Assembly (NCBI GenBank): GCA_963731905.1
Contig: CAVSXF010000007.1
Location: 2,535,830 to 2,599,829, forward strand
Length of the DNA: 64,000 bases
Origin: an uncultured Acidimicrobiaceae bacterium
GTDB lineage: Bacteria; Actinomycetota; Acidimicrobiia; Acidimicrobiales; RAAP-2
Direction of reading: 5' to 3'
In this document: positions 1 to 64,000 of the stretch, piece by piece
Position numbering within the stretch: position 1 is the first letter of the stretch
Layout of the letters: every line of letters starts with the position of its first letter
Program-made: the position numbers and the translations under genes
The notes under the pieces: generated by a model
Told to the model about the DNA's origin: nothing
The model's input: only the letters and a program-made list of their open reading frames with translations
Databases searched by the model: none

Positions 1-778
1 CGTTCACAACTCCGGCATGCGAACACGCCGACAGTACCGACACTCCGCGGCCTCGTACGTGGGTAGCGAGCAATCGCTCGTCGAGGATCAAAGGATCCGG
101 TTCGCATCGGTCGGCGCGGAACGTGAGGTGTCCAACGAGACCTGTCTCGTACTCAGTAACTCGCTCTATCTGGCCGCTGCCGACGAAGAGTCCTGCGACG
201 GGGTGAGGTTCGCTGTTTAGAACGATCCTTCCGCCAGCGGCCGTAATCTCGTCGAACGTGGGCTCGAGTGGTAGCAGGGCAATCGTCCCGGACGGCAGCT
301 GCACGCCCCGCTGATCCGGCCGATCCGGATGAAGGTCGACGATCGGACATTCCCGCCCCGCTTCCGAACGAGCAGCTGCGATCGCTTCGACGACAACGGG
401 GAAGCCGCCGGAGTGGTCGGCGTGCCAGTGCGACAAAAAGACACACTCAATCGAAGCCAATTCAACTCCGAGGCGAGCTGCGTTGTCGAGCCATGTATCT
501 CCGTAGGGGCCAACGTCGAATAACACGCTCCGCTCCTCTTCTCCGCGTCGTCCTCGCAAGAGCACCGAGAACCCGTGACACGCGACGCACAGATGCTCAA
601 ACACACTGACGCCGGGGTGGCCATCGTGATGGCGCGTAGGTGGTATCCGGCGCAACAGGCATGCCATCTCGGGCAGCTGGTCGACTCCTGGGTCAATGCT
701 CGACAGGGTGTCGGTTTCGTTGTCGACCACGACGATCATCTCGAGATGGTCCAGCACGGGAAAGTCATCAACGCTCAT
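1..778 (-). CDS. MBL-fold metallo-hydrolase (partial; C-terminus lies beyond the left window edge)
   Basis: Hand translation of the minus strand from ATG at 778 (GGGAG about 10 nt upstream) stays open to position 1. It contains the HxHxDH metal motif (FLSHWHADHSGG). It is absent from the ORF track because it has no stop inside the window. Confidence 0.7.
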   Translation of the reverse strand, partial: MSVDDFPVLDHLEMIVVVDNETDTLSSIDPGVDQLPEMACLLRRIPPTRHHDGHPGVSVFEHLCVACHGFSVLLRGRRGEEERSVLFDVGPYGDTWLDNAARLGVELASIECVFLSHWHADHSGGFPVVVEAIAAARSEAGRECPIVDLHPDRPDQRGVQLPSGTIALLPLEPTFDEITAAGGRIVLNSEPHPVAGLFVGSGQIERVTEYETGLVGHLTFRADRCEPDPLILDERLLATHVRGRGVSVLSACSHAGVVN

Positions 779-923
779 CGCAGCATGCTCCCTCAGATAG
801 ACGACCGCGTGTCGTGCCAACCACGGCCGCTTCACACCCGCAGCCGGGTACGACAGCTAAGTCATTCGAGAGGCGACCCATAACGCCGGCTTGCGGACGG
901 TATTGGGCGTAGCGTGAAGAGGG

Positions 924-1676
924 ATGCGCAGGTCAGTCGGCGTTGTGCACAACTGGCAGCTCGTTGAGGTAGATGGGGATGCGGCCGTGATGAACGCTGC
1001 GTCGCTCGTGAAGCAGGTCATCGCGCATCTGGCGCTGGAATTCATCGAGGACCTCGATGAACCCGTCTGCGACGACATCACCGTACGCCACGTGCTTACC
1101 CACACCACTGGGCTTCCGAACTGGCGCCCAGATGGACAACCCCTCGAGCCGCTGCGCCCACCTGGCCAGCGCTGGGGCTATTCCGGCGAAGGGTTCGTCC
1201 TACTCCAAACGCACCTCGAACGACGCACCGGTGTGGCGATTGCCACGCTTGCCAGAGACCGAGTCTTCGGACCCCTCCGCATGGATCAAAGCCGTCTCGC
1301 GGATCCTGAACCCGGCTTCCACGGCTACCGGTCGCTTTTGACTACCACCGCCGACTATGGGCGCTTCTTGGCCCATGTTCTCGGGCTCGACGACGCGCGT
1401 TGGCAGCCGCTCTGGCGCATCGATGACGAGCTCGCCTGGGGCGCAGGCTGGGGCATCGAACTTGGTCCACCTGTCCACGGATGGCAATGGGGGCTGAACG
1501 GGCAGGCGAGCAACTTCGTCATCGGTTGCCCGTCGACCGGCAACGGCGTCGTGGTTCTAACGGACGATCCCGAGGGTCGGATCTATTACCGAGCCGTGGT
1601 CCAGCGCGAGCTTCCCGGCGATCACGCGTCCCTCCGCGTCGAGCAGAATCAAACGTGGCTCGACCTGACCATGTAA
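924..1676 (+). CDS. Serine hydrolase, beta-lactamase/transpeptidase-like family
   Basis: 250-aa ORF with an S-x-x-K motif (ASLVKQ), a YSGEG (Y-x-N-like) motif and typical family wording (LTHTTGLP, GYSGEGF). The N-terminus is short for the family. Confidence 0.7.
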   Translation: MRRSVGVVHNWQLVEVDGDAAVMNAASLVKQVIAHLALEFIEDLDEPVCDDITVRHVLTHTTGLPNWRPDGQPLEPLRPPGQRWGYSGEGFVLLQTHLERRTGVAIATLARDRVFGPLRMDQSRLADPEPGFHGYRSLLTTTADYGRFLAHVLGLDDARWQPLWRIDDELAWGAGWGIELGPPVHGWQWGLNGQASNFVIGCPSTGNGVVVLTDDPEGRIYYRAVVQRELPGDHASLRVEQNQTWLDLTM

Positions 1677-1684
1677 GAGGAGTC

Positions 1685-1701
1685 GTGTCCCCGTACGCCG
1701 G
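1685..1701 (-). repeat. Copy 1 (reverse orientation) of the intergenic motif CCGGCGTACGGGG(A)CAC
   Basis: Forward sequence gtgtccccgtacgccgg, 9 nt after the stop at 1676. See the finding on the five-copy motif. Confidence 0.5.
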
Positions 1702-1958
1702 TTCGGGGCGGGGCGTCGGGCGAAGTCACCCTGGAAGGCCCAAACAACATCTTGTGGGCCGCGGAGTTGAAGGGATAGCCCTTTCCGTCCGTGCCCCGCC
1801 TGGGCGTTCCGGGGACGAAAGACGGAGCGGCCTGGATCGTTCTCCTGACGAGGAAATTCGACCTCCTAGACTTCGACCGCGCCCCTGGCGGGCCGGGTCG
1901 GAGCAGGAGACTTTGGAGGGATCACGTGGCCAGCACCGAACACGCGCGGCACCAGGCA

Positions 1959-2756
1959 ATGCGGGTCTGGCAGACGCCGCGCACGTTCTCCAACTGGGCC
2001 ACGGTCCTCGCCGACATGGCTCGCGAGAAGGTCGGGCGCGGGCCTGAGACGCTGACCTTCAACACCCGGGCGGGACTGGTGATCGAGTGCCCGAACCGGG
2101 CGGGGGCGCGGGTCCCGATCTACGAGATCTTCGCCGAGGACAGCTACCACTTCGACTGGTTTCTCGGGCCACTGACCGGTCGGCCCCTCCAGGTGCTCGA
2201 TGTCGGAGGCCAGATCGGAACGTTCGCCTGCCGGCTGGCTCAGCTGGAGCCCAAGGCAACGATCCGCACCTACGAGCCCTCTCCGACAAGCGCGTCCGTG
2301 CTGCGGGGCAACGTGGAGAGGAACGGCTTCGGTGACCGCATCACCGTGGTCGAAGAGGCGCTCGCCGCGAGCGTCGGCACCGCGGAGCTCGATGACAACG
2401 AAGGCGGCAGCGGCACGAACAGTCTCGTCGGCGCGCAGGGCAGCAGCGGTGCGACGATCACCGTGGCCACGACGACATTCGACGCGGCGGTGGCTGCGTT
2501 GCCGGGTCCACCAAACGTCGTGAAGATCGATTGCGAGGGCGGCGAGTACGACTTGGTGGCGGCGTCCTCCCCCGAGAATTGGGCGTCGGTGGAGCGACTG
2601 GTTATCGAATACCACAACGTCCCCGGCCACTCGTGGCACGAGCTGCGGACCTGGTTCGAAGGTGTCGGGTTGTCTGTCCAGCACGAGGAGCCCCTCGGCG
2701 AGGGCCTCGGCGTCGTGTGGCTGTCACGGGAGCCGCTGGCGCTTCTCGCGGCCTGA
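1959..2756 (+). CDS. FkbM-family SAM-dependent methyltransferase
   Basis: ORF 1791-2756. The conserved part starts at the internal ATG at 1959. Motifs VLDVGGQIGTF (SAM-binding glycine loop) and KIDCEGGEYDL are typical of FkbM-type methyltransferases. Confidence 0.75.
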   Translation: MRVWQTPRTFSNWATVLADMAREKVGRGPETLTFNTRAGLVIECPNRAGARVPIYEIFAEDSYHFDWFLGPLTGRPLQVLDVGGQIGTFACRLAQLEPKATIRTYEPSPTSASVLRGNVERNGFGDRITVVEEALAASVGTAELDDNEGGSGTNSLVGAQGSSGATITVATTTFDAAVAALPGPPNVVKIDCEGGEYDLVAASSPENWASVERLVIEYHNVPGHSWHELRTWFEGVGLSVQHEEPLGEGLGVVWLSREPLALLAA

Positions 2757-3054
2757 CGGTCTCGGTTCGGGCAGCGACTCCGAATTCTTCCCAGCGTCGA
2801 GGAGGTCCGAGGGCGGGATGGTCCACCTCCTGTCGCCGGCGACGACCACCATGTGAACGGCGCTCGGTTCATCAACTTTCGGGCAACGCACCTAGGTTCA
2901 CCTGGTCTTATGAGGACGACCGGTCTCGGATGGGCAACGGCGGTCCGGTGGGTATAGGTCGTCTCGAAGCAACCGAAAAAGGACAGGCGGGAACCCCCGA
3001 AGGGCTGCCGCTATGCCCGTGTTATCTAGGTATGCCTAAGTGCGGGGGGCAGCA

Positions 3055-4683
3055 GTGAAAAAGAGATCGGCGGGGCTGTTCGGGGTCCTGGTTTTGTCCC
3101 TTCTCGCGACCGCGTGCGGCGCCCGAGTCTCTCCGTATCTCGGGGCCTCGGGGGGCGGCACGGAAGCGAACGGAATTGCACAGGCCGCAGGGAGCGCGAC
3201 CACCGTGCCGTGCTCGACGACCTCGACGGCGGCGGCCGGGGCGACGACGACCACCACAACGTCCAAGTCAAAAGCGAAGTCGACTGCTGCATCGTCCACG
3301 ACGACCACGAGCACCTCCGCGCCGTGCTACTCCCCCGCTCAGGCGCTGGGCGGTTCTGGAGGCTCGGTCGGGCTCGGGGTCGGGGGTCCGCACGGCGAGC
3401 AGCGCTGCCGCCGCGGCAAGTACTGCGGGGGGCGCCACGAGTGCGCCGGCGACGTCGGCGACAGCGACCTCAGCCGGGTTCAACTTCGCCCCTGCCGCCG
3501 AGGCGGCATTGTGCACCGGCACGTCGGGCAACACGGCGTCGGATACGGGGGTCACGCCGACGTCGATCACCTTCGGCAACGTGAGCGGGATGACCGGGCC
3601 GCTCACGGGGTCGTTCCCACAGGGACCGCAGGCCGTACAGGCGCTGTTCGCCGCCGTCAACGCTGCAGGCGGGATCTGCGGGCGCAAGCTCTCGCTCGAC
3701 GTGGAGGACGACGGGCAGAACTCCTCGACCAACGCGGCCGACGTCGCCGACCTGAGCCCGAAGGTGATGGCCTTCGTGGGGTCGACCTCTGACGGGGACA
3801 ACGGGGGCGTGCCCAACATGACCTCGGCCAACGTCCCCGACGTCGGGTTCGCCATCAACTGCAACCGCTCCGAGTCGCCGACGTACTGGTCCCCCGCCGG
3901 CGGCAGTTGCAACCAGACTCCGCCCGGCGGCCCCTATTACATCTCCGACGGCATCTACCGGCTGGCCAAGCAGTCCGGGCTACCTGCCGACGAAGATGGC
4001 GTTCCTCTCCTATTCGATCGCCATCAGCGCACAGGCGGCCGAGCAGTTCGAGAAGGTGTACTCCGAAGAGGGCGGCACCGTCTGCTACACCGACTTCTCC
4101 GTGTCTCCCGCCTCGGCCTCGCTCGAGAGCGACGTGGCGGCGATGCAGCAGCACGGCTGCAACGGCGTCATCGACACCATGGACGTCACCGGCAACGCCA
4201 AGATGCTGCAGGCGATGCAGCAACAGCAGTACATCCCCGGCTACGTCGCTGCCACGTTCGACGCCTACACACCGGACATGATCCAGGTCGCGGGCGCATC
4301 GGCCGCCCAGGGCCTGATCGTGGGGCTCCCGTTCATCCCGCTGAACGAGAACCAGACGATGGTCCAGATGTACCAGCAGCAGCTCGCGACCTACGAGCCC
4401 GGCGACTCCCCGAGCGGCTTCGGCTTCCTCGCCTGGGAAGCGGGACAGATGCTGATCTACGCCTTGATCCAGAGCGGGCACAACCCGACCAGGGCGAACG
4501 TCGTCAAGGTGTTCAACTCACTGCAGAACTGGAACGGCGGTGGCGCACTCGGTGGCTACACCCCGAGCTGCGCACGGCACGTACAACTGCGACGTGGACG
4601 TGCAGATCAAGGGGAACGGGTTCGTCCGCAAGGCACCGGCCTCCGGGCTTTTCTGCGGCGGGCAGCCGACGCAGGCCTCCTAG
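3055..4683 (+). pseudogene. ABC transporter substrate-binding lipoprotein, branched-chain amino-acid (LivJ/K-like) type; frame interrupted at least 3 times
   Basis: GTG at 3055 follows GGGGGG. There is a lipobox LLATAC and a Thr/Ser/Ala-rich linker. The conserved body is spread over three frames (ORFs 3040, 3176, 3996), and the last about 120 nt return to frame 1, ending QPTQAS-stop at 4683. It sits immediately upstream of livHMGF. Confidence 0.7.
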
Positions 4684-5600
4684 ATGAGCGCATACTGGCC
4701 GTTCATCGTCATCGGCATCTTCACCGGCGGCCTCTACGGGCTGGCCGCGATGGGGATGGTCCTCACCTACAAGACGGTCGGCGTCTTCAACTTCGCCTAC
4801 GGCGCCATCGCGATGTTCTGCGCCTTCACCTACTGGCAGCTCCACGACCAGTGGGGCCTCAGCGCCTGGGTGGCCATGCCCATCCTCTTCCTCATCGTGG
4901 CGCCGGTGATCGGCGTGATCCTCGAAGGGCTGTTCCGGCCGCTGAGCGGCGCGGCAATCGAGGTCGTGATCGTCGTCTCGCTCGGCGTGCTGGCCGCCCT
5001 GAGCGCGGCGGCCGGCCTGATCTGGCCTCAGGACGAGCACCTGCAGGCGATCTTCCCGATCTCGACGTTCCGCCTGGGCTCGCACGCTGCACGTCGGGTA
5101 CGACCAGCTGGGCACGCTCCTCATCTCCTGTCGATGGCGGCCGTGTTGTGGGGGCTGCTGCGGCACACCCGCTTCGGCACGCAGACGCGGGCCGTCGTCG
5201 ACAACCCCGACCTCTCGGACATGATCGGCGTCCACGGCGACAACGTGCGCCGCGTGGCCTGGATCCTCTCCTCGGTCTTCGCCGCACTGGTCGGGCATCC
5301 TCATCAGCCCGTCCCAGGGTCTCGACGTGAACCAGCTGGTGCTGGTGGTGATCTACGCGTTCGCGCCGGCCGTGCTCGGGATCCTCTTCGGGCTGCCGGC
5401 GGCCTACCTCGGCGGCCTCGGGCTCGGGATCGCGGTCAGCGTGATGTCGAAGTGGTCCAACTCGGGGACCGTGGCCAACCTCGAGGCGGCGCTCCCCTAC
5501 CTCGCTGCTCTTCATTCTGCTGGTCGTGTTCGGGACACGGCTCAAGACGGCGGGCTCGGGCGCCGTGGCCCAACGGCTGTCCGCGTTGCGCTCCGTCGGA
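4684..5600 (+). pseudogene. livH: Branched-chain amino-acid ABC transporter permease (LivH-like); frame interrupted several times
   Basis: ATG at 4684 directly follows the SBP stop. Hydrophobic LivH-like sequence (YGLAAMGMVLTYKTVGVFNFAYGA, RFGTQTRAVVDNPDLSDMIGV). The continuation is found in other frames (TLHVGYDQLGTLLIS; ILISPSQGLDVNQLVLVVIYAFAPAVLG). The 3' end is approximate. Confidence 0.7.
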
Positions 5601-5604
5601 GACG

Positions 5605-6660
5605 GTGCGGCGGCTGCGGTGGTCGGTCGGGTCGCTCCGGATCGAGCGCGGGCTGGCGGTCGGGCTCGGCGGCTTCGTGCTGGCCCTGCTGGTGCCGCTG
5701 GCGTTCCCGGGCCCCAAGCTCGACTTCCTGACGCAGGGGTTCATCTACGCGGTGATCGCGCTGACGCTGGTGGTGCTCACCGGGTGGGCGGGGCAGATCT
5801 CGCTGGCCCAGTTCTCCTTCGTCGGCGTGGGCGCCTTCACCGCCGGGCACCTGGCCGGCGCGCACGGGCAGCACTTCCTCTTCGCCGTGCTGATGGGCAT
5901 GCTGTTCGCGGCGCCGCTCGGGATCATCGTCGGCCTGGTCTCGCTGCGGCTGTCGGGGCTCTACCTCGCCCTGGCCACGCTGGCCTTCGCGTTGGTGATG
6001 GACAACGTCGTCTTCAACCGCAGCGACGTGAGCGGCGGCCAGACCGGGATCACGGTGCCCCGTCCGCACTTCTTCGGGATGTCCTTCACCGGCCGGGCCG
6101 CCATGTACGAGCTGGCCGTCGTCGTGTTCGGCGCTGGTCGCGATCGTGGCCTACGCGCTGCGCCAGGGCCCCATCGGACGGCGGCTGCACATCGTGCGGG
6201 ACTCCCCGCTGGCCGCGTCGACCCTGGGGGTCAACCTGACCGTCACCAAGATCGTCGTCTTCGTCGTCGGCGCCATGGTGGCCGCGCTCGGCGGCTCGCT
6301 CTACGGCGCCTGGCAACAGGCGATCACGCCGCAGGACTTCATGTGGTCCGCATCGCTCGCGCTGCTGCTCGTCGTCGTGCTGGGCGGGCGCTCGCTCATC
6401 TGCGGGCGCCGTGATCGCCGGGGTGGTCTACGTGATCCCGCTCGCTGCCGCAGATCCCGACCAAGATCAAGGAGCTCATCCCGCTGCTCGTGGCGCTCGG
6501 CGTGATCGGCCTGGCCCAGGAGCCCGAGGGCACGGTGGCGCTGGCGCGGCGCCAGACGCGCTACGTCCTGGGCGTCCTGCGCCCGCTGCCGCGGCGCACG
6601 CCACGGGCGCCCGGAGTCCGAGCGCCGGCGTACACGTCGGAACCGGGAAGGTCGTGCCGG
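5605..6660 (+). pseudogene. livM: Branched-chain amino-acid ABC transporter permease (LivM-like); frame interrupted at least 3 times
   Basis: Conserved LivM-like stretch (LTGWAGQISLAQFSFVGVGAFTAGHLAG, GLVSLRLSGLYLALATLAFA, RDSPLAASTLGVNLTVTKIVVFVVGAMVAALGGSLYG) assembled from ORFs 4684 (frame 1), 6146 and 6490. Both ends are approximate. Confidence 0.65.
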
Positions 6661-6663
6661 GCC

Positions 6664-7471
6664 ATGTCCGATAGCGCCGTGACGATGCCCGACGCCGGCC
6701 GTCCGACGCCGCCAGTGCCGTTCTGGCGGCCGAGGGGATCTCGGTGCAGTTCGGCGGCCTGAGCGCGCTGGACAACGTGACGTCTCGACGTGCCGCCGGG
6801 CCGGATCGTCGGTCTCATCGGCCCGAACGGCGCCGGCAAGACGACGATGTTCAACGTGCTCACCGGACTGCAGGAGGCCGAGCACGGGCCGCGTGCTCTT
6901 CGGGGGCGCACGACGTCTCGCGCTGGCCGCGCGCACCGGCGGGGCCGGGCCGGCATGGCCCGCACGTTCCAGCGCCTGGCGCTCTTCACCCGCATGACCG
7001 TGCACGACAACCTGGTGGCGTCGTGGGAGTCCTCGCACCGCGGCGGGGTGCTCGGGCGGGGCCGTCAGCAGCGCCGGCGCACGGGTGCGACGACGTCATG
7101 GACCTGCTCGACCTGTGGCCGCTGGCGGACCGGCTGGCCGGCGAGCTCTCGACCGGGCCAGGGCCGCATGGTCGAGCTGGGGCGGGCACTGTGCACCGAC
7201 CCACGGCTGCTCCTCCTCGACGAGCCGGGCTCGGGCCTCGACGCCCAGGAGACGGCGACCTTCAGCGCGATCCTCCGGACGGTGACGTCTCGGGTCGACG
7301 CTGCCGCCGGCCGTCCTGCTGGTCGAGCACGACATGGCGCTCGTCATGGACGTCTGCGCCGATCTCACCGTGCTCGACTTCGGCAAGGTCATCGCGCGGG
7401 GCACGCCCGACGAGATCCGAACGAACGAGCTCGTGCGGGCCGCCTACCTGGGAGACGCCAGTGTCGTCTGA
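6664..7471 (+). pseudogene. livG: Branched-chain amino-acid ABC transporter ATP-binding protein (LivG-like); at least 5 frame changes
   Basis: Walker A GPNGAGKTTMFN, signature LSTGQGRMVELGRAL and Walker B LLLLDEPGSGLD. The C-terminus GKVIARGTPDEIRTNELVRAAYLGDASVV ends with a stop at 7469-7471. The pieces lie in all three forward frames. Confidence 0.75.
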
Positions 7472-8197
7472 CGCCGCCCTCGAGATCCGAGGCCTGCGCG
7501 TCGCCTACGGAGGCGTGCGCGCGCTGCACGACGTGTCGCTTACCGTGCCGCGTGGCGCCGTGGTGGCCCTGCTCGGTCCGAACGGCGCCGGCAAGAGCAC
7601 GACCCTGCGCACGGTCTCGGGTGTGATGCGGGCGGAGACGCGGCACGATCACGTCGTTCGGCCGCCGGATCGACCGGATGCCGGCCTACCGGATCGCCCG
7701 CATGGGCGTCGTCCACGTGCCCGAGGGCCGGGGCATCTTCCCGAGCCTCGACGTGCGCGAGAACCTCGAGATGGCGGCCGATGGGACGCACGGGCGCGGG
7801 AACGGGGCGGACAGTGGCGGGAGCGCGATCGACGAGGCGACCGAGATGTTCCCGGTCCTCGGCAACCGCCTGCGCCAGACGGCCGGCAGCCTCTCGGGCG
7901 GCGAGCAGCAGATGTTGGCTCTGGCCCGGGCGATCATGGCCCGGCCCCGGCTGCTGATGGTCGACGAGATCTCCATGGGCCTGGCGCCGATCGTCGTCGG
8001 ACACCTCTTCGAGGCCCTCCGCAAGATCGCCGCGACGGGTGCCAGCCTGCTGCTCGTTGAGCAGTACGTGGAGACGGCGCTCGAGCTGGCCGACTACGTC
8101 TACGTCATGGACAAGGGCGTCATCGTCGACGTCGGCGAGCCCAACGACATGCGTGTCCAGCAACCTGGCTGCGGCGTACCTGGGTGGCGCGGCATGA
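7461..8197 (+). pseudogene. livF: Branched-chain amino-acid ABC transporter ATP-binding protein (LivF-like); at least 2 frame changes
   Basis: GTG at 7461 overlaps the livG end. Walker A GPNGAGKSTTL, signature LSGGEQQMLALARA and Walker B LLMVDEISMGLAP. The expected C-terminus QQLAAAYLGGAA-stop (8195-8197) is reached only after removing one C at 8164-8165. Confidence 0.75.
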
Positions 8198-8233
8198 CCA
8201 GGGGGGCCCGGAGCGCGGCGCGACGGATGGGCG

Positions 8234-9700
8234 GTGCGCCGCTGGCTGCCGGCACTGGCCCTGCCGCCGCTGATCGGTGCGGTCGCGATGGGCCCGCTGG
8301 CCGCGTCGGGCGGCGCCGACACCTCGCTCGTGGGGTACAACGCCTCGGCGTTGGCCATCGGCGCGCAGTTCGCCTTCAACGTGCCGGGCGTGGTGCCCCT
8401 GCCCAACGAGAACCTCATCGAGGATGACGTGCCTTTCGCCCGCGTCACGCTCGGCGCCGGTCCGGTCGTCGATTCCATCGGCGCGCCCTACTACCCGGGC
8501 GACATCGCGGCCAACCTGGGGACCCTGCTTCAGACGTTCGGCGCACCGGCCCTCCCGCTGAACGACCCGCTGCTGGCGGAGAGCAAGTACCCGACCTCGC
8601 CGGGCTACGCCGCCAACGTGACCTTCCCCAAGGGTGCCCCGAGCCGGTCCGGTGCAGGTCGCCCAGGGCACCGCCACGACCTCGACCGGGGGCGGGACGC
8701 CAGCCGGCACGGTCACCAACCTGTCGCTGGCCAACCTGCTCAGCCTCGGCAAGCTGCCGGTCATCGGCGGCGTGCTCTCGTCGACCTCGGGCAGCCCCAT
8801 CGACGTCGGGAACATCAGCGCCACCAACAACGTCGTTGTCGGCAACTCGTGCGATCACGTCGACCGCCACCTCGACCCTGGGCGCGATCGACATCGCGGG
8901 CCTCGTCGACATCGCGGGCCTGACGTCGACGGCAGTCGCGAAGTCCGACGGGACGACGGGTACGCCGACAGCAACGGTGCATCTCGGCGATGTAACGGTC
9001 GACGGCACGGCGGCGTACATCGACGACACCGGCGTGCACATCGCCAAGAACGCGAACCCGCCCGTCGGCATCACGCTGGCGCAGCTCCAGCAGACCGTCA
9101 ACTCCACGCTCGGACAGGACGGCGTCAACATCCGGCTCCTCGACCCGCAGCAGACGTCGAGCGGCGCACAGGCGTCGGCCAACTCGGGGGGGTTGGTGAT
9201 CTCGTTGACCCACCAGTTCGCAGTCCCCTTCATCCCGGGAGAGCCGACGCATCCCGATCCCCGAGCTGGGCAACGTCGGGCTGCCGGCGGGCGACTACAC
9301 GATGACGACGTCGATCACCTTCGGGCTGGCCCAGGCCAGCGTCAACGCCTCGGCCCCGGTGCCCAGCACGGGCACGACCGGGAACACGGGTGCCAGCGCC
9401 TCGACGAACCCGTCGACCCTGGGGACGCCCGGGACAACCGGGGTCACGGGCAACACGGGATTCGGCTCGTTCGGCTCGCAAGGTCTGGCGCAGAGCCTGG
9501 CGGCGCCGACGACGGGTACCACAGGTGGCGAGCGCACGCCGCACGCCGTGCCGACGAACGCCACCGCGTTCCCGATCAGCGGCATCCCGCCCCCAGTGGG
9601 CTGGACCGTGACCGCGTTACTGGCGTGTGCACTGCTCGCCTACCCGCTCTTGTTGCTGGCGCGCTGGCAGTTCGCCCCGGCCGGAAGGAGACGACCATGA
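8234..9700 (+). pseudogene. Large secreted hypothetical protein with a C-terminal transmembrane anchor; about 3 frame changes
   Basis: N-terminal signal-like segment (LPALALPPLIGAVAMGPLAASG). Non-repetitive Thr/Gly-rich body stitched from ORFs 8234, 8634, 8836 and 9302. C-terminal TM (WTVTALLACALLAYPLLLLA) followed by a basic tail. No family recognised. Confidence 0.45.
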
Positions 9701-9796
9701 CGATCGACGTGGAAAATCAACTCGACGACATCTTCCGCGAGGGGATGTCGGCACCCGCCGACAGCCCCGGGAACGCTGTACCCCGAGGCCGGACCG

Positions 9797-10429
9797 GTGT
9801 CGGGGGACGGTGACCGCCGGGACGACGAGGGCGGCGGCGGGGGCGGTGGGCACACCAGGATGGCGCGCTGGGCGGAGAAGTACGACGTCCGCAACAGCTG
9901 GCAGGTGATCGCCGGGGCGATCCTCATCCCGCTCGGCGTCGTGTTCATCCTGCTGGGGTGGTACGGGGCGGCGCATGCCCGGGTGGTGCAGCAGCAGATC
10001 CCTTACATGGTGTCGGGCTCGTTCATCGGGCTCGGCTGCATGATCGTCGGGGGGCTGTTGTTCTGGGGGCACTGGCTGTACCGGATCTACGACCAGGCCG
10101 ACCTGCACCACGAGGAGCAGCAGCGGGTGCTCGAGACCATCGCGGCGGCCTTGTTGGCGCAACGGGGTGACGGCACCGGTGCAGTGGCCGGCGCCGGTCC
10201 GGCGGCTTCCCTGGGCTCGTCGGCGGGCGTCGCAGGGGCGGGGGCAGGGGCTGCGGCGGCTACAGGCGAACGGGGGCCGACGACGTACTACGCGACGACG
10301 TCGGGGACGGTGTACCACCGGGCGGACTGCGCGGTCATCGCACACCACCCAGAGGACCTCCGTGTCCTGGGGCCGGACGGGATCGCAGACATGCGCGCGT
10401 GCCAGATCTGCTCGCCGGGAGCAGGCTGA
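9797..10429 (+). CDS. Two-TM membrane protein with a C-terminal Ada-like Cys motif (YHRADC...CQICSP)
   Basis: 210-aa ORF with two clear hydrophobic helices, then a Gly/Ala linker and a YHxxxC...CxxC tail. The true start is uncertain: ATG at 9860, or ATG at 9698 if one frameshift is repaired. Confidence 0.55.
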   Translation: MSGDGDRRDDEGGGGGGGHTRMARWAEKYDVRNSWQVIAGAILIPLGVVFILLGWYGAAHARVVQQQIPYMVSGSFIGLGCMIVGGLLFWGHWLYRIYDQADLHHEEQQRVLETIAAALLAQRGDGTGAVAGAGPAASLGSSAGVAGAGAGAAAATGERGPTTYYATTSGTVYHRADCAVIAHHPEDLRVLGPDGIADMRACQICSPGAG

Positions 10430-10457
10430 CTCGTTCGTCGGGGCGTATCGTCCGCTC

Positions 10458-11378
10458 GTGCAACTCTTCGATGCGGCGGCGGACGAGTACGACGCAGCTC
10501 GACCCGCGTATCCGGATCTCGTCTACGACCTCTTGGAGTCCCGGACCGGACCGCTTCGCGGCAAGCTGGTCGGCGACGGTGGCACCGGGACCGGCATCGT
10601 CGCCCGCCAGCTCCTCGAACGGGGGGCCCGTGTCATCGGCTTCGATCCCGGCCCGGGCATGCTGCGGCACGCAGCGCGGCGCCTCCCTCGCTCGCTCCTG
10701 GTGGCGGCCGAGGCTGCGCGGATGCCATTTCGCACCGGCTGCTTGGAGCTGCTGTGCTTCGGGCAGAGCTGGCACTGGGTCGAACAGGAGGCGGGAGCGC
10801 GGGAGGCGGCACGGGTCCTCCAGCCGGGAGGGTGCTGGGCGGCGTGGTGGAACCACCCTTGGGCGGACGGCGAGCCGTGGTTCGAGCGCTACTGCACCCT
10901 GACTGCGGAGCGGTGCGCCGGGTGGTCACGCGAGCAGCGGGACACCGATTGGTGCGCCAGTGCGATCCGTGGGAATCGCGACTTCCTCACTCCGGAACGA
11001 GACGACATCGAGTGGGAGCGCCGGGTCTCGGTCGACGACTGGCTGACCGATCTGCGGAGCCACTCCCACGTCATCGCCTTGAGCCCGACCGCACGCGATC
11101 GCCTGCTCGAGGATATCGAGACGGTGCTGCGGGAACGGTTCGCCGAGACCATGACCGTGCCTTACCAGACCCGGGTGTGGCTGGCGCAGCGTCGCGGGTC
11201 GACGCCCTACCAGCGAAGGGAGCGCGGACGCGAAGTCCAGTTGTTCGACGAATCGAGCGGCCGCGTTCTCAGTACTGCCAGACCCGCACCCAGTCGACCT
11301 TCGTCGTTGCCGGCAGATTCGTGGTCCACGACTGGAACCCGTTACTGGTGCCGATCCCGAGGGCCTGGGTCAGATTGA
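10458..11378 (+). CDS. Class I SAM-dependent methyltransferase
   Basis: In-frame GTG at 10458. Motif I VGDGGTGTGIV, plus LQPGG. The last ~60 codons look non-conserved (the final ~36 overlap the convergent GH16 gene), so the native stop may have been lost. Confidence 0.7.
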   Translation: MQLFDAAADEYDAARPAYPDLVYDLLESRTGPLRGKLVGDGGTGTGIVARQLLERGARVIGFDPGPGMLRHAARRLPRSLLVAAEAARMPFRTGCLELLCFGQSWHWVEQEAGAREAARVLQPGGCWAAWWNHPWADGEPWFERYCTLTAERCAGWSREQRDTDWCASAIRGNRDFLTPERDDIEWERRVSVDDWLTDLRSHSHVIALSPTARDRLLEDIETVLRERFAETMTVPYQTRVWLAQRRGSTPYQRRERGREVQLFDESSGRVLSTARPAPSRPSSLPADSWSTTGTRYWCRSRGPGSD

Positions 11379-12225
11379 GGAAGAACGGCTGGGTGTACGG
11401 CTCGGGCGGCTTGTCGGGGTACGTCGCGTATGGCGCATACGTGTCCGCGAAGCAGGCGACGCCGTCGTAGTACGTGGTGATGGTGGTCGGCGTCCACATG
11501 ACCGCATAGGTGTGCCATTGCCCGGCGGTGGTCTCACCAGCGATCGCGCAGTTGTCGTTGGTGGCGTTCGGGTCCCGCGTGGAGCCGTGGTAGTGCACGA
11601 CGGGAACGTCGAGATTCGGATACTTCGAATAGAACTCGCCGAAGTCGATCTCGCCGCTGTCGGGCCATGCCCCGTAGAGGGTCTCGTTCAAGGGATAGAG
11701 CCAGAGCGTCTCCTGCACGCCGCGGGTGGCCAGCGCCGGCAATTCGACCCTCGCCTGGAAGTAGCCGTACTGCTGGCTGAAGAGGCCCATGGAGTCGACC
11801 ATGCCACCCACGTACTTCGTCCAGAAGCTGTGCATGATCTCGTTGCACTGGAACCCCTTCCCGTTCGAGACAACGGAGAGGTTGAGGTACCCGCCCGTTT
11901 CCGAAATCGTTCTCGGGTCGTTCATGTAGCAGACGTACGAGCCCGACGGCCCCGTGTGGTAGCTGCTGTTGCTCGTCAGCATCGGCTGCCAGTTGGACGT
12001 GTTCAACGACGTCCCGTTGAACTCGTCGTCGAAGGTGCACGACCATTGGCCCGACGGGGAAGCGATGGGCGGCGTCGTACCCGAACAGGATGCTCCGGTC
12101 GCATGCAATGCGTGCGCGGCGGCTCCCGCTGACGTGACGCCGAGCGTCATCGTGAGCCCGGTGAAGAGCAGTGAGCCGGCCAGCGCGCACGCGGCGGTGC
12201 GCCGACGCGATTTGGATTGCGACAC
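11269..12225 (-). CDS. Secreted glycoside hydrolase family 16 (beta-glucanase/laminarinase-like)
   Basis: GTG at 12225 preceded by GGGAGG. Signal peptide (RRRTAACALAGSLLFTGLTMTLG). Catalytic E-x-D-x-x-E motif (GEIDFGE). C-terminal WVRVWQY is typical of the GH16 jelly-roll. Confidence 0.85.
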   Translation of the reverse strand: MSQSKSRRRTAACALAGSLLFTGLTMTLGVTSAGAAAHALHATGASCSGTTPPIASPSGQWSCTFDDEFNGTSLNTSNWQPMLTSNSSYHTGPSGSYVCYMNDPRTISETGGYLNLSVVSNGKGFQCNEIMHSFWTKYVGGMVDSMGLFSQQYGYFQARVELPALATRGVQETLWLYPLNETLYGAWPDSGEIDFGEFYSKYPNLDVPVVHYHGSTRDPNATNDNCAIAGETTAGQWHTYAVMWTPTTITTYYDGVACFADTYAPYATYPDKPPEPYTQPFFLNLTQALGIGTSNGFQSWTTNLPATTKVDWVRVWQY

Positions 12226-12414
12226 GATCGTCCCTCCCACCCAGGTTGCCGCTGGGCTTGCCCCTTTCCTGCTTCCGGAAACCCCGCTTGAGGGCAAAAC
12301 TTGTGACGAAATTGGTACGGCAACCCGCGCGTAGCCGAACGCACCCATCTGAGGCACCGGTTTCGCCGCCGCCTACCCCTACCCCCGGGTGGGTTCCGCA
12401 GCCGACTCGAACAG

Positions 12415-13725
12415 CTAGACCGACTCCACCGTCTCGAAGACGATGGGCGCGGGAAGGGCACCGTTCTGGTTGTCGGCCTCGATCGGGATGATCGTGTCGA
12501 TCTCGTCCTCGACAGCGGGCGCGTCGGGCGTGATGCGACGCGCGCAGTGCACCAGCATGGCGAACGCCGCCACCGAGTAGATGGCGTAGCCGACGCAGAT
12601 GCCGGCGATGGCGGCGATGACCCCCCAGAGAACGCCGGCCGTCACGGAACAGCCGAACAGGACCGGGATCATGACGATCGAAAGGCGGAGATTCTCCTTG
12701 GCCGCGCGGATCGAGCGGAGCCCCGCCGCAAAGGCCCCGGAGAGAGCGGTCAGCGCAAACGCGAGCCCCATCAGCGGAACCATCCGGTGAGCTGCGGGCC
12801 ACGTCGGGCCGAGCGCCTTGGTCATGGCATGCACCGGGATGAAGTAGACGAGGGCGCCCCAGCTCAGCATGACCACGGCCGTCGCCGCTCCCGCGAGAAC
12901 GACGAACCGGAGCGCCTTGCCGACGTTGACCTGGAAATAGCGCGCCGCCAGGGCGACCATCGACGTGACGATGCCCTGGGTCAGCACGGTGATGGGCCCG
13001 AAGGCGACCTGCGCCAGCTTGAACTGGCCGATCACGTCGACCGAGAAGATGGCGATGAAGATGTAGATGGCCACGTAGGTCCAGGAGCTGACCAGCAGCC
13101 ATTGGCCTGCGAAACGGAAACCGACATCGCGCTCGCTGTTGAACCAGAAGCGAATGAGTCCCAGGAGGTCCTTCCTCCCCAGGTGGTTCCACAACGTGTA
13201 GACGCCGACGGCAGCACCCGCCGCGCTCCAGGATCCGAAGAGCCAGGGCAGTGACACGAGGTGTGCGTGGCGCAGCACGATGTAGCCGACGACCGACAGG
13301 AACAGCCACGAGGCATCGAGGCCGATGGCGTAGGCCGGGTTGTAGCGGCTGATGCCGAGATAACGGGAATAATCCTGCGCGGAGAGCAGCGGAAGCGACA
13401 CCGCAAAGATGACGAAGGTCAGGCGCAGCTCGGGGCTGAAGGCGGCGCTGAGCACGAGCACCAGCAGGGCCATGATGGACGAGCACGCGATCGCCGAGAT
13501 ATAGCCCGCCCGTTCGTACTTCCTCATCACGCCCTCGTCGGTGTCGTGGCGGGTCATGAGGCAGTCGCTGGTAAGGCTCCGGATCAGGCCCTGCGTGAGG
13601 ATCCAGGTCGTGTTGACGATGGCGAAGACGCCCAGGACGTTGGCATGGCTGTAATGGGCGATCCCGAACGAAAGCGCGAAGTTGTTGGCGCTCGAGAAGC
13701 CCTGGTCGACGACCGTGAGGCCCAT
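12415..13725 (-). CDS. wzx: Polysaccharide flippase, MOP/Wzx-like multi-pass membrane protein
   Basis: ORF 12415-13992. The hydrophobic multi-TM body starts at ATG 13725 (an alternative GTG lies about 13785). Assigned from its location in a glycan locus and its topology; no diagnostic motif. Confidence 0.65.
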   Translation of the reverse strand: MGLTVVDQGFSSANNFALSFGIAHYSHANVLGVFAIVNTTWILTQGLIRSLTSDCLMTRHDTDEGVMRKYERAGYISAIACSSIMALLVLVLSAAFSPELRLTFVIFAVSLPLLSAQDYSRYLGISRYNPAYAIGLDASWLFLSVVGYIVLRHAHLVSLPWLFGSWSAAGAAVGVYTLWNHLGRKDLLGLIRFWFNSERDVGFRFAGQWLLVSSWTYVAIYIFIAIFSVDVIGQFKLAQVAFGPITVLTQGIVTSMVALAARYFQVNVGKALRFVVLAGAATAVVMLSWGALVYFIPVHAMTKALGPTWPAAHRMVPLMGLAFALTALSGAFAAGLRSIRAAKENLRLSIVMIPVLFGCSVTAGVLWGVIAAIAGICVGYAIYSVAAFAMLVHCARRITPDAPAVEDEIDTIIPIEADNQNGALPAPIVFETVESV

Positions 13726-14009
13726 GACGCGTTTGCGTGACGCCGTGGTGCGCAGCGATTTCGGGATCGCACGCACCCGATCCACGCGCTCGGACCATGT
13801 GCTCCCGTGCGCCACCGATGGCGCCGCCCGGCCGTCGACGCGTCGTTGGCCGTTGCCTCTTGCGGACGGGGAAACGAGGTTGCGGTCCTCGAGCAGGAAG
13901 GCGACCGGATCTTCGCGACCGCCGGCGGGCACGACGGGATCGCCGGGTGGGCCCACCGAGCCCGTCGTTGCGTCCCCCGTCCTATCCTCCACGAGTCGTC
14001 ATCCAGGGC

Positions 14010-14996
14010 TCACCGCGTGATGGGTGTGGCACCCTCGCTCATCTGGTCGAAGATCCACTTGTAGGTGTTCTGCAGGCCGTCCTCGAGCGAGATGGACGGC
14101 GCCCAGCCCAGCTTCTCCGCGATCAAGGTGTTGTCGCTGTTGCGACCACGTACTCCTTGCGGCGCCGAGGTGTTGTAGTTGCGCTTGAGAGTGACGCCGG
14201 CGATGCCCTCGACGATGTCGACGAGCTCGTTGATCGTCACGAGTTGCTCGGAGCCGATGTTGAGCGGCTCGCGGACGTCACTCGCCGTGAGGCGGAGCGT
14301 GCCGTCCAGGCAGTCGTCGATGTAGGTGAAGCTGCGGGTCTGGAGGCCGTCGCCCCAGATCTCGATCTCGTTGGTCCCGTTCAGCACGGCCGCGGCCACC
14401 TTGCGGCAGATGGCGGCCGGCGCCTTCTCCCGGCCACCGTCATAGGTCCCGAGCGGCCCGTAGACGTTGTGGTAGCGGGCGACGCGGGTCTCGAGTCCGA
14501 AATCCTCGTAGAAGTGGCGGGCCATGCGCTCGCTGAAGAGCTTCTCCCAGCCGTAGCCGTCCTCGGGCATGGCCGGGTAGGCGTCCGCCTCGCGCAGAGG
14601 CTCCACTTCGGGCGACTCCTGCTTGCCTGCGGCGTACACACAGGCGGAAGACGAATAGAAGAGGCGCTGCACACCCTTCTGCCGGGCCGCCTCGAGCATG
14701 TGGGTCGAGATCAGCACCGAGAGCATGCACAGCGCCTTGTTGTTCTCGATGAAGCCCATGCCACCCATGTCCGCGGCCAGGTTGAAGACGGTGTCGATGC
14801 CCTCGCAGGCGCTCTGGCACACGGCCAGGTCCTGCAGGTCGCCCTGGCGGCTGTCCACGTCGTCAAAACGCTGGTGCCACTCGTCGAGCGCCACCCGGTC
14901 GACCCCGCGCACGCTCTCGACGCCCATGTCTCGCAGCCGTGCCACCAGGTGGCCGCCGATGAAGCCACCGGCACCCGTCACCAACACGTTCTTCAT
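14010..14996 (-). CDS. gme: GDP-mannose 3,5-epimerase (NAD-dependent epimerase/dehydratase superfamily)
   Basis: 328 aa, intact. GxxGxxG (VTGAGGFIGGHL). Long stretches match my memory of plant GME: NLAADMGGMGFI, SSACVY, GGREKAPAAICRK, WGDGLQTRSFTYIDDC, GVRGRNSDNTLI, KLGWAP. Confidence 0.8.
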   Translation of the reverse strand: MKNVLVTGAGGFIGGHLVARLRDMGVESVRGVDRVALDEWHQRFDDVDSRQGDLQDLAVCQSACEGIDTVFNLAADMGGMGFIENNKALCMLSVLISTHMLEAARQKGVQRLFYSSSACVYAAGKQESPEVEPLREADAYPAMPEDGYGWEKLFSERMARHFYEDFGLETRVARYHNVYGPLGTYDGGREKAPAAICRKVAAAVLNGTNEIEIWGDGLQTRSFTYIDDCLDGTLRLTASDVREPLNIGSEQLVTINELVDIVEGIAGVTLKRNYNTSAPQGVRGRNSDNTLIAEKLGWAPSISLEDGLQNTYKWIFDQMSEGATPITR

Positions 14997-15072
14997 CGGA
15001 CTTGTCCTCTCCCTTTTCCCATGTCAGAAGGCCTGCACCGCCTCGACTCTTGTTGAAACGTCCCGGCGGCCC

Positions 15073-16335
15073 TCACCTTGTCGTCCCTCCTGCAAGCCCG
15101 GCACCGGCCGGGTCCGGGTGCGGGTCGGCAACCAGGTCCCCGAAGGCCCCCAGGAACTGGTCGGCCGCGGTCTCGGGACTGAACGTCTGCTCGGCGTAAC
15201 GACGCCCGGCCCGGCCCATGGCCCGGCGGCGTTCGGGGTCGTCCAGCAGCGCGGCGGCCTCCTTGACGACGCGGACGCGATCGGAGGGGTCGACCACGAC
15301 GCCGGCCTCCTGCGAGGTCAGGATCTCCGCCACCGAATTGTCGGGTGGCAGCGCACCGAGCACGGCGCGGCTCGAGCACAGGTAGGTCAGCACCTTGGAG
15401 GGCACCGAGAACTTGGATGCGTCCGGCTCGAGGATGGCGACGAGCAGATCGGCGCTCGCCATCATCTCGGGAAGATCCCCGTACGGTTGGAAGTCGAGCA
15501 GGATGACGTTGTCCGCGCCCTCCTGCGCCTTGTGCGCCTCGAGCCAGTCGCGGCCCTTGCCCTCCGACACGACCACCACGCGCGCGTCGGGGTGGGAGGT
15601 GCGCAGCCCCGCCGCCATCTCGGCCAAGATGCTCGGGTCGTGCTTCAGGCCGAGTGTGCCCGAATACAGGACGACCTGGTTGTCGCTCAGCCCCTTGTTC
15701 CGGCGCCACGGGTTGTCGGACGGGTGGACGGGGATCTCGTCGATGGGCGCCCAGTTCGGAACGATCGTGGTCCTTCCGGCGACCCCCCACTCCGACAAGC
15801 GCTCGAGGAACGTCGGCGAGATCGCGACGACCGCGACGCTGCGACGCGCGATCCCCCGCTCGACGCGGTCCGCGATGCGGCCAATGACGCTCCCGAGCAC
15901 GGGGATGCGCCGGCGGGCGGCGACACCGATCGCCTCCGAATAGATGTCCTGGTGCCAGAACACCATCGGGATGCCGCGGCGAGAGAGCTGGCGCGCCAGC
16001 ACCCAGTGCGCAAGCAGCGGCACATTGCTGATCACCGCGACGGCCGGGTCCTTGACGGCGATGGCGTGTGCCGCCGTGCGCCCGTACTGCAGCTCCTGGC
16101 GGAGGCGGGTGCGCGTGGAGTACTTGGCGAACGTGCCGTCCATCTCGACCGGCTCGAACGCGAGGGTGGCCGGGTCGGCGGGCTCGTGCTGCAGGGAGCC
16201 GCGGCCGGTCGTGTAGGAGGGGCAGTACTGGTGCGTCACCTCGTAGCCGCGTCGGGACAGGGCACGGCTCAGCTGTGCCTGGCCCGGATGGCCCGAGTAG
16301 TCGTGTACGACGATCCGCGACGAGCGGGCAGGCAA
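15073..16335 (-). CDS. Glycosyltransferase family 4 (WcaI-like)
   Basis: 420 aa, intact. N-terminal HDYSGHPGQAQLSRALSRRG and C-terminal PSKVLTYLCSSRAVLG resemble WcaI-type GT-B enzymes. Confidence 0.8.
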   Translation of the reverse strand: MPARSSRIVVHDYSGHPGQAQLSRALSRRGYEVTHQYCPSYTTGRGSLQHEPADPATLAFEPVEMDGTFAKYSTRTRLRQELQYGRTAAHAIAVKDPAVAVISNVPLLAHWVLARQLSRRGIPMVFWHQDIYSEAIGVAARRRIPVLGSVIGRIADRVERGIARRSVAVVAISPTFLERLSEWGVAGRTTIVPNWAPIDEIPVHPSDNPWRRNKGLSDNQVVLYSGTLGLKHDPSILAEMAAGLRTSHPDARVVVVSEGKGRDWLEAHKAQEGADNVILLDFQPYGDLPEMMASADLLVAILEPDASKFSVPSKVLTYLCSSRAVLGALPPDNSVAEILTSQEAGVVVDPSDRVRVVKEAAALLDDPERRRAMGRAGRRYAEQTFSPETAADQFLGAFGDLVADPHPDPAGAGLAGGTTR

Positions 16336-16555
16336 CGTGTGGAACCCCCTATGTCCCTCGGTGAAGACCCTCCGTCAGATAACGGGCCAGGCCGAGGGAA
16401 CTTGCAGTCCGGCTGCGAAATACCGCCCTGTCCTGCTGGGTTGTCCCAATGGGCATTGCAGCAGCCGTTCTGCGGGGCGCCGTAGGGTCCCTGGGGCTCT
16501 GCGGCGGAGGCTGGTGGGCACCAGGCCGATTTCCGGCGCGCGCTACCGTGCGCCC

Positions 16556-17621
16556 GTGCGCGTCCTGGTAAATGCCCTGCCCGTCCGCGGCACGAGCCTC
16601 GGCGTGGTCACGGAGAACCTGCTGCGGGGCTGGGACGAGGCCGACGATGTGCACGTCGTGCTCCGACCGGGCGTCGAGCTGGAGCTCCCAGAGCGCATGA
16701 CCAAACACCCCGTCGGGGGGCAGCGCCTCCTCGCCATGGAGAGGGCCGTCCCCGAGCTCTGCCGCCACCTCCAGGCCGACGCCATGCTGGGCGTGACACC
16801 GGCCAGCACGATCGGGCCCCTCCCCTGCCCCGCGGGTGGTCATCTCGCTGGACGTGCGCCACGAGATGCGGCCGCAGCAGTTCAGCTACCGAACGCGCCT
16901 GCTCCGGGGCGTGAGCTACGGCATTGGCTACCGGCGCGCCGATGCCATCGTGACGATCTCGCACCGCACGCGCGAGGACCTGCTCCGCGTCCACCCCTGG
17001 CTGCGGCGCCAGACGATCACCGTCGCCCAGCTGGGTGCCGATCACGTCCTCCGATGGCCCCCGGCCGGGGTCGGGCGGCGCCGAGTACGCGCTCGCGTTC
17101 GGTCAGTGGGGCAACAAGAACGTGGGGCTCGTGCTCGACGCCTGGGCACGGTTGCAGCGCGATGGCGGCGACCCGCCGCCGCTCGTGATCGTGGGGCTGC
17201 CGGAAGCAGAGAGGGCGAAGGTGCGGGCGGACGCGACGGCGCGCGGCCTGGGCGAGCTCGTCACCGTCAAGCCGTGGCTCGACCCCGACGAGTTCCGGCG
17301 GCAGTTCACGGGGGCGTCACTTGTCGTGTTCCCCTCCGATTACGAGGGTTTCGGCCTCCCGGCGCTCGAAGCGATGCGCCTCGGCATCCCTGTCGTCGTC
17401 ACTCCGGACCCCGCGCTCTTCGAGGTAACAGGCGGACTGGCCACCGTCATGGACGGCTGGGACGCGGCAGCGCTGGCGCGGGCCGTACCGGTGGCGCGCT
17501 CGCTGAGGGCGGAAGACCTCGAGCGCGGCGTCAAGCACGCGTCCGCGTTCACGTGGGGACGCACCGCGGCGACGTGCGAAGGACGCTGGTGGAATGTATC
17601 GACGCCGCCGGGAAGCCCTGA
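16556..17621 (+). pseudogene. Glycosyltransferase family 4 (GT-B); about 3 frame changes
   Basis: Stitched from ORFs 16337, 16836 and 17035. Contains FPSDYEGFGLPALEAMRLGIPVV (E-x7-E region). The probable C-terminus VRRTLVECIDAAGKP ends with a stop at 17621. Confidence 0.7.
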
Positions 17622-17648
17622 GGCAGAGGCGCGCGGCGACGCCCTCGG

Positions 17649-18898
17649 CTATTTGGTCCAGCCGAGATCGTCGAGCGTGCGGCCGATGGCCGGAATGTCG
17701 GCCTCGATGTCGCTCACGAGGAGCTCGGACAGCGACAACGGCTTCGGATCGCCCCTGCCGAGGACGTAGCGGTACTCGAGACCGGGCACGACTTTCGGCC
17801 AACTTCCAGTAGCAGGTGTTGACGCCGCCGGAGGGAAACAGCTCGATCACGGCCGCACCGGGAGCCGCGAACGTGAGGTTGACCAACCCAGCACTGTGCG
17901 CGCCCACGATCATCGATGCCTGTGCGAACGTCTCGATCTGTTCGAGGGCGGACAGCTTCCCGGGGTCGACCATGTCGAAGCCGTGACCGCTGAGGTAGTC
18001 CATCAACTCGGGCTCGTTGTCGACGCGGCGGTTGTTCATGGCGCCGCCACGGGTGACGTAGATCGCCGCGGCCTTCGATCCGCTTGATCTTCGGCGGCAG
18101 CAGGGTGCGGCGCAAGTACTCGATGACCCACGGCGGATTGATGATGGTCATCGAGGCCGGCGTCGGGACGATCAGCGTCTCGGCAACGACGTGGCGGGTC
18201 TCGGAGCTGTCGATAACCCGTCCCAGGTCGATGCCCATCATCTCGAGCAACTCGCGCTGGAAATGGGTGGACTTCGGCGCATACCAGAGGTCGGGCGGTG
18301 CGACGTCAGGACATTGCTCGAGCACGCCGAGGCGAGGCAGCACATCGATCATGAAGTGGTAGTAGTTCGTGTCGCCCTGCAGCGCGAGGAGGCCGAGCCT
18401 TCCACCCACTTCGAGGGGCAGGCCGGGGAAAGGGTGCAGGAAGATCGGGTGTTCGCGGGCGCGACTGGTCCCGAAGTACAGGCTCACCTCGACGAGCAGA
18501 GTCGTCGTTGCCCGTGATCACCGCGTTGTGCGGTGACAGGACGCGGCCGTGCGGGAGCTCGGCGACGGCGACGCGGCGGACGTGCTCCGAGAGCCACGGC
18601 ACGTAGTCAGCGCTGCGATCGGGGAGGCCCTTCGGGACGGTGCGAGTCAGCATCTCGGGCGGTCGGACCGTCAGGCAGCGTCCGCCCGTGGTGGCGCCGC
18701 CTCCTCCATGCTCTCCACGTACCCGGTGGGCAGGTAGCCACCGCGCAACTGACTGGCGCGTACGGTCGCCGGCGCGACCATGCGGGTCGCCTGTGTGTAC
18801 GCCGGCTTGAGGTACGGCCACATGGGGCGCAGGCGCGGTGACAGCCGGACCACCGCTAGGCCTCCCGCGGGCCAGGGCGACGCTCCCGGCACTGTCAT
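17649..18898 (-). pseudogene. GT61/DUF563-type glycosyltransferase; about 3 frame changes
   Basis: Stitched from ORFs 18671, 18306, 17714 and 17317. Contains NYYHFMIDVLPRL and VGAHSAGLVNLTFA (the G-x-H-x-AGL-x-N motif of GT61). The C-terminus reads through to TK-stop at 17649 only if one A of the run at 17793-17795 is removed. Confidence 0.65.
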
Positions 18899-19609
18899 GC
18901 CGTTACGCCGCCGGCCGGCGGCGGGCGAAGACGACGAGACCCATCCAGGTGCTCGTCGGCAGATAGCGCTCGGTAGCGCCGATCACCTTGCGGAGGCGGG
19001 GCCACGGCTTGAAGTACTGCTCGAGCCCGGTGCGATGGGCCAACGCCCAGTCGAAGTCTGCGTCGAACACCCGGGCCAGATCGCGCGCGCGTGTTCATCT
19101 TGTAGGCGGTGTGAAACACGTCCTGCGCTTCGCGGTCCAGGTTGCAGGTGGGCGACGGCGCCGGCGTGACGCTCGTTGGGCACGACTCGGGCGACGACCG
19201 AGAGCAGGGAGCGGCGGCTGACGGTGCGCCCGACGAAGGTGCCGCCCGGGCGCAGGACGCGGGCCAACTCCTTGACGAAGGCCTCGGGGTCGGTCACGTG
19301 CTCGAGCACGTAGTCGCTGACGGCCAGGTCGACCGACGCGTCGTCGAGCGGCCAGCGGCCGTCGTCGCCGATGAGGCGGAACTCGTCGATGACCGGGTTG
19401 GCCGTGCCGGCGTCCTCGATGTCGATGCCGATGACGGTGCGACCCGGGCCCCGGAGGTCCTGCCAGGGGCCGCCGGGCTGGTCGAGCTCGACGGCGGCGC
19501 CGCGGCCGCATCCGACCTCGACGACGAGCTTGGCGTGGGCGGCGAGCGCCTGGGCGCTGACGAAGAAGACGTGGGCGCTGTCGGTGCCGAGGATGCGGTC
19601 GTCGAACAT
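18893..19609 (-). pseudogene. Class I SAM-dependent methyltransferase (Methyltransf_11/23-like); 2-3 frame changes
   Basis: ATG at 19609. Contains VVEVGCGRG, DLAVSDYVLEHV and LRPGG. The tail was recovered in two other frames, ending ARRRPAA-stop at 18893. Confidence 0.6.
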
Positions 19610-19699
19610 CTCGCCGAGGCCGAGGTAATCCGACGGGGCCGACTTCGGGGTGCGGGCGCGACGCGGCGCGCTCGTCGCCCCTCTTGGTTCGGTGTTCGG

Positions 19700-21217
19700 C
19701 ACGCGCTTATGGAGAACCTGGGAGGGCGCGGCGTGCCGGCCGCGGCCGTCAGTGGTGTCCAGGGCCGGCGGGTCACGGGCGCGCGCGCGGCGGGCCCGTC
19801 GGTTTCGACTGGCGCCGGATCCGCTGCGGCGTGCCGGCCGACCGTGCCGCGGACCCGGCGCGGCTGACCGTTGGTGACGAGTGCCGGTGTTTCGGGCAGT
19901 TCGACCGGGAGCGCGATGGCGTCGTGGGCGGGCGCCGGCGGCGGTGCGTAGTCGCGGAACGTGAGCGCGAGGAGGAACGGCATCCAAAACCATCGGTCGA
20001 CCAGTTCCGGGCCCTGCATGGCGAAGAACAGATCGGCGACGCATGCCGCGAGGACCACGTCGCGCATGGGGTCCCAGTTCTTTCCGGCGCGTATTCGGCC
20101 GTGCAGAAGCCGACTGAAGGCGGAGCCCACCATGATGATGAGGCCGACCAGCATGAAGATGCCGCCGCCATACCAGTACAGGGCAATCAGGTTGTGCGGC
20201 GGGTAGTACACGTAGAGCGACCTGTCGAAGTAGACGGCCAGCGTCTGCTGATCGAGCCCGTGACCGGTGATGGGCTTCTGGAGGATCTCGCTCCAGGCCT
20301 TGTCGATGGTGTCGATGCGCAGTTGCAGCGTCCCGCCGCCCGACCCCGCGTTGGAGTTCGTCGTCTTTTCGATGCGCGTGATCGGATCGAGTTTCGAGCC
20401 GCGGTCGATCACGCCGAACACGAGCAGGTAGACGGCGGCCAGTGCGAGCACGACGGACACGACCGTCTTGAGCGGCACCCCGCGGGCGATGAAGAGCACG
20501 AGGAGCCCGACGATCACGGCCCCCATGCCCGAGACGCTCGCGGCGAGCAGGAGCGCCATGGCGATCACGAGGACGCAGCCGCTGAGGTACCAGTGCCGGC
20601 GCCAGCCGATCTGGAGCAGCAGTCCGACGCCCAGGATGATGCCCAAGGCGAACACGATGCCGGCCAGGTTCGGCTGGTTGCTGAGTCCGACCGCCCGCGA
20701 GTTGCCGCCGATCGTCCCGCTCCCCGCGGCGATGGAGCCGGCTTTGGGGAGGAAGACGTGCAGCGTCACCTGCAGGATGGCGACGAAGGCCGACAGCGAT
20801 GCTCCCGGCGATGAAGAACCCGATGGCGCGTTGGAGGTGCAGCGTCGTGCCCAACTGCTGGCGGAGCAGGTACTGCAGGATGAAGAACACGTAGACCGCG
20901 TTGAACACGACGATGACGGACTGCGGCACCGCGTCGGCCTGCGTGCTCGCCAACATGCCGGCCAGCAGGAACATGAACGCGCCGACGTACCAGGCGGGCG
21001 TCCGGGGTGCCCGGGGCGGCGGTTTTCGGGCGAGGACGAGAAAGATGAAACCCAGCAGGAAGATGGCGTCGCTGACGTTCAGACCATGGGTGACCTTGAA
21101 CCGCAGCAGGGGCAGGAAGAACATGCCGACGTACAGAAAACCGCGTGAGATGAACACGAAGAGGTCTTCCTGTTTCGACGCCTTCTTCCAACTCGCCCAC
21201 GCCCCGGCCACCTGCAC
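19700..21217 (-). pseudogene. O-antigen ligase/polymerase-domain (Wzy_C-like) multi-pass membrane protein; at least 1 frame change
   Basis: N-terminal part in ORF 18983-21217 and body in ORF 19294-20769. About 10 TM helices and a large loop containing YYPPHNLIALYWYGGGIFMLVG. The 3' end is approximate. Confidence 0.65.
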
Positions 21218-21288
21218 CCCCTAAAAATACATGGCGGCCCACAGGCAAAGACAAAGAATTCCACCTGCGGACCCCTGTAGCATTTCGA

Positions 21289-21309
21289 ATCCTCCCTTCG
21301 GCGGAGGAT
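21289..21309 (+). other. Stem-loop ATCCTCC-CTTCGGC-GGAGGAT in the divergent intergenic region
   Basis: 7-bp perfect stem with a C-UUCG-G tetraloop-like apex. The 3' arm GGAGGA is a Shine-Dalgarno-like sequence 12 nt upstream of TTG 21321. Confidence 0.3.
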
Positions 21310-21320
21310 GATTCAATCGT

Positions 21321-22295
21321 TTGGCTGAGTTGGAGAACCACAAGGAAGCCAAACCTTGTGGGTTAATCTCCCAAATGGATCAGGTCAAGACTGAAAAGGA
21401 TTACTCTCCTACCACAGCGGAGACACAACGGGTTCGGACGATTGTGACTGAGAACAGTGACCATTTCGGCACGCGTCAGCCGGCGGTGCAGGCCAGCGAG
21501 CGTTCGGGGATCGCCGAATACGGGCGCATCCTCTGGGACCGCAAGTGGATCATCATCATCGTGTTCGTCATCGGCGTCGGCGGCGTGCTCGGTTACTGCG
21601 TGATCAGCGGAAAGACGTACACGGCGGAGGCCACTGTGCTGCTCGAACCTCCGGTGTCGACGCTCTTCTCGAGCCAAACGGCCAACAACGCTACAACTGC
21701 GCTCGTCAACGTGCAGGACGTCATCCAGGTCATGCAGAGCTCGTCGGTCTCCAACATCGTGTCCCGGACGATCCCCAACCCCCCCTCGGTCTCGGTCGCA
21801 CAGGTGGGAACGCTCGCAACCACCGACGTGGTGACCGTGTCCGCGTCGTCGAGCAGCCCGGAGACCGCGGCCGCCGCAGCCAACGCCTACGCCAACGCCT
21901 ACATCAACTTCGAGCGCGGCATCGACAAGGGCGTGTTCACCTCGGCCGCAACGCAGGTCTCCAACAAGCTGCAGACGGTGCAGCTGGCGATCTCCAACCT
22001 GGACAACACGATCAGGTCGACGCCGACAGGCGTCAGCCAGACCGCCGAGGAAGTGCAGCTCGGTGACCTCGAAAACCAGCAGTCCTCTTTGGAGAACCAA
22101 CTGCAGGAATACCAGTTCGCGGCTACCCAGGGCACGGACACCGAAGTCGGCCGGGTGATCTCCTCCGCCTCCGTCCCGACCAAGCCCTCGTCGCCGCACA
22201 CGATCGAATACGTGATCCTCGCGGCCATCTTCAGCCTCATCGTTGGCATCGGCCTCGCGCTGCTGGTCAACGCGATCAGCCCTCGCCGGGTGTAG
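21321..22295 (+). CDS. Polysaccharide chain-length determinant (Wzz/PCP-like) protein
   Basis: 324-aa ORF (alternative ATG at 21375). TM1 (WIIIIVFVIGVGGVLGYCVI), a periplasmic coiled-coil-like segment (LQTVQLAISNLDN, LENQQSSLENQLQEYQ), and a C-terminal TM (YVILAAIFSLIVGIGLALLV). Confidence 0.7.
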   Translation: MAELENHKEAKPCGLISQMDQVKTEKDYSPTTAETQRVRTIVTENSDHFGTRQPAVQASERSGIAEYGRILWDRKWIIIIVFVIGVGGVLGYCVISGKTYTAEATVLLEPPVSTLFSSQTANNATTALVNVQDVIQVMQSSSVSNIVSRTIPNPPSVSVAQVGTLATTDVVTVSASSSSPETAAAAANAYANAYINFERGIDKGVFTSAATQVSNKLQTVQLAISNLDNTIRSTPTGVSQTAEEVQLGDLENQQSSLENQLQEYQFAATQGTDTEVGRVISSASVPTKPSSPHTIEYVILAAIFSLIVGIGLALLVNAISPRRV

Positions 22296-22600
22296 CACCG
22301 CCGGGAGTAGCCCCCGGCTTGGGGGATCGCCCGGCGAAGCCGGCGGTGGCTCGCCGTCACGGCATACACCCGGAGCAGGGGAAACAGGAGCGCTCCGGCC
22401 CGTCCGGGTGTCCCAGCGGCTGCAACCGCAGGTCAGGGCCCGAACCGACGTTCTCCAGGGGAACGAGGAGACGGCCCGGTCGGGGGCCGGCTGGAGGCTC
22501 GGGGGTTTTCGGATTGCCGGCGCATCATCGAAGAAAGCACGAGACGCGCCGCTGGCACAGCGGGCGCCGTTGGCGCAGCGGGCGCCGTTGGCGCGGCACC

Positions 22601-24833
22601 GTGTCGTGGCGCCTGTTCATGGGGGCGTGCGCGCTCGCCATTCCGTTCTCCGCCTTCGTCGTCGGGCAGTTCGTCCCCAGCCAGCACGGTCCGGGCGGGG
22701 TGCGTCTGGCCGCGCAGCGCACGTCATCGACGCGGTCGAGTGAGCGTGGAGGTGGTCACGGGAGCCTGAAGGGCGCGGGGAACAGTTCGAAAGCTGTAGC
22801 CGCGAACGTCGCGTCGAGTGGCGCGGCAAGCGGCTCGGCGAGCAACTCGGGGCAAACCGGCGCCCCAGCGACCGGCGCGTCTTCCGGTAGCGCAACGTGG
22901 TCGCCTCAGCCCGCCGCGTACGGCACCGGATCGGTGCTCGACCAGCCGGTCACGATGGCCGACGGCACGGTGCTGAGGGCGGACGTCTACTTCCCCACAA
23001 CCGCCGGCACCACGACCGCGGCGCCGGGGCACTTCCCGGTGCTGTTGCAGCAGACGCCGTACGGCAAGGCGTTCATCGTCTACGCGGCGGCGATCGCACA
23101 GACCGACGTGAACTACCTGGTGGACCGCGGCTACATCGTGGTTGTCGCCGACGTGCGCGGCACGGGCGACTCGGGTGGCACGTTCGACCTCTTCGACCCG
23201 ACCCAGTCCACCGACGGCGCCACGCTGGCCCGCTGGGCCGCCGGCCTCCCCCTGAGCAACGGTGAGGTGGGGCTGTTCGGCGAGTCGTACATGGGCATCA
23301 ACCAGTTCCAGACCGTGGCGGCGGCTGGGAAGGGCTCGCCGATCAAGGCGATGTTCCCGATCATTGCGGGGAACGACATCTATGCCGACACCGTGACACA
23401 AGGGGGCATTCCCGATGCGGAATTCGACGCGACCTACATCGCGTTGTTGTCGGGGCTCAACCTGACCAACCCCGCGCTGCAGCCGCTGGTCGAGGCGGCG
23501 TCGAGCGGCAACACGCAGCTCCTGGCGATGGGGTTGTTGGGACTGGCGCCGGATGTGGCCGCCCACAGTCCCGTTCTGGTCGACTTCTTGAAGGAGGCGC
23601 TGGCCATCGAGACAGGCCAGGGCCCGCAGGCGTACGACGGGACGTACTGGTCCGGCGCGCAGCCCGGCAGGTGACCTGCCGGCCGTTGTCGCCGACCACA
23701 TCCCCGCCTTCTTGGTGGGCGGCTGGAACGACCTCTTCGAGTCGGGCGAGCCGATGAACTATGTCGGCCTGCAGAACCTCTACGACGGGCGGCCGCAGAC
23801 GGCCGCAATGACGGCGGGCCAGACGGTCACGCCGCGCTACCAGCTGCTCATGGGCCCGTGGCAACACGTGACGACCGGCACGGGCGTGAACATCTCGGCC
23901 CTCGAGCTCGAATGGTTCGACACCTGGCTGTTGGGCGAGCAGACGCCGCTGTCGACGACCACGACGCCGTTGCACCTCGACATCCGCAACTCGGGCCCGG
24001 ACACGGGAAGCTGGGTGGACGCCGCGGACTGGCCACTGCCGAACGCCACGCCGACCTCGTACTACTTCGGGGCCGGCTCGAGCGGGACAGATTCGGTGTC
24101 GCAGAACGACGGCACGCTGTTGCTGTCGGCGCCGACGTCGGGGACCGGATCGGACGAAGTGCTCTGGACCGGCGCGACGAGCCCGTGCGACGTCCAGACG
24201 GACCAGTGGGGCGCGGGGGCGCTCGCCTTGGGGTTCCAGTCCATCCGCACGAACGACCCATGCGATCTCAACGACGTGACACTGGGTGCGGGACCCGGAT
24301 CGCTGGTCTACACCTCGGCGCCGTTCACCTCGCCGGAAGTGCTGGCAGGCCCGATCGACGCGACGGTGTACGTGACGTCGATCACAACCGACACCGAGCT
24401 CGCGGCCACCGTCGAGGCTGTCTCGCCCACCGGCGAGAGCCTGCCGATGTCGTCGGGGGCGCTGCTGGGGTCGATGCGGGCGCTCGACGCGACCAGCACC
24501 TGGACGACGTCTTCGGGGGCCGTGCTCCGGCCGGTCCATCCCTTGACCCAAGCGTCGGCACAGCCGGTCGTGCCGGGGCAGGTGACGCGAGAGGACATCC
24601 AGGTCTTCCCGACGATGACCGAGCTACCGGCTGGCTGGCGGCTCCGGGTGACCATCACGACCGGGGACACGCCGCACCTGTATCCGTCGCTGGCCCAAGC
24701 GCCGCACCTGTTCGGCGGGATCTACAACGTGCAACGCAACGCCGAGGCGGCCTCCTCGCTGACGGTGCCGTTGGCGCCGGTGTCCGCCTTCAGCGTCCCG
24801 TGTGGGGACGTGTGTTCGCCGCAGGGGCCCTGA
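22601..24833 (+). pseudogene. Secreted CocE/NonD-family (X-Pro dipeptidyl-peptidase S15-like) hydrolase; 1 frame change near 23670-23710
   Basis: GTG at 22601. Signal-like N-terminus. Contains VVVADVRGTGDSGG, nucleophile elbow GESYMG, and a C-terminal beta-sandwich part in ORF 23712-24833 (GGWNDLFE...). Confidence 0.75.
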
Positions 24834-25132
24834 GACCTCGTTCGTCCCTCGCCTCGCGGTCGTATACGAGAACGGTCGGCAGGTCGCCGTCTGGGTGTGT
24901 ATGCGGTTTTGTTCTCGATCCGGCAGTCTCTAGAACGTCTTCCGGGCAAATACTCGATCCTCGTTATAGAAAACCCGGGATTGAGAACCCAGGCGCGTAC
25001 AGATCCTCAGCGAAGACCTGCGAGGGCAGGCATATAGCGATACGACGGATTCTCCGGGGGCCTTCAAGGGAGGGGTGGGCGCCCCGCCCCCGGGACCATT
25101 GGCATAAACGAGGGGTTAATTTCGGCGGCACC

Positions 25133-26530
25133 GTGCCCGCCTCTCCCGACGATCTACCCGCGCCTGACCAGCACTTTCGTGGATCGGCACCGGGAGGCAC
25201 GCCGGGCGGGGTGGAGGCAGAACCGGGCGGCATCTCCCTAGAGGAGATCGAGGACGCGGTCGTCGACGGGGACAGCGTCGTCCCAGCTCGGAGCGGCACG
25301 GCCCGGGCGGCGCTCTCGCACCGCACCTTCCGGATCGTCTTTCTCGGTGCGTTCGCCTCCAACGTCGGCACCTGGATGCAGAACGTGGTTCTGGGCGCCT
25401 ATGCCTACGACCTGACCCACTCGGCCACGTTCGTCGGGGTCATCATCTTCGCCCAGCTCGGGCCGACGCTGGTGCTGCCCATGGTGGGCGGCCTGCTGGC
25501 GGACAAGGTCGACCGGCGGCGCTTCCTGATCCTCCTCTCGCTCGAGCAGCTCGTGTTCTCGCTCGGCGTCGCCCTGGTCGTCGCATCGCCGCACCCTTCG
25601 CACGTCCTCCTGGTGGTGATGGTCTTGATGGTCGGGTGCGGCAGCGCGATGTTCGGACCGGCCTACTCGGCGATCCTCCCCGGGTTGGTGGGCAAGGCGG
25701 ACCTGCCCGGCGCCATTTCGCTGAACTCGGCCCAGATGAACGCGTCGAGGGTCATCGGTCCGGTCATCGGCGGGGTCCTGTACTCGCTCATCGGGCCGGG
25801 CTGGGTCTTCGTCGGCAACGCCGCGACCTATCTCTTCGTGGTGGCCGCCCTGCTGATGGTGACGTTGCCGGCGGTGCCGCAGGCGGCCGAGGGCAGCCGG
25901 TGGCGCCAGATGACGGCCGGCATCCGGGTGGCGCGGGAGGACCCGGTCGTGGGCCGCTGCCTGGTCACGGTGTTCGTGTTCTCGCTGTTGGCGCTCGCCT
26001 TCATCGGGCAGATGCCCGTGGTGGCGGCGCACAACCTCGGGATCAATCTCTCCACATCGCCCGACTACGGGATCCTCTATGCCTGCTTCGGTTTCGGTGC
26101 ACTGATCGGCGCCATCTCCATCGGCACTGTCTTCGCCCGGACCTCCAAGCCGATGCTGGTGCGAGTGTGCCTGGTCGGGTACGCGCTGACGCTGTGCGCG
26201 TTCGCGCTGGAGCGCGGCCCGCTGCCGGCGTACATCAACGTCGCGGTCACCGGCGCGTTCTACTTCGCGTTCATCACAGCGCTGAACACGACATTGCAGG
26301 CGCGCCTGGCCGAGGGGGTGCGCGGCCGGGTCATGGCGTTGTGGATGATGGGCTTCGGCGGCACGGTCGGCATCGGCAACCTGCTCGTGGGGCCCGTCGT
26401 CGAGGCCGTGGGGATCACGGACGTGCTGCTGTTCGGCGCGCTGGTGGCCCTGGTGCTGGCCTGGTACGCCGACGTGCGCCCGCCCGGCGACTCGGTTCAG
26501 GTCGTGCTGGGCGCGGAGCTCGCCCAGTAG
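25133..26530 (+). CDS. MFS transporter (EntS/MFS_3-like)
   Basis: This is the hydrophobic C-terminal 460 aa of ORF 23858-26530. In-frame GTG starts occur at 25133 or 25211. About 12 TM helices; the motif GGLLADKVDRRR follows TM2. Confidence 0.75.
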   Translation: MPASPDDLPAPDQHFRGSAPGGTPGGVEAEPGGISLEEIEDAVVDGDSVVPARSGTARAALSHRTFRIVFLGAFASNVGTWMQNVVLGAYAYDLTHSATFVGVIIFAQLGPTLVLPMVGGLLADKVDRRRFLILLSLEQLVFSLGVALVVASPHPSHVLLVVMVLMVGCGSAMFGPAYSAILPGLVGKADLPGAISLNSAQMNASRVIGPVIGGVLYSLIGPGWVFVGNAATYLFVVAALLMVTLPAVPQAAEGSRWRQMTAGIRVAREDPVVGRCLVTVFVFSLLALAFIGQMPVVAAHNLGINLSTSPDYGILYACFGFGALIGAISIGTVFARTSKPMLVRVCLVGYALTLCAFALERGPLPAYINVAVTGAFYFAFITALNTTLQARLAEGVRGRVMALWMMGFGGTVGIGNLLVGPVVEAVGITDVLLFGALVALVLAWYADVRPPGDSVQVVLGAELAQ

Positions 26531-28107
26531 GCGTCGCGGAGGGGCTTCTTGTAGAGCTTGCCGTTGTCGCCCCGCGGGAGCTCGTCGACGAAGTCGACCG
26601 TCTTCGGGCACTTGTAGTGCGAGAGGTGCTCGCGGCAGAAGGCGATGATCTCCTGCTCGAGCTCGGGGCCCGGCGTGATGCCGGGAGCGGGCTGGACGAC
26701 CGCCTTGACCTCCTCGCCCATCTCGGGCTCGGGGACGCCGAAGACGGCGACGTCTTCGACGGCGGGATGGAGCACCAGGACGGCCTCGATCTCCTGGGGG
26801 TAGATGTTGACGCCACCCGACACGATCATGAACTGCTTGCGATCGGTCAGGTAGAGGAAGCCATCTTCGTCGAGGTGGCCGACGTCCCACAGCGTGGCCC
26901 AGCCCTTGTCGTTGAAGGACTGGCGCGTCTTCTCGGGGTCGTTGTTGTACTCGAAAGTCACGCCGGCCCGGCTGCTCCCGGTGCCGAAGTACACGACGCC
27001 GTCCTCGCCCGGCGCGAGGTCCTCGCCGTCCTCGCCGCAGACGTGCGCCTCGCCCCAGATGCACCGACCGACGGAGCCCGGGTGCGTGAGCGCCTCCTCG
27101 GAGGTGATCCAGGTCAGGCCGAGGCCTTCGGTGCCCGAGTAGTACTCGTGGATGATCGGGCCCCACCACTCGATCATCCGCTTCTTGACCTCCGGGGCGC
27201 AGGGCGCGGCGGCGTGCACGACGGAACGCAGCGACGTGACGTCGTGGGCGGCCCGTTGTTCGTCGGTGAGCTTGAGCATGCGGACGAACATGGTCGGCAC
27301 GAACTGCGCGTGGGTCACCTTGTGCTGGTCGATGAGCTCGAGGGCGCGCGTGGGGTCGAATCGATCCATGAGGACGACGGTGCCGCCCATGCGCTGGATG
27401 GTCATCGACCACACGAGCGGCGCCGAGTGGTAGAGGGGCGCAGGGCTGAGGTAGACGTCGCCCTCCTTGAAGCCCATGATGCCGTCGAGCATCGGCACCA
27501 GCGTGGCCGAGGTGCCGAAGGGCTGGTGCGTGAGGGCGCGGCGGACGCCCTTGGGGTGCCCGGTGGTGCCCGACGAGTACAGCATGGCGAAACCCTCGAG
27601 CTCGTCATCGAGGGGCGTGCCGGGGTGGGGCGCGACGAACTCGTCGTAGTCGGTGTGCTTGTCGGGGACCGGCCCGTAGCCGACGACGAGGCGGAGGTCG
27701 ATGGCGGGCGTAAGGGGGATCATGTTGGCCGACAATGTCTTGAGGCCCGCGCTCGTGATGAGGGTGCGTGCGCCGCAGTCCTCGACGATGTAGGCCGCCT
27801 CCTCCGCCGTCAGGTGCGTGTTGACCATCGTGTAGTAGAGGCCGGCGCGCTGGAGCCCGAACACCACCTCGTGGGCGCGCTCGTCGTTGAGCATGAGCAC
27901 GGCGACGTGATCCCCCTCGCGGAGGCCGTGGGCGTGGAGCGCCTGCGCCAGCCGGCAGGAGCGCTCCTCGAGCTCGGCGAAGGTGACGGTCTTCCCGGCG
28001 GCGGTGATGACGGCCGGGCGGTCGGGATGGGTGGCGGCGTAGGTGCCGGGGCGAAAGCGCGTCGCTGGTGCGTCGGGTGGGGGGGCTGGTGCGGGGGCGG
28101 GGCTCAC
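26497..28107 (-). CDS. Acyl-CoA synthetase / AMP-binding enzyme (FadD-like)
   Basis: In-frame GTG at 28107. Contains YSSGTTGHPKGV, YSGTEG, GDVGHLDEDGFLYLTDRKQFMIVSGGVNIYPQEIE and PRGDNGKLYKK. Intact over 1.6 kb. Confidence 0.85.
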   Translation of the reverse strand: MSPAPAPAPPPDAPATRFRPGTYAATHPDRPAVITAAGKTVTFAELEERSCRLAQALHAHGLREGDHVAVLMLNDERAHEVVFGLQRAGLYYTMVNTHLTAEEAAYIVEDCGARTLITSAGLKTLSANMIPLTPAIDLRLVVGYGPVPDKHTDYDEFVAPHPGTPLDDELEGFAMLYSSGTTGHPKGVRRALTHQPFGTSATLVPMLDGIMGFKEGDVYLSPAPLYHSAPLVWSMTIQRMGGTVVLMDRFDPTRALELIDQHKVTHAQFVPTMFVRMLKLTDEQRAAHDVTSLRSVVHAAAPCAPEVKKRMIEWWGPIIHEYYSGTEGLGLTWITSEEALTHPGSVGRCIWGEAHVCGEDGEDLAPGEDGVVYFGTGSSRAGVTFEYNNDPEKTRQSFNDKGWATLWDVGHLDEDGFLYLTDRKQFMIVSGGVNIYPQEIEAVLVLHPAVEDVAVFGVPEPEMGEEVKAVVQPAPGITPGPELEQEIIAFCREHLSHYKCPKTVDFVDELPRGDNGKLYKKPLRDAYWASSAPSTT

Positions 28108-28257
28108 GGCCTCATCTTCTAGTCGACGGGCTGCGGGACGCGCACAGAGGTTCGTGCTTCGGATCCTTCGGACGGTTCGGACGGTTCGGACAGCCGGGGG
28201 TTCGAACGGCGTCTGGTACTCTCGTCGCTCCGGGCGGGCGGCGGCACGACACGTGCT

Positions 28258-29478
28258 GTGCGACTGACGGCCGCCCGGCCGAACGCCGTGACCACGCGTA
28301 CCTTCTGCACAGTCCTCTCGACGAACTACCTGCCCAAGGCGCTCGCGCTCGGCGAGAGCCTGCGACGCCACGAGGACGGCGCCCGGCTCAAGATCCTCTT
28401 CATCGACCACGCGGACGACGAAGGCCTGCCGCAGCTCGAGGGCGTCGACTGCCTGAGCACGGCGTTCCTCGGGCTGCCCCGCCGCACGGTCATGGAACTG
28501 GTCATGTCGTACGACCTCGTCGAGTTCGCAACCGCGATCAAGCCGCTCCTGTTCAAGCAATTGTTGCGTGACGCGGACCAGGTCTTCTACCTGGACCCGG
28601 ACACGTACGTGGTCTCGCCCATGGCCGAGCTGTCGCCCGCGTTGTCCGCGTCTGAGGGTGGCATCTTGTTGACACCGCACTTCCTGCGGCCACCGCCGCG
28701 CGACGCTGAGATCACCGACGGCCACATGTTGCTGGTGGGCGTCAACAATCTCGGATTCGGTGGGTTCGATCGGCGCTCCTCCGACATGCTCGACTGGTGG
28801 TGGGGGCATCTGCGGACCGAGTGCCTCTACGATCCGCTGGCGGGATTGTTCGTCGACCAGAAGTGGATGGACATCGGCGCCACGTTGTTCGGCGCAGCGT
28901 CATTCCGGCACGCGGGCTACAACGTCGGCGTCGCGAATCTGTCCGAGCGCCCCCTGGCCCAGGACGCCGACGGGTACTACATCGCGGGATACGGCGACAG
29001 GTTGCGCCTGTTCCACTTCCATGCGTTCGACTCGAGCACGCCGGAAAAGCTCTCGGTGCGCTTCCGCCACACGACAGAGAACGAATTGACGGACGAGAGC
29101 GCGGTGCTCCAGCTGTGCAAGGAGTACGCCGACATCCTCGTCGGATACGAGCAGAGTCTTCCGCCGGCTGAGCCGTACCCGTACTGGTTCGACACCCGGG
29201 GTCGCCGGATCTCTCGCCAGCTTCGCCGGGCCTACGGCCGGGAGACGCAGACCAGCGCGAGCCCTCTCCCCTCGCCCTTCGAGCCGTCCGAGGCCGACGC
29301 CTACGAACGCTGGCGCCGGCAGGCCTGGCGGCCGATCGCCCGGGGGTTGATCGGTGAGACAGCCAAGTGCGTCCGCATCGTCATCCCCGAGGCGTACGAA
29401 CAGGTGCGCAAGCGGTTCCCGAAGTTGACCAGCAAGTTGAACGAACGCTTCTCCGGCGGAGCGGGCAGCTGGGGCTGA
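28258..29478 (+). CDS. Putative nucleotide-sugar-dependent glycosyltransferase (GT-A-like; family not identified)
   Basis: 406 aa, intact. The N-terminal TFCTVLSTNYLPKALALGESL and the YLDPDTYV (DxD-like) motif resemble GT8-like/GT-A transferases. The assignment is weak. Confidence 0.45.
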   Translation: MRLTAARPNAVTTRTFCTVLSTNYLPKALALGESLRRHEDGARLKILFIDHADDEGLPQLEGVDCLSTAFLGLPRRTVMELVMSYDLVEFATAIKPLLFKQLLRDADQVFYLDPDTYVVSPMAELSPALSASEGGILLTPHFLRPPPRDAEITDGHMLLVGVNNLGFGGFDRRSSDMLDWWWGHLRTECLYDPLAGLFVDQKWMDIGATLFGAASFRHAGYNVGVANLSERPLAQDADGYYIAGYGDRLRLFHFHAFDSSTPEKLSVRFRHTTENELTDESAVLQLCKEYADILVGYEQSLPPAEPYPYWFDTRGRRISRQLRRAYGRETQTSASPLPSPFEPSEADAYERWRRQAWRPIARGLIGETAKCVRIVIPEAYEQVRKRFPKLTSKLNERFSGGAGSWG

Positions 29479-29505
29479 TGGCCTGCTGAGCCGGCCCGCC
29501 CACGC

Positions 29506-30246
29506 TCAGTACTCCGAGGGTGGGTACCCCAGCTTCGCGATCAACCCCGGCACGACCTGCTCGAGTGCGAGGTAGTGCTCGGGCTTGAACAGCTCCTGAT
29601 AGCTCTGGCGGCGCACGCGGTAGTGCGATTCCGAGCTCGGGTCGGCGCGCTCGGCCAAGTCCCTCTTCTGCAAGGCCTCACGTGAGGTCTCGGTAAGGAC
29701 CCGGTCCAGTTCGGACTGCGAGAGCTCCACCTCGCAGTGGTCCAGCATGCCTTTCACTGCAGCGGCGTGGTCGGCGGCTATGTCCTCCAGGCGCCACGTG
29801 GCGACGCTCGGGTCCTTTTCCTCGACCCCGACCCACGTCGCCATGTCACGCAGGTGGCCTTCTCCGTTCTTGAGGAGCCAGAGCAACTGGTCGTCGAGCG
29901 ATTTCCCGTCCAACGCGGCCTCGATCTCACGCGCGTTCCTGAGACGGCGGTGCGTGAACGTGGAGCCGTACGCCGAAACCACGATGTCGCGCGGATCACG
30001 AAAGACGTACACCATGCGGTGGGGAAGCGGCTTGGGCATCGCCTGATACTGGTCGTAGGAGATGTAGAGACCCGGCACGAAGGTCCCGCCGGGGAAGCCG
30101 CGCAGCGGATGCTCCCAGTACGCCAGTTGGGGAAGGGTGAACAACCCGGTGTGGGAGCGGACAACCGGATGGTCGAACAACGCCTTGGCCCACTGGCTCC
30201 CCGACTTGGGGCACGAACCGGTGAAGATGTTCGCCACTTCGGGCAT
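29506..30246 (-). CDS. Sulfotransferase (PAPS-dependent family)
   Basis: The 5'-PSB loop PKSGSQW and the 3'-PB motif RDPRDIVVS are both present. 246 aa, intact. Confidence 0.8.
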   Translation of the reverse strand: MPEVANIFTGSCPKSGSQWAKALFDHPVVRSHTGLFTLPQLAYWEHPLRGFPGGTFVPGLYISYDQYQAMPKPLPHRMVYVFRDPRDIVVSAYGSTFTHRRLRNAREIEAALDGKSLDDQLLWLLKNGEGHLRDMATWVGVEEKDPSVATWRLEDIAADHAAAVKGMLDHCEVELSQSELDRVLTETSREALQKRDLAERADPSSESHYRVRRQSYQELFKPEHYLALEQVVPGLIAKLGYPPSEY

Positions 30247-30411
30247 TGTCCCGCGCGCCCGTAGAACTTCAGCCGCGGCCGCGGGCCGCGAGATGCGCGA
30301 CGTACTTGAGGGAGTTACGAGCCGGTTGCCACTGGACGGCGCGTGTGACCTGAGTGCGGATGGTCCCCTCTTTCCCGGCCACTTCCGACGTCGTCATGCG
30401 GTTCGGCAGCC

Positions 30412-31272
30412 CTACGCCTTCCTGCGCCAGTAGGCCCCGAAGCCGTCGATGTCCACGATCTCCTCGTCGATCCCGTTGGCTTTGCGGTAGTCGATGATGG
30501 CCTGGCCGGCCTGGGACTGGTGGCTCCCGAAGTCGTCGACGATGCAGAAGCCGCCTGGTGAGAGCTTGGGATAGAGGGCCTCGATCGCCTGCCACGTCGA
30601 CTCGTACATGTCGCCATCGAGACGCATGACCGAGAGGCTTTCGATGGGGGCGACCGGCAGGGTGTCTTTGAACCATCCCACCAGGAACTTGACCTTGTCG
30701 TCGAGCACCCCGTAACGCTCGAAGTTGTGACGCACCTGGTCCGCGCCGACGCCGAGGCCGCCGCGGGTGTGGAGGTCGTCACCCTGGTCGGCCGGGTACA
30801 GGCTGGCGTTGGGCGGGGGCAGGCCCTCGAAGGAGTCGGCCACCCAGACCGTACGGGTGGTGTCGCCCCGGGCGGCGAGGTTCGCCTTCATGAAGATGCA
30901 AGCGCCCCCCCGCCAGACCCCGGCCTCGATGAGGTCGCCCGGCACATCGTCGTCGAGCACGGTCTGGACACAGTCCTGGATGTTGTCCATCCGCCGCAGC
31001 CCGATCATCGACTCGGCCCGGGCCGGCCAGTCCCGACCAACCTCACGCTGGGCCGCGTCGTACGGCTTCTTGTAGACGATCTCGAGGTTCATACGGGCGG
31101 CGAGCTTGCCGGCGGTGTTCGCGGCGCGACGCTTCAGCGAGGTCGAGCCCGCCGTCCGCACGCCGCCCAAGATGCTGTCGTTGTCCTCCGCCAGCGCGCC
31201 CGTCAGGCTGCGCTTGAGCAAGTCGAGGTACAGACGGGTGGACTCGCTCGTCTGCTCCACCGGCACGGGCAC
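30412..31272 (-). CDS. TylF/MycF-family O-methyltransferase (macrocin O-methyltransferase-like)
   Basis: Contains GDLIEAGVWRGGACIFM, FEGLPPP and MRLDGDMYEST, characteristic of the TylF family. 286 aa, intact. Confidence 0.85.
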   Translation of the reverse strand: MPVPVEQTSESTRLYLDLLKRSLTGALAEDNDSILGGVRTAGSTSLKRRAANTAGKLAARMNLEIVYKKPYDAAQREVGRDWPARAESMIGLRRMDNIQDCVQTVLDDDVPGDLIEAGVWRGGACIFMKANLAARGDTTRTVWVADSFEGLPPPNASLYPADQGDDLHTRGGLGVGADQVRHNFERYGVLDDKVKFLVGWFKDTLPVAPIESLSVMRLDGDMYESTWQAIEALYPKLSPGGFCIVDDFGSHQSQAGQAIIDYRKANGIDEEIVDIDGFGAYWRRKA

Positions 31273-31374
31273 AGAATAGCAGTCGCCGAAATGGACTCCG
31301 AAGGCCGCGTCGGCCCGTTCGCCGGCGCAGGCGGACCCGCGTGCGGTGCCCCTGGCCGCATGAGGGCCCCTCCG

Positions 31375-32106
31375 CTACATGGTGTAACGGCGCGCCTCGG
31401 CGTCGCCGCGATGGAACGCGGGCAGGTCGGGTAACTCGCGTACCGGTTCTGCCGGATTGCCGCGGTAGAACGTTTGCTCCTTCGTCAATTTTGTCGCAAC
31501 GACCGAGCCCGCCGAGATGATGCAGCGCGCCGGCACCCTGGTCCCACTGAGGAGGATGCAGCCGGACATGACGCCGCTGTGCGGTCCGATCTTGACAGGG
31601 CCGGTGACCTGCTCATCCCGGACGAGATCGAGGCTGTGAGTGAGGATCTGGCACCGGTAGCCGACCAAACCGGCGTGGTCGCCGATTTCGACGCTGTCGG
31701 AGCAGTCGATTTCATGGCCGACGGTGATCTTGGACCACTCCCCCATGACGAGACGGGCACGCCGGTTCTTCGTCCGGAACGCCTGATCGGCCATCGGATG
31801 GGCCGAGATGAAGTTCCTGGTGGCGATGCTTGCACCCTTTGCCAGCCGCAACTCTTCGAGGTTCCGGATCACATTGAGCGATCCGATGTTGGTTTCGGGG
31901 CCCATCGAGACGTGCTGCACGAGGATGAGGCTGCGACCGATGTACGCGGTCGGATCGAGGTCCCACCCGAAGACCCGCCGTCCCACTTCCGCGCGGAGTG
32001 ATGCGGGAAGGACGAGCATGAGAAACGCCCACAGTCGGCGCACGGCGGCAGCCCTAGCGCTTCCCGCGCCAAGAGGCGCCGAAGCCGTCGGCATCGTCAT
32101 CCTCAT
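31375..32106 (-). CDS. Hexapeptide-repeat (left-handed beta-helix) acyl/acetyltransferase
   Basis: N-terminal membrane-like helix, WDLDPTAYIG, then imperfect hexapeptide repeats (IGDHAGLVGYRCQILTHS; IGPHSGVMSGCILLSGTRVPARCIISAGSVV). It resembles WcaF-like polysaccharide O-acetyltransferases. Confidence 0.7.
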   Translation of the reverse strand: MRMTMPTASAPLGAGSARAAAVRRLWAFLMLVLPASLRAEVGRRVFGWDLDPTAYIGRSLILVQHVSMGPETNIGSLNVIRNLEELRLAKGASIATRNFISAHPMADQAFRTKNRRARLVMGEWSKITVGHEIDCSDSVEIGDHAGLVGYRCQILTHSLDLVRDEQVTGPVKIGPHSGVMSGCILLSGTRVPARCIISAGSVVATKLTKEQTFYRGNPAEPVRELPDLPAFHRGDAEARRYTM

Positions 32107-32254
32107 CGACGGTCACGTCCGTCAGCACGCCCGTGCGGGTGCGCTCGTGCCGGTCGAGGTACAGGCGCGTGAACTCACTCGAATGCTCGACGGGCACAAG
32201 GACCGAGTGTAGCGAGCAGCCGGCCGAGGGCGGAAGGGTCGAGCCTGCGGGCGG

Positions 32255-32908
32255 TCAGGCGGTCCGGTCGCCGCGGCGCAACCACGCCATCCGGTCGGAG
32301 ATCGGACGGACCATGACCGCCGGGTTGCCCCGGTACAGCGCCTGATCCTGCGTCAGCCTCGTGGTGACGACCGAGCCCGCCGAGATGATGCTCCGCGGCG
32401 GGATCCGCGTCCCAGCCAACAACATGCACCCGGACATGACGCCCGAGTACTCCCCGATGACCACCGACCCGGTCACGTACCGGTCGCGCATGAGGTCGAT
32501 GGAATGCGTGAGCACCGTCGACCTGAAACCGGCGAGGGCCGCATGCGAGCCGATCTCGAGGGTGTCGACGCAATCGATGTAGTGGTACGACGCGATCTGC
32601 GAATATTCCGCCAGGAAGATGGCCGGGTTGCGTTTGTTCAACGCATCGGTCGGATGGTCCCACCAACCCTTGATCAGGTTGCCGGACCCGATGGCAGAGC
32701 CCTCAGCCATCCGAAGCTCGTTCAGGTTGGTGATCACGTTGCGAGCTCCGATGCGGGTACCCGGCCCCATCGACACCTCACGGATGACGAGCACACTCGG
32801 CCCGATGTAGGCCGTCGGATCAATGTCCCACTTGTAGATCCACTTCGCCACGATCCGCTTCAGCGACATGGGAAGGAACTTGAAGACATACGCAAGGGCG
32901 AGGCGCAT
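32255..32908 (-). CDS. Hexapeptide-repeat acyl/acetyltransferase (tandem paralogue of 31375-32106)
   Basis: Same architecture as its neighbour and alignable with it throughout (WDIDPTAYIG; IGSHAALAGFRSTVLTHS; IGEYSGVMSGCMLLAGTRIPPRSIISAGSVV). Confidence 0.7.
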   Translation of the reverse strand: MRLALAYVFKFLPMSLKRIVAKWIYKWDIDPTAYIGPSVLVIREVSMGPGTRIGARNVITNLNELRMAEGSAIGSGNLIKGWWDHPTDALNKRNPAIFLAEYSQIASYHYIDCVDTLEIGSHAALAGFRSTVLTHSIDLMRDRYVTGSVVIGEYSGVMSGCMLLAGTRIPPRSIISAGSVVTTRLTQDQALYRGNPAVMVRPISDRMAWLRRGDRTA

Positions 32909-33367
32909 CTCAGCCGTTGTCCGCCCTCGCGCCTGCGGCGCTCACCCTGCGGGCAGCTCCTCCCGGCGGTGCAGCCCGAACTTTCACGCGACGCTCGCTC
33001 TCCCTGTCCACGGGCTGGAACTGTAGTGCTCGGCCCATGGAATCCTGAGAGCCCGGAGCCGCCCGCCGGGCGTGACCGTCACCGCTCACCCACGGGCTCC
33101 AAGACGGCAATTTCTCAGCTACGGCCGCAAGCCCAACGCCCCTTCTGCGTTGGTCCATCGTGGACAACCGCCCCGGTGTGTCTGTTCGGGCCCTTCCTGG
33201 CCAGGGGATAAATTGCCTCCCTACACGCGGGGTCGGCCGGAGGATTGGGAACGAGAACTTCGACAGCACGCAGCCAGCCGCGTCGTAGCAACCGTCTGCG
33301 GCGGGTAGATGCGCGGTACCCCTTGGTCGTCAATGGGCCTGGCTCCCGGTCGACCGATAACGGAACA

Positions 33368-33637
33368 ATGCGAAAGGACCTGAGAGTGGCCACAGACCAG
33401 GACAAGGCGCGAGCAGTTATTGCTGACTTCCTCACGTCCGCGGACAAGGGCGCCGCCGGGTGGAACGACGACACCGGCCTGTGGGGCGAGGGGCTGGAGC
33501 TGGACTCGCTCGAGGCGGCCGAGCTCTCGGCGCTGCTGGAGGACGCGTTCGGTTCGGATCCCTTCTCCGAGGGTGGGGACCTGCCAGAAACCGTCGGCGA
33601 CGTCGTGTCGTTCTATGTCACCGTTTCAACCGAGTGA
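33368..33637 (+). CDS. Acyl carrier protein (phosphopantetheine attachment site DSL)
   Basis: ATG at 33368 (alternative GTG at 33386). Contains the LELDSLEAAELSALLEDAFG helix II motif. The stop TGA overlaps the next gene's GTG (GTGA at 33634-33637). Confidence 0.8.
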   Translation: MRKDLRVATDQDKARAVIADFLTSADKGAAGWNDDTGLWGEGLELDSLEAAELSALLEDAFGSDPFSEGGDLPETVGDVVSFYVTVSTE

Positions 33638-35041
33638 TCCTGCTCCTCGAGGCCGCGGCCAGGGCTGAACCTGAGCGGAACGGCGGTCCTCACTTCGGGA
33701 GGCTCGGCGACGTACGGCCGAACTTCTCGAGGACGCCCGTCGTGTCGCCACGGCACTGCGCCGTCAGGGCATCACGCGTTTCGCCGTTGTGGAACCCGAC
33801 GCCGCGTGGGTGCTCCGGATTCTGGCCGGCGCCGCGCTCGCCGGCGCCGAGCCCTGCCAGTACCAACCCGACACCGACGCGGCGGAGTTCGCCGACCACG
33901 CGTCAATGCTCGACCACAAGTTCGTCGTGTCCCATCGAGACGACCTCGACGGCCCCTTCGAGGTGCTCCGCCCCGAGACGCTCGTGGCCGAGGACGCCGA
34001 CAACACCTTGCGGGCGGGCGAGGACACCGAACAGCCGCTCATGATCCGCACGACCGGCACCACCGGCCTGCCGAAGGCGGCGCGCCACGACTGGAGGATC
34101 CTCGGCAAGACGGTCGCGAGCGTGCGGCCGATGCCCGAGCAACGCTGGCTCCTCGCGTACGGCCCGCAGCAATTCGCCGGCGTCCAGGTGCTGCTGCACG
34201 TGGCCGCGAGCCAGGCGACGCTCGTCGCACCGTTCCCGCGCCAGCCCAAGGACGGCCTGGACGCGCTGCTGCACCGAGGGCGTCACCTGCGTCAGCGCGA
34301 CACCGACGTTCTGGCGCTTCCTCCTCGCCGAGGCCCGCAGCCGCAAGGTCACCCTGCCGCCGCTCGAGCAGATCACCTTGGGAGGCGAGGCCAGTCCCGG
34401 CGACCTGTTGGAGGAGATCCGGGCCACGTTCCCCGGCGCCAAGGTCTCGCAGGTGTACGCGTCGACCGAGTTCGGGTCCATCACGTCGGTCCGCGACGGC
34501 AAGCCCGGCCTCGCGGTCGATTCGCTCTGGAGCGAGGCGAACCCGACGTCCAACGTCCGCGTCACCGACGGCGAACTGTGGGTGCGGGCGGGCGCCGGCA
34601 TGCTCGGGTACGCCGGCGAGTCCTCTGCGGTTCCTTCTGCCGACGACGCCAACGCCGACGCCGAGCCGCGGCGAGTGGCGCCGCACCGGCGACCTCGTCG
34701 AGATCGTCGGCGACCGCGTCATGTTCCGGGGCCGCAAGTCCGAGGTGATCAACGTGGGCGGGGTCAAGGTGCACCCCTTGCCGGTCGAGGACCGGATCAC
34801 CGGCCTCGACTCGGTCGCGCTGGCCCGCGTCTTCGGGCGCCCCAGCAAGCTGACCGGTGCCATCGTCGCCGCCGAGATCGTGCCGGTGGGCGGCGCCGAG
34901 AGCGCCGACGTCGAGGCGATCAGGGCGCAGATCAAGGAGGCGGTGGCGGACCTGCCACGAGCCTGGCAGCCGCGTAGCGTGAGCTTCGTGGACGCCATCG
35001 AGACCAAGGGCGGCAAGACGATCCGGGGGATGGAGGACTGA
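33634..35041 (+). pseudogene. AMP-dependent synthetase/ligase (acyl-ACP/CoA ligase, short form); 3-4 frame changes
   Basis: Core motifs are spread over three frames: IRTTGTTGLPKAA, QVYASTEFG, GEWRRTGDLVEIVGDRVMFRGRKSEVINVGGVKVHP, and the terminal KGGKTIR. The stop at 35039-35041 overlaps the ATG of the SDR gene. Confidence 0.75.
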
Positions 35042-35789
35042 TGGCGGAGGCTGAAGCGCAGCCGCTGGTCGCACTCATCACGGGTGGCAGCAAGGGGCTG
35101 GGCGCCGGGCTCGTCGAGGCCTACCTGGACGCGGGCTACTGCGTCGAGACCTGCTCGCGCTCGTCGACCGACAAGGTCAAGGCCTGGGAGAACGACCCGG
35201 AGCTGAAGGAGCGCTTCCATTTCGCCGCGGCCGACGTCTCCAAGAGAGACGACGCCGAGCGGTTCGTGAAGGATGCGGCCAAACGGTGGGGCCGCATCGA
35301 CGTACTGGTGAACAACGCCGGCGTCGCCCGCGACGGTGTCATCGCGCTGTTCAGCGACGACGACGTCGACACGGTGGTCGACCTCAACCTGAAGGGCACC
35401 GTGTACGTCACCCGCGCCGCCAGCCGCGTGATGCTGCGCCAGCACTCTGGTTCCATCGTCAACATCTCCTCGATCGTCGGCCTCTCGGGGTATCGCGGCC
35501 TCACGGTCTACGGCGCCACCAAAGCGGCACTGGACGGGTTCACCCGTGCGTTGGCCCGTGAGCTCGGGTCACGCGGTATCACGGTGAACAGCGTCGCCCC
35601 CGGCTACCTCCGCACCGAGATGAGCCACGGCCTCGACGAGGATCAGCTCGTGCAGATCGCAGGCGGACACCGATGGGGCGCCTGGGCGACCCTGCGGACG
35701 TCGCCCGCGCCGTCCTCTTCTTGACGGATCCGGCCAACAACTACCTGACCGGCCAGGTCATCGTCGTCGACGGCGGGCTGACCTGCTGA
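35041..35789 (+). pseudogene. Short-chain dehydrogenase/reductase (3-oxoacyl-ACP reductase FabG-like); 1 frame change near 35665
   Basis: Contains TGGSKGLG, NNAG and YGATKAAL (YxxxK). The conserved tail [38 protein letters not shown]-stop (35787-35789) is in a different frame. Confidence 0.8.
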
Positions 35790-35793
35790 CGAA

Positions 35794-36633
35794 CTAAGTC
35801 AGAGGCTGTGAGGTCGCGGCGATGATCTGATCAAGGATCGACTGGTCCGGCAGGGGTGGGCACTCGACTGAAGGCAGGCGACGCACGTGGTCGAACGCCT
35901 GTTTGATGTACGGGCCTTCGATAGCCGGAGTATGGCACCCTGCAACGGTCTTGATGTCGAGTCTCTCGATGCCGTCCACGTAGCGCCCGAACTTTTCAAC
36001 GTCCACAAGCGACAGCCACGGGCACAACGCGCCGAACGCGAAGAGCGTCATGCCGAAGTCCCAGAACTCAGCATCAAGGTCGGCGACCGGCGTCTCGGGT
36101 GCCGGGAGCGGTGTGGCGAAGCTGTCGACTGCCCAATAGACGCCGGTGGCCGAGTCAAAGAGACCCCGCGTGGTCGGAGAGTCGTAGAGCGGCGGCCGTA
36201 TGGCATGCAAGGTCCGATCGCCAACGTCGAAGGACTCTTCGTGCATGACCCAGCGGCATCGCTCGAGAGGAAAGTCGAAGCAGTTCGTGTGACGTTCGAC
36301 CATGGCCCAGTTGCAGACCAACGTTGCGTTTGAGCATGCCGTCATGACCTCGTCGAGATTGCCGACGTGGTCGACGTCGTCGTGCGACACGAACACCCAG
36401 CGCACGTCCTTTGGCTCCACAAGCGAAAACGCGTCATTCAACCACTTTTCCCGGTTCGCTGGGGTCCCCGTGTCGACAATTACCGGCTCCTTACCGAGGA
36501 TGACCATGGAGTTGAGGTACACGAACAATGGTTGTCCGAGGGCGGGTTGCACCTGATGGATCACGAACGTGTCCGGAGCTATTCGGGTCGGTGGGACATC
36601 AAGGTTCGGCACGACCGGAGCAAACGTGGTCAT
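35794..36633 (-). CDS. MBL-fold protein of the diiron (flavodiiron/ODP-like) type, no flavodoxin domain
   Basis: ATG at 36633 preceded by GGGAGGAG. Metal motif SHDDVDH (HxDxDH, compare HxExDH in diiron MBL domains). The later segment RPPLYDSPTTRGLFDSATGVYWAVDSF resembles the LHWPDS...LFSxDxFG region. Confidence 0.6.
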   Translation of the reverse strand: MTTFAPVVPNLDVPPTRIAPDTFVIHQVQPALGQPLFVYLNSMVILGKEPVIVDTGTPANREKWLNDAFSLVEPKDVRWVFVSHDDVDHVGNLDEVMTACSNATLVCNWAMVERHTNCFDFPLERCRWVMHEESFDVGDRTLHAIRPPLYDSPTTRGLFDSATGVYWAVDSFATPLPAPETPVADLDAEFWDFGMTLFAFGALCPWLSLVDVEKFGRYVDGIERLDIKTVAGCHTPAIEGPYIKQAFDHVRRLPSVECPPLPDQSILDQIIAATSQPLT

Positions 36634-36832
36634 CGGGACTCCTCCCATCGCCAAGGGACCCATCAATGATCCACCCGTTTGCCGAACTGGGTCAAGGGTG
36701 GTGAAGGCAACCGCCCGTACCAGTTGAGCAGTCAGCTTTCCCACCTCTACTCGAAGTCAGATGAAGCGAATCGGACCAGGAACCTCGTTGTGTGACATGT
36801 TCCAGGCCGATTGTGGCCCAGCTGCTTCCTGC

Positions 36833-37514
36833 TCAGTCACCGGTAGACGCGAGGGGGTTGGGCGTCGGTTCGCCGATCCGCTTGAGTGTGTTGCGGTCGA
36901 CGTGGTCGACCAGTCCTTCACGGTCGGGCATCTGTAGCTTGGTGTGCTCCTCGTACGACCACGTGCCGTCCTTGTTCACCGTGACGCGGATGCGGAAGCT
37001 GACCGTCCGGAAGGCTGAGTCGAGGAACGGGTTCGACAAGATGCCGTAGACCTCGGAGCCGCAGGGACGCCTCAACCTCGAACCGGGTGGCATCCGCGTC
37101 GGCGGTGCCGGCAGCCAACAGCACCTGCCCACGAGGTATCGCCAGCGTGTGGAGGACCCTGCGAGCAGCCGGCTCCCACAACCAGTACCCCACTTGGTCG
37201 TGGAACGTCTCGATCTCGCCCGGCTTGACGATGTGGGTGTGATAGCGCAAGCCGTAGAACAATTGGGGCCCGTTGGTCTGCGGGTCGATGGGCTGTAGTT
37301 CGTAGCGCTCCACATACTGGTTGTGCTCGTTGCCGTCCTCGACGGGCCCCGTGATGTCCGAGCCCGCTCCCACGGGGTGGACGTCAGCGCCCTCGACACT
37401 GCTCCACACCCCGGCGAGAGGAGCAAGGGGGCCGAGGTTGGCGAGCGTGTCGTCGTCCCCGTCCGCCTCGGTGTAGATGTCGTCTCCGTAGTCATGGTCG
37501 CCCTGGCCGGTCAC
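36833..37514 (-). pseudogene. Nitrobindin / THAP4-like heme-binding beta-barrel (DUF1794) protein; 1 frame change near 37060
   Basis: The LGPLAPLAGVWSS start of the barrel plus FYGLRYHTHIVKPGEIETFHDQVGYWLWEP lie in ORF 36918-38279. The C-terminus (FRIRVTVNKDGTWSYEEHTKLQ) lies in ORF 36833-37495. Confidence 0.55.
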
Positions 37515-37565
37515 GGACGAGAGGCTACCGACGAGAACCCGGCGCCGCTGTCTCGCCGGAGTGCG

Positions 37566-38234
37566 ATGATCCCCTTCGTGTTCGTGCAGATCTACGGGAT
37601 CACGACGGCCGAGGATGCGGTCGCGGTGGACCGCTTGGGACCCGACTCGGTCGGGGTCGTTCTCGACGAGGGCGTGCCCACCTGGGATGCCGTCGACGCC
37701 GACACAGCCCGCGCCATCGTCAAGGCGCTCCCGCACGTGCGCGTGGCGGCGCTGTCCCTTTCCACCGATCCCGATCGGATCCTCGCCACCGTCAAGACGA
37801 TCGGGCCCGACATCGTGCATCTGGCCCGGGCCGACGCGATCGACGACGGCACCCTGCAACGGATCCGGGCCAAGGTCGAGCCCGCCCAGCTCTTGCTCAC
37901 GGTGCCCGTCGACGGGCCCGGCGCGATGGACGTTGCCCGGAGGCTGTCGGAAGTCGGTGACTCTCTGCTGCTCGATACGAAGCACCCGGACACCGGTGTC
38001 GTCGGCGCGTCCGGGCACACCCACGACTGGAGCATCAGCGCCGACATCGTGAACACGCTGGACATCACGGTGGTCCTGGCGGGTGGCCTCGGACCGGACA
38101 ACGTGCGCGACGCCATCACCGCCGTGCGGCCCTTCGGCGTGGACTCGGAGACGCGGACCAGCCTCGACTCGGATCGCCGGCGCAAGGACATCGCCAAGGT
38201 CGAGGCGTTCATCTCCCTGGCCCGGTCTCACTGA
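37566..38234 (+). CDS. trpF: Phosphoribosylanthranilate isomerase (TrpF) family protein, stand-alone
   Basis: ATG at 37566. Contains VQIYGITTAEDA (compare VKICGIT), LLLDT, GHTHDW and VVLAGGLGPDNVRDAI...PFGVDSETR, the usual TrpF barrel landmarks. No other trp genes are nearby. Confidence 0.6.
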   Translation: MIPFVFVQIYGITTAEDAVAVDRLGPDSVGVVLDEGVPTWDAVDADTARAIVKALPHVRVAALSLSTDPDRILATVKTIGPDIVHLARADAIDDGTLQRIRAKVEPAQLLLTVPVDGPGAMDVARRLSEVGDSLLLDTKHPDTGVVGASGHTHDWSISADIVNTLDITVVLAGGLGPDNVRDAITAVRPFGVDSETRTSLDSDRRRKDIAKVEAFISLARSH

Positions 38235-38254
38235 GCGATCGGGGCGTCGGCCGG

Positions 38255-38653
38255 TCAGTCCAGCCGCTCCAGGAGCCACTTCGGCCCCACCACCTCCGCC
38301 CCCAGCGCCTCGGCCCGCCGCCGCAGCTCGCGATCCGCCGTGACGAGCACGACCCCCTGGCCGGCCTCCTCCCCTGTCCCTTCGGGGGCGGCGGCGGACG
38401 CATCTCGGACGACGTCGACGAGCGCATCGTCACCGCTCCCCGCCGCGTGCGCCACCGTCACGCCCTCCGCCGACCCGCTCGATGCTCCCTCACGCGCCTT
38501 GCCCTCCAACACGACAACGACCGGCGAACGCAGCCGCCCCGCCCCCACCGCCGCCCGCACCCCGTCGACGAAGGTCCGAGCGGCTCCGGCCCGGTCCTTC
38601 CACCAGCCCGTCGGACGGGATCCGATCACATTGGCTGCGTCGACGACGAGCAC
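38255..38653 (-). CDS. NYN/YacP-like domain protein (predicted RNase fold)
   Basis: An in-frame GTG at 38653 gives VLVVDAANVIGSRPTGWWKDRAGA..., typical of actinobacterial NYN-domain proteins. In this sequence there is no stop between it and the upstream permease. Confidence 0.55.
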   Translation of the reverse strand: MLVVDAANVIGSRPTGWWKDRAGAARTFVDGVRAAVGAGRLRSPVVVVLEGKAREGASSGSAEGVTVAHAAGSGDDALVDVVRDASAAAPEGTGEEAGQGVVLVTADRELRRRAEALGAEVVGPKWLLERLD

Positions 38654-38682
38654 TGCCCCCCAAACCCCGATCCCCGACCGAG

Positions 38683-39484
38683 TCAGCCCGCGCTTCGGCG
38701 ACCAGTCCCAACGCCGCATCGCCACATAGAACCCGGCCGCACCCCAGATGAGCATGACCAAGATGTCGTTCCACACCGACGTCCCCGGGATCCCGTTGAA
38801 CGTGTCGACCGTCGCCAGGATCAGATGTCGGACCGGGAAGATGCCAGTCACCGTCGCCACGGCCGACCCCGGCTTCACCGGGAAGTAGAGGCCCGAGAAC
38901 GCGATCACGATGAAGAAGACCAGGCTCACGATCGGGCCGGCCGAGTCGGCGTTGGGAACCAACATGGAGACGCCGGTCCCCAGAGCCGTGAAGCTCAGCA
39001 TGCCGACGATCACGACGAGGATGAAGAGCCCAACTTCGTGCGGCCCGTGCACCCCGTAGAACAGCCCGACGATCAACACCAGCACGATCTGAATGGCCGC
39101 GATGATCATCCAGTTCAGGAACATGGCGGTCAGCAGCATCCACGTCGGCAGCGGGCTCAGCCGGAGCCGCTTGAGCAATCCCATCTCGCGCCGGTTCACC
39201 AGCGAGATCGCCATGACGTTGAAGCAGGCCGCCATGATCCCGTACGCCATGAAGGCGGGCAGGTAGTACTGCCCGAGATTGATGTGCTGCAAGAACCCGA
39301 CCGTCGAGTGCTTCTCGATCGACTCGAAGAAGATGACGAAGATCAGCGAGAACACGATCGTGATGCCGGCGCCGATCGGGTTCAGCCAGAACGACAGCTG
39401 CTCGAAGTACACCTGGCGGCCGATGAGCGGCAGGTCGCTCATGCCGCGGAACGAGCCGCGCACCGGCACCTCGGCCGTGCTCAC
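38683..39484 (-). CDS. ABC-2 type exporter permease
   Basis: GTG at 39484 overlaps the ATPase stop (GTGA). Six TM helices. A stop (TGA, 38683-38685) is reached only if one G of the GGG run just upstream is removed; otherwise the ORF reads on into the NYN gene. Confidence 0.7.
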
Positions 39485-40418
39485 GACGCCGCCACCTCGT
39501 CGGCCCGCACTCCCGCTGACCGACCTCGTCGAGCCCGAGATACACGTCCTCGAGCGACACCCGCAGCACCGACAGCCCCGCCAGCGCGATGCCCACCGGC
39601 CAGCGCCCACCCCGTCAACTCGTGGAGCACCCGCACCTCGTCCTCGGTGTGGATCTCGACGTGCCCGTCCTCCGCCGGTGTGGCCTCCATCGGCAGCTCC
39701 GCGACACCGACGCCCTCGGGCAGCCTGAACCGTATGGTGACGGCCCCGACGTCCCGCCCCCCTATGGAATCCGGGGGTGCCACTGGCCACGATCTCCTGA
39801 CCGAACAGCACAGCCACCCGGTCGCGCCAGCGCTTCCACTTCGTCCATGTAGTGCGTCGTCAACAGGACAGTCGTGCCCTCGTCGGACAGCCGCTTGATC
39901 AGCTCCCACGTGTCGCGCCGCCCCGACGGATCGAGTCCGGTCGTCGGCTCGTCGAGGAACAGGAGCTCAGGGTTGCCGATGATCCCCAGCCCGACGTCGA
40001 GGCGGCGCTGCTGGCCGCCCGAGAGCCGCTTGATCCGGTCGTCTGCCTTCTCACCCAACCCGATCAGTTCGATCACCTCGTCGACCGGCCGCGGGTTCGG
40101 GTAGTAGCCCGCATTCCGGGTCAACACCTGGCGCACCGAGTAGTAGGGCTCGATCGCCAGTTCTTGGAGTACCACGCCGATGCGGGATCGCAGCCAGCGC
40201 TGCGTGCTGACCTCGGCGGGGTCCACACCGAGCGTCTCGACATTCCCGCTGCTCCGTGCCCGGAACCCCTCCAGGATCTCCACACAGGTCGTCTTGCCCG
40301 CACCGTTCGGCCCGAGTAGGGCGAACACCTCGCCCTTCTGCACTTCGAAGCTGACGTCGCGCACGGCCACGGCCGTGCCGTAGGACTTCGCCAGGTGGTC
40401 AACGCTCACAGCGGGCAT
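39481..40418 (-). pseudogene. ABC-2 type exporter ATP-binding protein (DrrA-like); at least 3 frame changes
   Basis: Walker A GPNGAGKTT, signature LSGGQQRRL and Walker B LFLDEPTTGLD lie in ORF 39762-40418. The C-terminal regulatory part (AVLFGQEIVASGTP, VRVLHELTGWAL, LSVLRVSLEDVYL) is recovered in other frames. Confidence 0.75.
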
Positions 40419-40527
40419 CCGGCCCGAACGCTAGCGGCCGTACACAGGCAGTCGGTGACTCGGCCGCCGTCCTTCCGCTCCTGCAACGAGACCTGCACGT
40501 TTCGGTGGCACGCTCCAAACATCCGTG

Positions 40528-40543
40528 CGGCCATATATGGCCG
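40528..40543. promoter_or_regulatory. 16-bp perfect palindrome CGGCCATATATGGCCG (candidate operator)
   Basis: Read directly from the sequence. It lies about 110 nt upstream of the ABC exporter start in a 335-bp non-coding gap. The AT core is conspicuous in GC-rich DNA. Confidence 0.3.
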
Positions 40544-40754
40544 AAGTCGGCGCGCTCCCCTCCACTTGTATACGCGTCGTCGTTCTAGATCCTGGCCGTT
40601 CCATGACGAGAACCGACGATCTATGTCGAAGCGGTTCTAAATCCCGCCGAGACGAGAACCCGAGCCACGCGTACACCCCCGACGAGAGCACCCGGTCCTC
40701 TTCGTACACACTTCAGCGCAACGGCGGATCCGCCCCGACGCAAGAAGTCGCCGC

Positions 40755-41216
40755 CTATGAAGCGGCCGCGACCTCTTCCTTGGCCGCCCGCTCCGCCTCC
40801 CGTGCCGCCAGCACCTTCTCGAGCAGGTCGCGCAACTGCCGCAACTCAGTCGACGTCAACGACGCCAGCGCCGCGGGCGGCACCGACAAGACCGAGTCGA
40901 TCTCCGCAGCGAGCTTCCTGCCCGCAGCAGTCAACACGATGATCTTCACGCGCCGGTCGTACGGGGCGGGCTCCCGACGGGCCAAGCCACGCGAGTCCAA
41001 GTCGTCCACCAGCGCCGTGATGTAGGAGGGGTCACACCCGATGCTCCGGGCCATCTCACCCATCGACACACCGTCCGACTGGTACAGGCGCATCAACGTC
41101 TTGATCACGCCGGGCGACAGTTTCGTGCGGGTCCCCAACGCGGCCATGCGCTCGACGTGCTCGCCCTCGAACGCCACGCGGCGCAAGCGCTCGAATGCGT
41201 CCTCGGCCAGGCCCAT
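40755..41216 (-). CDS. MarR-family transcriptional regulator
   Basis: ATG at 41216 gives 153 aa. The winged-HTH region is LYQSDGVSMGEMARSIGCDPSYITALVDDLDSRGLARREPAPYDRRVKIIVLT. It is divergent from the MFS gene. Confidence 0.8.
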   Translation of the reverse strand: MGLAEDAFERLRRVAFEGEHVERMAALGTRTKLSPGVIKTLMRLYQSDGVSMGEMARSIGCDPSYITALVDDLDSRGLARREPAPYDRRVKIIVLTAAGRKLAAEIDSVLSVPPAALASLTSTELRQLRDLLEKVLAAREAERAAKEEVAAAS

Positions 41217-41245
41217 GCCCCCGATTGTCGCACCGTCGAAACTCT

Positions 41246-41273
41246 TTGACAACCCCATACCTTTGAGTATTAT
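41246..41273 (+). promoter_or_regulatory. Sigma-70-like promoter TTGACA-16 nt-TATTAT for the MFS gene (near-leaderless)
   Basis: -35 TTGACA at 41246-41251 and -10 TATTAT at 41268-41273. The ATG at 41285 is only about 5 nt beyond the expected transcription start. This is the only AT-rich patch in the region. Confidence 0.45.
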
Positions 41274-41284
41274 TAAGTATTCCG

Positions 41285-42857
41285 ATGCCCCGCACCCGCG
41301 CCAAAGCCGACACACCCACCTACACCCTCTCGCCCGCGCTCAGGCGCACCTCGACCATCGTCGTCCTGGGCTCGATCATGTCGATCCTCGACACGACGAT
41401 CGTCGCCGTCGCGCTCCCTTCCCTGGCCCGCGACTTCCACGTCTCGGTCACCACCATCCAGTGGGTGGCGACGGGATATCTGCTCGCACTCGCCCTGGTG
41501 ACCCCTGTGAGCGGGTGGGCCGTCGACCGCTTCGGGGCCAAGCGGATCTGGATGATGTCGACCGCTCTCTTCGTCATCGGCTCCAGCCTTTGCGGCCTCG
41601 CCTGGTCGGCCAACTCGCTCATCTTCTTCCGCGTGCTCCAGGGCTTCGGCGGCGGCATGCTGCTCCCGGTCGGTCAGTCGATCCTCGCCCGCGCCGCCGG
41701 CCCCCAGCGCATGGGCCGCGTCATGAGCATCATCGGCGTGCCGATGGTCATGGGCCCGATCATGGGGCCGGTCATCGGCGGTCTCATCGTGTCCAACTAC
41801 AGCTGGCGCTGGATCTTCTATATCAACGTCCCCATCGGCATCATCACGCTGATCCTCTCCGCGCGCTGGCTGCCCAAGTTCGACACCGACGAGCGGTCCA
41901 CGGCGCCGTTCGACACCCTCGGGTTCTGCCTCTTGTCCCCGGGCCTCGCGCTCCTGCTCTACGCGCTCTCCGAGGTCGGGACAACCAGCTCCTTCACGAG
42001 CACGTCGGTCCTCCTGAGCTTCATTCTCGGCGTCCTGCTGATGGTCGGCTTCATCCTCCGCGCCTTGAACGCGAAGCATCCGCTGCTGGACCTGCACCCG
42101 TTCAAGAACCGTAACTTCACGATCGGCAACATCTGCATCTTCGTCATCGGCGCGACGTTGTTCGGCTCGATGTTCCTGCTGCCGATCTACTACCAGGTCG
42201 CCCGCGGCCAGGAGGCCTGGCAGGCCGGCCTGCTGATGGCCCCGCAGGGCATCGGCGCCGCGTGCATCATGCGCTGGGCCGGCGCGGTTACCGACCGGGT
42301 AGGCCCGCGCCGTGTGGTGCCATTCGGCATCCTCCTCATGGCGGCAGCAACCTTGCCGCTCGCCTTCGTCACCACCTCGACCAACGAGGCGCTTCTCGCT
42401 GCCACCTTGTTCGCTGCGCGGCCTCGGCCTGGGACTGACGATGATGCCGGTGACGGCGGCCGCCTACTTCGACCTCAGCCACGCCGAGATCCCCAAGGCG
42501 TCGACCGTCATGAACATCGTTCGCACGGTCGGCGGCTCGGTTGCCACCGCGCTGTTCGCTGTCGTGCTCGAGCGTCAGATCGTGAGCAACCTGACGGCAG
42601 CTGGGATCAAGGCCCCGGGTGGTTCGGCCGGCATCGTCGGGGCCACTGGAAAGCTCCCGCCCGCCGTCGCCGACCCGGTCGCTGCCGCGTTCGCCCACAC
42701 GTTCTGGTGGTCCTTCTTCGCGATCCTGCTGGCCTTCGTCCCGACGCTGTTCCTGCCGAACCACGCGCCGGTGCCGACCGCGGATGACGCTGCGCAATCG
42801 GGCGATACGGATGAACTCGGATCCGGGCCGCGCGTCGCCGGGGCGATGCTGGACTGA
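41285..42857 (+). pseudogene. MFS drug:H+ antiporter, DHA2 (EmrB/QacA) family; 1 frame change near 42410
   Basis: The N-terminal 375 aa are in ORF 41285 (LDTTIVAVALPSLARDF, GWAVDRFGAKR, WRWIFYINVPIG). The last helices are in ORF 42312-42857 (GLGLGLTMMPVTAAAY...). Confidence 0.8.
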
Positions 42858-42872
42858 ACGGCGGGCCCTCTC

Positions 42873-43650
42873 GTGCGAGCGACGGCGATGACCCGGCTCT
42901 CCGGCATGCTCGCCCGCGCCGGGTGCATGGCGGCCGACGAGGAGGCCGCCGAGTTGATTGCCGCGGCCGGCGGTGAGCGATCCAAATTGATCTCACTCGT
43001 CGCACCGTCGCCTCCGCGGCGAACCTCTGGCCTGGGTGACCGGGCAAGCCGCCTTTGGTGAGCTCGTCGTCATGATCGAGCCCGGCACCTATGTCCCGAG
43101 GTGGCAGAGCCTGGAGCTCGCGGCGCGAGCGGCGGCACGCTTACCCGAAGCCGGTAGTGCGATCGATCTGTGCACCGGCTCCGGTGCGATCGCGGCTGTC
43201 CTCCAGCTGCGAAGGCGCTCGGCCCGCGTCGTCGGCACCGACATCGACCCGGTTGCGGTGGCCTGCGCCCGCACCAACGGCGTCGAGGCCCTGCGCGGTG
43301 ATCTCTTCGGGCCCGTCCCGAGGCAGTTCGAGGGCACCACGGACGTCGTCGTCGCCGTCGTCCCCTACGTGCCGACATCGGCGCTCCAGTACCTCCCCCA
43401 CGACGTGCGCTCGAACGAGGCGCCCTCGCATTACCACGGGGGTCCCGACGGCACGGACCTCCTGCGACGCGTAGTCGAAAGACGCACCGAAGTACCTGCG
43501 GCCGGGGGGCGGCCTGCTCCTCGAGCTCGGGGGCGCGCAGGCCGAAGTCATGGGATCCCAGCTGGGCGAGCTCGGCTACGGGCAGGTAGAGGTCTGGGCC
43601 GACGAGGACGGCGACGTCCGCGGCATGGAGGCAACGCTGCTGTCTAGCTG
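42873..43650 (+). pseudogene. PrmC/HemK-related putative protein N5-glutamine methyltransferase; 2 frame changes
   Basis: Contains YVPRWQSLELA, DLCTGSGAIA, GTDIDPVAV and VVPYVP (in place of NPPY). The tail PGGGLLLELGGAQAEV...GMEATLLSS-stop at 43650 is in another frame. Confidence 0.6.
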
Positions 43651-43973
43651 ACCACGATTCCGCAATCATGGAAACCGCAGTCCGGCTCGGCTGGCCACGG
43701 CCTCTTCGATACCAGGCCTCGGAATCCACGCCGATCTTGGGTGCAGCGGTCTGGGGCGCACCGCTCACCCCGCACTCGCTGAAAACGTAGGTAGCCAGGA
43801 GTTCCGCACACTTACTGTGGAGATGAAAGACGGGCGGTTAGAACGACCGAAACTTGAATGACAGTCCGCTCCCGTTACATCGCATGAGCCGGGGCTGTTC
43901 ACTCCGACGCCGAGTGGGTGCGCCACAACCCTGCGTATGGGGGCAGGTGCATCGACGTAGTGGGTGTGTTGAA

Positions 43974-44387
43974 TCAATCGTCGAACGGGTGCTCGCGCAG
44001 ATACTGGATTATCCGGTCCAAAACCTGCTGAGTCGCTGCGACGGCCTCAGGTGGGTATTCGAACCGTTTGTCAAAGACAAGGTGCATCGGGTCAACCTCC
44101 GCTATCCCCTTGTCGATAAGCCGATAAGGAGCGTCTTGAGGCACTTCAGCCGCGCGCAGGCGGTCAGCCAGATCTCCGCTCGTCCCCATCGCCAGCAGAG
44201 CGTCCAGAAGGGGCTCACACATCCCCCGCGTGGGGTTTTGCCACCCATTCTCCTGAAGATCGTCCTGAAGGGTTTCGATAAGCGCGTTCCTACCCTCCTC
44301 GTTGCTGACAAGGTCCGAAATTCCGAAGGAGCGTCGCACGACTAGGAGCCACTGCTGTTGACGATGTGGGTCTGACTCGGCATTCAT
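43974..44387 (-). CDS. Hypothetical protein (137 aa), no family recognised
   Basis: Ordinary, non-Arg-rich composition in a lower-G+C stretch. No motif recognised. Confidence 0.4.
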   Translation of the reverse strand: MNAESDPHRQQQWLLVVRRSFGISDLVSNEEGRNALIETLQDDLQENGWQNPTRGMCEPLLDALLAMGTSGDLADRLRAAEVPQDAPYRLIDKGIAEVDPMHLVFDKRFEYPPEAVAATQQVLDRIIQYLREHPFDD

Positions 44388-44610
44388 CGAGATATCACCC
44401 CAAGCTGACCCGAGCAGGCTTCCGCCTGTGGGTCCGAACCTCGTTTAAGCCCCGGACGATCATAGGGTGCGGTCCGCTGGCTCCCTAGTGGTAGCGCCTC
44501 GCACAACCGGCTGGGGCAGGAGGCCATCAAGACTGGCCGCCTGAGTGTCGCCCGACTCCGGGCAGAAGGCCCTCCTTGCAGGACGCGACGGAACTATCTG
44601 ACGCGCTGCG

Positions 44611-45693
44611 TTAGAGGTGATACAGCAAGATGCCCGCCTCCTCGTCGCGCTGCACAGCGCCCGTAGCCCGCAGGTGTTCCAGGTCCGCGAAGGTCTCGGC
44701 TTCCGCCATGGAACCCCATGACCGCGGGGCGAACAGTTCATGTGAGAGCTCGACGACGTTGGCCCTGCCTGTCGCGTCACAGATCTGGAGCAGCCGATCC
44801 AACCGTTCGTCGTGGTGGCGCTTGATCTCCTCGGTCCGGCCGTGCAGGTCGTCGAAGGGCTGTCCGTGCGCCGGGAGCACTATGGATACGTGGGGCAAGG
44901 CGGATAAGCGGTCGAGCGACTCGATGTACATGAGGAGCGGGTCGCCCGGTATCAGGCCCGAGATATGAGGGGTGATGGTGGGCAACACCTGGTCGCCTGC
45001 GAGGAGTACGCCTTCCTCTTCGTCGTACAGACAGAGATGATCGTCAGTGTGTCCCGGGGTGAAAAGGCCAACCCAGTCCCGACCGCCCAACGTAATGTGG
45101 TCACAATCGGTCAGGCGGTGCGTGGGACGCGGTGGCTTGAACCACTTAAAGAGCTGCTCCCGATGAGCGAGCATCTTGGCTCGCGCTTCGGGTGGTGGCC
45201 CGATGGTTGACCCGCCCCAGGGTGCGGGGCGCTCGAGACGGACGTTGAGGATCGGGCTCTCTGCGGGATCAATATCGTCGGACGCCTCAAGTTCGCGGTC
45301 GTCGATCTCATCAGGATCAAAGAAGGTACGGAAGCGGTCGGAGGCCACAATGGCGCCACCGCTTTCCTCGGCCAAGAGCCCCGCGCCACCGAAATGGTCA
45401 GGGTGCGAGTGCGTGACGACGATGGTGTGGACCCGATCTATGGGGATCTCCGCCGCGTCCATGCGACCCCGGAGCGCCTTCCACGACTCTTCACCCGGGA
45501 GCCCTGGATCGACCAAGGTGAAACCATTGTCATCCTCGAGAGCGTACGTGTTGACGTGGCCTAAGCCGGTGAAATCGATAGGCAGCTGCAGACGCCGGAT
45601 GCCGGGCACCACCTCGACGATGTCCGGCGAGGCATCCATCTGCTCTTGTTTGGGCGGACGGGCAAGCGTCTCGATCGATTCGGGTGGTGTCAC
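44611..45693 (-). CDS. MBL-fold metallo-hydrolase
   Basis: 360 aa, intact. Contains HxHxDH (VVTHSHPDHFGG) and later GHTDDH and LPAHG metal ligand motifs. Confidence 0.8.
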   Translation of the reverse strand: MTPPESIETLARPPKQEQMDASPDIVEVVPGIRRLQLPIDFTGLGHVNTYALEDDNGFTLVDPGLPGEESWKALRGRMDAAEIPIDRVHTIVVTHSHPDHFGGAGLLAEESGGAIVASDRFRTFFDPDEIDDRELEASDDIDPAESPILNVRLERPAPWGGSTIGPPPEARAKMLAHREQLFKWFKPPRPTHRLTDCDHITLGGRDWVGLFTPGHTDDHLCLYDEEEGVLLAGDQVLPTITPHISGLIPGDPLLMYIESLDRLSALPHVSIVLPAHGQPFDDLHGRTEEIKRHHDERLDRLLQICDATGRANVVELSHELFAPRSWGSMAEAETFADLEHLRATGAVQRDEEAGILLYHL

Positions 45694-45803
45694 AGGGAGA
45701 ACTTACCTGGGCATGACCCAATGCTCGATCCTGGCAGGCAGAGGGCACTCATGAGGTCTGGGAGCGGGCAAAGATGTGCGGATGACACAGGTCCTGGCAA
45801 TCG

Positions 45804-46100
45804 ATGATCTCAAGCGCTCTTGCAACCCTCCCGCTTGATCTGCTGCAGGACCGATTCGGATTCGCATCCAACTTTTCGATCGATGACGAATTTCCCGCCG
45901 GCTATTGGAAGGTTCAGTTAGAGGCTGCGTATTCGCTTGCCGCCTCACCCGAAATTGTCGTCGGCGAGTTCCGGGAGGATGTTGATGAGGTCATCGGACT
46001 GACAACGGACCCGGTTAGTTCGATGTCCCTATGGCACGACCTGGACCACCTGTCGGGTCTGTTTCGAGGTTTGGCGTTCATGGACCTGCCGCCGAAGTAG
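45804..46100 (+). CDS. Hypothetical protein (98 aa)
   Basis: ATG start, acidic composition typical of coding sequence, no motif recognised. It is followed 10 nt later by the next small ORF. Confidence 0.35.
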   Translation: MISSALATLPLDLLQDRFGFASNFSIDDEFPAGYWKVQLEAAYSLAASPEIVVGEFREDVDEVIGLTTDPVSSMSLWHDLDHLSGLFRGLAFMDLPPK

Positions 46101-46110
46101 CTCGGTCACG

Positions 46111-46473
46111 GTGAACTGGGGCATCTCTCGTACACTGGTTCTGATGCCACCGGAGCTGAATCGAGACGACGCCATAATGCGGGTCGTCGATGGTGACAGC
46201 CTCGAAATCATGTTCGCCGGCCTTTCCGACGCAAAGCGAATCCCGCTGGCTTGGCTCGTCGTTCAGGTCCACCCAATGCGCAAGAAGGGCTTCCAGATTC
46301 AGATCGGCTCCAGCAGCACCGAACAGCCTCTCTATTCGTTCGTCAAGAAACCCACGATTCCCGCCAAGAGTTACATCGTGCCCATCAGGGCGGAGGAGGA
46401 GCCGGAGTTCCGGTCATTTTTCACCGAACTGGCCGAGCTGTGTGGACGCTCGGTCGCAGCTCAGGAGGCCTGA
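46111..46473 (+). CDS. Hypothetical protein (120 aa)
   Basis: GTG start 10 nt after the previous stop. Ordinary composition, no motif recognised. Confidence 0.35.
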   Translation: MNWGISRTLVLMPPELNRDDAIMRVVDGDSLEIMFAGLSDAKRIPLAWLVVQVHPMRKKGFQIQIGSSSTEQPLYSFVKKPTIPAKSYIVPIRAEEEPEFRSFFTELAELCGRSVAAQEA

Positions 46474-46624
46474 CCGAGCACGCTCTCACCCGGAGAAGTG
46501 GGGCAGCGTCATTGCGATCGAGATCGTGCCCATCGAGGATCGGTTGCGTGAAGTCGTATGGTCCCCGATCGTCGGGCGAACGTCAGTTGAAGCCCGGTGG
46601 TAGGGGGGGCATCATTGCGGGCAG

Positions 46625-46957
46625 ATGGAGGCTCGCTACCACCACACCTGGAGGCCTCACAAGCCCGTCAACGCCAGCCCCGAGCAGAAGAACCTGGGCT
46701 GGAAGGTGGTCAACGCCGCCTCGGTGGCCCTGGCCGCCATCGTGACGCAGCGCCTGCTCACCGTGGCCTGGCGCCTAGTGCGCCACGAGCCCCCTCCTAG
46801 CGGACCGGCGGACCGGCGAGTCACTTTGGGCACCGCTCTCACCTGGGCCATCTCCATGGCTGTGGGCATCGCCGTCTCCCGAGTGGTGGCCGTGCGCTTG
46901 TCCGGCAAGGTCTGGGAGGCCGCCTTGCACGAGCCGCCCCCAGAAGCGCCCTCCTAG
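46625..46957 (+). CDS. DUF4235-like small membrane-associated protein
   Basis: GWKVVNAASVALAAIVTQRLLTVAWRLV...EPP...LGTALTWAISMAVGIAVSRVVAVRLSGKVWE matches my memory of the DUF4235 two-helix pattern. Confidence 0.55.
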   Translation: MEARYHHTWRPHKPVNASPEQKNLGWKVVNAASVALAAIVTQRLLTVAWRLVRHEPPPSGPADRRVTLGTALTWAISMAVGIAVSRVVAVRLSGKVWEAALHEPPPEAPS

Positions 46958-46982
46958 GCCCCTAGATGAGGGGCCTCTTTCC
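46955..46982 (+). terminator. Intrinsic terminator-like hairpin AGGCCCCT-AGATG-AGGGGCCT followed by CTCTTTCC
   Basis: Perfect 8-bp GC-rich stem with a 5-nt loop and a T-rich tail. It starts within the stop codon of the DUF4235 gene. Confidence 0.55.
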
Positions 46983-47071
46983 CTGCCGTCTAATTCGGAG
47001 ACCTTCACCCGTATCCCAAACGCGCCGCAGGGTGTCACCCCAACCCGGCGCGCGGGGGCTGGGTTCGGCGG

Positions 47072-47597
47072 CTACGACGACATTTCTGAGCGGCAGCCGT
47101 CGATCAGTTCCTCGAACTGGCGACTCTGCAGCGCCCCGTCCCCCCTTCGGTTGATGAGGCGCTCAGTCCACGTTCCACCGGTGAGCGCGTGCCGATGGAC
47201 CGAGACCACTTGGGTCGAGCCGTCGGATTGAGGGATGAATTCGATCCGTCCAGAACAAGTGCGAGTGATCTCGCGCCCGTTCTGCGTCTCCTTGGTCATG
47301 ATCTCTGTGGACTCCGCAACGAACCGATCTCCGCTTGGAGGAGCCATCCCTTCTGGCGTGAGGTGCCGCTCCTGACGTTGGTGGACGCTTTTGCCCGCGT
47401 CGGTTTCGGTACGCAGTCGTCACCACGATGGTGTCGCCATCGGTCGAGCCAGAGACGGAGACATCCCGAGCTCCCGACCGCTCAAGTCGATCCCGAAACT
47501 CTTCCCATCGATCTGGGTGAAACCACCAGGCCATGACCGCCTCAGGTCTTGCGTCGACCCGCCCGGAGTCCGACATGGTCTTTGCCTTGTCCGACAT
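47072..47597 (-). pseudogene. SRPBCC (START/polyketide-cyclase-like) domain protein; 1 frame change near 47395
   Basis: N-terminal part in ORF 47163-47597 (RPEAVMAWWFHPDRWEEF) and C-terminal part in ORF 47072-47347. The join is TTAY / RTETDAGKS. Confidence 0.5.
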
Positions 47598-47641
47598 CCC
47601 AGCATCGTATGAGTTTGAGACATTGGTTTGCCGTGCTCATT

Positions 47642-47657
47642 CCCGGCGTACGGGGGG
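47642..47657 (+). repeat. Copy of intergenic motif: CCCGGCGTACGGGGGG
   Basis: Lies between the divergent genes 47597(-) and 47713(+), 55 nt upstream of the ATG at 47713. Confidence 0.5.
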
Positions 47658-47712
47658 AGCCGAGGCGGAGCGCCTTTCTGATAGCACCGTCAGAAATGGG
47701 TATGCGAGTGGT

Positions 47713-48258
47713 ATGGAGACCGCTCCGGACCAGGGAGCCTTGACGGGGGCCATGATCTCGGGAGTGTTTGGTTTGGCCTGGACCGAATGGGGTGCGTCGG
47801 GGATCTCCGGAGCGGTCTCAACGGCTGTCCGGATTGTCGGGATCGTGGTCAGTTTGGTCATCGTGTTCTGGAGCGCTCACATGCGGCGGTCCGCTCGCGA
47901 GCATGGATCGGGAAATATGTTCTCGTCGCCGAGCTATCGACGCGTGGTGGTCCCGGAGGTGGTCGCACTCTTTGGAGGGGCAGCGCTCCTGGGAGCGACA
48001 GGACACCACGAATACGTCATCGCCTGGTTCGCCACCGTGGTCGGAGTACATTTTCTCGCGTTCGGCAGACTCTTTTTTGCGGGGTTCTACTGGCTCGGGA
48101 CGGCCTTGATCGCTGCCGGGATCGCCGGGGCAGTCGTGGGCTTGGCAGGCGGCGGTTTAGGGGGAGTCGAAGTGACAACTGGCCTGATAGCTGCGGCAAG
48201 CCTGTTTGCAGCCGGGGGATCGACCGTTGCGAGAGCACGAGCCAGCAGTCACGTCTGA
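47713..48258 (+). CDS. Hypothetical integral membrane protein (about 5 TM)
   Basis: ATG at 47713 inside ORF 47533-48258. Hydrophobic helices throughout. No family recognised. Confidence 0.5.
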   Translation: METAPDQGALTGAMISGVFGLAWTEWGASGISGAVSTAVRIVGIVVSLVIVFWSAHMRRSAREHGSGNMFSSPSYRRVVVPEVVALFGGAALLGATGHHEYVIAWFATVVGVHFLAFGRLFFAGFYWLGTALIAAGIAGAVVGLAGGGLGGVEVTTGLIAAASLFAAGGSTVARARASSHV

Positions 48259-48469
48259 CTGGATAACGGTGCCATGCGGGGCGACCCGAGCAATGCAGAT
48301 GGCGCATTCCCGAAGTGCCGGTTCGGCGACAGTTAGCCGACTACAAAACGCACCCTGCTCGACGACCGCCCACGACCCTGCGTTCTGGAGCAGGGGCGGC
48401 GTCCCGACCCTTGGATATATACCTTCAGCGTGAGTCGCTGGTGGCTCAACAACAGGAGGCTCCTTGAAT

Positions 48470-48823
48470 ATGCCCAATGACCACGTAGTTGATCAAAACC
48501 TTCAAGGGATGGATGACCTTGACTTCGTGGGATGGAATAACGCCGATTGGACCGGCGTCTTCGCTCACCATCACACGGATGATGTCCTAGTGGACTGGCA
48601 AGGACTGCCCACGACCCACGGCATCGAGGAGCACATCGAAGCCATGAAGTCATACGTCGAAGAGAACGGGGGAGGTACCCCGCCGCAGATCATGTCCCAC
48701 CCGATCAAGTTCGGTTCCGGAGAATGGACGTGCGTCGTCGGAGAGTTCGAGAACGGCGCCCGTATGGTGACCGTTGCGAAATGGCGGGACGGGGCAATCG
48801 CTGAGGAGTACATCTGGGCCTAG
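48470..48823 (+). CDS. SnoaL-like / NTF2-fold protein (ester-cyclase-like)
   Basis: AGGAGG lies 12 nt upstream of ATG 48470. The size and the pattern (DDVLVDW...HG...MVTVAKWRDGAIAEEYIW) are typical of SnoaL-like cyclase-fold proteins. Confidence 0.6.
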   Translation: MPNDHVVDQNLQGMDDLDFVGWNNADWTGVFAHHHTDDVLVDWQGLPTTHGIEEHIEAMKSYVEENGGGTPPQIMSHPIKFGSGEWTCVVGEFENGARMVTVAKWRDGAIAEEYIWA

Positions 48824-48829
48824 AACCGA

Positions 48830-48848
48830 CCCGGCGTACGGGGGCACC
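48830..48848 (+). repeat. Copy of intergenic motif: CCCGGCGTACGGGGGCACC
   Basis: Lies in the 32-nt gap between the convergent stops at 48823(+) and 48856(-). Confidence 0.5.
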
Positions 48849-48855
48849 TCGCAAG

Positions 48856-49368
48856 TCAAGGTGCAGAGCGGTCATCAAGGTGGAGTTGCAGAATGACGAG
48901 GTCTTGCCACCGGCCGAACTTGGCACCGACCTCAGCCATATGGGCCACCTCGACGAATCCGAGACGCTGGTGAAAGCGAATCGAACCCTCGTTCGTGCCA
49001 TCGACGGCCGCGACCATCGTGTGCTTGCCCGAGGACTGCGCCTCATTGATTAGTGCTCGCATGAGTTCTCGACCGACACCCGAGCCCCATCGGTCCTCCC
49101 GTACGTGGATGGTGTTCTCGACCGTGAACCGGTAGCCCGGCCACTTGACCACGTCACGGAACCACCCGAATGCCGCGACGCCGACCACCTCGTCTCCTTC
49201 TTCGGCCACTAGGACCGTCTCGTGCTCGGATAGCCATTCCGCGACGCCTTGGGCAGTCCGCGGCTCATCGGTCCACTCGATCGAGGTTGTCGCCAGCAAG
49301 GCGTTTAAGAGCGATGCAATCGCTTCGCCGTCTGCGGAGCTCGCTTTCCGCACGATCATTCCGGCCAT
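48856..49368 (-). CDS. GNAT N-acetyltransferase (phosphinothricin acetyltransferase-like)
   Basis: ATG at 49368. Contains IVRKASSADGEAIASLLN, the acetyl-CoA loop RWGSGVGRELM, and FHQRLGFVEV. Confidence 0.8.
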   Translation of the reverse strand: MAGMIVRKASSADGEAIASLLNALLATTSIEWTDEPRTAQGVAEWLSEHETVLVAEEGDEVVGVAAFGWFRDVVKWPGYRFTVENTIHVREDRWGSGVGRELMRALINEAQSSGKHTMVAAVDGTNEGSIRFHQRLGFVEVAHMAEVGAKFGRWQDLVILQLHLDDRSAP

Positions 49369-49416
49369 TCTCACATCGCAACGCACGCACCCCAAGCGCC
49401 CCGACGTGCCCACCTT

Positions 49417-49434
49417 TCCGGCGTACGAGGGCAG
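49417..49434 (+). repeat. Copy of intergenic motif (2 mismatches): TCCGGCGTACGAGGGCAG
   Basis: Lies between the divergent genes 49368(-) and 49494(+), 59 nt upstream of the start at 49494. Confidence 0.4.
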
Positions 49435-49493
49435 TCCCGGTGGTCCGGGACGGGTTGGTGTTCTGTTGATTTCGTGCCTGACACACTTGTGGT

Positions 49494-49808
49494 GTGGCCC
49501 GAGTAGACCCCAAGGATGACAGCAAGACACGGTGGATCCTGCAATGGTTCCGTTTCGATCCAGAACGTAATGAGAGGCGTTACGTGCCTGTCGCTGCGTT
49601 CACTCGGAAGCGAGAGTTCAACAAAGCATTTCGGCAGCTCGGACAGGAAATAGAAACCAGGAAGGCCGCAGGATTGTCTGAGGACGTCGAGTTCGTCTCG
49701 GGCGTGCAGCACCACAAGGGCTACCTAGCTGAAACACGAGAGATGCGGTTGCAAGACCGAGCGAGAAGGCAGGCCGGGAAGGAGGGAGGGCTTCCGTCGG
49801 CTGATTGA
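49494..49808 (+). CDS. Hypothetical protein (104 aa), basic/acidic mixed
   Basis: GTG start. Ordinary composition (RWILQWFRFDPERNERRYVPVAAF...). No family recognised. Confidence 0.35.
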   Translation: MARVDPKDDSKTRWILQWFRFDPERNERRYVPVAAFTRKREFNKAFRQLGQEIETRKAAGLSEDVEFVSGVQHHKGYLAETREMRLQDRARRQAGKEGGLPSAD

Positions 49809-49818
49809 TCGCACCCAT

Positions 49819-49836
49819 GCGGCGTACGGGGGCACC
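49819..49836 (+). repeat. Copy of intergenic motif: GCGGCGTACGGGGGCACC
   Basis: Lies in the 39-nt gap between the convergent stops at 49808(+) and 49848(-). Confidence 0.5.
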
Positions 49837-49847
49837 CCGGGCCGTGG

Positions 49848-50619
49848 TCATTCACCCTGGCAGTCGATTTCCGGAGCATCGGTGGTCTCGCCTGAGCGAA
49901 CCGTCACCGTCACCGGCGGGCATGGCGCGTCGCCAGCGTGACCAGTCAGCACATAGTTACCCGGCGGAAGGGTGTCCGAGAATTGCGCGTCATACGCTTG
50001 GACCGTCGTTGAGCCAGAGCCATGAGAGCTGAGTCTCGTCACCGAAACCGGCCCAGTCACGGGCGCCCGCATGAGGGCGATGAGATACACGCTCCCCCGA
50101 AGCATCCCAGGGGCCGGGAGTGCCCCAGAAGTTGCAACGGTCAACGTGCGCAGGACGGCCGATGATTGAGCCCCAGTCGCCGTGAGAACGACATGCCTGG
50201 AGGGAACAACCCATACCGTCCGACTGAAAGGGTGCTGCTCCGGTCGAATAGGAGATGACACCGAGGCCATGGACGACCAGGTGCCTGACGCGACCGGAGA
50301 ATGTCGCCCCCGCCTCTTGGGGCTGCATCGAGATGATGTTGGCGTCTGCCGGAACCTCGGCGCAAAAGCTCTCGTAGGCGGGTGGGCCGATGAGCAATGT
50401 TCCGGACTTACGCAAGGGGCAGTTCTGGAAGTAGGCGACGCCCCAGGACTTGGGAACCGACAGCTGCAGGCCGTACGCAGAGTGGGCCACCCAGACTCCG
50501 GGTGGTACCGCTGCCGCACCAGCCATCGCAGCAAGAGGCGTCGTCAATGTCCCCAGAGCAACGGCACAACCAGCGATCCCGGTTCCTACTCGACGGAGTG
50601 ATTTCAACCAAAGCCTCAC
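49848..50619 (-). pseudogene. Secreted hypothetical protein; 1 frame change near 50210
   Basis: Signal peptide in ORF 49990-50619 (GIAGCAVALGTLTTPLAAMAGAAA). C-terminal part in ORF 49848-50534 (VLTATGAQSS...PEIDCQGE). Confidence 0.45.
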
Positions 50620-50750
50620 TGTGTGATTTCGTGGACCGACGTACCGACCAGCCTTATTGACGCTGCGCCGTCCAGGATGGTTCGCGCCCTGTCGCCATGA
50701 TGGCGGACTGTCCCACCATCCCGGCGGACGGGGCGCCTATCGAATGACGC

Positions 50751-51198
50751 CTAGCCCTGGCCGTAGTTGCTGATCATCCAACGGCCTGAACCATCACGTT
50801 GCATTGAGATCGTCCAAAAGGAGTCGGGGTTGCCTTCGGACGAAGACGGGCTCTCCTTGAAAGTGCAATAGACCGTGGCACTTTGGCTTGACTCTTGCAA
50901 GGTCTTGCAATGAAGGCTCGTGAAGGTGGACCAGGTGCTGGTATCGCCCCCTCCCCAATCCATCATCGATCGAGCTGAGGGCATGAAGTCTGCCTGTGCC
51001 GCGGCTTAGATCCTTACTGTTGATTGACTGGAACCAGGATTGAGCCAGTGCCAGCGGAGTCGATCCGCTATCGGAGGCGACTGTGGCCGGAGCACCGCTG
51101 CAGGCAGTAAGAACACTGCCTCCAACAAGGATGAACCCGAGGGTGAGTGCACAGAAGCTCCGCCGAGGACGGCGACCCGGTGGCTGCCGTCGTGCCAT
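50751..51198 (-). pseudogene. Lipoprotein, NTF2-like fold suspected; 1 frame change near 50990
   Basis: Lipobox LTAC in ORF 50794-51198. C-terminal part in ORF 50751-50984 (WSTFTSLHCKTLQ...GRWMISNYGQG). Confidence 0.45.
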
Positions 51199-51378
51199 CC
51201 CTACATCGTAAATCCGGGCGGCTCCGCTGCCTGAGTCAGAGTTGGTGGCCCGTGCTCCAGTCCGACGTTATGGGCTACCTCGCGGCTTTCGAATGCGATG
51301 ATGGCCACGACGAGCAGAAGGGATCCGACGGCCCGTTCCCGCGACTGCTTCGCCATGACTAAGGGAGGCATGACAGCC

Positions 51379-53016
51379 TCACGTCGGGGCCATGCCGACG
51401 ATCGGTTTGTTGAGCGCGATGGTGCCCGCCGAGCCGAAGAAGCCGGCGTCGCCGTAGGAGAAGATGCCCCCGTCGGAGGCCACCAGCCAGTAGCCCCGCC
51501 GTCCGGCGTGGCCGCCATGCCGACGATCGGTTTGTTGAGCGCGATGGTGCCCGCCGAGCCGAAGAAGCCGGCGTCGCCGTAGGAGAAGATGCCCCCGTCG
51601 GAGGCCACCAGCCAGTAGCCCCCGCCGTCCGGCGTGGCCGCCATGCCGACGATCGGTTTGTTGAGCGGATGGTGCCCGCCGAGCCGAAGAAGCCGGCATC
51701 GCCGTAGGAGAAGATGCCCCCGTCGGAGGCCACCAGCCAGTAGCCGCCGCCGTCCGGCGTGGCCGCCATCCCCACGATCGGCTTGTTGAGCGCGATCGTG
51801 CCCGGCCGAGCCGAAGAAGCCGGCATCGCCGTAGGAGAAGATGCCCCCGTCGGAGGCCACCAGCCAGTAGCCGCCGCCGTCCGGCGTGGCCGCCATACCC
51901 ACGATCGGTTTGTTGAGCGTGACGGTGCCCGCCGAGCCGAAGAAGCCGGCATCGCCGTAGGAGAAGATGCCCCCGTCGGAGGCCACCAGCCAGTAGCCGC
52001 CCCCGTCCGGCGTGGCCGCCATACCCACGATCGGTTTGTTGAGCGCGACCGTGCCCGCCGAGCCGAAGAAGCCGGCGTCGCCGTAGGAGAAGATGCCCCC
52101 GTCGGACGCCACCAGCCGATAGCCGGTACTGGCAGGTGCGGGCGGCCACCACGACGAAGCCCAGGTCAGCCCAGCTAGCACCGCCTGACCGGACTGGCTG
52201 GGGTGGAAGTAGTCGAGAGTGGACACGTCGGAAGGCGAAAACTGGTAGTCGAACGTGGCCCCGCCGTCCCACCGGCAATTGGCGTACTGGCCGCACACTT
52301 GGCCGAGGACTGCATTGTCAGCTTCCACCTGGGACAGCACCTGTTGGCGCTGCGCCTCGGTATTCGCGGCTCGAAAGAAGCGACTGGCAGATGTGCGCCC
52401 CCGACCACACCGCCTCCGCCACCGGGTTCGTGTGCAGCACCGACCACAGCTCGTAAACGTCGGGGATCGACGAGACGAAGATGTGCGACTCCGCCGGCAA
52501 GCCCGATTCCAAGGTGGATATCGTGGCCTGGAACGCCGCCTGAAACGCTGAAGTCGACGTCATGGACGCGATGGTCCCCGTGCACACGTCGTTGGCCCCG
52601 ATGAGGATCGTCACGTACTGAGCCCCTTGGGCCACTGCCATCTGTGCCTGACCCTCGGTGTCCGCAACCTTCGCGCCGGGCACGGATTCGTTATAAACAC
52701 GGCCGGCGATGGAGGGGTTCACCGCCAGGATGCGCGCGTAGTGGCTCTCGACGCCGTTGGCGGGGTACCCGTCACCGGTGCTCCACGAGTCCTGAGGATG
52801 CGATCCGAGGGAACAGCAGTCGTCGACGGCTTGGGTGATCGAATCGCCGATCGCAGCCATGGAATCGGGGAGAGCGGGGCGGGCAGACGCCGCGGCTCGA
52901 GCCCCTGCCCCGGCACCGACGAGGCAGACCAGAGTGAGGGCACCTCCGCCCAACAGACGCGGCGCCCACTTCCGCGCCTCTTGCATTCGGTCCACTACGC
53001 GTCGAATCGTTCCCAC
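51379..53016 (-). pseudogene. Secreted SGNH/GDSL hydrolase fused to six 42-aa [24 protein letters not shown] repeats; at least 4 frame changes
   Basis: Signal peptide. GDSL block I (AIGDSIT), block III (GANDV), and DYFHPS (block V-like). The tandem repeats end [10 protein letters not shown]-stop at 51379. Confidence 0.7.
51385..52140 (-). repeat. Six tandem copies of a 126-bp coding repeat
   Basis: Unit boundaries (CATGCC/CATACC on the forward strand) fall at 51391, 51516, 51642, 51767, 51894 and 52020. The unit lengths are 125, 126, 125, 127 and 126 nt. The units are near-identical at the DNA level. Confidence 0.85.
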
Positions 53017-53241
53017 TTGTCAGGCCCCTGTTCTTCCGTTCGCCAGACCCCGACCCCACAGGATCGCGCGGGGACTCTACTTTGCAGGATCGCCGTCTTG
53101 TGGTGCCCTCCCGGCAAAGCGGCACGCCTTTTGCAAACTCTTCCTTAGGCGTAGGCTGAGCGGGGGACAAAGCATTCTCGTCCGCAGGCCGGAATGAGCG
53201 TTCGGACGCTACGAACCGATGGATGCACCCCTAGGAGGACT

Positions 53242-53481
53242 ATGACCTCTTCTGAGTCTTTGCACCTTGCTGCTCAACTCGACGAACACCATGCGCCCGA
53301 AACAAACGGTCGAATACCAGTCTGTAGACGGTGTGGAGCTCGCACAGACAACCCAACAGGACTGCACCACGTCCTACAAGAAGGTCGGGAAAAGCGATCG
53401 AGCGATTGGCTCATCGCTCAATCACGACTCCGGGACATCGCGCACTCGCAACTACTCAGGGGCATTTCGTCCGGACTTTGA
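53242..53481 (+). CDS. Small hypothetical protein (79 aa) with a single CxxC
   Basis: ATG at 53242 has a strong RBS (TAGGAGGACT-ATG). The composition is only moderately protein-like. No family recognised. Confidence 0.3.
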   Translation: MTSSESLHLAAQLDEHHAPETNGRIPVCRRCGARTDNPTGLHHVLQEGREKRSSDWLIAQSRLRDIAHSQLLRGISSGL

Positions 53482-53632
53482 GGCGAGCCACTCCCGGCGA
53501 ACGGTGGCACGGGATGTCTCCGGAAGATCGATCACGCCGCCGACGCACACTGATGGAGAATGACCTTGTTCAACCAAGGGCGCAAAACTCCTACGTGGAC
53601 GAGGATCGACCGATGGCTACGATCCATCCGTA

Positions 53633-54406
53633 ATGTCCGACTTCGACCACGTGGCGGCTGAGTACGACAGCATCGGCCGGGAGTACCAGGAGTCCAAGCG
53701 GCTGCCCTTCCGGCTCCACATCGAGGAGCACTCGTTGTTCGAGCTCCTCCCAGATCTCGCTGGACGCTCAGTCGTGGACCTCGCCTGCGGCGAGGGCATC
53801 TACTCCCGCAAGCTTCTTCGCCGAGGAGCCGCCCGCGTGGTCGGCGTGGACATCTCGTCCGAGATGATTTCCCTTGCTCGCCAAGCCGAGGAGGCTGAGC
53901 CACTCGGCGCGGAGTACGTCGTAGCCGATGTGGCGGCGGTGGATATCGACGAGCACTTCGACGTCGCACTCTGCTCCTTTTTATTCAACTACGCCCGCAG
54001 TCGCGACGAACTGCGTTCGCTGGTGAAGAGCGTGGCTGGACTCCTCCGCCCCGGGGGACGTGTCATCGGCTGCAATGACTACCCGGACAATCCGCCCTCC
54101 CACTTCGACCGTTACCGGCCGTACGGGTTCGTGAAGTTCGGTGTGGAGGAGCCGCTGGAAGGCAGCACAATCACGTACCGGTTTTACAATAAGGACGGCA
54201 CCGTGTTCGAGATTGATAACTACTACCTGCCGACCGAGGCGTACAAAAATGAGTTCAGGGTCGCTGGGTTCACCTCCTTCGACTGGGTGATGCCCACGGT
54301 CTCCCCGGAAGGGCGCTCCTCTTTCGCGCCAGGCTATTGGGACGCCTACCTAGGCTCACCTCCGATGGTCAGCCTTGTTGCCACGCTCAGAGGAAGCCCA
54401 GATTGA
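53633..54406 (+). CDS. Class I SAM-dependent methyltransferase
   Basis: 257 aa, intact. Contains motif I VVDLACGEGIYS, the acidic loop GVDIS, and LLRPGG. Confidence 0.8.
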   Translation: MSDFDHVAAEYDSIGREYQESKRLPFRLHIEEHSLFELLPDLAGRSVVDLACGEGIYSRKLLRRGAARVVGVDISSEMISLARQAEEAEPLGAEYVVADVAAVDIDEHFDVALCSFLFNYARSRDELRSLVKSVAGLLRPGGRVIGCNDYPDNPPSHFDRYRPYGFVKFGVEEPLEGSTITYRFYNKDGTVFEIDNYYLPTEAYKNEFRVAGFTSFDWVMPTVSPEGRSSFAPGYWDAYLGSPPMVSLVATLRGSPD

Positions 54407-54623
54407 AACTGGGATGTATCGGCGCTTGCACGGCATCTACATGACCGTCCCAGCCTAGGTTCTTGCTTCGAAGGTCAGCGTGTTGGCGATTCGATCCAGG
54501 TATGGATGCCACGCTCCCGGCGGTCTGAGGCACCTTTGCCCGTACACGACCTGCCTGCGGACTGCCTCTTGTGGAGGAGTCTCCAAATGGACAGTCTGGA
54601 GCTGGAGCTGCCAAATACGACCC

Positions 54624-56249
54624 CTACCCCGTCCACGAGTCGGCGTAACCATTATCCTCAACTTCCTCGCAGAACGTTGTCGATGGGCAGGAGATCGAGT
54701 TGGCGTACAGCGGTCCGGTGCCGATCGGGCCACCGGCATTGGCGAAGGTCTGAGGCTTAGACCAGGAGGCGCCGTTGTAGGTGACCCAGCCGTCCAGACC
54801 CCCAGCCATGCAGAACGAGGGCATGGGGCACGAAAGCCCATGGAACGATTGGGGGCCGAGGCTTGTCGTGAGGATCAACCCGTTCGACCACGAAGTGCCA
54901 TTGAACGTGTTCAGATAGGCCACATTGGCCGCTGTGGTTCCTCCCACCGCACAGAACGTGGCAGAGGGGCAGGACACCACCGACACCTCGGCATTTGAAT
55001 CGGATTTGCTGCCGGGAGGCAGCGGAACAGTCTGCGGAGCCGACCACCCGCTCCCGTTGTAGGTGACCGATTTGTCGTTGTACACCGCCTCGCAGAAGGA
55101 TGGATTGGCGCACGACACCACACCGATGGTTGTCGGATTCAAGGTGTTCGAGTTGATCACCTTGGGTTTGGACCATGAGCTTCCGTTGTAGGTGTAGTAG
55201 TTCACGTTGCCGTCCACCGCCATGCAGAAAGTGGTGGAGGAACACGAGACCGAGAAAGACACCGACGCCACTGACGGCGTCGAGCCGGTCGAGCCCGTCG
55301 AGCCCGTCGAGCCCGTCGAGCCCGTCGAACCCGTCGAGGCCGTCGAGCCAGACGGGTTCAGATGGTCGGCCGCAGACCACATCGAACCGTTGAAGATGTA
55401 GACGTCGCTGAGGTCGTCCCCGGCGACACAGAAGGACGACGAGGTGCATGAGACCGAGCTCAACTGGTCGTTCATGTTGGATCCGGCAGTCAGGTCGATG
55501 TCTGAGCCTTTGGACCACGTCTTTCCATTCCAGGTGAATGCGTCACCCGTATCGTCTACGGCGGCACAGAACCCAGCAGAGGGGCACGACACGCTCGAGA
55601 AGTTGGAGGTGTGCGTCGCGATACCCGGACCAGAGCCTTCCCTGTTGGACGCCACCAAGGTTGCCAACTTCCATCCGTGGCCCGACACTGCGGCCTGCGC
55701 GGCGGGAGCGCCGCAGTTCCACCGCGCAACGAGCTTGAGCGTCTTGCCGCTTATCTGGCTCATGGAGGCGTCGATCGAACCAGCCTCGCCCTTCACGGTC
55801 ACCGTGCCACCATGGGCATAGAAGGTGTCCTGCACACCCTGCCCGAGCGAAGCGGAGACGTTCTTCCCCTTCAAGCTCACGCTCAGTATGGCGGTCGGGA
55901 GTCGTCCTGTGGAGGACTGGAATGAGTAGGTCCCATTCTTCTTCACGGTCACGTCCAGACTCCAACTGGCCACGCTCTTGATCCCGGAGACGGAGCCCAC
56001 GAGATCGTTGAGGTCGACGAAGCCGTTGTTGTTGATCCCCCCGTAAGGACAGCCCGCATTGGGACCGTCAAGCAACTTGCCTGTGACCGCTCCCGAGAGT
56101 TTGTAAGTGTTGGCGGCGACACTCGTGGCTGGTACCACCAAGGCGCCTGCCGGCTGGGCTGCCACGGCGACGACCAATGTCCCGGCGCACAGGGCGATGC
56201 CGGCCCCTAAATTCACGACACCGCCGCGGCACTTCACCCATGCTTTCAT
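54624..56249 (-). CDS. Secreted protein with seven Cys-pair repeats (SC-x5-FC...NG-x-x-WS), propeller-like
   Basis: 541 aa, intact. Signal peptide, then an N-terminal ~190-aa domain, then 7 repeats of about 45 aa, each carrying S-C-x-S-x-x-F-C and (Y/F)-N-G-x-x-W-S. A (STG)n linker is inserted between repeats 2 and 3. Confidence 0.7.
   Translation of the reverse strand: MKAWVKCRGGVVNLGAGIALCAGTLVVAVAAQPAGALVVPATSVAANTYKLSGAVTGKLLDGPNAGCPYGGINNNGFVDLNDLVGSVSGIKSVASWSLDVTVKKNGTYSFQSSTGRLPTAILSVSLKGKNVSASLGQGVQDTFYAHGGTVTVKGEAGSIDASMSQISGKTLKLVARWNCGAPAAQAAVSGHGWKLATLVASNREGSGPGIATHTSNFSSVSCPSAGFCAAVDDTGDAFTWNGKTWSKGSDIDLTAGSNMNDQLSSVSCTSSSFCVAGDDLSDVYIFNGSMWSAADHLNPSGSTASTGSTGSTGSTGSTGSTGSTPSVASVSFSVSCSSTTFCMAVDGNVNYYTYNGSSWSKPKVINSNTLNPTTIGVVSCANPSFCEAVYNDKSVTYNGSGWSAPQTVPLPPGSKSDSNAEVSVVSCPSATFCAVGGTTAANVAYLNTFNGTSWSNGLILTTSLGPQSFHGLSCPMPSFCMAGGLDGWVTYNGASWSKPQTFANAGGPIGTGPLYANSISCPSTTFCEEVEDNGYADSWTG
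55279..55350 (-). repeat. Eight tandem 9-bp units GTCGAGCCN encoding (Ser-Thr-Gly)n
   Basis: Read directly: gtcgagccg gtcgagccc (x4) gtcgaaccc gtcgaggcc gtcgagcca. It lies inside the CDS at 54624-56249. Confidence 0.85.
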
Positions 56250-56489
56250 CTCGCCTCCATGGGCGCTTCGGGCGAAGATCGACTCAGTCGAGCGATCGCG
56301 CCACCACTGAAGAAGGACCCACCGGCCTCAAAGTATCACCGTCCGTTATCGGCTCCCATTGATGTACGGGCCACCCCACGTGACAAGCGGATTACGTGAA
56401 AATCAAAAGACTTCGGGGGGAGCCATGAGGCCACACCCCGGAACCGGCGGACTGGGCACCCTCACCAACCGCTCAAAGCTCTAAAGCGC

Positions 56490-57587
56490 TTACCACTGGG
56501 CGCCGGTGGGCGCATTTCCACCGACTGCCACAAGGTGCCCCCTTTCGAGCTGCCTATTTTGGGCACCGGACGGAAAGTTCGTGACAACTCCGAGCAAAAC
56601 ATGTTGGCCGGACGTATCGACTGACAAGCCCTGAAATGTGGTTCCTGGAGGCGCTGACGCAACGATTGCGATCGGCTTGCCCGTGAAGACATTGAACACG
56701 ACAACCTGGCATGTACCCGGTGTTCGAGTAGCGCCGTAGCACGTTCGAATCACTGCAAGCTGGTTCGGCTGCGACAAGAACGTAGGGCTCCTGAGAGTGC
56801 AGCCACTGGTTACGTCCAAGAGCGCAACATTTCTTGGAGGCGACTGATTTGTATCGAACGTCGCCACGGTTGTCCCGGTTTCAACGGCCAGTCGGGTTCC
56901 GTTGGAGTTCCAAGAGATCGCATCGTCACTGTTCTGGCCGCTGAACGCTCCGAGGTCAGTCCTCACGCCAGTAGCGAGGTTGGAGATGTAGAGCGTCGAA
57001 CTGGTCGTAGACCCGGTCGGTCCACACGTCGCACCCACCCACGCCAGATCCATCGATGTGGGACTGGGAGACGGCGAAAGTGCAAGGGTCTGCGGATCTG
57101 AGATTACGGCGGCCGGAGCACTCGCACCCGACACGGGGGCCTTCAGAATGTTTCCGCTGCACGGTCCCGTCGGTTGCGTGAAGAAGACGGACTGACGATT
57201 GCGTGACATCTCGGCTTGTTGATCCGGCCCACCTGGACCTTGTGGACTGATGGTCCGAATAAGGGCTCCGTTGGTGATCGAGTATGCGCCGATGCCCCCC
57301 TTGCCGTCGCCGGCTACAAAGAGGGCCGGAGCCGCTTTTGGTACTCCTTGCGGCGGAGTCCATCTCGGAAGGCCGCCACGTGACGTAGCCCTATGCCCTG
57401 GAGCGCCTGTATTGAAGGAAACGAGCAAGGCGACCGCGACCGACACGACCAGAAAAACAATCAACCCGATAAACCAACGCCTCCGCCTCAGTCTGCGAGC
57501 CTCTTCGAACAACGCCTGCGCTGCAGCCGCGCTCCTGTCCGTTAGCGGCTGGCCAACGTCGGTGTGCTGTTTGTCCAAGACCTTCAT
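56490..57587 (-). CDS. Membrane-anchored extracytoplasmic protein (beta-propeller/TolB-like suspected)
   Basis: ATG at 57587 lies 28 nt after the GntR stop. One N-terminal TM (WFIGLIVFLVVSVAVALLV), then a Ser/Thr/Gly-rich beta-type sequence. No family recognised. Confidence 0.55.
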   Translation of the reverse strand: MKVLDKQHTDVGQPLTDRSAAAAQALFEEARRLRRRRWFIGLIVFLVVSVAVALLVSFNTGAPGHRATSRGGLPRWTPPQGVPKAAPALFVAGDGKGGIGAYSITNGALIRTISPQGPGGPDQQAEMSRNRQSVFFTQPTGPCSGNILKAPVSGASAPAAVISDPQTLALSPSPSPTSMDLAWVGATCGPTGSTTSSTLYISNLATGVRTDLGAFSGQNSDDAISWNSNGTRLAVETGTTVATFDTNQSPPRNVALLDVTSGCTLRSPTFLSQPNQLAVIRTCYGATRTPGTCQVVVFNVFTGKPIAIVASAPPGTTFQGLSVDTSGQHVLLGVVTNFPSGAQNRQLERGHLVAVGGNAPTGAQW

Positions 57588-57615
57588 GCCATTGGGCCTG
57601 AAAGCGGCGATGGGC

Positions 57616-57963
57616 TCATGGAAGGCCCTCGATGATCTGGACGACCTCGTCCCGACGGTATCCCTGGACGCGGCAGAACTCGACCAGTTCACGGATTCGC
57701 TTCACGACGAGGCCTTGTTGTGGCGAACCGGCCACGGTGATGCCGCGCCCGCGCTGGAAGTCGAGCAATCCCTCGTCCCGAAGGATGCGCAAAGCCCGGA
57801 GGACCGTGTTCTTGTTGACGCCGAGCACCGAGGCGATGTCTTTGGCAAGGGGAAGGCGCTCGCCGGGCTCGGCTTCACCTTCGGCGATCGCCCGCCGGAT
57901 CTCTGCTGCTACTTGGTCGTGGAGCGGAGTGCCCTCGGACCGGTCAATATCGACCGAGATCAT
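57616..57963 (-). CDS. GntR-family transcriptional regulator (short YtrA-like type)
   Basis: 115 aa. wHTH region GERLPLAKDIASVLGVNKNTVLRALRILRDEGLL. Confidence 0.8.
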   Translation of the reverse strand: MISVDIDRSEGTPLHDQVAAEIRRAIAEGEAEPGERLPLAKDIASVLGVNKNTVLRALRILRDEGLLDFQRGRGITVAGSPQQGLVVKRIRELVEFCRVQGYRRDEVVQIIEGLP

Positions 57964-58189
57964 GGTGCTAGGGATAGTAGCTCTATTTACCCGGGTTGTC
58001 CAGGGGCGTCACCTCGTTCGCAAAGGCGGACATCGATCAGTCTGCGAACCATGATCCGTCTGCCTCAAGGCGCCGTACACGGGCAATTCGGGATCCCATC
58101 CCGGCCCTATGCGCTGCTTGCTGTTTACGCGATCGCCGGGTCCTAATCCACAACAGCAACTGGTTCGAGCCGTCCGCGATCGGCCGAAC

Positions 58190-59650
58190 TCAGCGGCGGG
58201 CGAACACCAAAGCCACCGACGACCGATCGACCACGTGCCAGCGTGGGTCGTGGTCGAGGAAGATCGACAACCCGGTGTTCGGCGCCCACACGACGTAGGA
58301 CACGTGGTACGCCGACAGTAGGGGGTCCGGGTTGGTGGTCTGGGTGGTCACTGCGAAGAACTCGGTGAGCACCTTGCCCTCGAACAGGTCGGTGCGGCCG
58401 TCCACGAACGTCGCCCGGTGCCGCGCGATCGAATAGTCGCCCCAGGTGTACTCGGTGAAGACCCGGCCCGGATGGGCCTCGAGGTAGTTGAAGGCCTGCA
58501 CCGGCAGCGTCGGCGAGACGCTGCCCGCCGGCACGGACGGCTGCGCGAGGAGGGCGATGGCGAGCACGGCGTAGAACGCCACGGCCACGCGCCGCGCCGT
58601 CGTGCCCCAGGCGGGCCGTGCGGGCAGCGTCGCGGCCAGGCCGGCGGCGACGACCATCAGGTAGATCGCAAGGCGCTGGGTGCGCAGCGCCTCGACGAAG
58701 AGCGCCGCGGCCAGCGTGCCCTCGAGCACCGGTATCCGCCTGCGTCCGCACGACGGCGACGATCACGGCGAGCGGGACGCAGTAGGCGAGCACCACCATG
58801 AACGGAATGGAAGTCCGGCGAGTTCCATTCGTTGATGTACTGGCCGATCTGGCCGTTCATCGACACACCGATGTCGTAGGTCAGCAGGCCGGGGCCGTAG
58901 GGCGTGAGGCACGACGCGGCCACGGAGCCGATGAAGGCCAGCGCGAGCGGGCCCGTGTGCGACGACTGGCGCACGCCACCGATCCGGCCGACGATGCGCT
59001 CGGGCACGAGCGACCAGCCGAGCTCGACGCCGAGCACGACAAGCCCGATGAGGATCGAGCCGTGCGTGTTGACCCAGACGACACACAACAGCGGCAGGCA
59101 CCACAGCCAGCGCGGGTCTGCGCCGCGCCTTGGTCAGCAGCAGGAGTTCGAGCGGCAGCCAGACGAGCGAGAAATCGAGGCCGCGGTCCCCCGCCAAGCA
59201 CGCCGGAGATCCCCATCGCCAGCAGGAGGACGATCGCCGCCACCCGGCCACCCCGGGCGCCGAGGGCTCGCGGCGTAGGCGGCCGTGACAAAGAGGCGAG
59301 AGCCCTCCGAGCACGATGGCGTACAACGGGTAGGCGGCGTTGCCGACCGCCTTGGACAAGCCGGCGAGCGCGACCGACGAGCCCCACTCGTCGGTGATCC
59401 AGCGGCGATGGGCCTCGGTGTAGCTGAACGGGTCGAGGCCCATGACCGAGTGGTGGGCGAGCATCCACTGGCCCGAGGCCATCTGCCAGAAGACGTCGTT
59501 GGAGAGTTGGTAGCCGAGTGCGACCGACCGCGATGATCCCGATGCCGAACGCGATCCCGACCAGCTCGATCGCCCGCGTGCGGCACGCGCCGGGTGACGG
59601 CCGTTGCGTCGTGGCGAGCGGAGGACGCCGTGAGTCCGGTGACTCGCAGT
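58190..59650 (-). pseudogene. Polytopic membrane protein, possibly a GT-C-type glycosyltransferase; at least 5 frame changes
   Basis: Hydrophobic fragments lie in at least four ORF-track entries (WQMASGQWMLAHHSVMGLDPFSYTEAHRRWITDEWG; VWVNTHGSILIGLVVLGVELGW; and a C-terminal soluble part, FTEYTWGDYSIARH...VVWAPNTG). The function guess is weak and the 5' end is approximate. Confidence 0.4.
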
Positions 59651-59888
59651 TGGAGGCGGCGTCCGCCGTCGGCACTCGAAGTGTCTCGACGGCTCGGACG
59701 CTCGCCTGCACTGCTCCCCCCTCTAGCCGGATCCCCCTGCCGGCGCCCCTCTGGAGCAAGGTACAACGCGCGCCGACAAAGCGGCGTCGCAGGACGGTTG
59801 CGATCGCGTGGCTTGTATCCAGGGCGTTCACGTAGCCGTAGCTCGTCGGGCACGGAGCGGCGGCGACTGCGGCGCAGCGGCTCCGTGC

Positions 59889-60459
59889 TCAGCAGCTGGG
59901 CTGCAACACCACCGCCTTGAACATGGCGCCCCACTCGTAGGCGAACTGCATCAGCCATTCGCCGATGCCCTGCGGGGAGAACGCCACCTCGAGCACCTGC
60001 CCGGAGTAGCAGCGGCCGATGCGCAGGCGGGCCCGGCTGGCCTGGGTCGTCGGGACCACGACGATGATGCGGGTCCAGTGGAGCTGCTTCGCGAAGGCCT
60101 CGATCGCGCGCGCCTCACCCTGCGTCGTCTGCGGGTTGGCCTTGAAGCAGTTCACGTGCACCTTGGGCAGATGGACGGCGAGGTACGACTGGTAGGGCCC
60201 GCAGCGCTGCCAGTTCTGCAGTGACAGCACGAGTCGCGGGGCATAGCCCTGCTTCGCCAGCGCGACGCCCTTGTCGAAGGCGGGCGCGCCATGGCCGCCG
60301 AGCACGACGATGGCGTCGGACCGTTCGCGGCGGGTTGAGGTCGGGATAGACGAACAGGACCGCCGTCATGACGCAGAACACGACGACGAGCACGACCACG
60401 ACCGCCGCCACGATGCGCACCCGCGTCGACTTGAGGAATCGCATAGTGGGAAGGGACAT
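59889..60459 (-). pseudogene. YdcF/DUF218-family protein with N-terminal TM; 1 frame change near 60320
   Basis: TM helix in ORF 60115-60459. DUF218 core in ORF 59889-60305 (VLGGHGAPAFDKGVALAKQGYAPRLVLS; TTQGEARAI). Confidence 0.6.
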
Positions 60460-60534
60460 TGTGGCAGCCCCTGACCGCGCCCGGGGTCAGCCGTGCCGCC
60501 GAGCGGCGAGCAGTCGCGAGTGGTCGGACGCTCG

Positions 60535-62711
60535 CTAGCGGATCAGCGGGTCGCGGGGCAGGCCGAGGATGCGCTCGGCGATCTGGTTGCGGGTGATCTC
60601 GGAGGTGCCACCCGCGATCGACATGGCCCGGGTCGCCAGCTGCGTGTAAGCCGGCCAGTGCGTCCTCGCCGTCGAGGAACGCCGTCGCCTCTCCGACCAG
60701 GTCGGCCTGCAGGCGCGCCCGGTCGTGGCCGTGCTCGGCCAGCACCAGCTTCGTGACGTTGCCCTCGGGGCCGGGGCCCGCGCCGACCACCGCACGCTGG
60801 GCCCGGCGCAGGTTCAGCGCCTTGAGCGCGTGCTCCTTGGCCAGGATCGCCGCCGATGCGTGCGGACGCACCGGGGACGCGAGTCGCCGCCCGCGCTTGC
60901 GCAGGGCCAGGAGGTCCATCGGCAGGAAAGATGCCGCCCGTGCCGCCGCCGATGGACACGCGCTCGTTGCCGAGCGTCGAGCGGGCCACCGTCCAGCCGT
61001 CGTTGACGGTGCCGACGACGTCGTCGTCCGGCACGAAGACGTCGTTGAAGAAGACCTCGTTGAAGTCCGCGTTGCCGGTGATCTGGCGCAGCGGGCGCAC
61101 CTCGACACCCGGCGCGTGCATGTCGATCACCATCGCCGTGATACCCGAGTGCTTCGGTGCGTCGGGGTCGGTCCGCACGGTGGCCAGGCCGAGGTGGCAG
61201 TACTGGGCACCGCTCGTCCACACCTTCTGGCCGTTGACCTTCCACCCGCCCGTCGACCCGGGTACCCCGCGTCTTGACCGCGGCGGCGTCCGAGCCGGCG
61301 TCGGGCTCGCTGAAGAGCTGGCACCAGACGTACTCGCCCATCAACGTCTTGTGGACCCAGCGCTCGACCTGGTCCGGCGTCGCGTACTGGTTGACCGTCA
61401 TGATGTTCCAGCCCGTGATGCCGAGGCCCGGGACCTTGACGCCCGCCGCCCGCATCTCCTCGTCGATGACGATCTGCTCGACGGCGCCGGCGTCGCGACC
61501 CCAGGGCTTGGGCCAGTGCGGCACCAGAAGCCCGGCATCGACCAGCGCCTTGCGCCGCTCCTTCTTGTCCGCAGAGGGCACCGATGCGAGCCGCCTCGGC
61601 GCGGATCTCGGTCCGGATGGCCTCGGCCTCGGGCGGCAGGTCGAGCGTCACGTCGCGCGTCGTCCCACGCTCGGCCTCGGCCGTCACGTCCTCGGCGTCG
61701 TCGGGCGAGCCCAGCAGCGCGTTGAGCGCGAGTGCCCGGCGCAGGAACAGGTGGGCGTCGTGCTCCCAGGTGAAGCCGATGCCGCCGTGCACCTGGATGT
61801 TCATCTGCGCGTTGTGGACGGCCGGCGCGAAGGCCAGGTGCGCCGCCATCGCCGCGGTGAGGTCGAACTCGTCGAGCGTGTCGGCCGCGGCGCGGGCGGC
61901 GTCCCACACGGTCGCGGTGGCCAGCTCGGTCGCCACGAGCATGTCGGCGCAGTGGTGCTTGACGGCCTGGAAGGTCCCGATGGTCCGGCCGAACTGCACG
62001 CGCTCCTGCGCGTAGGCGACGGCCATGTCCGTGCAGGCGGCCATGACGCCGGCGGCCTCGGCGGCACCGAGCGTGCGGGCCAGGGCGCGGGCGCGGCGGG
62101 CCGCGCCGGCGAGCACGTCGGTCTCGGCGACCGTCACGGACGAGACCGCCGCGGCGGCCGAGCGGCGGGACGGGTCGATGTCCTGATCGCGGCGCCGAGC
62201 GTGAGGCCGTCGGCGTCGCTCCGGCACGATGACGATGTCGTCGCCGGCCCGCAGCAGCAGGAGGTCGGCGCCCCTGCCGCCGAGCACGATCCCGCCGTCC
62301 CCGTCGAGCGTCCGCCCGTCGAGGGTCAGCGAGCCGCCGAGGCCGAGCGCCGCCGTCACCGAACCGTCGGCGAGCGCCGGGAGGTAGGCGGCCTGTTGCT
62401 CGGGATTCCCGCACTGCGCGATCACCGCCGACGCCAGCACGGTCGGCAGGAACGGACCCGGCGCGACCTGGCGGCCGAGCTCCTCGAGGATGACGACGAG
62501 CTCGCTCAGCGATGCGCCCCCTCCCCCGTGCTCCTCGGGCAGGTGCACGCCGAGCAAGCCGAGGTCGGCCATCTCCTGCCAGAACGAGGGCCGGGGCTCG
62601 TCCGCCGACTCGAGGAGCGCCCGGTTGGCCGCCAACGCGCCCTGGGCGGAGAGCAGCGCCCCGCACCGTGGCGCCCAGCTCCTGGTGCTCGTCCGTGATC
62701 GCGATCGGCAT
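60535..62711 (-). pseudogene. Two-domain (about 720-aa) acyl-CoA dehydrogenase; at least 6 frame changes
   Basis: ATG at 62711 (MPIAITDEHQELG). The first ACAD unit is in ORF 61127-62635 (FGRTIGTFQAVKHHCADM). The second unit is in fragments (QLFSEPDAGSD; GNADFNEVFFNDVFVPDDDVVG; IAGGTSEITRNQIAERILGLPRD-stop at 60535). Confidence 0.8.
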
Positions 62712-62898
62712 TGGTCGCCCCCTTGTCGGTGCCCGCCAGCGTTGCGACGCTACAAAACAGCGGTCCGGGCGCCCAAGTCGGGCGGGCTACGCTGTCATCG
62801 TGCTGTAGAGCTCTGACGTCGCCCCGCCGGCCCGCCACCGACGCCGTGCGCCCTCGTCGTTCTCGTCCTTGTCCCGCGTCCGGACCCGGAGCTCTGCC

Positions 62899-64000
62899 AT
62901 GCCTTCTCGCACTTCTCGTTCACCATCCCGGCGAACATCCCCGCCGACTTCCACCTCGCTGGCCACGACGGCCACCCTGACCGCCCGCCAATTGCGCTTC
63001 GAGCGCGGCGGCCAGACGGTCCTCGACGGCGTGTCGCTGACCGTCGGCCCCGAGACCTGCCTCGGCGTGGTCGGCCCCAACGGCGTCGGCAAGTCGACGT
63101 TGCTGCAGCTCCTCGCGGGCCTGCTCGAGCCGGCGGACGGCGGGGAGGTCCGCGTCGACCCGCCGACGGCAACGGTGGGCTACCTCAGCCAGGAGCACAG
63201 CCACGACGCCGGGCGAGACGGTGCGCGACGCGCTGTACAGGAGGACCGGTGCCGCCGCGGCCGAGGCGGAGATGACCAGGGCGGCGGCCGCCCTCGGCGA
63301 GGGGCGGCCCCAGGCCGAGGACGACTACGCGACGGCGCTGGCGCGCTACGAGTCGCTCGGCGCCGCCGATTTCGAGGCGCGGCTGGCGGGCGTGCTCGAG
63401 CAGGTGGGGCTGCCGAACCGGCGATGGCGGAGCGGAGCAGCGGTGCGCTGTCGGGCGGGCAGGAGGCGCGGGTCGCGCTGGCGGCGATCCTGCTGGCGCG
63501 CTTCGACATCACGTTGTTGGACGAGCCGACGAACGATCTGGACTTCGACGGGTTGGCCCGGCTGGAGGAGATGGTGGCGCGGCGGCGGGGCGGCATGGTG
63601 ATCGTGTCGCACGACCGGGCGTTCCTCGACGGGACCGTGACCGACGTGCTCGAGATCGAGGAGCACACGCGGCGGGGTCGCCTGTACGGGGGCGGCTGGG
63701 CCGGCGTATCTCGCCGAGCGGGCGGCCGACCGCGCCCATGCCGAGGAGGCGTACGCCGTGTACGAGTCGCAGCGGACCGACCTGGCGCGGCGCGCCCAGC
63801 GCGAGCGGCAGTGGGCCACGTCGGGCGTGAGCAAGGAGAAGAAGAACCCGCGCGACAACGACAAGGCGCAGCGCGACTTCCGCATCAACCGCACCGAGCG
63901 GCTGGCGTCGCGGGCGCGGCGCACCGAGCGCGCCATGGAGGCGCTCGAGGTGGTCGAGAAGCCCTGGGAGGGCTGGGACTTGCGCTTCAGTATCAACGAG
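62899..64000 (+). pseudogene. ABC-F family ATPase (partial, runs off the right edge); at least 3 frame changes
   Basis: ATG at 62899. Walker A GPNGVGKSTLL, signature LSGGQEARVAL, Walker B LLDEPTNDLD, VSHDRAFLD, and a linker with KKNPRDNDKAQRDFRINR. The pieces lie in different frames. Confidence 0.75.

Follow-up and report, generated by a model that had tools for sequence, protein, structure and literature searches.

A putative glycan-decoration module with a dedicated acyl carrier protein cassette in a surface-polysaccharide locus of an uncultured Acidimicrobiales bacterium

Acyltransferases of the condensation/PapA type take carrier-bound acyl donors, and modules in which an acyl carrier protein (ACP) serves the acylation of glycans have already been described. 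In polysaccharide export, terminal methylation controls the process in E. coli O8/O9a-type systems, and methyl or phosphate caps control chain length and export in some O-antigens. Here we analyzed a window (the whole stretch of 64,000 nucleotides) from the genome of an uncultured soil Acidimicrobiales bacterium, in which eight adjacent genes are embedded in a surface-polysaccharide locus (Table 1). The preliminary description considered this combination as undescribed as a unit, and in view of the comparable ACP-dependent modules it is less unprecedented than was thought. All eight genes were found at, or a few bases from, the positions first proposed, and every domain assignment was borne out. 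Our main reading, which is given a probability of about 0.6, is that the region is a glycan-decoration module in a cell-surface polysaccharide locus working by the steps proposed below; most likely the gene set adds a sugar and decorates it with methyl, sulfate and a carrier-delivered acyl group.

Table 1. Positions of the module genes and of neighbouring features in the window
Feature	Position	Strand	Basis and remarks
Upstream polysaccharide genes (NAD epimerase/dehydratase, two GT4, GT61, methyltransferase, Wzy_C, Wzz)	14010..22292	.	Pfam matches and synteny with annotated L002 genes
Putative GT8-like retaining GT-A glycosyltransferase, 396 aa	28288..29478	+	AlphaFold2 model, Foldseek, invariant motifs; alternative GTG start 28258
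PAPS-type sulfotransferase, about 296 aa once corrected	29506..30397	-	Sulfotransfer_1, motifs; +1 frameshift near 30273
TylF-family O-methyltransferase, 286 aa, intact	30412..31272	-	PF05711, 327 bits, E 7e-98
LbH1, hexapeptide-repeat acyltransferase, conserved partner of the ACP cassette	31375..32106	-	Hexapep, 23 bits
LbH2, accessory LbH1 paralogue, 217 aa	32255..32908	-	Hexapep, 32.6 bits
Divergent intergenic region, 477 bp	32909..33385	.	Between LbH2 and ACP
Dedicated acyl carrier protein, 83 aa	33386..33637	+	PP-binding, family profile, LDSLEAAELS serine
Short adenylate-forming (ANL) ligase, about 467 aa	33634..35041	+	AMP-binding and AMP-binding_C on corrected sequence
FabG-like classical SDR (ketoreductase), 249 aa	35041..35789	+	adh_short, 200 bits
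Wzm/Wzt-like exporter context (small uncharacterised protein, ABC-2 membrane protein, ABC ATPase)	38255..40418	-	Synteny with annotated L002 and L083

The assignment of the module to glycan biosynthesis, as earlier suggested, is supported by its surroundings, since the window also holds genes for GH16, an epimerase, two GT4, GT61, Wzy, Wzz and an ABC-2 exporter. In the relatives, a Pfam scan of the neighbour families likewise gave GT4 and NAD epimerase/dehydratase, and other families resemble by sequence a flippase, a GDP-mannose dehydratase and a sugar-phosphate transferase. The small protein beside the ABC-2 genes has 132 aa in the window and 122 aa in L002, and the ABC ATPase gene is frameshifted. 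The target polymer is ambiguous because Wzy/Wzz and ABC-2 export genes are both nearby. It is conceivable, though rather unlikely, that the residue added by the GT8-like enzyme is terminal and that its methyl, sulfate and acyl groups mark the non-reducing end of an ABC-exported polysaccharide, controlling its length and export instead of decorating each repeat unit. Such a cap would agree with the ABC-2 membrane/ATPase pair, a neighbour of the module in 22-25 of the 31 Acidimicrobiales loci, and with the additional C-terminal domain (PF26919) of the ATPase. Against it speak the closeness of Wzy and Wzz and the finding that none of the 26 module-bearing loci outside Acidimicrobiales has ABC-2 genes.

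The first gene of the module codes for a protein with no significant match in Pfam or NCBIfam (the Pfam GT8 score is only 10.8 bits), whose likely start is 28288 because its homologues have 396 aa. Its AlphaFold2 model (pLDDT 87.7) has glycogenin, LARGE1 and other GT8 structures as best Foldseek matches (E 1e-7, TM about 0.6), and the motifs DPD (D103-P-D105) and HFHAFD are invariant. None of its homologues, which number more than 1,494, has a Pfam family, and the named ones are nearly all 'hypothetical', with one UniRef entry called 'Glycosyl transferase'; none of the databases searched gives the family a name. The structural likeness thus agrees with the GT-A transferase which had been putatively placed at 28258-29478.

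The TylF-type O-methyltransferase was confirmed by its PF05711 match. The PAPS-type sulfotransferase was confirmed by Sulfotransfer_1 (45.2 bits; cut-off 22) and by the expected motifs PKSGSQW and RDPRDIVVS, and only its start and frame needed correction. Alignment to intact orthologues of 290-295 aa in L001 and L003 puts the true start at ATG 30397, and the frameshift, an indel relative to L003 and L083, had been overlooked in the preliminary description; the reading frame from the internal ATG 30246 retains every core motif. The two hexapeptide acyltransferases are paralogues as proposed, with 51% mutual identity beside their Hexapep scores. The likely start of LbH1 is GTG 32043, which gives 222 aa (homologues 222-225 aa); it also has a weak WcaF-like match, and its AlphaFold2 model is a beta-helix (pLDDT 62).

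The intergenic region before the divergent cassette holds no open reading frame with coding GC3, no Rfam match and no promoter or terminator consensus. The PP-binding score of the window ACP is 16.4 bits vs 22.7-24.7 in its orthologues (cut-off 20.8), and the claim of a dedicated ACP with a DSL site is upheld by the family profile, which matches solved ACPs at E 9e-8, and by the invariant LDSLE serine. After frame correction the short AMP-ligase scores 90 bits with AMP-binding; its orthologues are intact (455-479 aa), and profile and homology searches found no close characterised relative. The SDR was rightly called FabG-like from its adh_short match, and its best NCBIfam model is FabG (TIGR01830), albeit at 241 bits, below the cut-off of 297.75. 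The overlaps of the ACP stop with the ligase start (GTGA, 33634-37) and of the ligase stop with the SDR start (TGATG, 35039-43) are in the sequence as first described. A ketosynthase was found neither in the module nor among the inspected representatives of the frequent neighbour families.

Six frame disruptions were found in three of the eight genes, i.e. four in the ligase (+1 corrections near 33680, 33719, 34272 and 34666; indels relative to L002, L003 and L083), one in the SDR (-1 correction near 35662) and one in the sulfotransferase. If these were true pseudogenes the pathway would be dead, with only the CoA-dependent tailoring enzymes still working, and the ligase gives this idea some ground: its four indels in 1.4 kb, compared with about 0.4 per kb over the rest of 18-43 kb, are roughly 7 times the local background, an excess that is not fully explained by random error, and a second genome (L001/L008) likewise has a fragmented ligase and SDR. 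We nevertheless consider a dead pathway quite improbable. The module frameshifts are part of a wider set, at least 14 single-base indels between 18 and 43 kb, which also hit unrelated genes (methyltransferase, Wzy, peptidase, THAP4, ABC ATPase and MFS). Split orthologues were seen in 43/262 gene instances from nanopore MAGs and in none of 157 others (0/117 in short-read MAGs, 0/40 in isolates). In the disrupted genes each frame segment is still 85-95% identical to orthologues at the amino-acid level and has a high GC3, the correct frames are free of stop codons, no ANL or SDR catalytic motif is lost, and the ligase and SDR are intact in the closest relatives L002, L003 and L083. Because frameshifts associate with long-read assemblies, those of the module are read as assembly errors, which is the most likely explanation of all six.

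In the proposed scheme the GT8-like enzyme would add a sugar with retention of configuration, the TylF enzyme may O-methylate this sugar or a neighbouring one, and the sulfotransferase would O-sulfate the sugar from PAPS. The ligase would adenylate a small carboxylic acid, our best guess being a beta-keto acid such as acetoacetate, and load it onto the dedicated ACP, where the SDR would reduce it to a hydroxyacyl-S-ACP. With this acyl group the divergently encoded LbH1-type acyltransferase would then esterify a hydroxyl of a sugar, and LbH2, as an extra paralogue, may act at another position or with another donor. These steps are proposed from homology and gene context, and it is from the same that we infer which acyl substrate is used, what accepts it, in which order the steps run, and that LbH1 draws on acyl-ACP and not on acyl-CoA.

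The conservation of the neighbourhood was surveyed in 80 GTDB species and two ENA loci with the GT8-like gene as anchor, and 31 Acidimicrobiales and 26 other Actinomycetota loci were tabulated. Dozens of species-level genomes share the neighbourhood. The possibility that homologues are never co-located in relatives, raised beforehand as a refutation, is clearly contradicted, since the genes are co-located in many related genomes. Candidate cultured carriers are Nocardioides halotolerans DSM 19273, N. dubius JCM 13008 and Nocardioides sp. SYSU D00038. TylF lies near the GT8-like gene in 27/31 Acidimicrobiales and 21/26 other loci, and LbH1 with ligase and SDR in 26/31 and 9/26. With the ligase as anchor, the ACP is directly upstream in 60 of 68 loci and the SDR directly downstream in 43 of 48. 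The conserved pieces are thus the GT8-like gene with TylF, and the LbH1-type gene divergent from ACP-ligase-SDR. The sulfotransferase and LbH2 are variable accessories, gained and lost among close relatives (LbH2-type genes in 11 of 31 Acidimicrobiales loci, in none of the 26 others), so the eight genes are truly co-located as claimed but are not a fixed unit. FadD and MFS, noted earlier as lying upstream, adjoin the module in 28/31 Acidimicrobiales loci and 0/26 elsewhere; this is lineage synteny only and they are left outside the module. The coming and going of the accessories, together with L006 and L007, in which the entire cassette is missing, might suggest that the eight genes have no closer link than a shared place in a gene-dense, variable region. 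Such chance adjacency is extremely improbable, and for the conserved core it is effectively refuted, as the core associations recur in Acidimicrobiales, Nocardioidaceae, Solirubrobacterales, Pseudonocardiales and Jatrophihabitans, with flanks (FadD and MFS among them) that differ completely while the core is kept.

A further question is whether the two halves of the module work together. LbH1 and LbH2 show a weak family-level likeness confined to acetyl-CoA-dependent O-acetyltransferases (WcaF, maltose and galactoside O-acetyltransferases), and their sequences have no feature indicating ACP use. They might therefore be ordinary acetyl-CoA glycan O-acetyltransferases, with ACP-ligase-SDR serving another acceptor (e.g. 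a lipid anchor, a glycolipid or a small metabolite) through another enzyme. This would also suit the Propionibacteriales cassette, which occurs outside glycan loci as well, between a NUDIX/MutT1-like gene and ppk, and the 12 of 27 loci whose upstream 3.5 kb yielded neither an LbH1-type nor a PapA-like partner. We hold such a separation as doubtful, since an LbH1-type gene is present in all 48 related ligase loci, divergent in 44 and at most 2.5 kb upstream in 43, and this arrangement spans several actinobacterial lineages from Acidimicrobiales to Solirubrobacterales.

Where LbH is missing, the same position is usually filled by another candidate acyltransferase. In Actinomycetota other than Acidimicrobiales the cassette is found with a protein of PapA/condensation type (HHxxxDG) or of SGNH type in place of LbH. 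The divergent partner in Propionibacteriales-type loci has 408-421 aa, the motif HHSIADG and a weak PapA_C match; elsewhere an SGNH protein or a different LbH takes this role. In Nocardioides sp. J54 the ligase is missing from an MT-ACP-SDR set, so loading by this ligase is not universal. In 20 of 48 cassettes the ACP is immediately preceded, in the same orientation, by a CMAS-like methyltransferase, which fits chemistry on a thioester-bound acyl group. The swap of partners marks ACP-ligase-SDR as a portable acyl-ACP donor unit moving between acyltransferases, and its pairing elsewhere with a condensation/PapA-type acyltransferase gives independent support to the carrier-protein reading of the module.

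The eight genes of the module were delimited between 28.2 and 35.8 kb by third-position GC together with homology, in a window of about 68% G+C, and their positions are provided in the following table. The individual genes named in the preliminary description were recovered, with corrections to frames and coordinates, and the start and stop codon overlaps reported there (GTGA at the ACP-ligase junction and TGATG at the ligase-SDR junction) were seen on inspection of the sequence. A gap of 477 bp separates the two divergent gene sets, and Rfam, promoter and terminator scans of this region gave no match.

Position, strand and basis of assignment of the eight module genes
Protein	Position	Strand	Basis
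Unnamed 396-aa protein (GT8-like)	28288-29478	+	GC3 and homology
Sulfotransfer_1 protein	29506-30397	-	GC3 and homology
TylF methyltransferase	30412-31272	-	PF05711, 327 bits
LbH1 (hexapeptide-repeat acyltransferase)	31375-32106	-	Hexapep, 23.2 bits
LbH2 (hexapeptide-repeat acyltransferase)	32255-32908	-	Hexapep, 32.6 bits
ACP, 83 aa	33386-33637	+	PP-binding, orthologues, family profile
ANL ligase	33634-35041	+	AMP-binding and AMP-binding_C on frame-corrected sequence
Classical SDR	35041-35789	+	NCBIfam FabG-like, motifs

The module sits within a surface-polysaccharide locus, with GH16, epimerase, two GT4, GT61, methyltransferase, Wzy and Wzz genes upstream and an ABC-2 exporter downstream. 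The window is syntenic over about 18 to 43 kb with its nearest relatives, L003 and L083 (GCA_963778355.1), at about 90-91% DNA identity, and the DNA past about 41 kb is unrelated. A metallo-beta-lactamase-fold gene (35794-36744, minus strand) abuts the stop codon of the SDR and is common only to two of the compared loci, L002 and L003; it was rejected as a module member, being present in 2 of 31 loci only, and probably lies outside the module. Further along, the segment 44000-58000 has a lower G+C (0.61-0.64 versus about 0.68) and carries several ORFs without family match (e.g. 54624-56249 and 56490-57692) as well as MBL-fold, GNAT, GDSL and methyltransferase genes, and it may be an acquired island.

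The conservation of the module was surveyed by scanning one genome per GTDB species with the GT8-like gene, which provided 80 loci, mostly from soil Acidimicrobiales/Acidimicrobiaceae MAGs and otherwise from Nocardioides, Aeromicrobium, Marmoricola, Jatrophihabitans, Pseudonocardiales and Solirubrobacterales. Neighbours were counted within 10 kb of this anchor in the loci with nearly full flanks, 31 from Acidimicrobiales and 26 from other Actinomycetota. TylF was found in 27/31 and 21/26 of these respectively, LbH1 together with ligase and SDR in 26/31 and 9/26, the sulfotransferase in 7/31 and 11/26, and an LbH2-type gene in 11 of the Acidimicrobiales loci and none of the 26 others. An LbH1-type gene was present in all 48 ligase-bearing loci, lying at most 2.5 kb upstream in 43 and divergently in 44 of them, and the SDR usually begins within 40 nt after the ligase. 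From the neighbour counts and this constant pairing, two conserved pieces are therefore recognised, namely the GT8-like gene with TylF, and LbH1 divergent from the ACP-ligase-SDR cassette, with the sulfotransferase and LbH2 as accessory genes of a variable island. The eight genes had been proposed as a single unit, and what stands of this is the recurrence of the two pairings around a varying sulfotransferase and LbH2. The upstream FadD and MFS genes were also considered as module genes and rejected, as they are neighbours in Acidimicrobiales only (28/31 versus 0/26) and reflect lineage synteny.

Gene content varies among near relatives. Sulfotransferase and TylF are missing from L002, at least three LbH-type genes and two sulfotransferases are found in L001, and the cassette is absent from L006 and L007. 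This variation is read as surface-antigen diversification. Of the cultured strains with the module, Nocardioides sp. SYSU D00038 carries the sulfotransferase as well. A third type of LbH protein, unrelated and about 226-262 aa long, has WWDW in its C-terminus (L002 11328-12116 and homologues). It occurs in 23/26 of the non-Acidimicrobiales loci, accompanying the GT8-like gene even more often than the ACP cassette does, and it is absent from the window.

Several reading frames of the module are broken in the window. Compared with three independent references, the ligase has +1 indels near 33680, 33719, 34272 and 34666 and the SDR a -1 indel near 35662. The preliminary description had mentioned frameshifts in ligase and SDR, and overlooked a +1 indel near 30273 that splits off the first 42 codons of the sulfotransferase and leaves its frame not intact. 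A frameshift was counted only where comparison with relatives by tblastn or blastn confirmed it; the hidden-Markov frame caller based on GC3, which over-segments very GC-rich DNA, served as a pointer only. Similar single-base indels break the methyltransferase, Wzy, S15 peptidase, THAP4, ABC ATPase and an MFS gene of the window. Indel positions between 18000 and 43000, where insertions prevail, include 19085, 20803, 23653, 37062, 39530-39825 and 42415 besides those in the module. The ligase (467-479 aa) and the SDR (249 aa) are intact in L002, L003 and L083, and the sulfotransferase orthologues are intact in L001 and L003. Across all fetched loci, split orthologues made up 43 of 262 gene instances in nanopore-derived MAGs, 0 of 117 in short-read MAGs and 0 of 40 in isolate genomes. 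Because the splits are confined to nanopore MAGs, the relatives are intact, and the broken frames keep 85-95% identity, high GC3 and all catalytic motifs, the gene breaks are most likely assembly errors, and the probable source of the window is a long-read assembly that was not polished. The ligase, with four indels in 1.4 kb, lies above the local rate of about 0.4 per kb, and random error does not fully account for the excess. In L083 (11631-12567) it is the sulfotransferase that is fragmented (135-aa call), while ligase and SDR are intact, so long-read assemblies are damaged in different genes. GC3 frame switches every few hundred bases were also seen in the branched-chain amino-acid ABC transporter region (4694-11270; BPD_transp_2, ABC_tran), and these may come from further indels or only from the very GC-rich DNA. 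Frameshifts in long-read MAGs should not be called pseudogenes without short-read comparison.

For the 396-aa protein, more than 1,494 homologues share 60-94% identity; none of them carries a Pfam family, and the named ones are nearly all 'hypothetical'. The AlphaFold2 model of the protein (pLDDT 87.7, from an alignment of 42 sequences) has a predicted GT-A Rossmann-like fold, and Foldseek matched it to glycogenin, the LARGE1 xylosyltransferase domain and other GT8 structures (E 1e-7 to 4e-6, target TM 0.55-0.63). The DxD-type motif D103-P-D105 (YLDPDT) is invariant in the 42 sequences, and so is the motif HFHAFD. The fold, the DxD-type motif and a conserved histidine-rich motif are shared with the GT8 enzymes glycogenin, LgtC and the LARGE1 domain, but the window protein is only 14-18% identical to these and its model has a C-terminal helical extension of about 120 aa. 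Pfam GT8 (PF01501) scored 10.8 bits (E 0.36) against a cut-off of 24.3, which is not significant, and a PDB profile search reached glycogenin only at E 0.08. The protein is accordingly described as GT8-like by its modelled fold and not as a GT8 member by sequence model; the earlier label of putative GT-A transferase is upheld at this fold level by the AlphaFold2 and Foldseek results.

Among the tailoring proteins, the sulfotransferase scores 45.2 bits with Sulfotransfer_1 (cut-off 22) and carries, like its orthologues, PKSGSQW (5'-phosphosulfate loop) and RDPRDIVVS (3'-phosphate motif), and TylF is full length, covering profile positions 2-264 of 264. LbH1 and LbH2 are 51% identical and have the hexapeptide-repeat, left-handed beta-helix character, LbH2 scoring above and LbH1 below the Hexapep cut-off of 27 bits; the AlphaFold2 model of LbH1 is a beta-helix of low confidence (pLDDT 62). 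The WcaF-family models NF007797 and TIGR04008 gave 37-43 bits on the LbH proteins against a cut-off of 192, and by sequence these proteins would be WcaF-like at best, not WcaF-family members.

For the cassette, the 33386-33637 protein qualifies as an ACP on sequence features: PP-binding scores 16.4 bits in the window, below the cut-off of 20.8, and 22.7-24.7 bits in orthologues, the family profile matches solved ACPs (E 9e-8), and the motif LDSLEAAELS, including the LDSLE serine, is invariant in the family. The frame-corrected ligase scores 90 bits with AMP-binding and 28 bits with AMP-binding_C and has the core motifs TTGTTGLPK, YASTE, TGD, GRKSE and GGK. The SDR carries TGxxxGxG, NNAG and S-Y-K; its top NCBIfam models are FabG and acetoacetyl-CoA reductase, each below its cut-off, with 241 bits against 297.75 for the FabG equivalog TIGR01830. 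It is taken as a FabG-like classical SDR, judged by these profiles, and not as a housekeeping FabG. For the ligase, the sulfotransferase, both LbH proteins and the PapA-like protein introduced below, PDB searches gave remote matches or none.

The cassette is also found apart from the glycan genes. Three ligase homologues at 68-70% identity, from one Propionibacteriales MAG and two JGI metagenome contigs, each have ACP-ligase-SDR, and the divergent partner there is a protein of 408-421 aa with the motif HHSIADG and a weak PapA_C match (25-27 bits, below the Pfam cut-off of 30). HHxxxDG is the catalytic signature of condensation/PapA-type acyltransferases, which use carrier-bound acyl donors. 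In these loci (L084, the Propionibacteriales MAG, 7279-12135; L085 6118-10996; L086 2513-7440) the cassette lies between a NUDIX/His_Phos_1 gene and a polyphosphate kinase, beside pstSCAB, where the PapA-like protein accompanies it together with an unannotated protein some 356 aa long, and GT8-like and LbH genes are absent. A metagenome scan with the ligase profile added 80 further loci, with ACP directly upstream of the ligase in 60/68 and SDR directly downstream in 43/48, and this gene context suggests that the ligase loads the ACP rather than CoA. Where at least 3 kb of upstream sequence was available (27 loci), the partner was of LbH1 type in 8 cases and PapA-like in 7, and in the remaining 12 it was another protein or was not detected; the other partners include a different LbH or an SGNH/GDSL protein, and their neighbours include FkbM and Methyltransf_24 methyltransferases, a GT2 gene and a flippase-like gene. 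Because non-orthologous acyltransferase-type proteins replace each other at this position, the divergent gene would consume the ACP-bound acyl group, and this swap of partners is the best available evidence for it.

A ketosynthase was absent from the module and from the inspected representatives of frequent neighbour families (83 loci), which bears out the earlier remark to this effect. In 20/48 cassettes the ACP is immediately preceded, on its own strand, by a CMAS-like/Methyltransf_11 methyltransferase, giving a methyltransferase-ACP-ligase-SDR operon (L032 14479-15354 and 19 other loci, e.g. L034, L035, L039, L045 and L054); the window cassette has no such gene. The CMAS-like methyltransferase, the FabG-like reductase and the lack of ketosynthase together suggest a small beta-keto or similar acid as substrate, which the ligase would load and the SDR would reduce, in some cases with a methylation in between. 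In L049 (Nocardioides sp. J54, 1789-4458), LbH1 is divergent from methyltransferase-ACP-SDR and a ligase was not detectable by tblastn, so the ACP must be loaded there in another way. As a tentative reading, to which we give a probability of roughly 0.3, the cassette may be a ketosynthase-free portable acyl donor which was coupled several times in Actinomycetota to LbH, condensation/PapA-like and SGNH folds for surface glycans, the LbH1-type proteins being acyl-ACP-using sugar O-acyltransferases and the GT8-like protein, TylF and sulfotransferase completing a methylated, sulfated and hydroxyacylated glycan. We know of no acyl-ACP-using LbH sugar O-acyltransferase outside lipid A synthesis, and of no report of such a glycan from soil Acidimicrobiia or Nocardioidaceae.

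Comparable acyl-decoration systems are already known, and the window system is a variation on them. The Vibrio cholerae O1 tetronate set (wbeK-O / rfbK-O, VC0248-VC0252) is likewise a dedicated O-antigen-locus set that makes a short hydroxy-acyl group and attaches it to a sugar. It reportedly includes an ACP and an LbH-type acetyltransferase, and its redox enzymes are said to belong to families other than the FabG-like SDR. GT8-like, TylF or sulfotransferase partners are not described for it, unlike the window module. As a precedent, which the preliminary description had proposed, it holds as the same kind of system, but its acyl group forms an amide with perosamine; the neighbour families inspected, which are a part of all ORFs, included neither perosamine genes nor an aminotransferase. 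WbeL is a protein of 471 aa with a putative ATP-binding domain (PMC3441752). It is similar in size to the window ligase (467 aa), a comparison by size and description.

In wfpC-wfpG of Flavobacterium psychrophilum, wfpD is an O-PS-specific ACP, wfpF a 3-ketoacyl-ACP reductase and wfpG an LbH acyltransferase, homologous to PglD, that is predicted to pass ACP-bound dihydroxyhexanoyl to a sugar (PMC6519341). The window module is proposed to follow the same scheme, in which a hydroxyacyl group on a carrier passes to an LbH transferase. The host is a member of Bacteroidota, the chain is built there by two ketosynthases, whereas the window module lacks the ketosynthase of this module type and is proposed to load its ACP by the ligase, and the acceptor is an N-acylated amino sugar served by a PglD-type LbH in place of a WcaF-like one.

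The Mycobacterium tuberculosis mbt-2 locus (mbtK-N) is said to contain the ACP MbtL, the ligase FadD33/MbtM, the acyl-ACP dehydrogenase MbtN and the divergent acyltransferase MbtK; its stand-alone ACP is reportedly loaded by the adenylating ligase, and the acyl group is tailored by the redox enzyme and delivered by the oppositely oriented acyltransferase. By this layout, it would be the closest architecture to the window module (ACP, ligase, redox enzyme and divergent acyltransferase). Its acceptor is a siderophore lysine, not a glycan, its chain is long, and it uses an acyl-ACP dehydrogenase and a GNAT transferase where the window has an SDR and an LbH. The PapA enzymes of the mycobacterial sulfolipid and PDIM pathways move carrier-bound acyl groups to hydroxyls, including those of sulfated trehalose. 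The divergent partner in the Propionibacteriales-type loci resembles them in its HHxxxDG motif and weak PapA_C match, while the window partner is an LbH, not PapA-like, and its module has no polyketide synthase. What sets the Actinomycetota system apart is the proposed ligase loading without ketosynthase, the WcaF-like LbH partner and the association with the GT8-like family, with TylF and, in some loci, with a sulfotransferase. Literature searches on the gene combination, on TylF with sulfotransferase in polysaccharides and on Nocardioides cell-wall glycopolymers gave nothing relevant.

The gene set is real and conserved, and it forms a putative glycan-decoration module with predicted chemistry. 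The interpretation of the preliminary description is supported in part: the carrier-protein and glycan reading stands, while its chemistry is a prediction and the unit is not fixed. Two unnamed families, that of the GT8-like 396-aa protein and the LbH1 group, gain a functional context from the comparison, and the pairing of one ACP-ligase-reductase cassette with different acyltransferase folds suggests how unusual acyl groups could be delivered when no ketosynthase is present. Soils are rich in Acidimicrobiales and Nocardioidaceae, and their surface glycans are, as far as we know, little studied; the module predicts their decoration by O-methyl, sulfate and a non-acetyl acyl ester, for which Nocardioides halotolerans DSM 19273, N. 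dubius JCM 13008 and Nocardioides sp. SYSU D00038 are the relevant cultured strains.
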